From positions 107,758 to 171,757 of the forward strand of contig QPMI01000183.1 of the NCBI GenBank assembly GCA_004431415.1: a DNA stretch of 64,000 nucleotides, in the 5' to 3' direction. Positions 1 to 64,000 of the stretch are shown in pieces (position 1 is the first letter of the stretch; each line of letters opens with the position of its first letter). This DNA is from Cyanophora paradoxa CCMP329. Taxonomy: Eukaryota > Plantae > Glaucophyta. The translations under genes were made by a program, and so were the position numbers. The notes beneath the pieces were generated by a model. That model searched no databases and was not told the DNA's origin. It saw nothing but the letters and a program-made list of their open reading frames with translations.

Positions 1-1558
1 GCGGATGAAGAAGGCGTATTCATCTCTCCAAAGTTATCCCTGGATGCATTTTTGTCGAAGTACACGAGTGAGGACAACGCGTCGTAAGTTGTTGTTAAGC
101 TGCAATCGTAATCCTTGATGACTTATCGGCCGACAGGTTCCAGATTCTTCTGAAAAAGAGCAACGACAGGAAACGAGCCAAGAATCAGCATATCTACGCT
201 CTAGAAACGAAACAGCTGCCACCCCCTGATGCTCCGTTGCTGTTGGAGGGTGCAAAGAACAAAGCCAGCACGGGATCCGCTTCGGCAGAAAATGGAGCAG
301 AACCATCTTCATCGTCTTCATCATCTGTATCCAAAGAGCTCGCACTGGCCCCAGCTCCAATCAACCCTCAGCCTGGCGATATCCAAATGTGGAACTACAC
401 GGCTCGGAACACACTCTATTACATCCCGGATGGTGTGGGATCTGACGCAGATGTTGTTGGTCCCCCGAAGGAAGTGTTGCACGCCAACACTCGTGTCTCG
501 ACTCTTGCCCTTGGGGAGGCAAAGCCAGCCGCACAGGTTAGCATGTCCTTGTAAATCTTTGATCTTATCATACTGAAGAAATTTGTGACAGGGACCCTCT
601 GGACAGCAACAGGAGATTATCTGGAGACCTTTGGACAGCGGGGGACCACAAAGTCTGGAGCAGTGGCGGCGGATGCGGCAAACTGGACAGAAATATGACC
701 TTGATGGTGCGAACGTGCAACCGTATGCGAATAACTTGCATTGAGGGGTTCTTTCGAAACAGAAATCATGAACGGTCCTGGAGCAAAGAAGCCGTCTGGT
801 GCAACCACCCAGGATGGAGGATCGTACAGCTTCATTGCCACGCCCGATATCCGACCTGGGGTGGATGCCTCGCCTTTGATGACTTGGGGAAACATTGAGT
901 CAACTCCTCTGCTGCTTGATCCTTCTGAAACCCCATTTCACTCGCTGTCTGGTACGGGCCTTCGCCCCTTGGCCTGCCCTTTACCCCTAGGCCTGCCTCC
1001 TAGAAGTGCCATTGATCCAACTCGCAGGACCATCGTTCAAGTTTCCCGAGAAGCTATCACGGGAGGTCGCTGCAGAACAGATGCACGAGGAGGTTTCCAG
1101 AAAAGCGAAGCAGAAGGCCGCTGATGCAAGGGCTCAGCCTACTGCCAGGTTTTCTGCCCAGCCCCTCGTCCATGGCATGATTCTGAATTCCCTGAGACAG
1201 GATGGCCAGTCCTCGGATTGCCTTGTCCCCAGCCGCTCAACGCCTAGCTGCCAAGCATTTGAAAAGCTCAGGAACTCATGGTGTCGACAAGCAGCTCAGG
1301 CAGAGGTTCGTTCCCTGGCGACGTCGAGTGTTGTGAACACGTGTGTCTGACTTGTGTGTGTGACTTTCGTGCAGCTATTCCCCAAGCCCCTCTCGGGCAT
1401 CAATAGCAACCCCAGCAGGCTCCATCCGAGCAACACCCAGGCCACCGGTCCCGCTGTTTGGCGGAAGCAAGACTGGCTCGGGAACGACTCCAACCATACA
1501 ACCGGGGCAAACTAGAAGCCAGACGGCTGACCATCTCGACAATCTTCTCAATTTTTAG
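1..1558 (+). CDS. ESS2: Splicing factor ESS2/DGCR14 (nuclear protein Es2), 5'-truncated, multi-exon
   Basis: Motifs SLDAFLSKYTSEDNASF, YSFIATP, SPLMTWGNIESTPLLLD and C-terminal DHLDNLLNF* (TAG 1556-1558); short GT-AG introns. Confidence 0.88.
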
Positions 1559-1949
1559 ACAGATCATTACACGACTGATGATGTTCGCTAGCTGTTTACA
1601 GCTCGAGCTGCCTATTTTCTGTCCAAAGACATTCGGCTCATGAGAGGTGCACACTTGTTGAATGTAGCTGCAGTTGTACCAGCACTGCGCTCGGTGGAGA
1701 ACGGCTGTGCATGTGGCCTTAAGCTTAGAGTCATCGGGACAGCGACCTGGCCTTAAGCTTGCAGATGTGTGTACGGGCTATAGAATGCGGCATATAGCTA
1801 CAGTTCACTGAGTCATGTGTACGCTGCCAAACAGCGCGACGTCAAACCATCGAACCGCATTGATATCCTTATCTCCCAAGCCTCCGCCCAGGCCTTGAGA
1901 GGCTTGCACGCGCACTGGTGGACTTCCCCGCCCCTGTCGCCCTGGACCT

Positions 1950-2011
1950 TCTTTGCAAATAGGAGAGGCCTAAGTTCAGCATCTTTGCAAATAGGAGAGG
2001 CCTAAGTTCAG
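1950..2011. repeat. Direct tandem duplication of 30 bp (TCTTTGCAAATAGGAGAGGCCTAAGTTCAG), period 32
   Basis: Identical copies at 1950-1979 and 1982-2011. Confidence 0.9.
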
Positions 2012-2033
2012 ACATCACGCTGTATAACAAGCT

Positions 2034-2671
2034 TCATATGTCTAATATTCTATCCTCTGTGCCGAATAGCGCGTAATCCTCGTAGTAAATAATGTCCTTC
2101 GCACAAAATGTCAGGGGATAATCCGCGCCTTCAGCAAGGCGAAGTTCACACCTGGCGGTCTGCAAGACTCGTTGCAAACGAAATGAACTCATCGGCCTCC
2201 TCCGGCCGGAAGCGCTCGCCTAGTGGCGAGGTCAAAAAAGCCAGCACGAAATGTAAAACGCGCCCACCCTTGTTGAGCAAAAGACTCTTGATTTCTTGGA
2301 CAGTCACAAATCCTTTCCGCTCCGGGTCGAATACCTGGAACGCTCGAACGATACGCTCCCGCGAGTCTCGCACGAACTTCGCCGCATCGTCTGTCAAAAC
2401 CCGCATCATCATGCGCTTGAACTTCTCCCACTTGATGAACCCAGTCGGTTCCTCCTCTTCGACCTAGGGCTCGAATTGGTGGAACATTCAATGCCTGCCA
2501 AAAGGCGAGAGCGAGGCGCACCTCATCGATCAGGCTTCGCAGCTCTGCCTCGGACGGATTGACGCCAAGGGAGCGCACGACGGTGCCCACCTCGCGGACG
2601 TCGATGACCCCCTTCTGGTCGCGGTCGAAGAGGTCGAAGGCAACTCGAACCTTCTTCTCAAGTGCCTGCAT
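2034..2671 (-). CDS. EFCAB2: EF-hand protein DRC8/EFCAB2 (dynein regulatory complex), 4 exons
   Basis: [34 protein letters not shown] / [15 protein letters not shown] / [14 protein letters not shown] / [12 protein letters not shown] / IIYYEDY; [10 protein letters not shown] is typical of EFCAB2 rather than calmodulin. Confidence 0.82.
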
Positions 2672-3052
2672 TGACGAGGGGGCTTAGCTACGCGCTTTTT
2701 AGCTTTCGCTGTGTATATATATTTTTACTATACAGCCAAAGTACCTCGGTTGCGGCTGCCGCGGCCATCAGCCACGCGCTTCCAGGCCTTAGCTAAGTCA
2801 AGCTGCGGCGCCGGGATCCAGCCAGTGCCAAGCTACGCCAGTGCCAAGTGCCAGTGCCTAGCTCAGGCCGTGTTCTAGCACCAGGCGCTAGCCAGAGCAA
2901 GCTGCGGTTGTGGCGACCTTGGACGGTCCTATGTGATCAACAGTCTGCTGCTCTAAGCGGCTCTGCTGTTGTTCTGGGATGACTTTACGGCTTCGCCGAA
3001 AGACGAGCAGGGTATGCAAGGTTCAGTTCGGGTACCGCAAATATCGACGAAC

Positions 3053-4199
3053 ATGGTGCGCCCTGCTGCTGTCGCCGCCTGCTGCGCGTCGCTTGCACGT
3101 CTCTACGTGCAGGAATGCCAGCGGATGCCCTTAGAAGCGGTTACCTGCAGTGTCATTCACGCGAGAGTTTTCGCAGGCCGACAAGGAGGAGAAGGAGCCC
3201 AAGAAGCCCGAGGAGAAGGAGGAGGAGGGCGGTGATGATGTGCGCGACCGCCCTGCCCCTTCTTGGGTCCCCTTGGTTGGCCTAATCGGCCATGCTCATT
3301 GTCGGCCGTCATTTGATACAGGGCGATGATCAGCCGGTGGTGCGGAACCGCCTGCTCTTCCCGCTGCCGCGAGCGCCGCGGCTGACGTGCTGCTTCTGAT
3401 GAGCAGAAGGAGGAAGAGTGCGCGGCGCACTTCGAGGTTCGCGCTTATTGCGCCTTGGATGGTATAGTTGGTCGATCGCCGACTCCCGCGCTTGCAGCCT
3501 GTTGTGAAGCTCGGCGAGGTCGATGGTTCGCGTGTCAGACGTAGGCGCGCTCGCCCCAATTGACCCGTCGGTTAGTTAAGACGCACGAGGAGGATGAAGA
3601 GGCTGTGTACAAGATGTGCGCAAGGCGCTGCAGCGCGGCTCTTGTTGGACGCGCAATGACCAGTGTTCGCGCAGTCGCGCCAAGCTGTTCCGGTTCGACA
3701 AGCCGACGAACCAGTGGAAGGAGCGCGGTACAGGCGACGCAAAGCTGCTGAAGCACAAGGAGACCGGGTTCATTCGGCTGCTCATGAGGAGAGAAAAGAC
3801 CCTCAAGATCTGCGCCAACCACCGGAGTGCGTGTTTCTGTTTCGAAGTCTCCTTGTTTGGGAGTGCTCAACTTTCGAATAGTTGAGCCCTGGTACAAGCT
3901 GAAGGAGAACGTCGGGAGCGACCGCTCGTGGGTGTGGACGGCGATGGATTACGCGGATGAGGACCTGAAGGAGGAGGTCCTCGCCATTCGCTTCGCGAAC
4001 TCCGAGAGTCCGTTATAATTGTGTTAAATGCTGGCCTTTTCTGCGGTTGACGCTGTCGAGCAGACGCTAAGAAGTTCAAGGAAGAGTTCGAGAAGGCTCA
4101 GGTTTGCTAGTGATTCCTTGCTCTGCCCAGCCACTGGCTTGACGAGAACGTTCTTCGCAGGTTGAGAATGAGAAGCTCGGGGCGAAAAAGCCGGAATAG
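3053..4199 (+). CDS. RANBP1: Ran-binding protein 1, many micro-exons (first coding exon is just ATG)
   Basis: [87 protein letters not shown]. Confidence 0.95.
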
Positions 4200-4488
4200 T
4201 TATCATCCCAGCGGCAGTTCTCGTACTGTGAATCGTGTCCAATGCACTAGCCACCGTACTGATGAAGGAACAAGAAGGGGGCCCCAGCCGCGGGGGCCGC
4301 AGGGCCGGATGGATTTGCGCTGGCCAGCAGCGTCACAAGATGTGCTGTTAGTTCATCGCAAGTACGCGAACATGTGCACCACTTGTCAGAGAGTAGAATC
4401 GTTAGACTGCTTTGGCATTCGCAAGAACATGATCCACTAGTGCTCACGTCGAAATACAAAATGCTCTGGGTAAGCACTCCTCCCTACA

Positions 4489-6840
4489 CTACTCCTGACG
4501 GCCCATATTCTTCCCGGCCTTGATGACCTCGTCGACTAGCAGAAGCTGGACAGCAATGACAGGGCTGTGAAACGACATTGGTCACGGGTGGAAAGAAAGA
4601 GCGGACACAAGCACACCTGGAGTTGAGCAGTTGCCGCTTCACGCGGTACTGGTCCCAGACGCCAGCGGTCTCCGGATCAGTAGGGTTGCCAGTGCTAAGA
4701 TCTAACCCAACCACGTGATTCTTGTTGAACTCATCCTGCAGCTTGATGATCGTTTCCATGGTATCGTAGCCACTGTTCTCGGCCAAAATCTTGGGCACGA
4801 TGAGCAAGGCATCTGCAAGGCACTGCGCCCCAAGCTTGGCCTTTCCAGAGATCGTGGGAAGCTTGTCCATAATCGCCTTGTGGGCCATGACTTCAAACGC
4901 TCCTGCAGAAAGAGATGAGTCGGAACTGGCAAAGCTTTGCATTGCCTTGTTGTGCACACCGGCGCCAGGGACGACAGAACCATCCTCGATTGTATTCTTC
5001 ACAGCCCGAAGACCATCCCGAATAGCATCCTTGATCTGAGCAATCGAGTGCCTGCTCGGCGCCTTGACCAAAATGGTGCACGAGAAGGGGTTCTTGACAC
5101 CCTCCACGAACGTGTACTTGTCCTGTAGCGGAGGTTAAACACGCGAATCGAGGGGCAGTGAGGAGAGAGTGGGCCGACCTCGCCAAGAACGTGCTCGTAA
5201 ACATTGTCTGCGTGACCAAGAACGTCCGGGGTCATGTCCTCCACAGAGTTCACGGCGATGCCGCCGCATGCCAGGGTGAGCCGCTCCATATTTCTCCGCT
5301 TGGCCCGACGAAGGGCAATGATGCCCTCCTGCAGTCAAAGAATAAGTAACGGGGTGCTGGAAGAGAGCACTTGTGCGAACCTTCGCGAACATGTCCAAAG
5401 AGGGCGGGTCGATGCCCTTTTGGTTGATAACCACGAAATTCTTGTCCGGAGTGTCGCAGACCTGGTATTGGATAAGCTACAAGTAACATGAAAAGGGAAC
5501 AAAGAAGAGGTCGATGAGCAAACCGTCCGCTTGAGTTCGATGACCTTGCGCACGCGCTCATCTGTCAATTTCCGCTCTGCATCCACCATCTTCTCGCGCA
5601 TCTCTGCTGTGTTGTAAAAGAAGCCCGAGTTCACCTCCCTGTGTGCGAGGTAAGCTCCAAGCAGGTCTTTCAAGCGCGTCTCGAAAACTCACGTCTTTTC
5701 GTACTCGAACGACACGTTGCAAGTTAGGATGAAGCAGTTCTCTGCCTTCGTCTTCATGTCCGGGTGACGCGCACCATGATCCATGACAATGCCCTTGACC
5801 AGCTTGGTCTCGGTTTCTGTTCTCGCGTAAGAGAAAACGAGCGAAAAAACCGGTAAAGGCAAAAGTGAAACAAGTACTGACGGCCACTAACCAGTGCGGT
5901 GCATCATGTGCATGATCTCGATCATGAAAAGGTCAATTGGTTGACCCGGCCGGCGGATGGTGAGGACAGCATCGACGACGATGTCCGTGAGCAGGTCGGC
6001 AACCTCGTCGTGCAGCTGCGGTGCGGATCAGGACGTAGAGCCTTGAGGCTGTTGGCAGATTGACCTTGGTGCGCAGAGCGGTCTTCGCAACGTTGTGGAG
6101 AAGCTCCCGGTCGTTTGTATCTTTGGCCCGCTTGCACTTGTCAAGCGCCTCGAGGGCGATCTTGCGAGCTTGCTCGATGCCTGAGTCGCTTCAGCAAGAG
6201 CAGGCAGACCCGCAACTCGGATGCAAGCGTACCGTCCGCAAGCACGCGCGGATGCACGCCTTCAGCTAGGAAGCGCTCGCACTGCTTCAGGAGCTCGCCG
6301 ACAATCAGGACGTTGCTGGTTGTGCCATCACCGGCTATGTCGTCCTGGGCCGTCGCCGCGCGAGCAATAAGCTGAGCCGTCGCGTTCTGGATTTGCTGCG
6401 CGATGGAAGCTCGGCATCAGCGCGCCGCGCGTTTCAGCTGGCACGCGAATGGCCCGAAGCTTCTGCTCAGCCTCACCATCTCGTGGAGGAGAACAGCGCC
6501 GTCCTTCGTGAGCTTGATGTCTCCAGCGCCCGACACGAGCCTACGCGTGCCGCATGTGAGGCTCCGTGCGGGACATCTAGCGACGCGACGCGTTCTACAT
6601 TTTGATGGTGCCCTTGGGGCCGAGATTGCTTTTGAGGACATCCTGCAGTCCCTTGGCGGCGCTGATGTTCATCAGCAGCGCCTGCAGGGAAAAGCTCAGC
6701 GTCGGCGGGAGCGCGGCAGGGCAGGCGTCGATGGCTCGCCTGCGACTGCCGCGCAACCTCCGCGTTAGGGTTGACGACCCGGACCTGCGCATGCCTGTCA
6801 GCGCTCGTCGCTTCGACGCGGCAGCTGGGCGGACCGCCAT
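4489..6840 (-). CDS. CCT6: T-complex protein 1 zeta (CCT6)
   Basis: [93 protein letters not shown]. Confidence 0.97.
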
Positions 6841-7086
6841 CCTGACGGCCTTCCCGCTTTTACAAGAAAACAACGTGTACCCGTGGGCGCATCGTGGCGC
6901 GATCGGCCGCGCAAACCCCCCGGCGCCTCGATCACTGCCCCATACGCGCTCGAGCTAAGCATTTGGAGACGCGGCGCGTGCATTCTGCAATCTCCCTGAC
7001 GGCCGAGTGCGTTTTGCGTGACAGGCGCATCGCGCGCAGCTAACGAGCACTCCTGAACGCCGCAGTTAAACCGGTTAGGCACTCGT

Positions 7087-9963
7087 ATGGGCCGTGGCCG
7101 AGGCGGAGGGCGCGGAGGCCACGGCAGGCGCGGACGCGGGCGTAGCGCTAGCCGTGGAGGTCGCGGTGGCGGGCGAGGAGGCAAGCGAGGAGGCGCGTCC
7201 AAGAGGAGGCGTGAAAGCGAAGAGGGCATACGCAGCCAGCGCGCGCGTCCCGAGCAGCGCGAGAAGCCGGTCGCTGCAGAAGAGAGTGCCTCGGAGCGCG
7301 AGGATATCGTAGATGCGGACGAGGAGGAGGAGGAGGCCGCGCCCTACAGGAACCTCGTTCGGCTTCTGGGAGTAGGCGAGCGGAGGCAAGTGGCCGATGA
7401 AGAAGATGAGGACGATAACGGAGGAAGTGCAGCCGAGTCTGAGAGCAGTGACGAAACTGATGCCAGCGGCGAAGAAGTCGCCGTGGACGGTGATGAATTC
7501 ATAATATACCTGCAAACAATGATCTATTGGACTGCACCCCCTGACTTCGAATACAGAGGAGGGAGCTGCAGAGAGCGACGGTGGGGAGTCCATTGATGGA
7601 GATGAAGAAGAGGAAGAAGACGACAACGACGCTGACGCACAGGATGATTCAGACTCGGAAACGGAACAGGACGGACTGCCAGATTTCTACAAAGCTCATT
7701 GCTCACGCGTTTTGACGGAAGCAGAAGCAAAGGCCCTTAGGACAGAGGTACCGCACAATGTTACAGTTTCAGATTATAGCCAAGTCTCTTTGCCATGCGT
7801 GCAGAAGCGTCCTATGGAAATACTACCCCCACTGCCTGGCGTCAACATGCAACTCACGTCAGATGCAGAGGCGCCTTCCATATCGGAAACCCTGGAGGGC
7901 TTTGGAGTGAGTATTTACCCAGATTTACATGCTCTGCCCGTATTTTATCCCGCCTCAGATCAAAACGCGTGTTGCGGAACGTTGGAAGGCTGTTCACCAC
8001 CCCGGTTCGAGAACATTCCTCTGCTTTGCCGCAAAGTAGCTGACGTATATGCCAATAGCAAATGCTCCGCACGGGCTCCAAGCTGCGTTGCTCGCCAATC
8101 TTAGCAGCTACAAAGATGTATTCTTCGCTGGCCGGGACAGCAGTCATGCGCGTCACACAGTGGACACACTCGCCCTGCATGTGGTCAACCATGTAATGAA
8201 GTAAGCTGTACCTCTTCATCTTATTGCGATAACCTTGCTGAATTCTTCTTGATTCGTTAGGGCAAAAGACATTATCCTGAGACACAATCGCAAGATCAAG
8301 CTCGCACAGGCGAAGAAACAGGAAGCACCGTACTCGCTTTTCCTTTAACATCCCATATGCAAGTAATGTAAATATACTATGCGGCAGAGACTTTCGAGAT
8401 CAAGGCTTTACACGTCCTCGAGTGCTCGTGTTGCTACCATTCAAGAACTCTGCCTATGCGTTTGTCCATGCCATTCTTCGGTTGCTGCCAGAAGGAGAGA
8501 AGCAGGCGGTTGGCCACCGTGCAAGGTTTGAAGACGAGTTTGGCCCCGATGATGCAACCGTTGATGACAAAAAACCAGGTACGATCTTTTTTTGGACATA
8601 ATAGCATCCCTGATTCTGTTGTGCAGCGGACTGGAAGCAGCTCTTTGACGGGAACGTAGACGACTGCTTCAAGATTGGCATTTCGTTCTCACGCAAATCG
8701 GTCAAGTTATTTGCAGACTTCTACAACTGCGACGTGATCATTGCATCACCCTTGGGTCTGAGGCTTGTGACCCTGTCGCCAGGGTTAGTCTTCATTTAGT
8801 GCATTTCTGCTTTGTCCTTCTAATGAAGTGTTCGTGCAGAGAAAAAGGGCGTGATTTCGACTTTCTATCGTCGATTGAGATCCTCCTGTTGGACCAGGCG
8901 GATGTGTTCTTGATGCAGAACTGGGAGCATGTTCAAGTAGTCCTGGACTGCGTGAACAACTTGCCAACACAACCACGAACCACAGACTTTTCCCGGGTGT
9001 TCTCTTGGTGGCTTGACGCAATGTAGGTCAACAATCTTTCACGATGAGAAGCACGGACTGATTACTTTGCAGGGGCTCGTTGTACCGCCAGACTCTCATC
9101 TTCTCATGCCACGTAACACCCGAGCTAAATAGCCTGTTTAACAGATTCGCCCAGAGTGAGCAAGTTCCCCCTTCCATTTGATCAGACACCGCTGATGGGG
9201 CCATTCCGGCAGGTCACAGTGGTCGTGTTCGGTTCAAGCCAGCTTTCAAGGCTGGATCAATTGCTGGCGTTGTTCCCGCCGTACGACAGGTGTTCCACCG
9301 GCTCGAAAGTACAACAGTGGCCACTGCTCCTGATGCACACTTCGATCACTTCACCAAGCTAGTGAGCCACTCGCGCCCCCCCTCATCCCTTGGCCAGATT
9401 CATGTTCTTGTGCAGGTTTTGCCGAAGCTTATGAGAGCAGGGACCTCTGGCATTTGCGTTTTTGTGAGCTCTTATTTCGATTTTGTGCGGCTTCGGAATC
9501 ACATGAAGGAGCATTTTGAGGACGAGTTCGTCACATGCTCGGAGTGCGCCCCTTTTTGCTGTCTTGAGAAGCAACGGTAGATCTGACAATGCGCACAGGT
9601 ACACAAGCAACAAGGCGATTTCTCGTGCAAGAACAGAGTTCTACCATGGAAAAAAGCGGCTTCTTGTCGTGACAGAGCGATTCCACTTTTTCAAGCGGTG
9701 CGCTGAACTGCATGCTTGCCTGTCTGTGCAGAGTCAATTGCCCGCACAGCTATCGCATCCGCGGGATCAAGCAGCTGTTTTTCTACACATTGCCAGTGTA
9801 CGCCAAGTTCTACACAGAATTTGTGAACATGCTGGATGGTGCAGATTACGACGTGACTGCATTTTACTCGAAAGTCGATGTGCTAGCTCTCGAGCGGATC
9901 GTGGGAACACAGAGAGTCCGAGACATGCTTGCCTCCGAGCGTAATATACATGTATTCTCTTGA
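7087..9963 (+). CDS. UTP25: U3 snoRNA-associated protein UTP25/DIEXF
   Basis: [91 protein letters not shown]. Confidence 0.95.
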
Positions 9964-11209
9964 GCTGTTTCAATTTTGTCGGACGGGGGTGCACTTGGAT
10001 TGTCCAATATACATGAGGCCTATAAATGAATTCGCACACACTGAGACAAATGGCTATCATAGTAGGGAGATCGCCCTGCGCAAATGAGCGCGGGCAGGCC
10101 GCGGTCGGCGCTCGGCGCAGGGGGCGGCGCGGGCGTGTGCAGACCTCAGCGCCGGCTTTTCGGCTCGTGATGGAGCGCGCACGGGATCGCGTTGACATGC
10201 GGCGGCGGCGCGAGGGCGACGAACCGCCAGATGCGCCGCGCCGGATCGCCCGCGGTGAGCGAACCGAGCACGATGCAAAGTGAGCCACGGACCTATAACA
10301 GTAGCTGTACATGTGCCGCGATGTGCGGCGTGTAGTCGCCGTGTACTGCGGCGGCGAGCGGGGCCAGATGGAGGCGCCAGATATAGCGGCGGCGCCTGGG
10401 GAGTGCGACGCTCTCGAGCGTTTCGCACACCGGGCGATGTGTGGCTGGAGCTGGTGCCTCGTAACGCTGTCCCCCCCGGTTTTGGGCAGCCCCAAAACCG
10501 GCGCTGGCGCGGCGGCGGCAGCGCGGAGGACCCGAAGCGGTACACAGCGCAATCGTTGCGCTGTACCGCGCATGCATAACGCGACCAGAGCGCTAGCAGC
10601 GCGGACTGCATGACGGAATCGCTGTCCCCCCCCTCCGCAAGCGGGCGCGCGGGACCTTGGCGCGCGGGCGCGCAGCGCGGATCCGCTAGCAAAAAGGACC
10701 TATGCGCGACGATTCCCTAGCACTCGTGTAGCTGTCTTGCCGATCCCGCGCCGCGAATCCCGCGCCCGCAGTGGTCGAAAATCGATGGTAACGGCGCTAG
10801 ACGCCACCACTTGCGAACTGCTCTATGTAAGGGCCTCTTTAATTATGCCAGCTGGCGCGTAGCGCGCTCCCCCCCTCGCCCCGCCATGCCACAACACACA
10901 CTCCCCAACCGAGTTATGCAATTAACTTTCTGGGTAGTATGCGCACCTAGGTCCCTAGCAGCCCTGAGGGGAAGCAGAAGCCAAAAGATAATCTTGTGTA
11001 CGTAAGTGGACGGCTAGACGAACTACAGCTGTAGCTATATATATATAGCTATACCTAGCAAGCTTGAAGATTGAATTGATATTTGCGCTTTGCATATCAT
11101 TAGTATATAATGTGCCACGGTGGCAGCGGCGATATTAGTTTCAAAGTCAGGGCGCCATCAAGCCTGCATAAATGCGATTGCCTTATGATTATATTGGCGT
11201 TCCAGTAGA

Positions 11210-11450
11210 CGATTATCGCAGATCAAAGCTAAGCCTTCCTAATTACTAAGTTACGATGGTAATCGCAGATCAAGGACGCCCTAATTATAATCGTAATCGC
11301 AAAGCTACTAGGCTAAGAGCTCGTCCAACTTTAGAGCTAGACGACTTTCGTCCAACTTTCAAGTTTCGTCCAACCCCTGATTGTAATCGCAGATTAAAGC
11401 TAGGACGTCCTAATTACGATCGTAATCGCAGATCTAGATCAAGGACGAAC
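11210..11450. repeat. Mosaic of short repeats (TAATCGCAGATC / CCTAATTA / TCGTCCAAC)
   Basis: About 5 variant copies of GTAATCGCAGAT, 3 of CCTAATTA and 3 of TCGTCCAAC in 240 bp. Confidence 0.75.
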
Positions 11451-11601
11451 CGGAAACACGTGCATCAAGTAGCAAAATTTGCAGCAGCGGATCCGCGCAG
11501 ACCTGGAGAACGATACCAGCATGTGCCAAATGGCTGTTTTCAGTCTGACTAATGCTAATGGCTATTTTCACAGTCTGACTAATGAAGCTATCAGCAAACA
11601 T

Positions 11602-13448
11602 CTAGAAGTTGGAGTCTGAGTCATTGCCGTCATCATCTATCATTTCCTCCTCCTCGGAGTTGACGCTGACCTGCTCCTCAGATTCCAGCTCACTGCCCAT
11701 GCCCTCACTATCATCTGAGTCGTTCCCACCCTGCAAGGAGCCCACGACTCCAGGCTTGCCTGCCGACAAGTGTAAGGTGCTTGAGAAAGAAAGTCGAGCA
11801 GGTTGATTGACCTCCTTTGCCATGGTGCTTGCCATTGCCTGCATGCCGCGCTTGCTGCTGAGGTGCCCTGTTTGAGCCAGCATTGCTGCTTTGCTGACTC
11901 CGGCTTCCTCCAGAATCCTGCATGCCAGCACCTGGACGTGCCTTGCCCCCCTCCCCGGGATCGCCAAGGCTACCACCTGATCGGCCTCCGAGCGTATCTC
12001 CCACTGAACCAATTTCAGTAAGGACGTCACGAGCGCATGGACAAACTAGGATGCACGCACATCCGTCCTCAATCATGTTCTCGTCCACTTCTTGCTCGCC
12101 TCTAAGAATTCGCAGCTCCTCCTCCTTCAGCCGCTTCTGCAAGCGCTTCATCCTCTTGTCTGATTCCTGTGTCACGCCTGTGTCAGAAACCCAGTATAAA
12201 TCAGCAGAAAAAAAAATGAACCTCCAGCTTCTCCTGCTCCGAGCGCTCGTATGTTTCAAGTTCGTGCTCCAAGTAATCGACGTTTCGGAACTTCTCCAAG
12301 TATACAGCGTAAACCTTTTGCAGATCTTGCTCAAGCTTCTCATACTCGTCCATGAACTGGGGTCTGCATCCAACATCCGTCATGCAGACCTGGCATAAGA
12401 AAGCAAAAACCCGCTTACCGGACACTAGCGAGACTATTCAGGCGCTTCTGGTTGCGCTCGACCTCCGATTGCTTCTTGTCAATCTTCTTCCTCAGACTTT
12501 CCATGTCAGCTTCGAGGTCCCGCTTCTTCGCCTCCAGATCCTGAATGCTCTCGTTGACGGAAGCGATCGTGTCCTTGACGCCCTTTTCAATCTCTTCAAG
12601 CTCCATAGGGCGCCCAATGGCCCTCTGCCGTGCTTCCTGTGTGAATGGATGAGTAAACGCTCCTGAAGGATCCCTCTTCCATACAAACCCGAAGGTCTTG
12701 CTCGTTCTGCAGGAGGCGGTAGAGCTCCGCACCAGCTGCTGTAATGTCGGAAGCAAGCACCCGCACGGCCTTGACCTCGTTAATCTTCGCGCTTATGGCA
12801 CTGAAGTTGAAGGCTGTGGAGGTGTCGTCCTAGAGGACGGTCAGCTTGTGCAGTAGAGCTCGAGTCAGATAACGCACGTCATCGTCAGGATTAATGCGCA
12901 TGGCCGCTTGTAGCATGTTCGCGACCTTCAAGAGCTCCTTCACGGCGTAGCCGTCCGCGCCGTACAGCTTCTTGGGATTAAGCTTTAGCCGCGCCTTGGA
13001 GGCCTGCTCGAGGGTGAGCCATCTGTTTGATGCGCAAACGCACAAGCACCCAACGCCCACCAGAGCCTGAGTGATGTTCTTCACGAAAGCCACGCGTTCC
13101 TGTTCTGTTGTGATTTCGTCGGAGATGGACTTGGCGAGGTCCGGATCATAGCTGCGCCATGGGATCAGCAGATAGCTAGCGGGAAATCCACCGCGAGGGG
13201 CCACACCGCTCCAGCAGCCTGGACAAGGGCAGGTCACATCAGCGACGCACACCGGCGCACAGGCGGCGCAGCGCACCAGTACAGGCAGTCCGCAACGAGC
13301 TCAAAGTTCGGCGTCCTGAAATTCTCCATGGACACGAGCCTGGGATAGCCCAGGCTTCGAAGCGCCTCACACAGGTCTGCGGGCGAGTGAGAAGCTGTAA
13401 AGGACGCGCAGGATGGCTACGCGTACTCCGTAGCTCCCGGAACGACAT
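11602..13448 (-). CDS. CLUAP1: Clusterin-associated protein 1 / IFT38 (FAP22)
   Basis: [87 protein letters not shown], acidic tail ending DSNF*. Confidence 0.96.
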
Positions 13449-13577
13449 CCTGCCGCTCCCCGTACGCTGCTGCGGGCCGCCTTGTTAAATTGGCCAGCGG
13501 GGTACACGCTGAACGCCGCTTTGCGCGGGAGTTGGGCGCTGCGAGCTGCAGGCCGCCAAGCGCTGCCAGCGGGCAGC

Positions 13578-16500
13578 ATGGAGCCGGGAGAAAGTGCCGC
13601 GTCACCCCTAGCGACGCCGAGCGTTTCCAAACCGGCGACAGAGGCCAGCACAGCGAACCCGGCAGCCTCCCCTGCTCCTAGCGCCTCAGCGAGCACGCTG
13701 GTGTCTGCAGACACGTTGTGCACGGCGGATATGGCTGCGAAAGTCGCAGCTACCAAGTCCGCGTATCGCACACTCGACAGCGCAGCGGTCGCCAGCGCTC
13801 TTCGTATCGAGTTGGATGCACTCGGGCAACAGGTCGACGTTGAGGCGATCGAACGTGCAGTGCAAGAGTGCCGCGGCGGCATTGTCGAGGAAGCTGTGCA
13901 GAAGGCGCGCAGGCACCAAGCGCTAAAAGAGAAGCTGGAGTCTTGCCCACAGCAACAGCGTGCGTGCTGCAGCACCTTCCTTCTCGTTGTTATATCCCCC
14001 CTTACTTAGAGCGCGCTTTCACCCGCAGGCGCCGCATGCATCCGCTATCTTCAGTTGAAACTCTACAGTGAGAGCGCCACTGGCCGCGCCGAGCTTTCTG
14101 ATCTGGAAAAGCTTCTCATCCGCGTCGACAACACAATCGAAAAAGGGCAGCGTCGTGTCGCGAAGATCAAGAAGATAATGGGGAACAAATTTGACGGATT
14201 CGTTTCTGAAGAAGACTACATGGTACAGGCCTGCAGAAAGTATGTAGAATCGAGTTTCCCGACCATACCAGAAAACAAAAAGAAGCTTCTCGGTATGCGT
14301 ACACTGATTTTGTATGCCTGTCTTTCCTTTCTTTAACTTTAATTTCGTGCAGTCGCAGCCTATGACAGTTGCAAGTGGTTTGAGAAGCGCCACGGGGAAT
14401 TGATCAAGCGCATAGAAGCCTGCAAGCCAGCAGTCGAGGATGCCCTGAATCTCATCATTTCTGCCAACAAATTGGAGTACGACTTCTTGCAGGTCGATGA
14501 TTCTCTACTAAAATTGGATCGTCGGAGAGACCAGTTGGGACTCAAGCCCCGCTTGACGGTGGCGGGGCCCGCTGCTAATGCCAGCGTCAAGGAGAAATCC
14601 GGAAAGCCGAGAACACTCGTGCGCGGACCCATTCTCCGAGTCCCTGCGTGCCTTACGCGCAGCAGCCGCCCCAGAAGGATCCGAAGCTCGAGGCGAGAAA
14701 GGCGCGGGCGGCCAGCTTCACGGCTAACCCCGCCTTGTTCCGAAGGGCCCCTCCCCCCTGGGCCCGAGCCGCTGCACAGGAGGAGCCGAAGGTGGAGGGG
14801 CCGGCCGCCGCCGCCGCGGGCCCCTCGCTCCCTCCGCCGCCTCCCGAGACGAGGCCAGCCGCTCCGGCGGCCCCGGCGGCGGCGAAGGACGGGAAGGAGG
14901 AGGCGCGGCCGCGCGAGTTCGCAGTTCCGCCGCCTCGTTTCACTGGGGCCGGCGCCAGCCCGCCCGATGACGTGCCAAGCCCCTCTCAGCCGTCCCGCCA
15001 GACCCCTCCCACCCCCGCTTCCGCATTCCGTCCGCCCCTTCCTCCGCCTGGAGTGGTGGAGGAGACGCCGAGCAAGGGGCGGAAGGGTGGGCGGGCGCAG
15101 CTCTCGTCCACGGCGAGGCGCCGGTGGAAGGACAAGCTCGCGAGGGACGCGGAGCTCGAGCAGGTGCTCGCGCCCGCCTCGCCGCTCCTCCTCCCGCTTG
15201 ACCGCCGGGGCAGCTGGCGGCGCTCAGGGAATCGGAGTCGAAGGGCGGGAGCGCCGTTCGCGGGAATCTCTTTGGGGAGCCCTCAGACGAGGCGGCGGGC
15301 CCCTCCGGAGTAGAGCCCTCCCCCGCGCCCGGGCACGAGGCGCGCCAGCCCGGCTGCGACGACGATGACGATGAGTCGGTCGGCTCCGATGACGAATTCA
15401 TCCCGCGCGGCACCCTCCCCGCCAACCACCGGGCCCCTCCCCAGTTCCCCCCCGCGGCGCCCGCATCCGTTCCCCATTCCGCCCCCATCTCCACCCCTCA
15501 CGAACCCATCGTCCTCCCCCCCTGCGGCAAGCCGAACGTCGCGCCCCGATCTTCTCAGCCGGCGCCTCCCTCCGAGGCCCCGCATCCCGCCCCTTCCCAT
15601 CCCGCTCAGGCGAGCCCCGCCCGCGTCCAGCCCGCCCGCAAAGCGAAGGCGCTGTCTCCTATTGCCGTACCAGCACGCGGCGCTGGGCGCGGCCGCGGCC
15701 GCGGGCGCGGCGGAGCAGCGACGCGAGGCGGCGTCGCCAACGGAGCAGTCAGCTTCCCGGAGGCGCAGCCGAAGGGGAGAGCGCAAGCCCCGTCGGAAGA
15801 GGGCGCGCCGAGGGACGGCCAACCGAGTGCACGCGGGCGGGAGTCGAAGGCGAAGCGGGGCGGGGGTCCGTCCGGCGCCCGGCGGCGCACCGCGAAGCGC
15901 CCCGAGCCGGAATCGGAGCCGGAGCAGCCGGCCGCGGACGGAGCGGCCTCGGAAGCGGATAAGGAGGAGCCCGGGCCGCGCGTGACGCGGCTGCGCCTGC
16001 GGCGGCAGGTCGGTGGGGAGGGCGCCGGGACAGCAGAGCGCGCAGCGGCCCCGAGGTCCTCCTCCTCGGCCTCCGGAGAGTCGCATGCGGAGTCGGACGA
16101 GGAGCCGTCCTCCTCGTCTTCGCGGTCGAGCTCCGGCAGCGAGGCGAGCCCGAGCGAGCAGGAGGAGGACGCGTGGGAGGAGCAGGCGCCGACCAGGCGC
16201 GCCCCGCCCCGCCGCAGGGCCGTCCCGAAGGCCAAGGTTGCGGCGGGCGGCGAGACCGGGTCGGGGGCCGCGGCGCCGCGCAAGGGCCGCGCGCCACCGA
16301 AGAAAAAGCGGCCGGAGGCGGACGATGAAGACGAAGGGGCGCAAGGCGACGCGCCGCCGGCTCCGAAGCGCGCGCGAAAGCCCGCGGCGCCTCGGAAGCG
16401 GGCGGCGGCCGTGGCGGCCGAGCCGGCCGGAGAGGCGGAGGGGCCGAAGACCGTGGAGCCGCCAAATCGGCGCAGGAAGAAGGCAGAGGCCGCGGACGGG

Positions 16501-18708
16501 GACGCGAACCCCGCCAAGCGCTCCAAGAAGGCGGTCCGCTCTTTCGCTGAGCGCGCCTCGCCCTCCGCACCTCACCCGGCGTCGTGCAGGAGGGCGCGTG
16601 GGCGCCCAAGGTGGAGAAGCGGCCGCGGAGGGCTGCGGCGGGCGCGGCCGGCGAGAAGGATCGCTACACGGAGAACTTCCGCGGGTACAAATTGAAGAGC
16701 CGGGTGGGGCGGGGCCAGCTGGGCCAGCGGTGGCGTGCGGCAAAGCCGTCGAAGGGGGCCGCGCGGCCGGCGGCGTGGCACGGGGACGGTCAGGACGTCT
16801 CCGCGCTGCTGGGCGAGCACGCGGAGGACGTCTGCCGGGCCCTCGGCGAGGACGCCGGGCCCTCCTCCTCTTCCTCCGCACCGGCCGCCCCCGAGGCGCC
16901 GGCCGCCAGGCAGCAGGAGGCCGAGGCCGCCGTCTCATCCCTCTTCACGCAGGCGCGCCCTCTCTCCCGCGCCCCCGGAGCGCCTCCTTTCGCCGCTGAC
17001 GGCCGGCCAGCAGGAGGCGCGCGAGTACAGCCGGGAGGCCCTGGGGCGCGTCGCGTCGGCCGTTTTCGGCTTCAAGGAGCTCCGCGACGGTCCGCGGCCG
17101 ACCCGCCCGCTGCCCCGGGGTCCGGGCCTGAGCCCCCCGCAGGCCAGTACGAGATCGTCTCGCGAATCCTCGCCGGCCACTCGACGCTCGCCGCCCTGCC
17201 CACCGGTCCGCCTGCCGCGCCCTGGCCTCTCGCGGCGCCCGACGGGGCGGGGCGGGCAGGGGCGGGCAAGACGCTGTGCTACATGCTTCCGGCGGTGGTG
17301 CACAGCGTGCGCGAGGCGATGCGCGAGAAGCGCGAGGGGCAGGCCCGGCAGCAGCGCTCCGTCGGTCCGCGCCGCCCCATTTTAGACGGCGCGAGGCCGG
17401 GCCGGGGGGCCAACGGGGCGCGCAGTGCTGGTGGTGAGCCCCCTGGTGGCCCTCATGCACGACCAGCTGCGTGCTCTCCCCGTGAACCTCGGCGGCGCCC
17501 TCCTCGAGTACGGCACGACGGTGCCGCCCGCCTCCCCGCCCCCACGCCCTCGCCCTGTGCCTCATGCGGGCGGGGCGCGCAGCTCGACGAGGAAGCCGAG
17601 ATTTTCAAGCGCCTCAAGGCGCGCTCCGCCTTCGGCCGACCCCCAATGCCGCCCCGCGTGACGCGTCGGCGCGCCCGCAGGAGGGCAACGCGCGCGTGCT
17701 CTTCGCCTCGTGCGAGCGCGTCACGTCGGAGCGATTCCTGCGGGCGGCCGCGGAGCCCGCCTTCCCCCGCGTCTCCCTCGCATGCGTCGACGAGGCGCGG
17801 CGCTCCCCCCCGCGCCGCGCACCGCCTCCCTTCGCGCCGCCTGACGTCGTTCCGCGCCACAGGCGCACCTGATCTCGGACTGGGGCCACTCCTTCCGGTC
17901 CGTGCGCGTGGGCGTGGCATGCTCGCCCTTGCGTAACCGGCCGATCCCGTAGGCCCTGCTACCTCACCTTGGCCGCCGCCCTCCGCCGCCTCGGCGCCCC
18001 CACCACCCTCGCCCTCACTGGTCCGTGCCGCTCCGCCCCTTCCGCATCCGCCGCCCCGCGAAATGGCCTCCGGCAGCGACGGCGACGCGGCGCGTCGAGA
18101 GGGAGATCTGTGACACGCTCAGCATCCCCCGCGGGCCGGTCGCGGAGGGCGGCGGCGTGCGTTTCGAGCCGCCCCACGCTTGAGCTGCGTCGGCCAACCC
18201 CTCGCGCGCCTGCAGGTCGTGCGGCGGCCGCTGCACCGCCCGAACCTTCTCCTCACGGCGACGCACCTCGACGCGGAGACGAAGAGGCTCGCCCGGCGGC
18301 GCCCCGTGCTCGCGCCCGGTGCTGACTGGCCGCCCAGCTCGAGGACGGAGGCGCTGCTGGAGCTGCTGAAGAGCGAGCGAATGCGCAGCAAGAGCGTCAT
18401 CGTCTACACCGCCTACAAGGTCCCTCCCGCGCCCTCCGCGCCCCGCCGCCCCCGCGCGAGCGACGCGCGCGCAGTGGCAAGTGGATCTTGTGTGCCGCCA
18501 GCTGCAGGAACACGAAATCTCCGCGGCCCCCTACATGGGCGACATGGACTCGAAGTCACGCCGCGGGTGCGTGCAGCCGGCCGCGCCTTCGCCCGCGGCC
18601 GCCTCCGACGCGGCGCAGCGTGCTGGACTCGTTCCGCCTGGGGAAGATCCAAGTCGTCGTCGCCACCGTGGCCTTCGGGTGCCGCCCCCCCCCCCCCCCC
18701 CCCCCCCC

Positions 18709-18750
<42 letters not shown>

Positions 18751-20814
18751 TGCCTCCTGCGGCTGCGCCGCCCCGCGACCCCCGGGGCGGCGCAGGATGG
18801 GCATCGACAAGCCGGACCTGGGGGCCGTCGTCCACTGGACGCTGCCTCGCTCCCCCGAGACCTACCTCCAGGTACCTCCCGCCCCGCCCCGTCGGGGGCC
18901 CCTCAACGCATCGTGACGCGCGGTCGCAGGAGGTGGGCCGCGCCGGCCGCGACGGGCGCGATGCTGAGGGCCACGTCTTCATCCGCGACGAGGTGCGCTC
19001 CCTCCCGAGGAGGAGGCCCCGCTGCAGAGATCGATCGAGGGCGGGGGGCAGGACTACCGCCTGCTCCGCTCGCGCATCTCGAGCGACACGGTGGACGCCG
19101 ACCCGACCGTCGCCCGCCTCCTTCACCGCCTCTTCGCCCCCGGGCGAGCCCACGCGAGCCTCTTCCCCCGCGTCGCCGCCCTCGCCAAGAAGACCATCCC
19201 CACCGAGCTTAGCATGCAGGCCCGCTCCCCGCCCCTCCCGCCTGCCACACGCCCAGCTCCTCGCGCGAAGCCGAGACGGACGCGCAGCCGGATATGGTCG
19301 CCACGCTCCTCACGTACCTCGCGCAAGACAAGGAGATCTCGCCCCCGATCGCCCAGCTGCTCCCTGGTGCCGGCCCCGCACGCCCCGATGAGACGGCCCC
19401 GCGCGAGCCCCGGGGCAGCGGCGCAGGTGATGGGGAGCTTCTCGCTCGAGCGGGGCGTGAGCCTCCTGGCCCTCCACCAGCGCTTCGAGGTCGTGCGGGC
19501 CGTCGCCGAGGCGACAGCCCCGCAGGCCACCTTCACTTTTGCCCTCGCCGACGTGCGCGCCCCGCCCCCTCGCCTCCGCCCCGCCTGGCCGCCCCGGGCG
19601 GGGCCCGACGGGCGCGGCTGCCGGCAGGTGGCGAACGCAATCGGGCAGGACCTCGAGGGGGCTGCCGACGCCTTCCGCGCCCTGCAGCGCGAGAGGCAGC
19701 TCCGCTTCTTCCGCTCCGAGGTCCGCCCCCTCCGCCGCAGGGGAGGCGACGCAGGGGCCCACTCGCGCTGCAGGACGGCCTTGCCGTGCGCCTCCTGCGG
19801 GCCCCGCGGGAGGGCGAGCTGGCGGAGATCGCAGCCCGCCTCGCCGCCCGCATCGCCGCCTTCGAGCGCATATCCCTCCGCCGCCTCGACAGGTTGGCCG
19901 CTCGCGGCCCGCCCCGCCCCGCGCCGCCGCTCGCCAACGTCCTGCAGCGTGTACGCGATGCTGCGGTCCGCTGCCGTGCCCCTCCGCGTGGCGTGCCTGT
20001 CCCGCGACGACGGCGCGGTGCGGCCTGCCACATTGCCCACGCGGCGCGCAACCCAACCGACCCCCCAGGCCCAGCGGAAGGCCGCGCGTGCCCGCCGCGA
20101 GGCCAGCGACGACGAGGCTGTCGGGCGGGCCGGGCGGGCGGAGAAGAGTGCGGCCCGGGCGGCGCCCAGCGTCCGCGCGCGATGCTGACGGGCGCGGGCA
20201 GGCGGGCGGTTGCAGGCAGAGCTGGCGGAATACATGGCGGCGGAGCCCCTCGAGCCCCCGCCCGGCACCTCCACCGCCCCCCCCTACGATCCGCCCCTTC
20301 CTGTCCGCGGGTCCGCGTCTGCCCCCAATGCCGCAACCTATTCGAGGTCTCCTTTGCCTCACCGGGTCCCCCAGTGCCGATTCCTTTGACCGTGCTGACG
20401 TTCGGACTGTGCTGCGGAACGCCGCGGTTCGCCTTGCCGCCCGCCAGCGCCCGCACCGGCTCTCTTCAACGCGACTCGCGCGCAGAAAATGGGCGTCCGG
20501 CTTCTGCCCCGCCAGGTGGCCCGCGCTCTGCATGGCCTGCAGGGGTACATCATTTTTAGTTTTATTAAAAATTGATAAAGATGGGTCGCCCCGAACCAGC
20601 TCCTCCCTTTCCTGACGTCTTCGCAGTCCGGGAGACAATTGGAACAGGAACTCCCCGCCGAGTTGGTGTGGGGACCTTTTCAGAAAGAAGGTGCCCCCAG
20701 CGAGCGCAGCCTTGCCAGACAGCGCTCTGAGGGCGGGGTGTGCAGGAGCACGTCGACTTCAACGACCTCCTGCGGGATGCAATGCTGGCGATGCCCAAAC
20801 AGGGGGCACTCTAG
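13578..20814 (+). CDS. RECQL4: RecQ-family helicase, RECQL4-like, with a long N-terminal extension
   Basis: ENFRGYKLK upstream motif; FGFKELRDGQ, LPTGAGKTLCY, VVSPLVALMHDQL, CVDEAHLISDWGHSFRP, VATVAFGMGIDKPD, YLQEVGRAGRDG; C-terminal VARALHGL..HVDF. The frame can be spliced continuously from ATG 13578. Confidence 0.85.
18685..18750. repeat. Poly-C tract (66 nt, one T at 18709) inside a RecQ intron
   Basis: Directly visible; it lies between the VAFG and GMG exons. Confidence 0.9.
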
Positions 20815-21127
20815 ATCCAAGCCCGAAGCCTGCAGCCCAAAATAGGGGCCACTGGGCGACTCGGGTAGATGTAGAGTGGTATACTATGTATATATAGAAC
20901 ACCAAACACTTCGTTAATGAGCCCCAATGACAAATACGTATACAGTAGCCTACGCATTGCCATCCGGATGTGCCGATCATGATAGTTAACCGATAGCGAA
21001 CATCACTGTGAAACGAAATGTTTATCTACACAAGAAAACCAAATTCAGAGCCGCTGTACACTTTGCATTCAGCTCCACCATTGATGTTCCAAGTTCACAG
21101 CAGATTTCGTCGTCAATGTGTGAACCA

Positions 21128-23137
21128 TCAGATAACCTGGGCCGGGGGGAAAACACGCTTCAATCTCGAAAGAATTCGTACAGGGTTCGAAGTGGCAGGC
21201 AACAAACCTCTCCACGGCCGCAAGAAGACCATTCTGTACTTCCGGACCATTTCCCTGGGAGCCATTCTCGGAGAAATTGACACTCGTGCTTCCACCAGCT
21301 GAAAAATGCTGATCGCCATGATCCCTCTCATCAACAGGGAGGCGAAGTGGATAAAAATGAACTCTCCGCAAGAAACCCTTGATGACCCCAAGAACACAAA
21401 GCCGCCTGTTCGCAGCGCATCTTCAGCTGGATGAGCCATCCACAACCTGACGTATTGATCAAAGAGTCACCTGATATCGATTCCCCATGCATAGACGTCG
21501 TGTTGAACACATATGTCGTGCAAGGTGACACCCGGCTGGACTCCAATTAAAGGTATAAACACTCAGCTGGATCCGGAGAAAGAGAGAAAGAGTCACACAC
21601 GGACAGAGTGAGCACATACCTGCATAGCACATAGCACCGCCATTATTTTGTGGAACAGGGACTGGGTGGCCCCGGATGACACAGAGCGACCTGAAAACTC
21701 ATTGTTGAATTGACGTGACTGGATTGGAATGAGACCGGAGAGATGCGATTACAAACCTCTGAACTGAGAGGAGAAAGACTGGGCCGTTGATTTCGAGCAA
21801 AGCATACATACTTCACGCTGTTTAGATTCTCAGCATCTCAGAATGAAGCGAAGCGTGCCCTGCCAGTTAAGCACCTGAAGAGCGGGATCATGCCAGAGCT
21901 GATGTACTTCGGGTTGAACAGCATACACGTTCGAGAACTGGAGAACTCGCATTAGCATGTCGATTGAAAGTGGCTGCTGAAAATAACAACCTGGAATATG
22001 TCGACAACCCTGACGCATCCGTAGTACCTAGATGCACCGTCAATGAACAGTCACACTAAATGATGAGGACGAACACAAGCTGCTGGATACACTTGCAAGC
22101 CACTCCCACCTGCCACGATTTATTGCCAAAAAGCTTGAGAATGTTGCAAGATACAGACCTCAACATCAGCTTCTCTTGCAATCCGTTTGACGTAGTTGAT
22201 TCCATCAACGAAAGGCACGATCTGTATGATTTAATTGGTGGAGTTGATATTTGAACCCCCTGACAAAACACGGGCCAAAACCAAAGTACCTGCTGCAGAG
22301 TCAGGTCCCAGTCCTTTGTAACGAGTCTTCTCAAGTCGAAGACAGGAACAGGAACCTGGCAAACGAAGTTCAAGTTGCTGGCAAACAATATATTTGCATG
22401 AAAAGCAGAACCTGATGCTCCTTCACTTCGGAGGGAGGGGGAAGTGGGGAAAAGAGCTTCAGACTGATCGTGTTCGCAGCGTCTGAAGCACAATAATTAA
22501 AGCAATGCAGTTGTTTGCTAGAGAAAGGTCGAACCTACTGGAACACTGCATTCGCCTTGCTCGCAGAGCTGCTCGTGCAATCGAGGAAGGATGCTGCGAA
22601 GGGTCTGTTTGCTTTCTGGGCGAGATAGAAATTCGCTCTCGGTCTGTCGAAAATATCAGTTAAGTATCACGCGACGATTTCACAACCTAGCAAGCGCCAG
22701 TGTACCTCGAGGGCACACAAAACCAGGGCGAGCTTGCGCACAAGCGGCTCGTAGTGCTCCACCTCCGCATCCTCTGCAAACACGAACCCGGCGTTGAACA
22801 GCAGAGCGTTCCGTGCATACTTTGCCTTCTCAAGACACACAGGCAAGCACAGGATCTTGATACCGAACGCGCAGCTGTACATGTGGACGTAGTGAGAAGG
22901 AAGCAACCTACTGTGCAACGCGAAGCGCACATCGTAATAAGTTTGCCAGCAATCTGCGGCTTCGTGATAACATACTCCGACACCGCGTCGAAGACGTCTG
23001 GAGACACGAAGCTGGCGCGGACGGTTAGAACTCACGCGTGCCGCGATCCGCGCAGGTACGCACCCCTCAGGACTTTGAAATGCTATTCGCGGCCCGACGA
23101 CGTTGTCGAATTCGGCGAAAAAGATGGCTCGCAGCAT
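21128..23137 (-). CDS. NPRL2: GATOR1 subunit NPRL2 (3' end uncertain)
   Basis: IFFAEFDNVVGPRIAFQSPE, FDAVSEYVITKPQ, KYARNALLFN, YEPLVRKLA, WDLTLQQ, PFVDGINYVKRIA, IFQFSNVY-like motif. Confidence 0.92.
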
Positions 23138-23438
23138 AGCTAGTTTGCTTGTGTTATCAGTGCGCATAGCTGAACAAATTTCATGAGCCGCATCCTCGGA
23201 CGCGTAATGCGTGACTCATGCACACGATCAGCCCAGCGCTACCGTGTGCCGGCTACGCCGGCGTTGGCTGGGTCGGTGGCAGGGTACCGATCCTACTCGG
23301 CCCGCCCAGCGTTGCTAGCCGCGCTGTGCTATGGAGCAGAGAAGCGGCTCGTATAGTGCAGCACAGGTAGTGCATGGTGCCCTTCCAGCCCCGGCCCCCG
23401 ACGACGTCCACCCAATACTACATTACATCTACAGTCGG

Positions 23439-24025
23439 CTAGAACTTCCGCTTAATCTCGAACTGCACGACCGGGGTGACCTTCTGGAGGTCGTTGAAGT
23501 CCTTCACGTTCGTGAGGTCCGCATCGCCTGGCGAGAAGAGAATCAGGGCCGACGTGGATGCGAGAGAGCAGCCGTGCGAAGCTTCTAAAGAGTCTGAAAG
23601 TAGAAAGAAGCTTTCAAATGGCAACGGGGCCTAGACTCTGCATACGCAGCTACCGGAAAACCCAGGGCGGGTGTTACCCGCATCTATGGCGGGAGTAGCT
23701 AGGGCGAGGCTCAGAGTCCTGCTCGGTACGCACCCTTGAAGACGATCTTGGTCGCAGAGTCGATCTTGAACTGCGCGGAGGGTCGAAAGAAGGTCAGTGG
23801 CCATCGCAATTCGTCGAGACGAGCTGCATGAGGCGGCAACCGCCAAGGTGGGAGAACGAAACCGACCTCCTTGGTGATGGTCACACCGTACTTGGCATCC
23901 TTGTGGCCATCGGCGGTCAGGAGCTGCGCGGGAGACCCAGTTCAGGGACAGGATGACGCATGGCTTCGCGGCTTCTTCGCTCGAACCTGGCGGTAGCGGA
24001 TATCGACGTCGAAGCCGAGCGACAT
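23439..24025 (-). CDS. 73-aa four-beta-strand protein resembling one repeat of plastid outer envelope pore OEP21
   Basis: Exons 24025-23987, 23923-23867, 23770-23734 and 23527-23439, all GT-AG, join in frame to MSLGFDVDIRYRQLLTADGHKDAKYGVTITKEFKIDSATKIVFKGDADLTNVKDFNDLQKVTPVVQFEIKRKF*; strong C/G-ending codon bias. The gene model is well supported; the family call is tentative. Confidence 0.75.
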
Positions 24026-24179
24026 GTTTCTGTGATTTCCCGAAGTACGGAACTCGACAATCAAGAAACCGCAGCTGCTCGACAACTGTACCCGCTTGTT
24101 ATCCCACCCCCCCTCCCCTCAACCCACCCCCAAGACCTAGTAGCTGGCGACCGTTTAGCTAGTACGGCGCTGCAGCGCG

Positions 24180-27100
24180 ATGTCTCCCGCGCCAGTGGCT
24201 GCTTCGACGCTCAGCGCCGCGAAAGCTGGCGCCTCGGTTTTGGCGGACAGCCTGCGCGAGGTCAACGCGACTTCGGCGGATCTGCTGGACCTCCTGCATG
24301 CGGCGCAGTCGTCCAATGAGCGCGAGTACGTGGCACTCGACGTGCCGATCTTCAGCCGGCGGCCCGCTGTGGTTTTCCCGCCCGCTCTTCTCGACCAGTA
24401 CTCGCGTGCGCCGGGAGTTCCGCTCGCGGTTTGCCATGGGAGCGCGCTCGCGCTCACGCTCGTTCCGCAGAGCTCCAGTACAAGTGCTTCATGGGCCTGC
24501 TCCCGGCGATCAACCGCGCTTATCTAACGATCGACAACAAGCTCTTTCTCTGGAATTACGCCAATGGGTGCGCCGCGCGGCCCGCCGCCTGCTGGCCAAG
24601 TGATTGATCGTGCAGCAGGAAGGACATATGCGAGTTTTCCGGCGTCGATGAGATCATTGTAAGTGTTGGGCTTGTAAAACCGAGGCCGGATGTATTCGTG
24701 GATGAAATTAAGTACCTTCTCGTCATTGCCACACCCCTCGAAATCGTTCTTCTTGGCGTGTGCTTCCAAGGGGGCTCGCCTTCCGGCACCCTTGTCCTTT
24801 ATCCGAGTAAGTACAGTCTCTTGCAATCGTTCATTAGAAGAGTCTGATGTTGGGGCCCTTGCAGCTCAGCTGTCCATGCCCTCTGACAAGATCGACATGT
24901 TGCGCATTGTTGGCACGGACAACGGACGGATTCTGATGGGTGGCAAGGATGGCAATGTTTACGAGGTTTGCTGATTTTATTCTAAAATAGACCTCGACGT
25001 ATTAGAGTCCTGATGTAGAGCAGATCATCTATCAATCACAGGAGGGTTGGTTCTCAAAGCGATGCAAAAAGGTCAACGTTTCCAAAGGCAGGCTGAGCAT
25101 GCTCGTTCCCCATTTCTTCCGGTGAGTGAAAAGCGATGAAGATATTTTTCAGACACTGACTTTCCGCAGCTCTTCCGTCGATCCGATTGTGGACATTGTG
25201 GTGGATGAGCAACGCCACATACTTTACACGCTTTCTTTACCAATGACAATCCAGGTAAACACTTCGAGTGCTGTTCCACACACGGTGACTCACCTCCGTG
25301 CATTGCAGGTCTTTTACCTCGGCGAGCGAGGCGATTCTATATCCATGGTCGCTCAGTGGAACAGCCTTGCTCGCGATGGAAAAACATGCACCCCACAGTA
25401 CTCCGAGTGGATCGTACAAGCGAAGAGCATTGTTCACCTGGCCCCTGTCTCTCCCTCCGAGTCGTCAAAGATCACACTTGTTGGCATCACGAACAATGGA
25501 TTGCGCTTGTTCTTCACAGTGTTCTCAGATGTGAATCCGTACACTCTGCAGGTGCATTCTCGCCAATGTCTTTGACATGCACATGGGTGTAAGTTTCACG
25601 GACAGAATGGGGGTGGACGGTCAACTCCATCATCACTCCAGCTCATTGCAGTCCGACTTCCTCCAGACCCTCCATCGGCTGGGGGCTCTGCGTTGCTTCA
25701 GCAAGCCCGTGCTCCCACTTCCTACCATGTGCACCTTGCCCATTACCATAATGGAACCATGCTCCTTGCCGACTCCCGCACCGAGGTTCCAGAATAATTT
25801 TGTTTGAGTTTATCTGCTGCGCGCTAATTCATGGATTCTAGGATTTGGACTCCCTTGTCGGAACTGTGCCTGACACAGCCTTCTTCAACAACGCACAAGC
25901 ATACAGGTGGAGGCATCTTTATGCTCATTCTCATTTTCATACGCCTGATGGACTTGGTAGTTCGTATGCATACGGATCAACAAGGAAGCCCCTGCGTGAA
26001 TGTGTGGCGGGGCTCGAGGTACTTCTTCGCTATTGCGTTGTATACAGGCGCAAGTTGAAGCTTATTGAACTTCGCAGATCGAAGGTAAAATTTGGGCGTT
26101 TGCAGAGACACCATCTCCTGGAGGCTCATCTCTTTGCGGGGAACTGCTTCCGAACCAACCACAATCTGCCCGAGAATTCTTGTGCCTTACAACGACCGGC
26201 GTTCATCGTGTGACAAAATCGCGAGCTGTCGATCAGTTGCGCGATCTTTTGAAAGCTAACGAAAGTGAAGCTGTCAAGGTGGGTATTTTCGTTCCTTTTA
26301 CCAGGCAACATCTGATTTCTGGATATTCGAACAGAAATTCTTTGAACGTTTTGGTGAGAGCCTGTCATGCGCTATGTGCCTTCAATTGGCATGCGAAGCT
26401 CAATCGGGTCAGTGTATTTGAATATCCGTTCAGCCAGTCCTCATCTTGGGCCAGACCTCGTATCTGTTGCATCTCAAGTTTTCTTTGAGTATGGTGGGGC
26501 ACCTAGCTTTGAGACGAGAGCAGAAACAGTTCCGGGTTTGTTCTGATTGTTGGTCTCGAAATTGTTTTTTACGTGCTAACAGGTCTTTAGCTGCAGGCAC
26601 TGGTGACATGGGGCGAGCTATCACGACCCCGCAGCTTCGCCACTCAGGCTGTTACCGTGGCTTGAATATTAGCTTCGCATGTGTAGTTCTTCCCTTCTGG
26701 AGCAATAGTATCTTCTCGGCAATGCCTGGTGGCACATACAAATGCAGGTAATAGGGCTTCAGAGTGTCACATACATGTTTTGCTTTGACACAAGCCCCAA
26801 TCAGATTCACGTCGGAGCAGCTACAGCGACTGCACACATCGGTTGGCCAGCTCTTGGGCTTCCTAACAAGGAGTGAGCTCTTGTGTTTTTGAAAGTGTCA
26901 GCAATGTGTTGACACTCAATATTTCCGCAGATCCTCAGTTCCTCAAGGCCAGTGCGTCAACAGGGGATACGAATGAGACGAAGACATTATGGAAGCGGAT
27001 GATCAGTCTCCAGAAGCGCCCTCAGAATGAACCAGCAATGAAGGTCTGTCAAATTGCGTGCATCGATCATTTCAATCCTTATGCCGCAGTCAGGCCGAGC

Positions 27101-29138
27101 AAAAATGCCTTGGAGATGTTCAAGTGACTCTACAGCGAACTGCTCACGCAGCCTTCCTGCTAGCCTTTCTCAACGACCACATGCTCAGCAGGCTGCTAGA
27201 GAGGTGCAGGTCATTTACGAGTGCGAATAGTTTGAGACATGATGTGCCCGCAGGCTCCCACCTGAGATGCAGCAGCGGTGCTTGTCAACAACTTTCTCCC
27301 AGCTTGTTAGCAGTGAAGATGGAGCCGCAGTGGCCCGCACATTGGTGTCTTGCTTGCTGGATCAGTACAGTCAAGATCGGTCTACGGTGTGAAAGTGCAG
27401 TACTTGCGCTTTGAAAGCTGCATGGCTAATTCTTTTTCGCACAAACAGATCAGACATCTGAGCGAGGCACTGAGCGAGAACTGTGGAAGCTTCTTTAGCT
27501 GGGCAGAAGCAACACTGTCAACCGGGAAGGATCTGTTGTCGAAAGCACGAACCGTTACTTCCCCATCAGAACGTGCTGCATTGTACACAGAAGCGATACA
27601 GGTGAGGATCTTCAAGGTTTATGTGGTCACTTTTGAAGCTCATATGTATGTGCAGGTTTATCTGCAAATCGCCCAACAACCTGATGGAAATATCCTTGAT
27701 GCTGTCAGCGAGCTTGGGAAAGTTGGCTTTTGTCGTGGAGCAATCGACATTCTGCTTGCACGTCTCACTGTCTTGCATTCAAGTATGTGATCACTGTCCC
27801 TCATCCTCCAGACTTTCTTGATATCTCGATCAGGTGCTGCCACCAACGAGATCAAGCCAGATGACTTGAAGGCTGCAAAATCATCTTGCATTCAGGCTGG
27901 ACTTGCTCTTGCTGCACAGCTCAACGCAACACACCCCGCAGAATCTGTGGTCACGAGCGAGGTGTATTTCGCTGATTGGGTCCTAATTCGGTCACTGTAC
28001 ACCTCCTCAACCGCATACCCAGGTTGGACGGGCGATAATCTTGAGTAACATCCGCGATCTCCACTACGCATTCTATGATTGGCTGTATGACACGCGGAAA
28101 GAAGAGCTCCAATCTGTTCACTCAGCCTTCATCGAGGCATATCTGCTCGATCGAGACGTTCGCTTACTTGCCGAGCATTTCAAGCGCAGCGAGCGGTTCT
28201 CAGAGGCTGCCAATCTGCTCGCCAATCTTGCAGACAAAGCAGACCCTGGTCTTCCTCTTCGCTCCCGGATAGAGCTTTTGTCTCAAGCCATTGTGTCTGC
28301 ACGTGCATCATCTGTGGCTCCAGAGGTCCTCTCGGATTTGGAAGAGAAGCTGCAGGTGCTGGCCGCCTTCCCCCTCTATCCGGTGCTTCCTGCTCACCGC
28401 AGCATCACAACACTCAACAGGTAGCCCAGGCGCAACTGGAAGTGCTGCAGGAGCTGGAATCCGTGGGAGGCGATGAGGGGCGGCCAGCAGTGACTCAGCT
28501 CAACAGTAGGCTTCTGACTGTTACAGAACTCTTCAATGGATACGCTCAGAAATACGGCCTGTGGCGCTCGGCCCTTGTGCTGATCGAGACTGCGGAACAT
28601 GATGATCCTCCCGTTTGCCAGCAGTGCTGGAGGTCAGTGTTTTCTTCTTCCACAGTCTCACTCAACTCATTTGATTCTGCCCACAGCCGTGTGTTTGAAA
28701 GCCAGGGTCTCTCTGCAGCAACAAAGTCATTGAGTGGCCTGTCAGGTCTGGGTTTGAATGTCTTTAGTCTTGCTTGCAGGCATTAATTGAATGGTGCACA
28801 TTCTCAGCACGGACAGTGCCGGCAGAGGATGTGATTCTCTCTGCAATGAAGAGTGTGTTTCTCTCTGTTCTTGTGCTTTCATCTCTAGCCAACGAGTGCT
28901 TGCAGAGGCAGTGCAGACACCAGGAGCTGGTCCGACAGGCATAAAGGAGTTCGTCAGTGCAATATTGCGTATCCATCCAGTTCCTGTTGTTGTCGACGTG
29001 CTCAAGCGGGTGGCTTCGGAGGTGACAAGCAGCCATGCAGGGGGGCGTGTTCTGGAGGAGGCCCTCAGTGCCTTGGATTCCAGCAGCGCAAGCGACCTGC
29101 GAGCCCAGCTCCGAGTGACACGTTTCTCAAACCTTTAG
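24180..29138 (+). CDS. NUP155: Nucleoporin NUP155/Nup170
   Basis: CFMGLLPAINRAYLTIDNKLFLWNY, SVGLVKPRPDVFVDEIKYLLVIATPLEIVLLG, GTDNGRILMGGKDGNVYE, LHYAFYDWL, RIELLSQAI, LEEKLQVAQAQ, LLTVTELFNGYA. Confidence 0.95.
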
Positions 29139-29269
29139 CATTTGGACGCAAACTTTACAATTGTCCTGTGCCACGTTGCATTTTGATGCGACTTATCTGG
29201 CACGATGTCTGGACTAGCTGTTCTGAGTAGCAATGTTTGCAGCCGACATCTGGGCTCAGCTGCGTAGGC

Positions 29270-29358
29270 AAACCGAGGGTCGAAACCGAGGGCTCCCACT
29301 GGCCACGGGCTCAAATCGAAATCGAATCGAAACCGAGGGTCGAAATCGAGATTGAGGG
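29270..29358. repeat. Short degenerate repeats (AAACCGAGGGTCG / AAATCG)
   Basis: Three AAACCGAGGG copies interleaved with AAATCG units. Confidence 0.7.
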
Positions 29359-29638
29359 GTACTAGACGGGTGCAAGGCCCAAGGGGAAGGAACGCCACCC
29401 GAAAGGAACGATATCCTGTACTACTACTACTACGGTAGCTAACGAGCCCTGGAGAACGCACTAGCAAGCTGGCCGCGGCCAGCGGCCCGGCGGCCGGTGG
29501 CAACCTGGCATCGGTACTGTGGCACTCGTGACTAGGCGATCGCGAGGCCGGCACGCAGGCGCCATGGCCATACCGTGTACCAGGCCCTCACGAACCAGCA
29601 ACAGCCGGCGCCTGCCTCTGTAAGTATAAGCCTAGTAG

Positions 29639-30049
29639 TGTTGCGAAGCGTAGTTCCCCTTCCCTTTCGCTGTAGCGAATGTAGCATGTACGCTAGTGAT
29701 ACCCTGCCGGGCCGTCCCTTGTGTAGGGGTATGTCATTCAATCATACACGGATATTACGCGTGTGCGCACGTGCGTCCCGGCACGGCACTGCGCCGTGTG
29801 CGGAAGTGGCTTAGAAACCATCGTATAGACTTTAGCAGCTTCTTTTTCAGCGACTTTAGCAGCTTCTTTTCAGCGTCTTTTTAGCAGCTTCTTTTCAGGG
29901 CTGCTGCACTGCGGCAGGAACGCACGTGCGCACACGCGTAATATCCGTGTATGATTGAATGACATACCCCTACACAAGGGACGGGGTATCACTAGCGTAC
30001 ACGCTACATTCGCTACGGCGAAAGGGAAGGGGAACTACGCTTCGCAACA
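29639..30049. mobile_element. Non-autonomous TIR element (MITE), Ginger-like: TGT...ACA ends, ~140-bp TIRs, 4-bp TSD GTAG
   Basis: 29639-~29776 is the reverse complement of ~29920-30049 (2 substitutions, one 8-bp indel); GTAG at 29635-29638 and 30050-30053; 3x GACTTTAGCAGCTTCTTTT(T)CAG in the core (29828-29898). Confidence 0.88.
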
Positions 30050-30257
30050 GTAGAACCGTTGAACCCCGTACTAGAACCCCCACGAATTGAGTAACCACGA
30101 GCCACCGAGCCCTTAAAGAGGCACGAGTCGTCTAGCTAGTGTTTGTGGGGAACTGGCCGGCTTGCTGGTGGGCTGGAAAGCTATTGCCGCAGTGTGTACA
30201 CTTCGGAAGTTGCGATTTAGTTCGTGTCTAATTCAGGTTTGACACATACTCTGTCTC

Positions 30258-33200
30258 TCATGCCTTCTTTGAGAAAGTCTCGTTGATGCGAGCGGCATCA
30301 ATGGGGGTCGGGGTGGGTAGGAAGCGAACTCCAAGCGCTGGGAGCAACTCCGTGACTTCGAGAAGACTGGACTTCACGCTCCCAATGTCTGCGAGCTTCG
30401 AAATTAACCAGAGCAACTGAGTGAGGGAGAGGAGAAACACACCCTCGTTGGCCAGAATGTCAGCAAGCGATTGCACAATCGACGAGAAAGCCTTGGAGGA
30501 CTGGAAGCGCTGCAGCAGTGGTGCAGCCGCGCGGAGAAGGGCGACCGCAGCATTGCCATCAGCGACAGACAGTATCCACTTTGTGTTGAGCTTAGTGGCG
30601 AACATCTCCAACATGTCCTCTGACAACTTGTCTGCTGGCGTGTTCTGCACGAGGACTGCAGCGAGCCTGCAGAAGAAGTCTGTGCCTGATCTCGACACAT
30701 ACAGAACGCAGAAGCTCACAAGCAAAGGGCTGCGAACGTCTCTGGAGCGTCATCTTCGCCCTGAACACGGTTGATGATGCTCAGCACATCAGTGAGCAAA
30801 TCCTCTGGGACCGAGCATCCACTCTGTGCCAGATGCTCCAACACCATAATGTGGCCAACCTGCAAATCTTCACTTTCCTCCTCACTCGCCTGCTTGCTTT
30901 GTGAGAGTTCAAAGAGAAAGCAAACAGAGCAAGCAGTACCTCATGTACAAGTGAAGACAAGCCCGCTACAGCAATGCCTGCCTCTGCAGGGAATTTCTTC
31001 GCAAGTTCAACTGCGGACAGCTTTTAGAAAGAATAAGGCAAGCAAAAAGCAACCAAAAACGGGCTTGCCAGCAACGTCGAGGCCAGTGGCAACAACAGCG
31101 AAAGGAGAGAAAGCCCCAGTGATTGACAGTTTGTGAAGAGGGGATTGCACAGCGGAAGCCGTTTCTGAGTCGTCTTCCAGGCTGTCTACAGGGAGCGACT
31201 CCGCAATCTGGAGCAACGTCAACTTGATTCCGAAAGCATCACAAAAAGAGAGACACACAGCCTTGAGGACAGGTCCAGTGCTAGACCCGACTGCAAGCTT
31301 TTTCAAAGCAAGAAAAGCATTGCAGCGAATCTCAGAGTCTTGGATTGACGTGGAGCCGCACGACTTCATGCACTTGATGACAGCCTGACACAAGTTCGAG
31401 CTCTGCTTGCGAATGAGTGGGTTCATGCTGGCTGAATGCGGGATGGCACACCTCGCCGTCAGTGGCTGGAGCTTGAACCGAACAAAGTGTTGCGAGCTTG
31501 ACTTCAAATGAGGCAGACTTCCAAGATGCAATGTCGAAGTTCGCTAAAGGCGTTGGCACATCACCCATCCGCGGCACATTAAGAAGTTCAAGGCACAAGT
31601 GCAGAGCGTGTGCTGTTTCTCCGTTGCTCTTCCTGCAATACTGGAAGGTTAGTGCAGACAATGTTCATGACTGAAGTGCCTGGCGCACTTCAGTAGTGTT
31701 GCGTATAAGCTCGACAGGCACTTAGACGCCTTGTCCACCCCAACGGAGGCAAGGGAAGAGGCTACACGAGTGCAGATAAGGAGCAAATAGAGCTTCTCAG
31801 CAGTCATCTCTTTGAGCTCGACGTCGTGGTTATCCTCATCTTCCTCATCATCGTCATCACCATCCTCATCAGCCTCATCCCTAAACAAAAAATGTGAGGC
31901 AAATTAGAAAAACCAGCAGCAGGTCACTGACGGATCAAACTCGAAGTCTTCAGCCTTGCCAGAGGCGAAAGCAACGATGTAGGCAGCAAGCTTCTTCAGC
32001 AGTGCCTCGCACTTGTTGAGGGCACCAACCTTTGCGACCCAATCAGCGAAAGCAAGCTGCTCTTGACTGGAGGCGGCCAACCTGCTTCACTACAGGAATC
32101 ATGAGGCTGACAGCTGTCATGCAGTTGCTTTGAACAACAGCACTATCACGGCTGAGCTCAATTAGTGCGCCTTGGATGGCCGTAGAAAGAAGTTTTGCGG
32201 CATGCTGCTTGTACGATGGCACCACTGCAAGGCCAGGTTGGCTTGCGATGTAGAGGAGTGCTCTCGCGATACCCTGCACCCAGCTCTAAAAAAGCCCGAT
32301 AAAGGCAAACACAAGGCTTGTTTGACCTCGCGACTCTCTTCTTCTGGGTTATCCTCCTCAGAGAAGCTGAAGCGCGCCTTAAGGCCCTTGGCAAAGGCAG
32401 CCAGAAGTGCATCATTTTTAAAAACTGCCGTTTCGAAGCGGCCATCTGCAGGGGGCACTTGAGCAACATTGCAGAGCACAAATAGTGAACTGAACGCGTA
32501 CTGAAGAGAGAAACCATCACAGGGACTGCCGTGAAACGAACGTTCTCGTAAGAGCTGAATGCCAGGCAGATGAGCGGAGTGACCAGAACTGTGAGAGCGT
32601 CATCGCCAAGCTCTCTGTCCCAGTGCCGGATGGCTGAAGCAACACACTGCACAGTGAACAGTCAGATTTCACGAATCAACGGAGAGCACAAGCATGCCTT
32701 GAGACCCTCAATCACAATGTTCTCCGTATCAGCGGCAAGGACTTCCACAAGCGTCTTGGGAAGCTCGCTTTTAATGGTTTTGACGAGCTGCTCCTGGCCA
32801 CGGAGGTTTGATGCTGCACATGACAAGAACTTGGAAAGGGCAGCCGATGCTGCAGCACGAGGGTAATCGGGAAGCTTCCCAGCACTGCAGCAAGGATCAG
32901 AGAGAAGCCACATGCGGATAGAAGATTGCAGACGTGTTTAGAGTTCCCTTGCACAAAGCACGGAAGATATTTTCTGCCATGGGGCCTTCCTTCAATTTTG
33001 GTGGGTACACAGTCTGGCCAATTACCTCCTCGAATGCTGCGAACGCAATGGTTAGGCCTCGCAGAATACAAGACAGCTGCAACACCGAATACTGATTACC
33101 CTTGAAGACACTCTCGCGGACATCGGTGTTCACAGCCTCACATTCCTTGAGAAGAAAATCGATGAGAGCAGGTGTAAGGTGGCTGAGGGCCTCTGCCTCA

Positions 33201-35094
33201 CTCCCCAAGGCTGTCGTCACTGCCTTCCAGTTCTTGACTGCACTGTCGCGAATCGGGAGCGATGAATGGTACTTGTTCTTGAAAATAAGGCATTGCAACG
33301 GCCCCAGGTGATCCTGCAAACAAGATCAGCAGAAATAGAGAAGAAGAAGCAAATTCTAACCTTTACTGCAGGCGCTGCGAATGAGTTGCCCACTAGCCTG
33401 AACACGCTCTGGCCACCGGCATCCAGGAGGGTGGCTTCTGGAGAGCTGAGAAGGTGAACAAGCTGGGGCAGAAGCTCCTTCGCGAAACGATCGCTTGCAG
33501 AACCACTCCCGCTTGACTGCGCGAATCCATCCAGGTTAGCGTGCAAGTATTCACGTGCGCACAACAGAACTCGTACGGTAAATTTCAGGGAGAGAGAAGA
33601 CATCGCGTTCGCGAGGCTGTCGACCGACATAGATTCAAGCTGACATTGAGACAGGAAAAGGTCCGTCAATGCAACAGCTGCTGCCGCATTTGCCGAACCA
33701 ATCGTGCTCGCGCTTTGGCTGTATCGTACAAGCTGTCAGTTCAGTCACATACACAGGCTGATAGTTCGTGCCAACCTTGCATCAGCTGACACGAGCGGTT
33801 GTTTAACCTGAGCAGCAAGTGCTGTCGCAAGGGCACTCTGGAAATCAGCCGACAGGCTCCCAATCTGTCATGACAGTGAGAAAACATTGGAGACTCCACC
33901 GGAACAGGAAATGGCTACCAAAGTGGGCTGTCTGCAAATGAGGGTAAGGGCCGTGCCAAGCCCATGCCGCTGCTCCCAGCGCGAGGCGGTATTGATCCGA
34001 TCCAGCAGAGCTTGAATCTCCTGCTGAATGTTGCTCGATCCAGAGACATTCAGAACCTTCATGAGGACGGCGTAGTGCAGCCGAGCAGCAGCCTAAAAAT
34101 GACGATCAGCACTTAAACATGCAAGCAAAGCATGAAGCGTGAGAATACCTTCCTGGCATCGATGTTCTCGTCATCCATGCGCTCAAGGGCTGTCCGCCTG
34201 ATTGCTGCCTCGAGCTCCGTACCAATCCACAGCTTGTCAATGCTTCCGAGCCGGACTAGCCGCTCAAGCGCTGCAGATAAAAAGATCTGTCATATAATGC
34301 ATCACATATCATTCTGCGCCGGCTAGACCTTTGAGAGACTGCAGGCGAACGTAGTTCGAGTAACCCGCAATGCTTGAGAACGAGGTATGCCGGATAAGCA
34401 CGTCACAGAGGAAACTGCGAAGAGCGCACTCAGGCATTATCGAACAAACCAAAGCTGCGAGGGGACCTCAGCGATTCAGGCGACAGAGAGGAAGCGCGGC
34501 ATGCGATGTAGCCAACAGCAATCATGAAGCCTTCCAGTGTTTGCCACGACTCGTTCTGCTTCGTCGCGCGCTCAATACCGGCCTTGCACTCCTGCACCAG
34601 CCTTTCACCGAGCTTGGACGAAAGAACTCCCAGGCACTGCGCTCTCATTTGCCCGAGCGCCGCGCGCATGACGCGCGCGCGTGACGCACCTGCGCCGTGG
34701 CATCGCGAACTTCGCGCTTGTCGTCGGCCAGGTGCTCCAACAGCACGTGCAGATTGTCGTGAAGGAGGGGCTCCAGCGGGCGCTTCGTGTTTTGAAACGC
34801 AGCTGCGATGCCGTAGATCGAAGACTGAACGAGGTTCCATTTCGGGTAGCCGAACAAGTGCCGCAGCGCGGCGATGGCGCGCTCAAGGACGGCGTCAATC
34901 GGCTCGCCGGACTTGATCTCGTCGAGCACGCGGTCGAGGGCATTGATCAAAGGAACATAGTCACTGTCGCTGTACGCATCGAAAGCGTCAGCCGGATGGA
35001 GCGCGCGTTCTATGAATCAAAACGATTACTTCTTCTTTGGCGTGGCGGCAGTCGTCTTCTCGAGCTCGTCAATCAAGCGCGGAAGGTTGGCCAT
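30258..35094 (-). CDS. Large HEAT/ARM-repeat protein (some ECM29/GCN1-like motifs; orthology unresolved)
   Basis: HEAT signatures LLEHLADDKREVRDATAQCLGVL, SWQTLEG, RWEQRHGLGTAL, KYHSSLPIRDSAVKNW, NTDVRES, DSEIRCNAFLAL; many short introns. Confidence 0.75.
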
Positions 35095-35334
35095 GCCCAC
35101 GACCGTCGAGCGTACAGCCCACGAGCGAGCAGCTAACGGGCGATCCGACGCGCTCGTCTCGAGGGGGTACCGTACGCTAGAGTTAGCTAGAGCCTCGTAG
35201 AGCAAGTGCGACGAGCCTCGTAGTTATGGCTGACGTGTCGTGCAACAAGAGTGCGCCTAATTAAAGCCTTGCAAACCTTCCCGCCACGCGCGCGCGTCGC
35301 AGCAAGCGTCAGCCTCGAACCCGCCCTCCAGACA

Positions 35335-38020
35335 ATGGAGAGGCCTGCGCTCTTCCGCACAGAAGATCCCGTAACGAATCTCGTGCTGCGGGTCACACTG
35401 AGGCGCGTGCGGGCCGCGGCCGGCGTTCAGCTGTCCTATCAAGCCACTGGCGCCTCCGCTGCCGGCGCTGACATCGAGTCCGACGACTTGGGAGATGCTA
35501 ATGAGATTGTGACTACGCTTAGGTGGCAGCAGAAGGTCTTCAGCCCGAGGTGAGCTCCCTCGTTCAAATTCTCGCGCTCGGGCGCAGCGCTCAACCTTAC
35601 CCAGGGAGGTTGCGCATTATTCTACGCTAGCGAATCCGCGGACGCCCCTGGAGCAGCGATACGCCGATGAAGTGAAGTCGCTCGTGGCCTCGAGCGACGA
35701 CGGTCCCCCCGTGAATCTAGTGTTCACTTACGTAGACGTCGACGAGTATGTGGACCGAGCCGAGCTGGAGCGTGCAGCAACGACGTCCTCCGGCGAGACC
35801 CTCACACCGCTCGCTCGAGAAGTGCTGGTGAGCCCATCTCCCGGGCGAAGGGCGCTTCTCAGTCCCGCTTACACCTTTACCGTGCAGTCTGCAAGGATGC
35901 GAAGAAGGCGCGGCGGGGCGGCGAGCGCTGTCGCTGCCGGAGCAGTAACAGTCGACGGGCATCTTCCAATCTCGGATGCCAAGTGCCAACGCATGGCCAT
36001 TATGGCTTGCTTGGACATGACGTACGATTTGCCTTTTGTTCTTTGCTTCCTCGGCCCTGACCAGGTTGCAGTAAAAGACAAGAAGATAAGATAACAAGCA
36101 AGAGCCGACGCAGGAAAGAGCAAGCCAACAAGGAGAAGAAAGCAAAAGACGAGAAAGCTCAGGAAGTTGGTGGATCAGAATCCAAGACAGGAGAGTGAGT
36201 TCATCTTATCTTTCTCAATTTACTCAACGCTTAATAAAGAACAGGGATGCTGAGGCAGATGCAGCAGCAGCTGCTGCAGCTGAGCAACAAGCGAAAGAGG
36301 AGCAGCGAGGACTGGATCCTCAAAGTGGTTTCGAGAAGGCAAGCTCTGCACGACATTCTCTTGCGTTTGACAAATTTCTGGCGTTTAATCCTTTTCGAAC
36401 TCAAGGTTTTGTGCTACTTGAAGTACTACAGCACAGGAACTCTCGAGATGCGGGTAGGAAGCTATTTATCTGCAGCTTCCCCATTGAATGCTCACTGTCT
36501 TGGCAGCCTGGTTTCTGTGTGAGTGAAGGCGACTCGTACCATTTCACCACACCACGAGGGGTTCAATACGAATTTATCGTTCAGGTTTGTCACGAGCCAG
36601 CATGTCTCAACGCTGTACTTCTATCAGTCATTCTAAAAGCAGAATCTGTCGGACATCCCTGATGATGATGAGCGGACAAGGAGAGACACGGCAGCCGAGA
36701 ATTTGAGGTAGAATTGTTTAATTTCTCAACCGTGAGTACTGGAGTCAGAAACTGTTTGCAGAGCTGTCGAGCTGCGGCAAGCGGTTGTTGGGACAGAATT
36801 CATAGCCCCGCCAGGGGGCCTCACCTCCCGTGTTACTGTGTTTGGGCAGGTGCTTAAGCAGACGTGATAATTTCGGTACATTGCCAACTGACACGACTCT
36901 TTGTAGGTCGCTGCTGCTCGAGGATTTACAGCACAAGATCTGTGCGTATTTGGTCGCTGAGCGGCTTCATCGATTTTTGACCACATGTATATTCAAAGGT
37001 ATTTCGAATACGTAGTGGATGTTCCGCCAGGCTGGCAGTCCGAGGGGGGATCACTGCTTCAGGTTTGCCCATGTCCCTTTTCGTTGTCTTTATATCATAA
37101 CAAATTGAGCTCGTGCAGGCCGTGTCGCATTGTTGTACAGTGAGCGATCCCTGGTATAGAAAGTACCACCCTCCAGCTTTCCGGGTTGTAGAGGAAGACG
37201 ACCAAATTTCGTCCTGGGAACCAATCGCACATTTCTGCTATCCATTGGAGTTGGAGTTCCTGTGCAACAATGGTACCAATGAACAACTTTTTAGTTGTTC
37301 ATCGCTAAAAAGTTGCCGTGCAGATGACGAATCGCCCATGATCTACTTTCAGGTTTATCTTCACGTAAACCACCTTTCGCATCGCACTCACGCTTGTTTC
37401 TTCAGGTTAATAGCTACGACGATTGGGATCGCAACTGTGTCCATGGCTATGGGTATTTGTCGTTACCAACCACGCCAGGTTTGATGGGCTCCCTTGCTCA
37501 TGCGCTTCGGGTTGTGCTCACATCTGGGCAGGACGGCATGAACTCACTGTTCAGATGTGGCGGCCAGCTGGAACACTGCGGTCCAAGCGAGCAGAGTTCT
37601 TTTTGGGTGGCTCAGCCAGTCTGTCATCCCCAAGTGCTGTTGCCAAGGGTGCAACCCAAGGACAGGTTCGGAATTCTTTTTGTTGGTGTTGCACAGCAAA
37701 TTGGTAAATAAGACAGCAGGGAGGCGTGTCGAGCAAACTTGGTTTCAAGACAGAGGCTGCTGGCGCCCTCACGGTCTCCCTGCATGTCGCTATTCAAAAA
37801 GCGTGCGTTCAGATGAGCAGATGACCCAGCCCTTCCCTGATGATGATAATGATGGTCTTGCAGGGAGCATGCTGTCGTGAGGGCAGCGGCAGCACCAGCG
37901 ATGCTGTCGAGGGGAGGTCCATTGCGGCCGCGCGACACAGGCCCGAAGTCCATTGCAGAGATTCTCCAGCGGGCAAGGGAGCGGCTTGCTGCTGTGCGCC
38001 GTGCCAAGAAACGGGAGTAG
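35335..38020 (+). CDS. MKS1: Meckel syndrome protein MKS1 (B9 domain, ciliary transition zone)
   Basis: FRTEDPVTNLVLRVTL, WQQKVFSP, VFTYVD, HFCYPLELEF, YFQVNSYDDWDRNCVHGYGYLSLPTTPG, WRP..FFLGGS, ILQRARERL. Confidence 0.92.
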
Positions 38021-38209
38021 TGACTGATGTTGAATCGGACGTGACATGTGATGTTTAGTGCTGGGCGACAATGAGTAGAAAACTGTCGAAAGATCGTGTT
38101 TGCTCTATCAGTCGAGTGCGGCTCTTGCCTGAAGGCTCGGCTAGCGCTGGTCCGCCATGAGGCCCTGAGAAGGAGCACATGTACAGCGACTCCGCTGGGC
38201 CGGACCCAG

Positions 38210-38550
38210 ATATCGATCCCTGCAGCTGCGCATGCGCATGCGGCCATGTACGGTGTATGCATATTCGACTCTCCGGACCCGAATTAAGCTTAAGGTAGGC
38301 ATGCGCATGTAGGCATGCGTAGGAATTAAGGCAGATCTATATTATAAAGCTAGCGCTATAGCTATATATATATATATATATATAGCTAGATCTAGCGCTA
38401 GCTAGCGCTAGCCTAGCTTATAGTAGCCTTCATATGCATCTATAGCTAGGCGCCCGGCCTAGGGTATGTGGAGCCATCATGGCATGCTTGCAATTGCGCA
38501 CTGCGGCATGCGCATGCATATGCGACTCGGCGAGCTCGAGACCTATAGCT
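38210..38550. repeat. Palindrome-saturated low-complexity spacer with (TA)n microsatellite
   Basis: Nested TAGCGCTA, TAGCTA, ATGCGCAT, GCATGC and AGATCT words around (TA)~10. Confidence 0.8.
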
Positions 38551-38686
38551 AGGGTCAACATTTGATTCAGTGAACCCGAGATCAAATTTGATCTAACGTA
38601 CCCCCCTTAAAGCTTTCTAAGCTAATTTGTGCTGTGGGCCCGGCGGCCGAGAAGTCGAGAAGCCGAGACTCTCCGGGGGTGTCTTC

Positions 38687-41600
38687 ATGCAGCGCCGCAT
38701 CGGCGTGCAGCGCAGCGTCGACGGCTCCTGAGCTCCGACTGGGCACAAGGAGCACGCGGGGAGCACGGCAGCCAGCCACGCTGGCTGTTAACGTTCGCAG
38801 CTAGTTTCTCGTGCTGTCTTCCCTGAGGACGGCTGCGGCCGCGAGGTTTGCGGGGACCCGTGCTGCGGCAGCGAGGTCCGCGGGGAGCCGCGATCTTCGC
38901 TGCTCAGTAGACCTCTGCCGGTGACAAGGCAAACAAGGCCATGGCGGCCCTCGCAGCGGCCCCGACTGCGATTCTACCGGCGCCTGCCACTCCCACCCCC
39001 TCCATCCCGCCCGGCGAAGGGAGATACTCTCAGAGTGCGCATGCGTTTTGAAAGCGGAGCCCTGCGCGCATTCCTGCGCGGCCGGCGCAGGCGAGCCCGA
39101 GCCAAAGAGCTGCTGACGGCGCTCGCAGTCCTCGGCCAGCGTGGGCTTCTGCGCGTTGTCGCAGCGACAGCAATCCAGAGTACGATCCGCTCCTGGAGGG
39201 CGAGGAAGGCACACAAGGATATCGCAGACAGGCAGCTGCAGAGGCTCGCCTTGGCGGCGACAGTTGTCCAGACGCTATGGCGCCGCTTAATATCAGCACG
39301 AGAGAGGAAGCAGCTCTACGACGCGCGTGAGGAGATTCGAAGAGCTGCGGCTGCTTTGAGGATAGGAGCAGCCGTGAGGATGCATCAGGCGAGACAGGTG
39401 TGTCGTCGTCCCCGAATGACGTCTACTCCCTCACACGTGCCCGCTGCCAAACGCAGCTCAGGAAAGCGATTAAGCGGCGGAAGGCGGCACTAAAGATCTG
39501 CGCGGTGATGAGGCGCCGCCTAGCGAGGAGGGTGCGGTCGAGCTCAGTGCAGCGGCCGCTGCGGGCCTGACCGGCTCTGTGCGCGAGTGCAGAAGCGGAA
39601 GCTCTTCCGACAGCGTGCGAAAGAGCGGGAGACGAAGAAGCTGACACTGCAGAAAGCGAGGCTGGTGCAGGCCGTCACGAGGCGCTGGCTGGCCCGCAAG
39701 TGGCTCCTCTTCTGCAAGTCTGAGAACGGGCGCCTCACGAACTTCTGCTATGAGGTGGGAAGCGCTCCCCGGAGGGCTCCGGGCGCTGGGCGCTCAGGGG
39801 GCGCGGGGCGGGCAGGCGAGCGACCACCACGTGGAGGTGATGCAGGAGCTGCACGACAAGCATTCGGACAACCTGCACGCGGAGGCGGACCGGCACGCGG
39901 ACGAGCTGCGGCGGGTGGCCCACGCGAGCGAGCGGGCGGTGGCCTCGCGCAGGCACCTCGAGGCCGTACAGGCCGAGATGGAGCGACACGCGCGCGCCGC
40001 CGCCGCCGAGATCGAGCGCTACCGCGAGGGTGCGCGCCGCCGCCGCGGGGGGCGGCCCCTGCAGCTGCGCGCGGCGGGCGGCGACGCCCCGCGCAGCCGT
40101 GCAGGCCGCCGAGCAGCGGTACATGGAGGCCACCTCCGAGACCCCCAAGTACGCCCTCGGCGGCAAGGCGCGCCCTGCAGCCCCGCTTGCGCCGCTCCGC
40201 GCCCGCCCCGCCAATGCCGCGCGCCGCAGGGCTTCGGGCGCTGGAGGGTGCACTCGCAGGAGGGTGCGCGCTGTCGCGCCCGGCCCGCTTCCCCCGCCGA
40301 AACGGGCCGGCCGCAGACGTGGAGCAGGCGGCGAAGATGCTGCAGGCGTACTGCCGAGGCCTCATGCTCCGCGTCGCTTTCCTCCGATACAGGTCCGCCC
40401 CCGCCGCGGCGCCCCGTCGCTCGCGAAGGCCGAGCCGACCGACCGCGCGGTCGCGCAGGGGTGCGAAGCTGATGCAGTGCGCGGGGCGGCGGTTCCTGGC
40501 CCGGCGCCGGCGGGCGCTGCTCGTACGCTACAAAAAGAACGCCGCCGGTGCGACGGGGCCCGGCGCGAGCCCGCCGTCGGACTGATGAGCGCCCGCCCGC
40601 CCGCAGTTTTCGACTCGGCCATCTACATCCAGGCTGCCTTTCGGATGTGGCGACTTCGTCACCCTTTTGCACGCTACCGTCGAGAGCGGCGGGCGCGGGC
40701 AGCCCTCGTCGTCCAGATCTGGTGGCGGTGCGTGGCGAAGACTGGCACCCGCCCTGTGAGTCCCGCCCCGTTAACGCCCGCGCACAGGTACACGTGCAAG
40801 AGGTCCCTGCTGCAGCACGGCCTCGCGCTGCGGATGCAGAGGATGCGGAATCGCGCCGCCGTGTGCATCCAGGTGCCGCGCAGGCCCTCGAAAAGAAGGG
40901 GCGCCCCCTCACTTGCGCCGGTAGTGCTTCTATCGGGCTCGGAACCAGCGGACCTCGACGTGGTGCGCGGGGCGGGTGCGCGGCGCTCAGGTGGGCGGCG
41001 GGGCGAGCGGGCGGGGGCCGGCAGGCTGCTGGTCATCCAGGAGGGCATCAAGCGGCAGCGCGAGGTCGTCAAGCGGAACGCGACCATCAAGGCGCGCCGC
41101 TCCCCGGCCCCGCGGACCGCGCGGCCCGCGCCGCGCTCGCGAGCAGGCCGCGCAGATCCAGGCCGCCGTGCGGAGGCGCAAGGCGCGGCGCATCTACGCA
41201 GGAATGCTGCGGGCCCGCGAGGCCGAGATCGCGAAAATGATGGCGCGCGCGCCAGCGGGCGCCGCGGGGCGGTGCGGGGCAAGCGCGGCTGAGAGGGCGC
41301 CTCACGCAGGCGGACCTCATCGGGTCGCAAGTGGAGAGCGTCAAGGAGGTGACCCTCGAGGTGCGCGCACGCCGCCCGCCGCTCCGGGGGGCTCCGGGCC
41401 CCACACGGGGGGCGGGGGCAGCACATCTGGCTGGAGCACCAGCAGCCGTCAAAGGACGAGGCGATCTTCGGGGCAGTGGAGGACCTGGTGCGTGGCCGGC
41501 CGCGCCGCGGCGGGCGTGCGGGGGGCGAGCGGGGGCGGCAGTGGGCGGTAAACCGCTTCTCGGAGGGCCTCGCGGTGCTCGAGGAGGCCCACCACCGCCT

Positions 41601-43606
41601 CGCCGCCGTCGGTCCGCCCCCGCCCCGCACCCCGCCTCCTCGGGGCGTCAAAAGGCGGCTGGGAGAAGGGAGCGCGGCCGACCTAGTGAAGGGAATCGGG
41701 GATGATTCGAGAGGGCGCCGTGCCTCGCGTGCTGTGGCGGGGGGCGTGACGGGCGTGGCGGCAGCGCACGTGGACGAGCAGGCGCGGCAGGAGGGGCGCG
41801 AGGTCTCCCGCGCCCTCGTCCTCACCTACGCCGCCCTCATCCACCGCCTCGTCAACGACGGCGCGCCCGCCCCGCCCCCTCCACCACCACCCCCGCCGCC
41901 CCTCATGGCGCCGCGCGGAAGCAGACCTGCCGCAGAAGGCGGTGGAGCACCTGCTGACGGTGGTGTCGCGGGAGGAGCCGTGGCCCCTCAACACGGCTGC
42001 GGGGCGCATCGCGCGCAAGGCGATCGACCTGACGCGGAGCGGGGCGGACCTGCCGGACCGCCTCGACCTGCGCACCGTGGCGATGGACGCCGCCGCCTCG
42101 TTCCTCCTCTCGCGGGGCCAGGCGGCGCGGGCGCTCGAGTACGCCACGAAGGCGATCCGGTGCTGCGTGCCGGGGGCCAACCCGCGGGGGCCCACGACGC
42201 TCTCGTCGACGGTGCTGCTCATCCGGGCGGCGGCGATCGCCTCGCGGGTCGGGCGGCACCAGGAGTCCCAGGAGCTCCTCGCACAGGCCATCGACAGCTT
42301 CACTCCCGAGGCCCAGACCCGCTCCCTCCGCACCGCCGTCCGCCCCCCGGGGCCCCGCCTCGTCATCTTGCCGCCCTTCCCCGACTCTCCCCCCGCAGAT
42401 CGACTTCCGCGCCCAGGCGCACTGGAGCCAGGCGACGGGGGCCCTCGCGGTGCGCGCCTCTCCGGCGCCGCCGCCCGGGGCCTCCGCCAATTCTGGGCCG
42501 CAGCTCTCGTACGACCTATCGGAGCCGCCGGCGGGGAGCGCCAACAAGTGGCTCCTCGCCGTCTGCCACCAAAATTGCGCCGTCGAGCTCATCGCTCTCG
42601 GCCAGAACCGCAAGGCGCAGCAAGTCTGCCAGGTGCCGCGCCCGCCCCCGCTTGCGACGCCGGGGCGGCGCGGGGCGTGACGGGGGCCGGGGCGGGCTAT
42701 GCAGGACGCGGTGCGGCTGGTGTCGAACATGCCGACGTCGCACCCGTGGCTCATGGCGGTGCACAAGACGCACCTCGTAGCGCGGCACAACATCTTCGCG
42801 GACCTCCACGACGACGACCCGCCGCCGCGCTCGCCCAAGCCGGCCCCTTCGCCCCGCGTCAACTGGGATGGCCCCGCCGGCCTCATGCCCAAGTTCCCCC
42901 CGCCGCGCTCGAGGCCCGCCGCCTCGGTCGGCGCCTCCTCCTCGGGGGCCCTCGCAGTGCCGTCCGACCCGCGCGAGCGCCGTCCCTCCATCCTCATGAA
43001 GCTCGCCCTCGCCTCCGCGCCCTCCTCCCACATGATGTCCTTCCAGTACAAGGTGCGCGCCCCCGCCCGCCCGCCATCCCCCCGAGCCCCTCCTCCTCCT
43101 AAGCAGCCCGCGCAGCGGCCCCCTGCGCCCACCCCCCAGCAGACGGCGCAGCAGCACGCGTTTATATTGCAGCATTTGCAGGCGATGCAGGAGGTGCGGT
43201 CCGATCCGAAACGCCGCCGGCAATCCGAAACGCCGCCGGCCACCTGCCTTTTCTCACCCCAGCGCTGCAGCAGGGGTCTTCTGGACCGCCGGGGCAGGGG
43301 GGGCTGAAAGGCAGTTTCAAAGGGGGGCAGTCGGCGCCGGCGAGTGCCGTCCTGGCGAGCGCTGTTCTCCAGCATGGGCCAAACAGCGTCGGCGGCTGGG
43401 CGGGGCAGTCGGGCGGGACCCTGCCATCGGCCTCCCTGCAGCCACAAGGGCCAGGCCTGCGGGCGTCGTCGTCTGCCCGCGTGGTCGGCCCCAGGAAACT
43501 GGACCCCATTCCCGCAGCCGCGGGGGTTCGGTTCCCGCAGCCGCGCGCTTCACCCGCGAAGGCGGCTCCCGTCCTTCATCGCCCAAAATCTTCCCCGTAC
43601 CTGTGA
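38687..43606 (+). CDS. Multi-IQ-motif (calmodulin-binding) protein; both ends tentative
   Basis: AATAIQSTIRSWRARK, AATVVQTLWRR, LVQAVTRRWLARK, AAKMLQAYCRG, SAIYIQAAFRMWRLR, AAQIQAAVRRRKARR; TPR-like AVCHQNCAVEL near the C-terminus. Confidence 0.7.
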
Positions 43607-44134
43607 CTTTTGCGCCCCGCCTAGTGCGAAATTAGTACGATCTTGGTCTTTCTTTCACTCTAGTTGGTCTATAGTGCCAAGTTGTGATGTATTCGGGTTG
43701 TCTTGAACTTATTTATTATACCGATTCTCGAAGATCATGCCGCATGCGCGCGCAGTGCACGTGCATGCGCAATTGTTTATGTTCGATCAAATTTCATGCG
43801 CCGACTCCTTCCCCCCGCCCCATTTCACTGCGTACCCCCACGTGCAGCGCCGCTACCTCGAGGCCACTACTGAGTCAAGCGCAGCGCAGCTGCCTCTCTC
43901 GACCCGACGTTCTGACGCGTACGGAACGGAGGCAGCTCTTTCTACACGCTCCGCACGAAGCACATTGCTCAGCAGGAGGAGCCTGCGATCGACGTTCAGG
44001 ATATCGCCGCTGCTGCCGCGGGTTTTCGAGTCAGAACGCGGCCGGGCCCGACTAACCCGGCCGCGCGCCGGCGCCGGAGTGTCAGAGCGCCAATATCAGA
44101 AGCAGAAGGAAAGGCCGCAATTGCAGCGCATTAA

Positions 44135-47100
44135 ATGACGTTGCTGCACACGCGGCCTGTGAGCTTCGACTCGACATGGGCCAAGGTGGAAGGGGCGGTC
44201 TTCGGCGTGGACCTCGCTCGGGGTCGCGGGCTGTCCCAGAGCGATTGGATGCGCATGTATGGTGACGTATACAAGCTCTGCACCAGCCCAGGGAAGCCGG
44301 ACGCCGTCTTTTTCCGGTTGAAGCACGCCCTACAACAGCACGTCCAAGGCATCCAGCGCGTGCGCAAGCGCCAAGCTGTCCTGCGGCGCTTGATCGCTGG
44401 AGTACGTTCCGATCTCGATCGCAGAGCCTGCACGTCGGGGGGGGCGAACTCATCGACGAGTACCTACAGCGCTGGAACGAGTTCGCAGACGTCTGGGGCT
44501 CCCTGCAGCACCTGTTCTCGTACCTCGATCGATACTGGATTCGGTCCGCCTGAGAGCTCCGCTGCGCTGCTGCCCATCGCTGAGCGGCTTGCCCGCAGGC
44601 AAAACACGGACGACATGGCGCCCGAGCCGCCGTCCGCGGGCGGCATCTGCCCCGTGCACGGCCTGGCGATGAGCACCTGGAAGGAATCGCTCTTTGACAA
44701 GGTCAAGGGCCATCTTTTCAAGCGGGCGATGGAGCTCATCGGCCGCGACCGGCGCGGTGAAGCGGTGAACCTCTCCTGCGTGCGGGCCCTCGTCGACTCG
44801 TACGGTGCGCCGCGCCCTACGCACCCGACTCGTCTGCGCGGTGCAAGCGCCCCAATCGCTACTTGTAAGCGCCCCTCCGGCCGGCGCAGTCAATCTGGGG
44901 ACGTTCGTCGGTGCGGGCCTCGGGGTGTACAGGGAGGACCTGGAGCGTGGGTTCCTGGAGGAGACTCGCGCCTGGTACCTCTCCGAGTCGCAGCGGGTCC
45001 TCTCCTCCGCCTCCGTCGATGAGTATGTGCTCCGGGTGCGCCCCCGCCTCCGCCGCGCCCCCCCGCGCGCCCCCGGGGAGCCGCGCCGCAGGCGGAGGAG
45101 TGGCTCCAGCGGGAGGAGCGGCGCGCGCAACTGGTGCTGGACGCGAGCAGCCAGCTGGAGGTCAAGCGCGCGTGCGAGCAGGGGCTGATCACGCCCCACA
45201 AGGTGCCCGGCGCGCGCGGCGCGGTCTCTCGGCGCCACGCACAGGGCGGCACCGCAGGAGATCATCTACGGCGAGGCGGACCGGCTCCTCGAGGAGAACC
45301 GCGTGGCCGGTGCCCCCGCGCGCCGCCGCCCCCGCGGGAGCGCCGCGCGAAAGCGGCGGCGCAGAGCTGCGGAAGCTGTTCCTGGTGCTGGGGCGGACGG
45401 AGAAGGGGCTGGGGCCGCTGCAGGACTCGCTGCGGCGCTTCGTCGAGGTGCGGGGCAGGGATGCGCTCCAGTCCCTCGACCAGGCCGCCACCAAGGTCCC
45501 CCCGCCCCGCCCCCGCCCCGCCGCCCCGCCGGAGCAAGCGGGGCGGGGGGGCCGCAGGACGCGTGGCGCTTTATCGAGGTCGTGTGGGGGGTCTACGAGG
45601 AGGCGGCCGGCCTCGTCCGCGCCGCGTTCGACAACGAGGCCCAGTTCGTCGCCGCCCTCGACCAGGCCCGCCCGCCCGCCCGCCGCCGCCGCCGCCGCTG
45701 CCGACGCGGCGGGGCGGGGCGGGCGGGGGCGCAGGCGTGCAGGAAGTGGATCAACGGGAGCGCCAAGTCGGCGGAGATGCTGGCGAGGTACGTGCACGGG
45801 GCGCTGGAGCGGGGCGGGTGCGACGAGGCGGCTGTGGAGCGCGCCCTCCGCGTCGTCGCCGTCCTCTTCCGCTACATCGAGCGCAAGGACACCTTCGAGC
45901 GGCGCGCCCCCGCTCCCCCCGCCCCCCCTCACCCACCCTCCCCTCACGCCCCGCCCGCCCGCAGCTTCTACGCCCAGTTCCTCGCCCGCCGCCTCGTGCA
46001 CGCCTCGTCCGCCTCGGAGGAGGCCGAGGAGGCCGTCCTGAAAACCCTCGGGGTGCGCGCAGCGCCGCGGGGGCGCACGGGGCGGGGCGGGCTGAGAGGG
46101 CGGGGGGGGCAGCACATCTGCGGGTTAGAGTACACGCAGAAGCTGCAGCGGATGCTGATGGACAAGTCGATCTCGCGCGACCTCTGCGCCCGCTTCGGCG
46201 CCTGGCACGCGGGCCACGCGCAGGCGGGGCCCGGCACGCACACGCCCGACTTCGGCGTGCTGGTGCTCACGGCGGGGGCGTGGCCCCTGGAGGCCCACCC
46301 GGGGGCGTGCGCCCTGCCCCTCGAGCTCGCCGGCTTTGTCGGCCGCTTCACGGACTGGTACAGCCAGCAGCACTCGGGCCGCAAGCTCACATGGCGCGCC
46401 CCACCGCCCGCCACCCCCGCCCCGCCCCGCCCCGCCCGAGCGCCGCGCAGGGTGCACCACATCTCGCGCGCCGAGCTCCTCTGCTGCTTCACGCCCGTCA
46501 AGTGCGCCGCCGGCCCGCGCGGCGTCCGCGCCGGGGGCGAGAGCGAGGGGGCGGGGGGCCGGGCGGGGGCCAGGTACGAGCTGCAAGTGAGCCTGCACCA
46601 GCTGGCCGTGCTGCTCTGCTTCAACCGGGCGGGCTGGGCGGCCGTCCCCGCCGGGGAGCTCGCCGCCGAGACGTCCCTCAGCGAGGCCGACCTCAAGCGC
46701 GCCCTCCAGGCCCGCAGCCCCGGCCCCCGGCCCCGCCCCGCCGCCCCGGCCCCCGCCGCCTCCGACGGGGCGCAGGGCCTGCTGAAGTCGCGGCTGCTGC
46801 TGGCGGAGGGGGCCGGCGCGGAGGCCGACCTCCCCGCCGCCCTCGCCCTCAACCGCTCCTTCTCCTCGCGCGCCCCGCGCCCGCCCGCCACCCGCAGCGC
46901 CGGCTGAGGGGCGGCGCGCAGGAAGCGGCCGAAGGTGCGGCTCTCGGGCTCGGCGGTGCACTCGGAGGCGCAGGAGAGCGAGAGCGTCCACAAGGTGCCG
47001 CCCGCCGCGCGGGCGGGGCGGGGCGGGGCGTGGCGAGCGGGGCGGGGGCGGGGGCAGGCGGTGGAGGAGGACCGGCGGATGGGGGTGCAGGCGGCGCTGG

Positions 47101-47360
47101 TGCGGGTGATCAAGGCGCGCAAGGAGCTCGGCCACGCCGAGCTCCTCAGCGAGACCGTCGCCCTCCTCGCCCCCGCTTCCACGTCCGCCCCGCCCCGCCC
47201 CCGCCCCGCCCCCGCCCCCGGCGGCGCCTGCTCGGCGCGAGGGGCGGGGCCGGCGCAGGCGCGGGCGGCGGACGTGAAGGCGAGCATCGACATCCTCATC
47301 GAGAAGGAGTACATCGCCCGCGTCGAGGGCAACATGAACCGCTACGCCTACGTCGCCTGA
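44135..47360 (+). CDS. Cullin (CUL1/CUL2 type)
   Basis: FDSTWAKV..WMRMYGDVYKLC, HLFSYLDRYWI, LFRYIERKDTFERFYAQFLARRL, CGLEYTQKLQRM, HSGRKLTW, neddylation region EDRRMGVQAALVRVIKARK..LIEKEYIAR..YAYVA*. Confidence 0.93.
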
Positions 47361-47656
47361 CCGGCCCCCCGCCCTTTCTTTCCGTCTGCTTCACGTTTGC
47401 TTCGCTGGGGAGGGGGGTTGTAGAGTGCGTACGGGGCTGGGCTGCACAGGGGGAGCTTCGTTGGTGTTTCTATCTATCTATCTTTGATTTTCGCGGCACC
47501 GCGCCGTGCTATAGCTAGAGCGACAGGAAGCTGTCAACGCCGTAGGACAGGAAGTGTATTCTGTTCTTCTGACTTTCATACATGCAGTGTTCCGCGTATC
47601 CATTCGGATGCATATGCATGCCAGCGGCGGCCAGAGTCATACGGGGGGCTCCTAGG

Positions 47657-50328
47657 CTACGGAGGAGGCGGGCCGGGGCTGGGGCCGGCGCGGCGGCGGG
47701 CGAGCTCGAGGGCGGCGTCGTAGCGGGGCCGGAGGGGGTGCCAGGGCTGGAGGAAGGCGAAGAGCGGGTTGCCCTTCTCCCGCTCCCGCACCGTCGCCTC
47801 GAGCTGCGGGCTGCTAGCATTAGACGCATTTTAGATGCTAGCGCGTCGCATTTAGATGCATTTAGATGCATTTAAAATACGTTTCCATGCTTTATCTTGC
47901 ATTCAGCGCGAACCAGCTCGCGCACGCCGACGCCAGCTTCTCCATCACCTCCTCCCGCTCCCCGCCCGCACCCCCCGCCCCGCCCCCCACGCCCCCCGCC
48001 GCCGCCGCTGGGAAGGGCGCCGATGGGGGCGGGAAGTGGGCCGCGGGGGGCGCGAATGCAGCAGGAGGGGGCGGAAAGGGGGCCGGAGGGGGCGGAAGGG
48101 GCGCGGAAACGGGGGGGAAGGGGCCCGGCACGGGCGGGAAGGGGCCCGAGGCGGGGGGGAAGGGGCCCGAAAAGGGCGGGAAGGGGGCGAGGCCAGGGTG
48201 GTGGAAAGGCCCCGGAGGCGGGTGGCTGTACGGGGGCAGCAGGTGGGGAGGGGGAGGCATCCCGGGCGGCATCCCGGGCGGCAGCATGGGGAGGTGGCCA
48301 GGGGGCCAGCCGTGGGGCGGGGCGGGGGCGGGAGGCGCGGCGGGGGCGCGCTGCCGCTTCGCCTTCTTCGGCTTCGCGGGCTCCGGGGCGGCGAAGAGCG
48401 AGCGCTGCGCGGCGCGGGGCGTCAGGCCGGCCAGCAGCGAGGAGCGCGCGGGCCCGTCTCGCCTGGAAGAGCCGCGGGGCGCCGCTGAGCGCCGCGGCGG
48501 CCGCTTCCAGCGCCCACTCCGACGGCGGCGGCGCCTCGGCCGTCTCGGGCCCCGCCTTCTCCGCCGCCGCCCCCGCTGCCGCCGCCTCCTCTTCGTCCTC
48601 CTCCTCCTCCTCCTCCTCCTCGCCGCCGTCCTCGCCGTAGGCCGAGAGGAGGGCAGTGAGGGCGACGCCGCCCCGCACCGTCCCCGCCGCCGCCCGCGGC
48701 TCCGGCGACGACGGCGAGGCCCGCGCCGCCGGGCTCGCCCTGGCGCCCAAGGCATCCGGAGGGCCGGCGGCGCCGGCCTGGGGCTCGGCTGCCTCGGGAG
48801 ACCGGGGTCCCCCGCGTCCTCCGCACGGGCCGCGGGGCCCGCGGCGGGGGCGTCCCCCGCGGCCCCCGCCGGCTCCGACGGCGCGGCGGGGGCGACCGAG
48901 ACGCCGGGGGCCTCCGAGGAGGAGGATTCGGGGCCGGGGCGGGGCCGGCGCGGGGGTGGAGCCGCTGGGCGCCGAGGGCGGGGCGAGGGAGCGGGCGAAT
49001 CGGAGGGCGTGGTGGAGCGGGTTCGGGGGCAGCTCCTGCGCGGCGAGGCGGAGTCGGCGGGCGGCACGGGGGCGCGCTCGGGGGGCGGGGCGCGGGGACC
49101 TTGGCGCCGGTGGCGGCGTCGAGGAGGAGGGCGAAGTAGGCGTGGAGGGGGCTCTCGGGCCAGAGGAAGGCGAGCCGGCCGCCCCGCTCCTGCTTCGCCC
49201 GCAGCAGCTCCGCCGCCGCCCCCGCGCCCCCGCTCGAGCCCGCCAGGAACTGCGCCGTCCGCTCCATCACCGCCTGCTCCCGCTCGCTCCCGGGCTGCCC
49301 CCGCCCCCGCCCCGCTCAGCCGGCCCCGCCCGGGCTGGCGCTGCGCGTCCACCGGCGCACCAGCTGAATCCCCTCGGGCACCAGGTACGGCACGAACGGC
49401 GGCGGCGCGGCATGCTTCGCCCCCTCGGTCGCCCCCGCGCTGGCCTGCTGAGCCTCTCCCGCTGCGGACCCGCCCTCTTCCTTCGCCGCCGGCGCCGCCT
49501 CCTCGCCCTCGCCGCCGGCGGCGGCGTCGCCGGGGGTGGAGGAGCGGGCGGCGTCGGTCACCCAGGGCGGGGGCGGCTTCTCCGGCGGCCCGGGGGCCTG
49601 CTCCTGCGCCTCCTCGCCCGCCGCGTCGCCATCCTCGTAAGAGAAGCCGATGGCGTGGAAAGCATTCTCGTCTTTCAGCGCGCGTCGCTTCTTCTCAGCC
49701 TCCTCTGCAGTCGGCCGGTCAGCCGGGTCGCAGGACGCCCCGGCCCCTTGATGCTAGGCGCGAGCTGGAAACCAACCCGTGCCGGGTCCAACGATACAGT
49801 CGAGCCCGTCCTTCATGGATTGAGAAGCGAGTGGCGGTGCTCGCTCGAGCCCGACGCGGCTAGATCGGGGCGGGTTGAAGACGCACCGAGCCCCTCGAGT
49901 TCCTCCTGCTCTATTCGTTCGGCCTCCAGCGCCTCGGGGTCGATGTCCCGATACCTTTCCTCGTCGAGCTGCGCCTCCAGCGCCTCCTCCTCGGCGCTCG
50001 GCTTGTACGCGCGGCGCGATTTCATCTTCGCGAACCTGCGCCGCGCGTCAGCGGTGCAACCTGCGCGGCGCGTCTGAGGCGCTGCGCACCCGAGCGAATC
50101 ACTCAGAAGGTTCCTGACGTCGTAGCGGTCGAGCATGAGGTCCTCCTCGCCATTCCAGCGCAGCAGGTGGCGCTCTTCGTGGAGGTACGCGGCAGTCTCG
50201 TCGTCGCGGAAGATGCGCGATCCGTACCCGACGACTTCCAGCGCGAGACTCGCATCCTCCTGCTCGCGCCCCCGCTTGCCAAGCCGCGCAGGCGGGTCGC
50301 GCGGTTCGAACAGGTTTAGGAATGACAT
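47657..50328 (-). CDS. SFSWAP: Suppressor-of-white-apricot splicing regulator (DRY_EERY plus SURP domains)
   Basis: VVGYGSRIFRDDETA..LDRYDVRNLL, LDEERYRD; SURP1 MERTAQFL..LRAKQ..FL.P.SPLHAYF; SURP2 PQLEATVREREKGNPLFAFLQPWHP. Confidence 0.87.
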
Positions 50329-50585
50329 CACGGTTCGACTCTCATGGGGCAGATGCGATCTAGATGCCACGGGCGGCTTCAGTCAGACAAACCGGCCAGA
50401 ATCGCGTGTACCCCGCCAACACAAACACCGAAACTCGCCCCGCTAGCTGCCGGCATACCGAGCCCTCGGAGCAGTAGAGCTTTGCATTTGGAAGTCTGTG
50501 AAGAAGGCTAGTCTATCTGGTCTGCGTACGGCGAACTGAGTGCGGCGAACTTCGTCTTGCGGCGTTAGCTAAGCGCTATCCGAGG

Positions 50586-51827
50586 ATGGCGGAAGAACCG
50601 GTGAACTTTCTTGCACAACTGATGGGACCTAGCGCGAGCGCCCTCGCCGGCTCTCGAACGTCTTCCGGCATCCTGAAAACTGCGACACTCACGGCAGAGG
50701 AGAGCGCTAGCCGCCGCAGCGGCGCCTCCAGTAGCTCCGATATAATATGTCGCACTGTGGGCGGCACCGACTGTGAGCCATGCGCAGCTCACACCCCAAC
50801 TTGGCTATCGTCTCACTGATGAGCCGCTTATGATCAGATCTCAGCGCCGCGGGAAGGCGGCCAGCTCCAGGCACAGCGGGTGAGCTGATCCAGCACGATA
50901 TCAGTGTATGTAGCTCCTGGGTGGCTGAGAGCGTACGTACAGGCAAGATCCGCCCTGGCTTCAATTCGTCGTTCTGGGACAAGGATGCATCCAAAGGGGG
51001 CCGCGAGCCTCCCTTGGCGATGTTCGAATCCCCCGAGCTTCCTGAATGTCTACACACGACCCATGTTAGCCTAGTAGCACCGCGGCCGCCGGGCCGGGGG
51101 CGCCTCGAGCTGACGCGGCCGGGCAGGGGCCGCAGCGGGCGTACATCCCGCCGCGGGTCAACGCGGTCAAGTCCGTGGCGAAGCCACCGCGGGCTGGCGG
51201 GGCGGGGAACCCCATCGAGTGGGATCCCAAGGTCCAGCAGCGCCTCCAGGAGCAGCGCGACAGGGAGAAGGAGCAGAGGCGCGCCCCCGCCCCGCCCCCG
51301 GCCCCGCCCGCCCCTCGCGCCGCCGACGATCGCCTCCCCCAGCCGCGCCGTCACGGATGCCCTCTACCTGGTGCGCGGCCGCCCCCGGGCCAAGCTGGCC
51401 CCCGCCGGCGGCCTGACGCGGGGCCGGCGCAGGGGCGGGCGTCGCGGCCCCTGCCGGAGCGGGACGTGCTCTACAGCCGGCCGCGGGCGCCGCTGCGGGA
51501 CGCGCTGCCCGAGGCCGGCCAGAGCTGGTGGTACCGCCAGCAGCACCGCCACGACTCCCTGGCCACGCAGTCCCGCGTGCCCCTCCCCGCCGGCCACGCC
51601 GAGTGGGTCTCCAGGGGGGGCCCCACATGTGCGCTCCGGGCCCCCGGCCGCCGGGCCGCCTTCGCCGCTCTCGCCGCCCGGCTCTGACCCGCGCCCCCCG
51701 CAGACCTGCACAGCGCACCCCGGGGCGGCGGCGCGAGCGGCGGGGCGTCGCCGGCGGTCGTCAGCGAGTTCCTCGAGCGGCGGGCCGCCTACGAGAGGAA
51801 CAAGGCGGGCCCCTCCCCAATTTCCTA
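50586..51827 (+). CDS. Hypothetical protein, multi-exon
   Basis: ATG 257 bp from the SFSWAP start (divergent pair); spliceable exons NPIEWDPKVQQRLQEQRD, LPERDVLYSRPR..SWWYRQ, EFLERRAAYERNK. Confidence 0.5.
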
Positions 51828-52056
51828 GCCGCCCGCCCTCCCGCCCGGGCCCCGCCGTACTTGCATCCCGTGGCCACATTTACAGACGGGCGCGCGCCGG
51901 CGGCTATTTACAGTTGCGGGCCGCGAGCCCCGCCACAAGGGCTGGGCGATCGGGCGGGGAGGGCTCGGGGCTCTCGTCCCCGCGAGAGGCCTCGTGGCAA
52001 AGCAGAGCGGTCCCCGCCCAGCGAGCCCTCGCTAGCAAGGCCGGCTCGGTGCCCCC

Positions 52057-54027
52057 TCACACCGCTGAGCAGCCGCAGGCCGCGACGATGCCGTTCGAGC
52101 ACGTGCACACGGGCTGCGCAGGCACCTCAGAGGGGCGGGGAGAGGCTGCGGCAGGAATGGAGGCGGGGCGGGCCTTGAGAGAGGCTGCGCAGCAGCGGTC
52201 GCAGCGGTCGCCGCCGCACGCCGCCGTGCAGCCTGCGCGCCCCCGCCGCCGCCCTCGGCGCCCGGCAGAGAGCCGGCGGGGCGGGGGGCGCACAGGAGAA
52301 CTCCTCGGCGGCGGGGAGGGGCGGCCCGGCGAGGCGGGCGCGGCAGTCGAGGACGCGCTTGCTGATCTCCAGCACCTCGCACGCCCCCGCGGGGCGTTGT
52401 GCCGCCGCTCCTCTGCTCCGCTTTCAGCGCGCGACACGGAGGGGCGGAAGGGCGGCGGGGCACCGCGGTGCTCCCCGCGGTCGTGGCGGCCGCGCTCGTG
52501 GTGGCAGCGGCGGTGGCGCCCGTGATGGCGCCGGTGCCCTGCGCGTGCCCTCGCCTCAGGTGCGCGCCCCGCCGCGCCCGGGGCCCCGTCGTGGGCCTGT
52601 CCTACCCTCGCTGTGGCGGCGGTGCACCCCGTGCCCGCCGCGCTCCTCCCGGCCGCGAGTGACGTCAGCGTCCTCTGCCGGCGGCGCTCAGCCGCTGAGC
52701 GGCCACGGAAAGGGCGGGGGCGAGGGCGAGAAGGGGGGGAAGCACCGTCGGCGTCGTCGGCGGCGTTGCAGTCCATCTGGCCGGAGATCACCTCGAGCAG
52801 GCTGCAGATCTCGTCCACCCGGTCCTGCCCGCCCCGGCGCGGACCGGTCAGGAGCCCTCCAGCGGCCTGCCGCGCGGGGGACCGGGGCGGGCACCGTGCG
52901 GACGGTCTCGCGGACGACGGGAAGGGTGAGCTCGCGCGCGCTGCAGTCTGCCACCGTGTCGACCTGCGGGAAAGACGGGACTCGAACCCGCGGCTAATGG
53001 CGTGACAGACCACTACTCTAACCATGTCAAGCGTGTTGCAGAGCTGCTCGTGCGCGAGCCGCTCCCCGCGCGTGCCGCACTCGAGGAACCAGAGGATCTT
53101 GACGGCCTCGCACAGCTTCTTGTGCTGGTCGGGGTCCATGTCGGGCGCAATCGGCTCGGCCTCGGCGGGAATCGCCGGCTCCGGAACCGCGGCCATGGCC
53201 AGCTGCAGCGCCTGACGGCGCGCGTTGCACGAGAGAACGTCCTCGGCCATCGTAAGCGCCTTGCACGCGTGAGGGTGGCCTGCGCATCGTGCGGGCAGCG
53301 GAGCTCGAGCGGCATGGCCGGGAGGGAGATCTGATACCTTCATGGCGAGTCCCGCACTGCATGGTGTCGCGCAGCGTGTCGAAGAGCGCGCACACAGCGT
53401 CGAGGCGGTCCTGCGAGGCGAGTGAGCACCGAAGCTCGACGCGCGCCGCCGCGGCGCCCGCAGATGCTGTTATCAATGTGCACATCCTGCAGCTCAGCCT
53501 CGGACTGCGTCGGGGCGATGTCGCGCTGGAGGCCGCAGTTGATGACGTCGTCAATCATGTCGAGCGTTTCGCAAGTCCTGTTGAGCGATCAGACGCCGCC
53601 CGCGACCGCGCTCGCAGAGAAGAAACTTCGCACCGAGGATGGCCGTGACGACGTTCACGAGTCCCGCACATGAGGTCCCAAATGACGCGCCTGTGGCGCG
53701 CGTCCATCGTGCACGTGTTATCAATGTGCGTCCATTAATTGCAAGTGCACGTGTTGCGAGTCGGGGTGCGTACATCGACATGCAGACTTCGTGCAGCTTG
53801 TCTCCCTGCGCGTACGTCATGTAATCAGAGTCTCCGCATGCAATTTGAAACGACGCGGCGGAAGGCGAAATTGCGGATTCTCGAACAGCCAGACGGACCG
53901 CGAGCGCCGGAGCCGCCGGAGCCTCTCCCTGGCGACACATAACAAATGTCAGGCATCGGAGATAGATGGCACCCGCGCGCACTCGCGCGCGCTCAATGCC
54001 GCGCGCGTTCTCCGCCGCGACGCACAT
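52057..54027 (-). CDS. Hypothetical protein with an internal duplication; start uncertain
   Basis: Coding-like exons KLHEVCMS, IDDVINCGLQRD, DRLDAVCALFDTLRDTMQC, KKLCEAVKILWFLEC, VDTVADC, DRVDEICSLLEVISGQMDC, separated by short introns. Confidence 0.55.
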
Positions 54028-54370
54028 TGGCTGCGGCCTCCAGGGCGGCGGGGGGGATGTTAAGACTGCCGCGCGAAGCGCCGGAGAGAACGGCCCTGGC
54101 CGCTTCGGCAGCGAAAAGCGCGAAGGATTCAGCCTGTACGCGCGCGGCGATCCGCTCAATCTCGCTCGCATCGTTGGCGCCGTTTGCTGCCGGGGGGCGC
54201 TCCGCGCTAGAGAGCACGAAGAGCCCAAAGACGAGCGTGAGAACGAGCCCGCCGGCCTTCTTCGAATTCATCCCGCCTGTGAATGGCAGTACCCAGTCCC
54301 ACAGACTGAGCCGTACCCGGGTCGGGCGAGCAAACTTGCGCCTAGTCCGCCTAGGGCGAGTAGTCTAGGC

Positions 54371-55207
54371 ATGGCGAAGGTCCTCACAGGCATCGGCCTC
54401 GCGTCGGCCGTGATTTTTGGGCTAGCGATCCTATGCGCCGTCGACCCTCGGAACAGCCCACGCGCGAAGGCTGGTGTGCCCGAGTGGTACTCGTTCGCGG
54501 TGTACGATGACATCCTCTCCAACATCCCACCCCACGCGTTTGCGGCGGTCGGCGTCGGCTTGTCCATCGGCCTTTCCGTGCTGGGCGCTGCGTGGTGCGC
54601 CTTCTCTCTTCGCAGCTTGTGTTGTTTCGGTTCCCCGATCGTGCCCGCATCGTCGCTTAGGGGCATCTTCATCACGGGGTCGTCGCTCGTGGGTGCGGCC
54701 ATCAAGGCGCCCCGCATCAAATCCAAGAACCTCGTCAGGTTCGCCATCAGTGGACAATGGCTCCTTGCCCCCTTGCCCCTCCGTCGCCTCCTCAACCCTC
54801 GCGCTCAGCATCATCTTCTGCGAGGCCGTGGCCATCTACGGTGTCATTCTCGCCATCATCCTGCAGACGAAGATGGAGGAGAAGGACGCGGCGGTGTCTC
54901 TGCGCAAGGCCTTCTTCTCGGGCTACTCCATGTTCGCTGCGGGGTTGACCGTCGGCTTCGGCAATCTCTTCTGCGGGTCTGCCGCCTTGCCCCGCCGGCG
55001 TTTGATGCGGCGCCTCGAAGCTAAATCGTCCTTCCAACGCGCAGCGTCTGCGTCGGCATCGCTGGCAGTGGCTGCGCCCTCGCCGATGCGCAGAACGCGA
55101 CTCTCTTCGTGAAGATCCTGGTTATTGAGATCTTCGGCAGTGCATTGGGCCTGTTCGGAGTCATCGTAGGTATCATTATTAGTGCGAAGGCTTCTTTTGC
55201 AGCATAG
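54371..55207 (+). CDS. ATP6V0B: V-ATPase proteolipid subunit c'' (Vma16/ATP6V0B)
   Basis: [84 protein letters not shown]. Confidence 0.97.
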
Positions 55208-55577
55208 CTACCACGGAGGGTACTTCCTCGCCTCCTCGACCCTTCCACCAATCTCCCTCGTATCCTCCGCATCCACTTGCCCGCCAACTACCTCATGTTT
55301 CCTTCTCCATGTTTTTCAATGACGTTGCGATTGCCTGAGGCGGCGCGTGAGAGCAGGCTGACTCGCTATAGATCCGAGATCATCCGACCCTTGTCTGTCT
55401 GTCTGTACGCAATCGCAGAGCTTAGCTATAGGTCGGCCGAAGCTCGACCGATTGCCGCGCTTGGGCTGGAAGAGGTGATGCAATGCATGCGCAGGTCAGA
55501 TTTGATCGCAGCGGCTTTTTTTTCGCACAGCTAGACCACGTACTACACGCGATGCGCAATCGGTGCAGACGAGCGGC

Positions 55578-56975
55578 ATGACGACTTGCGAGTCCGCGGA
55601 GAGCATACGGCGCAGCCTGCGGCGGGTCGGCGGCGAAATCCGCATCCCGGAGCTCGTCCTCGGTGCGCCTCGAGCGCTATGCGTCTGGCACTGGGAGTGA
55701 AGCTGCCGCTCTGCAGAAGATGTCTATGTCGTGTCCGTGCCCGCGCAGATGGCCAACAACCTCCTGCGGTGCGCTCGCACCCACGGCTCGAGCCTCGATC
55801 TCACGCCCCGATCAGGTTGCTCACGAATGCCGCGCCGATGCTCGAACTCATTCACCTCAAGCGCATCTGGAGCGCTGCGGCCGAAAAGAGTCCGCGCCTG
55901 GATCGAGCGCGGAGGCTGCTGTAAGACTCCGCGGCTTACAGTCCGGCGCAGGCAAGAGCAAGACAGTCCGCTTCCTGCTCTGCTACCTGGAGCAGTGGGC
56001 GGAGCTGAAGGGCGGGCCCGTGGGCGCGGCGCTGGGCGGGATCGAGCCGACGGTGCTGGGCGTGCCCAAGTATCCGCCCGCGACCCCGCAGCAGTACCAG
56101 GACTTCAGCGCGTGCGCCCTCCCCGCGACCCAATCACTCGCGCGCCGCCGCGCCGGCCGAGCGCGCGGCAAACTGGCGGGCGGGGCAGCATCTGGCCGTG
56201 CAAGGGCCTGAAGAAGGAGGAGAACCTGGAGCTGCAGACGAGCGAGGCGACGACGGCGGCGATCCCCGACGAGGAGCTCCTGCGCATGGCCTCCTACATG
56301 CGCCGCGCCGCCGCCCTCGCCGCCGCCGCCGGCACCGTGCGCCCCCGCCCCGCCCCGCCCCGCCCGCCGCGGGCCGGCCGCGAGCGGCGGGGGCGCAGGG
56401 CGCGGCGGGGGTCGTCGTCGTCGACCCGGCGACGGGGGAGGTGCTGGGCGAGGGGGCGGACGCGCCGGGCACGGGCGGCTGCGGCATGGCGCCGAACTCC
56501 GCGGCGTGCGGGGCGCCGCTGGGGCACGCCTTCATGCGCGCCATCGGGGCGGTCGCGGAGTGGAACCTGCGGGCCTTCCCCGACGAGGCGGGGGCGGGGG
56601 CGGAGGGGCAGGTGGCGGCTCCCCTGCAGCGGAAGCGCAAGGAGCCTGACGCGAGGCGGCAGTCCGACGGGCCGGACCGCGACCGGCCCTACCTCTGCAC
56701 GGGCTACCACGTCTACGCCACCCTCGAGCCCTGCCTCATGCCCGCCCCCCCGCCCGCCGCGCACCGCCCCCGGCTGCCGGCGCCGGCGGCTGACGGGGGG
56801 GCGGGCGGGCAGGTGCGCGATGGCGTGCGTGCACTCGCGGGTGGCGCGGGTGGCGTACCGCGAGGGCAACGGGGCGCTGGGGGCGCTGGGGAGCGCCTAC
56901 GCGCTGCAGACGATCCGCTCCCTCAACCACCGCTTCGACGTCTTCGCCGGCCTCCTCCAGGACCCGGAGGGGTAG
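55578..56975 (+). CDS. ADAT3: tRNA adenosine-34 deaminase, non-catalytic subunit ADAT3/Tad3
   Basis: LIHLKRI, VPKYPP.T..QY, WP, HAF in place of catalytic HAE, YLCTGY.VYATLEPCLMCAMACVHSRV, SLNHRFDVF. Confidence 0.92.
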
Positions 56976-57239
56976 CTATAGGGCCCCCGGCCCCTCCGGC
57001 CTGGCGCCGCCTTCGGATTCCCCCCTTCGCCCGACCCTGCTCCCTCCCGATCTCTTGACCTCTCGCCACAGGCTGCGGCCGCGGCCGGACCTCCGCGGCC
57101 GGCCGCGGCGCGGCCCGCGGGCCGAACATTTTCACGTCTAAACTTTCCGCTTACGCGTCAATTTCTGAAGCTATACCGATACCGGTTTCTGAATCAAGGC
57201 GATACCGATAGCTATACAGTAGAATTAGGAATCATCGGA

Positions 57240-57485
57240 AATATTTAGCGCTAGCTATCGCGCCGCGCGCGGCCGCCGGCGCCGCGCCGCCGCGCGCGCT
57301 CGACTCGGCGAGCTCGGACGCGTACGCTACGTACGCGTCGATCGCGATGCGTACGGACTCCGCCCTAGTCTCCGGGACGTCGACGTCGACGCGCGTGCGC
57401 GCTAGCGCTAAAGCAAGCGCTCGTTCGAATATTAATACGCGAATGCGGCTTGCATGCGCGCAATCTATCGATATCGATATCGGCG
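57240..57485. repeat. Palindrome-saturated intergenic spacer
   Basis: TAGCGCTA, ACGCGT, GACGTCGACGTC, ATCGATATCGAT and TATTAATA words in close succession. Confidence 0.75.
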
Positions 57486-57640
57486 GCGGCCAGCGCGACC
57501 CGGCACCCCCTGGCAGCTGCAACCGCCGTATACGTACCCCAAATCATCAAGCAAGTTGAAGCAACTTGAAGCAAGTCGTGCTGGGCGACGCCGGCGACAG
57601 ACCTACTAGGTTATAGTACGCCTCGAGATCTGTGATCGAT

Positions 57641-58544
57641 ATGACCGGCAAACGGAAGGAGCGCGCAGAGCCGTCGTAGGCACCGATCGCACCCGTTACT
57701 GCGAACGGGGAGGGCCCGAGCTCGCCAGCGTCGAAAGACGAAGAGAAACGCCTGCTGGAGAACGATCCAGTGCGTTGCCTGAGTAACTGCCTGAGTAACT
57801 GCCTGTGCGGACCCAGGCTGACGCGCGCGCGCGCCAGGGAGCGGATTCAAAGCCTCCGCTGGCAGGCTCCTTTCGTGGCGTCTGCCGTCGGTACTGCTAC
57901 CGTGGCCAGAAGCGCACTTTTTACGCGCCGACAATCTGCTGGCTCGTCCACTGCTTCGCGATCGCGGAGGGCTAGCGCTGCAAGAACGCGATCTGCCATG
58001 AGCGCGGCGACGGCGAGGCACATCACGAGGGTAACGGGTGGGAGGCGGACGACATGTCGTACGCCGTCTCATGCTGCAGTGAGGCAGGTTGCAACAAGTG
58101 CGTCGTAAAATCACCGCGCGGCTTGCGCGAAGGGTCCGACGGTCAGTCGCGGTTAGCGCTGACGTATCCTGGCCGCACTGCTGCAGATTCTTCTGCGACG
58201 AGCACCTGGAGAACTTGCGCTGGAGCTGCGAAAACTGCGAGCAGAACGCAGATGCGGGTGTCCGGTTCGCCCGTTTTCCGATTTAGTTTCGTGACGGGCT
58301 CGCCTCACTGCTTCACGGCACGAGCAGAATGGGCGCGTACAACTACGGAGGCACCTCGTACCTGTGTGAACAGCATAAGCCGACGAAGTGCAGAGGAATC
58401 GTCCCTGACAGTGACCCGGATAAAGACAGCGTCGACTATCCCATCGACTTCGAGAAGGTCGGCAAGAAGTGCGGCCTCCTCTGCTGCAGCGAGTGCATGG
58501 GCGACCACAACTGCGGCGAGCTGGACCCTGCCGAGTACCTGTGA
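57641..58544 (+). CDS. Small Cys/His-rich (putative zinc-binding) hypothetical protein
   Basis: Exons with CKNAICHE, CCSEAGCNKC, FFCDEH..CENC, LCEQH..C, CGLLCCSECMGDHNC; short introns. Confidence 0.6.
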
Positions 58545-59390
58545 CCGACATTGCTCCACGCGTACGGCGGGCCCCACCGCGCCGACGTGCACGTGACCTC
58601 CCTCCCCCTTGACCCCTCGATCTCAATCGCAACTCGTTTCAAATACTATGATTGGGGAAGGACCCCCTTCCCCTTCCCCCACTTGGGGGTGTTCGGGTGC
58701 CCACCCTAGGCCAAAATGAAATGTCCCGACCTCCCAAAACCCAGGTTTTCTCGCCGGATCCTAGCAAGCCATGTCCCTAGGAGTCCGGAAACGTGTTCCG
58801 GGAGATCCGGGTCCCGTCGGGTCGACCAGGAATGAGCAATAACACATTTTCAAAAAAAAGTGATCTAGCGCCTCACCAAGTGGCGGTATATCTACCGGAC
58901 CAAGTGCGCCTGAATGCGCCTGATACGCCCGACGATTCATGTCATACATTTCGAGACCAGAGAGGCACAGGGTGGCCCGCTAGGCCGCCTCAAGTACCTG
59001 TTGTACCGAGCGCCGAAAAAAAGCGCTCCTGAGAGTTTCAGGCGATTGCTGGGTACACGATGTCGCGGTCGCAAGGCCGAGCTGCGCATGCCTTGCAATG
59101 CGGCAACAGCTCATCAAGCACTTCGCTCGGCCCGACATCTTGTACCAGAACGTGAAAGAGTGCAGGAAGAAGACGCCCGCTACGCCGCCGCCGCGTTCCG
59201 GTGCGCGTATCCGATGGTTCTGACTGCCCCGCGCCTGCCGTCCGCAGATGCGACACTCTTGCGCCGCGGCCGAAAGGTGCGCTCGCGCGCCGCCCGGCAA
59301 TCTCGCGCCGGGCGCCGTGTCGTCGACGCGTGTCGTCGAACAGCTCCTCTCGCGCCGGAAGCCGACGCGTGCCGCGCTCCGCAGCAGACG

Positions 59391-59950
59391 GCGGGCGGCG
59401 GCGCGGCGGCGCGGTCGCCGGGCGGGGCGGAGGCGCTACGGGCGGCGGCGCGGCGCGCCGAACGGGGAGCAGGCGGGGCGGGCGGCTGCGCGGCGTGCCG
59501 GGCGGGGCGGAGGCGCGGCGGGCGGCGGCGGGGCTCGCCGGCCGCCGGCGGGGCGGAGGCGCGGCGGCGGCGGGCGGCGGCGCGGCTCCGGGCCGGCGAG
59601 CGGCGGCGCGGCTCCGAGGCTCGCCGGGCGGGACAGAGGCGCGGCGGCCGGCGGCGCGGCTCGCCGGGCGGGGCGGAGGCGCGGCGGCCGGCGGCGCGGC
59701 TCGCCGGGCGGGGCGGAGGCGTGGCGGGCGGCGGCGCGGCTCGCCGGGCGGGGCGGAGGCGCGGCGGGCGGCGGCGCGGCTCGCCGATCGGGGCGGAGGC
59801 GCGGCGGGCGGCGGCGCGGCTCGCCGGGCGGGGCGGAGGCGCGGCGGGCGGCGGCGCGGCGCGCCGGGCGGGGCGGAGGCGCGGCGGCCGGCCGCGCGGC
59901 TCGTCGGGCGGGGCGGATCCGGGAGGCACGGCGGGTGGCGGCGCGGCGCG
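59391..59950. repeat. GC-extreme 40-bp minisatellite (GCGGCGCGGCTCGCCGGGCGGGGCGGAGGCGCGGCGGGCG)
   Basis: Six near-perfect units at 59651-59890 plus degenerate units on both sides. Confidence 0.9.
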
Positions 59951-60486
59951 CAGGGCAAATTGTCCCATTCCCGCACGGCTTCTTGTTCCAGGTTTACGCC
60001 TAGCGAGCATTTGCTGCAGCCTGCAGACTCTGAGATGCTGTCTTTGTTGAATTATACCACATGCATATGGCCACCTTGCACGAGCAGGGGGCCGGGCGGG
60101 GGCGAGTCGAAGACCTAGAACTTAGTAACCTAACTGATTGACCTGCAAGTCCTCTTCCGGCCCCACGGGCTCCGAGGCTCGATCGCGAGCCCGCGGCCGG
60201 CCCACCATCCCAGTTGCAATTGCAGGCGTTCGCGCAGCTCAGCGGCTCATGATCAGGGGCTGCAGGCTCTACAGAGTCAACACTCTCTAGATCATCGGAT
60301 CTCTATCTCGGCTAACCTGATCATGACCTTTCCTGCTCAACCGTTAGAGGTCCTTCCCCTCCAACAGGGGCAGTGCAACTGCAGTGTCCCTGTTCCGTTC
60401 ATACGTCGTCTAATTAGATAAAGCAGATACATGTTGCCAGTCGTAGCTACCGGAAAAGAATGAAGGAATAGATTACGTGCAATAAC

Positions 60487-63400
60487 TTAACGGCGCGCCG
60501 GTTCGGCGGGCCGCGGGGTCTCGAAGCCCGGGGCGCCCACTGCGGGGTACTCGAAGGCGGCGAAGGCGGGGCTGGGCACGGGCGAGATGCGCGGCGCGGG
60601 GCTATGCCCGGGGAGCAGCGCCGGGTAGGGCACGGCGAGGCCGCCGTACGCGTACCCCGCCGGAGCGTAGGCGGCGGGGACGGGGGCCGGGTAGCCGAGC
60701 ATGGAGACGGCGGGGGCCGGGGCGGGGCCAGCGGCCATCATCTGCTGCAAGAGGAGGGCCTGCTGCACCGCCAGCTGCTGCCGCTGCGCCGCCTGCTGCC
60801 GCGCCCACTCCGCCTGCTGCGCCTGCCGCGCCTGCTGCGCCCGCCCCGCGCCCTGCCCCCCGCCCTGCACCTGCGCGCTCGTCGGGGCCGAGGGGCGCGG
60901 CGCGAGGGGACGGGGCGGGCGCACTGGGGGCCGCCCGGGGAGCTCGGCGGCGATGCGGCGCTGGAGGGCGGAGGCGCTGCTGTCCACGCTCGTCCTGCTG
61001 TCCGTCGACACCAGCCGCGCGTCCACCGCCCTGCGCCGCCCCTCGCCCCGCGCCCCCCCGCCCCCCCCGCGCGCGCGCCGGCGGGGCGCACCTGGGGCGG
61101 CGGGGCCGGCGGCGTCGGCGGGGCCGGCGGCGCGGGGCTCCTCCTCCTTGAAGCCGGCGCGGCGCCGGCCCCCGCCGCCGCCCTCCCGCTCCCACTCGCC
61201 CTTCTCCAGCGTCTGCACGAGCCCCGGCGCCCCGCCCGCCTCGAGCCCCGCCGCCCCGCTCCGCTCCTGCGCCGCCCCGCCCGAGTCGGCCGGGGGCGGG
61301 GCGGGTGCGCGGGGCCGGCGGGGCGGGGCGGACGGCGAGGGGCTCGCTGGCGGAGTCGTCCAAGTCGTCGAGCGGGCCTCGGCGGGCGGCGGCCGCTCCA
61401 GCCGCTCCAGGCGCGACGCCGGCGCCTCGCGCCGCACCGCCGCCAGCGCCGTGCCCACGCTCCTCGCCGCCGCCCCCAGGCTCGCCTTCCGCCCCGCAAC
61501 GCGCGCCTGCCGCACGCCCCGCCGTGAGGCGCGCCGCGCCGGCGCGGGGCCGGGCGCGGGGCGGGGAGGGGAGCGGACGACGTAGTTGGGGTTCTCGCGG
61601 CGGCGGGCCATGACCTCGCGCCAGCGCCGCTGCACCACCTTCGCCGCGTACTGCTCCCGCCCCGCTCGCCCCGGCCGGCGGGGTGGGGGCCGGGGGGCGG
61701 GGGGCGGGGCGGGGCGGACGTAGAGGGAGGCGGAGACGGCGGCCTCGCCGGCGCCGGCGCGCTGGGCCGAGGGCCCGTGCAGCTTCCCGAAGGCGCGCAG
61801 GCCCTCGCGGTGGATCTGCCGCCGCACCTGCCCCGCCCCGCCCGCCCCGCCCCGTCAGAAGGCGAGAGGGAGGGAGGTGGCGGGCGGGTGGCGGGGCGGG
61901 CCTTGATGGGGAGGAAGGCGCCGGAGTCGCGGTAGACGAGGTCGACGCAGGCGCGCAGGACCTCGTAGAAGTGCACCCGGCTCCCCGCGAACACTGGCCC
62001 GCCCCCGCCCTCAGGCGGGGCGCCCGGGGCAGCTCCGGGGCCGCCGTGGCGCACCCGGCATGTCGAGGGCGCAGATGCGCTTGACCACCTCCACGTTTGT
62101 GCTCGTCCGCGCTGCGCGGGAGCCCGGCTCAGCAGCGCGGGGCGCGCTGCGGGTCGCGGGGCGCGCTGCGGGCGCGGGGCGGGGCGGGGCGGACGGAGGC
62201 CGAGTGGGGGCCCGAGGCGGCGGAGGAAGGCGGGGAGCTGGGAGTCGATGTGGAGGAACTCGGTGGCGTCGCGGTCCATGCGCTCCCAGACCCGCACGAA
62301 GTCGTTGATGTGGCGGGTCGAGATCTGCAGCGACGACTGCGACGAGTTGTGCGCGTACGACTCCAGCACCACCGAGAGCAGCAGCTGGAACAGGATCGAC
62401 TGCGCGCCACGCGTCAGCTGCGCCGCGGCGGGGCGGGGCGGGGCGGGGCGGGGCGGGGCGGGCGCCTGGGAGAGGGTGACGAAGGAGATGAAGTACATGG
62501 GGGCGTACACGGAGCCGCAGTCGACGCCCGGCGTGCAGTCCTCCGTCACCATCAGGTCGTGCATCACCTGCCGCCCCCGGGCCCCGCCTCAGCGGCAGCG
62601 CCCGGCGTCCCCGTCCCGAGCTCGCGTCGCTCACGGCGTTCCAGTTCTCGCCCGTCGCGAAGCGGAAGAGCGTCACCATCGCCGTCGCCACCGTCCGGAA
62701 GTTCGCGTCTGCCGCCCCGCGTCGGCCGCGGCAGGGCGGGCCGGGGCGGCGGGGGCGGGGGCGGGGGCGGGGCGGACACTCGTTGAGGTCGGAGCGGAGC
62801 TTGACCCTGCCGAACATGGCGACGCCGAGGACGGCGAAGACGAAGAGGGCGCAGACGAGCACGGCCCCGACGTTCAGCAGCGCCGGCAGGCACAGCACGA
62901 AGGTGTTGAGGAGGACCTGCCGGCCCCGCGCCGCGTCGGGCGGGGTGGGGCGGGGGGCGGCGGGCGGGGGGCGGGGGGCGGGCCTTGAGGGACTCGAAGC
63001 GGGTGAAGAGGCGGAAGACGCGGATGACGCGGAAGGCGCGGACGGCCTTGATGCGCCCGACGGTGCCCCCGAGGGCGTCCAGCCCGAGGGCGAGCACCGA
63101 GAGGCCGGCCACCGTGAAGTCGAAGAGGTGCCAGTAGTCGGTGAAGTAGGCGCGCGGCCCGAAGGCGACGATCTTGACGCCCGCCTCGAGGGCGAAGACG
63201 ACGACGAAGAAGGCGTTGGCGGCGGAGAGGCCGCCCGTCCAGCGCTCGGGGGCGTCGTAGAACCAGAGCAGCTGCGTCACGATGGAGCCGATGATGAGCG
63301 CCGCCACGAGCGTCTCGAAGCGGCTCGTGTTCACGAGGCGGTAGACCCGCAGCCGCAGCCCCGGCGGCGGCGGCGCGACCCGCTTCCGCAGCCCGACCCG

Positions 63401-64000
63401 CAGCGCGTACGAGAGGGCCGCTGCGCGCCGGGCGGCGCGACGTCAGCGGGGCGGGGCGGGGCGGGGACGGGGCGGGGCGGGGCGGGGCGCGGCGCACAGC
63501 GCCACTGCTTCTGGGAGGGGGTCATGAAGGCGGACTCCTTGCCGAGCTCCTCTAGGTCCTGAACTTCATAGTCAATTTCTCGATCGCAAAATTCTTCAAT
63601 TAAGAAAACAACCTTGGTGGTGCGGAAGCAGTCGACGACCTCCGAGATGAACATGTTCAGCACGAAGAAGGTCCCGATCACCACGAACGCGTGGAAGTAC
63701 ATCGCCACCCTGCCCCCCGCCCGCCGCTCTCGGCCGCGAAGGCGCAGCGGGGCGGGGCGGGGCGCGGGGCGAGGGGGCGCACGCGGCGTTGGCGTTGGGT
63801 TGCATGGCCATGTCGATCCCCACGGTGTCCATCGCCGCGTGCATGCTGCCGCCCCGCGTCGGACACGGACCCCGCGCGGGGCGGCGGGGCGGCGCACTAG
63901 TTGGTCCACGACTCGAGCGTGCTGATCTCGTAGAGCCGCAGCATCGCTGCGGGGCGAGGGCTCGGCGCGGCGGGGCGGGGCCGGGGCGGGGCGGGGGGCG
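60487..64000 (-). CDS. Four-domain voltage-gated cation channel (Cav-like): end of domain III, domain IV and C-terminus; 5' part lies outside the window
   Basis: IIIS6 FVVIGTFFVLNMFI, linker AFMTPSQKQW, YFTDYWHLFDF, S4 RAFRVIRVFRL, pore TLFRFATGENW, EF-like FVRVWERMD..LGPPLGL, VHFYEVL, IQ motif YAAKVVQRRWR. Confidence 0.92.

Follow-up and report, generated by a model that had tools for sequence, protein, structure and literature searches.

Where do the solute channels of the plastid outer envelope come from? The question is touched by a small gene in Cyanophora paradoxa, found in a 64,000-nucleotide stretch of DNA (the window). A sequence-only reading of the window had proposed that the gene encodes a free-standing four-strand unit of a β-barrel like OEP21, a channel protein of the plastid outer envelope, and that copies of it might assemble into a pore. 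Such a product needs a host with a primary plastid. The host has one: C. paradoxa is a glaucophyte, and its primary plastid is walled by peptidoglycan. The objection that the organism might lack a primary plastid therefore does not apply. The contig itself is algal and not human.

The gene is real. Splice reconstruction, with the exon translations checked, yields four exons on the minus strand with 222 coding nucleotides, specifying 73 residues and a TAG stop codon; the three introns are all GT-AG, with junction phases 0, 0, and 1 (Table 1). Coordinates and translations agree with the four-exon structure read earlier. The strong codon bias claimed for the gene is likewise evident: the third position is C in 40 codons, G in 27, T in 7, and A in none, and GC content at the three codon positions is 0.53, 0.27, and 0.91, respectively. 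Three neighbouring exons have GC3 values of 0.53–0.77. The contrast between GC3 and GC2 in exon 4 is matched by a fraction of 6e-5 of windows of 87 nt taken from the 17 kb around it. So strong a bias would fit an abundant product.

Close neighbours lie on both sides: a gene for NPR2 (PF06218), about 300 nt downstream, and a divergent gene for a Nup155/Nup170-type nucleoporin (PF08801, PF03177), with which the small gene shares a spacer of 155 nt. This arrangement leaves no room for a presequence or transit peptide, nor for further repeats or exons. GC content shifts sharply along the window, from about 48–60% at 21000–38000, a region that holds the gene, to 75–83% in much of the flanks (15000–20000 and 40000–64000).

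Table 1. The small gene, its disputed segment, and other features of the window (positions count from the first nucleotide of the window).
Feature	Positions	Strand	Remarks
Exon 1	23987..24025	-	13 codons; start codon and strand 1; phase-0 donor; present in the EukProt 95-residue record
Intron 1	23924..23986	-	63 nt, GT-AG; contains an in-frame stop and, at -22, a branch-like CTGAA
Exon 2	23867..23923	-	19 codons; loop and most of strand 2; residues 14-32 of the 95-residue record
Intron 2	23771..23866	-	96 nt, GT-AG; CTGAC at -27; free of stops in the frame of the exons
Exon 3	23734..23770	-	12 codons plus 1 nt; completes strand 2, then a turn and the opening half of strand 3; donor in phase 1; residues 33-44 of the 95-residue record
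Intron 3 (73-residue model)	23528..23733	-	206 nt; CTGAT at -19
Disputed 66 nt	23528..23593	-	coding (22 residues) in the 95-residue model, intronic in the 73-residue model
Predicted hairpin	23579..23613	-	perfect 8-bp arms (23579-23586 and 23606-23613), 19-nt loop
Exon 4	23439..23527	-	29 codons including TAG; rest of strand 3, a loop, then strand 4 with the C-terminal Phe; residues 67-95 of the 95-residue record
TGTAA pentamer	23423..23427	-	directly 3' of the stop codon; 37 such pentamers in 64 kb; we take it as a possible polyadenylation signal of green-algal type
NPR2 gene	22670-23131	-	
Nucleoporin gene	24180-29135	+	
Inverted repeat	29636-30052		two-segment arms of roughly 140 nt with 96-97% complementarity; encloses a 24-25-nt tandem repeat (29828-29898); lies directly 3' of the nucleoporin gene; resembles a MITE or fold-back element
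C run	18685-18750		66 nt, near-pure C, inside a gene that is presumably of RecQ type (its ORF fragments read like such a helicase)
Marginal Rfam tRNA match	52975-53032	-	30 bits against a threshold of 29, over part of the model; may be an intron-split tRNA or a chance match

The gene had been called hidden, but it has already been predicted. A search with the exon 4 open reading frame matched one protein, tig00000789_g4136.t1 of Cyanophora paradoxa (EukProt EP00741): a singleton cluster of 95 residues, comprising the same four exons plus 22 residues. The added length comes from a different intron 3 acceptor, in frame and 66 nt upstream, whose AG ends at 23594. Codon use and the branch-point motif favour the shorter form. 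GC3 is 14 of 22 in the disputed codons, versus 67 of 74 in the 73-residue gene (Fisher p = 0.005). The branch-point motif is CTGAT for the downstream acceptor and TTGAA for the upstream one; the other introns have CTGAA or CTGAC. Over residues 49–61 of the 95-residue record, in the disputed part, the β-moment is about zero. The upstream acceptor sits in the loop of the predicted hairpin, which is only suggestive support for the 73-residue form (whole-intron folding, z = -1.8). On the other hand, the upstream acceptor has 14 of 15 pyrimidines, and its shorter intron is nearer the mean of 86 nt. Moreover, tig00000789_g4136.t1 comes from an RNA-seq-guided BRAKER1/AUGUSTUS run, so the length of 73 residues is favoured yet unproven; the authors of these gene models state that they need curation (PMC6704402). 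Judged by codon use and intron signals, the public model probably uses the wrong intron 3 acceptor, and thereby gains 22 residues that lack the gene's codon bias.

What does the peptide look like? Four alternating strands and the absence of a transmembrane helix had been noted, and both are borne out. The two faces of the strands are LFVIY and GDDRR (strand 1); AYVIKFI and KGTTEK (strand 2); TIF+GAL and KVK+DD (strand 3); and PVFIRF and VQEKK (strand 4). Hydropathy over 19 residues reaches at most 0.98. The 95-residue record has an alternation score of 33/36; one of the four best windows lies in the disputed insert, so the figure does not describe the four named strands alone. This score is matched by 0.35% of shuffles; by none of 451 soluble mixed-fold windows; by 1.9% of soluble all-β windows; by 3.8% of E. 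coli barrel windows; and by 25% of OEP21 windows. The hydrophobic face has aromatic residues at the ends of its strands, and charges are numerous (13 K/R, 11 D/E). The amphipathic pattern argues for strands that face lipid, though it is no proof of them. A C-terminal Phe, read earlier as an Omp85/BAM-type signal, is indeed present. As evidence it is weak: OEP21 proteins end in Leu or Met, and no universal β-signal has been found in chloroplast barrels (10.64898/2026.07.15.738633).

Searches for relatives used single exons as queries, or the 95-residue record and its parts. Among 5.8 billion proteins there was no homologue, and only tig00000789_g4136.t1 itself was returned. OEP21 was absent from the phmmer matches in 1.84 billion cluster representatives; the three other matches, to Sel1, PKD, and IPT/TIG repeat proteins, had scores summed over many weak stretches, and were rejected. 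Pfam and PHROGs gave no match; NCBIfam gave none of significance, the best (E = 0.067) being the adhesin Lsa14, over the disputed insert; and the PDB gave none for the gene, with the OEP21 structure absent at E ≤ 10. Metagenome, prokaryotic, and viral contigs held no locus related to the 95-residue record, and the prokaryotic and viral contigs no OEP21-related locus. There is no paralogue in the window, and no Rfam family in the gene's introns. Neither the peptide nor the gene identifier occurs in the papers and proteomic supplements searched. Orthologues shorter than 100 residues are often missing from transcriptome-derived proteomes, where the usual ORF-caller cut-off is 100 residues. The database blank is therefore weak evidence that the gene is an orphan.

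Is OEP21 itself built from repeats of such a unit? A 30-base degenerate motif fetched 40 OEP21 loci, which were verified by comparing full open reading frames with pea OEP21 (PDB 7BGH; E = 3e-44 and 4e-21). The OEP21 sequences fetched numbered 124; a profile search added at least 120 homologues, mostly from land plants and low in diversity. In hhalign comparisons, unit 1 (residues 1–56) aligns with unit 2 (residues 57–123) at E = 0.0018 and a probability of 15% (reversed control, 0.31). Unit 3 matches neither of the others better than reversed controls do, and the three-fold repeat supposed earlier is not upheld. By these alignments the OEP21 repeat appears weak, and two-fold at best. The last third would be a different element, so the comparison does not imply trimer symmetry.

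The fit of the peptide to OEP21, strand for strand, had also been claimed. Its register is as claimed, with units 1 and 2, but significance is lacking; against unit 3 there is no match. MAFFT, unaided, sets Y25, K31, and the E of the last strand on conserved OEP21 columns, in the strand-2 and strand-4 register. The commonest residue of OEP21 unit 1 or unit 2 occupies 16 of the 42 strand positions. Matched OEP21 residues include R6 (100%), Y76 (96%), K82 (94%), K97 (99%), and G34/G98 (91/94%); E116 (100%), R51 (92%), and F53 (96%) are matched as well. The K-G pair is formed only by the 73-residue junction. Identity to either unit is 8–9 of 42 strand positions, versus 7 of 42 between the two units themselves.

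Profile comparison with OEP21, the check proposed with the sequence-only reading, gave no significant match. The OEP21 profile scored 2–4 bits in hmmsearch, placing residues 17–43 on OEP21 residues 67–93, and HMMER searches overall gave 2–6 bits. Against full OEP21 the hhalign probability was below 1%; exon 4 alone gave nothing significant; and the 95-residue record is absent among the 120 matches listed from the OEP21 profile search. A merged profile of units 1 and 2, built without the query, was aligned end to end with residues 1–44 by hhalign (pairwise E = 6e-4, probability 28%). The score, 19.5, is matched by 3 of 229 bacterial barrel windows and by 3 of 150 pattern-preserving shuffles. 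With the same profile, the HMMER score of the whole 95-residue record is matched by 11 of 262 barrel windows and by 123 of 1000 pattern shuffles.

A five-block strand model of the merged units gives the peptide 26.8 bits, exceeding all 431 barrel windows, all 300 plain shuffles, and 296 of 300 pattern shuffles, with block edges that were chosen after the query was seen. The blocks fall at 5, 23, 39, 67, and 86, and so skip exactly the disputed 22 residues. With jittered edges, the score is matched by 0–12 of 219 barrel windows and by 3–218 of 400 pattern shuffles, settings whose last block runs beyond the peptide C-terminus being penalised; the second half of strand 3 is placed at residue 67 in 9 of 12 settings. 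Scored on unit 1, the peptide (12.1) resembles a typical unit 2 (median 11.5); scored on unit 2, it (23.8) lies above every unit 1 (maximum 20.8). Overall, its likeness to the OEP21 unit beats 95–100% of bacterial barrel windows, and P against pattern shuffles is 0.01–0.5, depending on settings.

Thus, the register can be reproduced, what the residues add beyond pattern is borderline, and kinship with OEP21 is suggestive, not shown. OEP21 was, moreover, picked by the sequence-only reading from among many families. As far as its sequence tells, the gene product is not a member of the OEP21 family, because it departs from the family in length, strand number, profile score, and C-terminal motif. 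Introns of moss and grass OEP21 genes lie near codons 31, 56, 108, and 140, and those of this gene near unit positions 9/69, 21/83, and 34/98; no position is common to both. The second land-plant OEP21 intron, near codon 56, coincides with the boundary of units 1 and 2.

Single-sequence AlphaFold gave a pLDDT of 40. With a borrowed OEP21 unit 2 alignment, it modelled an antiparallel meander (pLDDT 72) with strands at residues 3–15, 21–34, 39–50, 53–64, and 86–94, the disputed 22 residues also becoming a strand. This model is circular, and is thus neither counted as support nor allowed to decide the splice form. Foldseek searches with it gave nothing below E 0.09, and only generic sheets; 7BGH is absent among the best 50 matches, and soluble sheets, for instance capping protein and levivirus coats, rank highest, all without significance.

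Our preferred reading, held tentatively, is that the gene product may be a subunit of an oligomeric plastid outer-membrane β-barrel, related to the OEP21 repeat. The chain, of about 8 kDa, would form a four-stranded antiparallel β-meander, hydrophobic on one face and charged on the other. Since four strands are too few for a closed barrel, further copies (or a partner) would join it along the edge strands to make a barrel of several chains. The most likely site would be the muroplast outer membrane, entered without a cleaved transit peptide. There the product would make a putative small passive solute pore, its hydrophobic face toward lipid and its charged, near-balanced face as lining. Because the strands bear 8 basic and 6 acidic residues on their polar faces, such a lumen would be less anion-selective than that of OEP21. 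Three copies, as one candidate number, would give 12 strands, as in OEP21. The peptide is probably a distant relative of the unit of about 60 residues that OEP21 carries in two copies over its N-terminal two thirds. A more specific history looks rather doubtful: OEP21 would have arisen when a four-strand unit was duplicated and fused, and the peptide would be a stand-alone survivor of that unit, homo-oligomeric in the glaucophyte plastid envelope.

How else might the pattern arise? The peptide could be a soluble β-sheet protein, whose meanders pack their hydrophobic faces together (in a sandwich, ring, or fibre) and resemble OEP21 in alternation only. Pattern-preserving shuffles often match the OEP21 score, some soluble all-β windows (the 1.9% above) alternate as well, and both the high charge of the peptide and its soluble, though non-significant, top Foldseek matches point the same way. 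However, the alternation equals that of membrane barrels in strength and exceeds 98–100% of soluble windows; the aromatic residues at strand ends lie on the hydrophobic face; and Pfam, NCBIfam, and PHROGs offer no soluble family. A soluble sheet seems somewhat unlikely. Unlikely, too, is a membrane strand subunit that is unrelated to OEP21 or that completes the open (hybrid) barrel of another protein, be it Omp85-type, CppS/F, or a mitochondrial barrel protein, with no homo-oligomer. The amphipathic strands would suit either role; unrelated barrels occasionally do as well against the OEP21 unit (24.3 bits for NanC on unit 2; windows of LamB and FadL); and plastids have known or predicted barrels of hybrid and open type (TOC75-TOC90). 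Matches to near-invariant residues of both OEP21 units argue against this reading, as does the very strong codon bias, which would fit an abundant protein.

The last alternative concerns the product itself, which might be the five-strand, 95-residue model or a mix of isoforms; or else the gene might be the truncated remnant of an OEP21-like gene that was formerly full-length. In either case the single unit would be derived or an artefact. The longer form has in its favour the RNA-seq-guided public model (PMC6704402), the pyrimidine-rich upstream acceptor and its intron of more usual length, and the ability of AlphaFold to model the extra 22 residues as a strand; these residues, however, lack both the gene's codon bias and its amphipathicity. 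A remnant or artefact would fit a gene with no orthologue on record, but a GC3 of 0.91 and the want of A-ending codons speak against decay, and missing orthologues may reflect the 100-residue cut-off of ORF callers. We consider this alternative very unlikely.

A self-assembling, one-unit relative of OEP21 in a glaucophyte would date the unit before the Archaeplastida split, and provide a directly testable case of passage from oligomer to fused repeat. The more specific history of a stand-alone survivor, if right, would carry the OEP21 lineage to the ancestor of all primary plastids and give a single-chain organellar porin a multi-chain origin. A pore-forming chain of 8 kDa would, to our knowledge, be one of the smallest pore subunits of any eukaryotic organelle. 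If the kinship fails, what remains is an abundant-looking orphan β protein with a probably mis-spliced public model.

A reading as a relative of the OEP21 unit is undescribed in the literature searched. In a survey of sequences and structures from 2025, OEP21 was followed back no further than green algae, and no β-barrel OEP had a match in glaucophytes (10.1101/2025.06.18.660430). The COB database covers Viridiplantae only and drops sequences shorter than 125 residues, so nothing of this gene's size is described there (10.64898/2026.07.15.738633). A one-unit, self-assembling glaucophyte relative would escape both.

How does the gene compare with known systems? OEP21 has 12 strands (PMC10279527; PDB 7BGH). 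Both proteins lack a presequence and a transmembrane helix, both have alternating strands, and strand lengths, turns, and several near-invariant residues of the peptide line up with the unit in OEP21 residues 1–123. They differ in size, with 73–95 residues and four (or five) strands in the gene product and about 168 residues (family range about 165–180) and 12 strands, all in one chain, in OEP21; in the C-terminal third, with its motif QD...PY.Q.RENNW...W.V.YDL, invariant in OEP21 alignments and absent from the gene; in the putative lumen, which would be nearly charge-balanced here and is strongly positive in OEP21; and in host, a glaucophyte outside the known green-lineage range of OEP21. As described in PMC6704402, which cites Kojima et al. 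2016, CppS/F is the diffusion channel of the C. paradoxa muroplast outer membrane, of probable planctomycete origin. CppS/CppF share the organism with our gene, and the outer plastid membrane is the proposed site of its product, but by that description they form a separate, characterised family. In TOC75-TOC90/159 hybrid barrels several chains likewise supply strands, but these chains are large (10.64898/2026.07.15.738633).

No match in Pfam, the PDB, NCBIfam, or Foldseek links the gene to the families of autotransporter anchors or TolC. In TolC and the trimeric autotransporter anchors YadA and Hia, each chain contributes four transmembrane strands, and a 12-stranded barrel is closed as an oligomer. 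The gene, which is eukaryotic and nuclear, encodes no signal peptide, coiled-coil, or periplasmic helices, but it shares with these proteins four amphipathic strands per chain (here a sequence pattern only) and a C-terminal aromatic residue.
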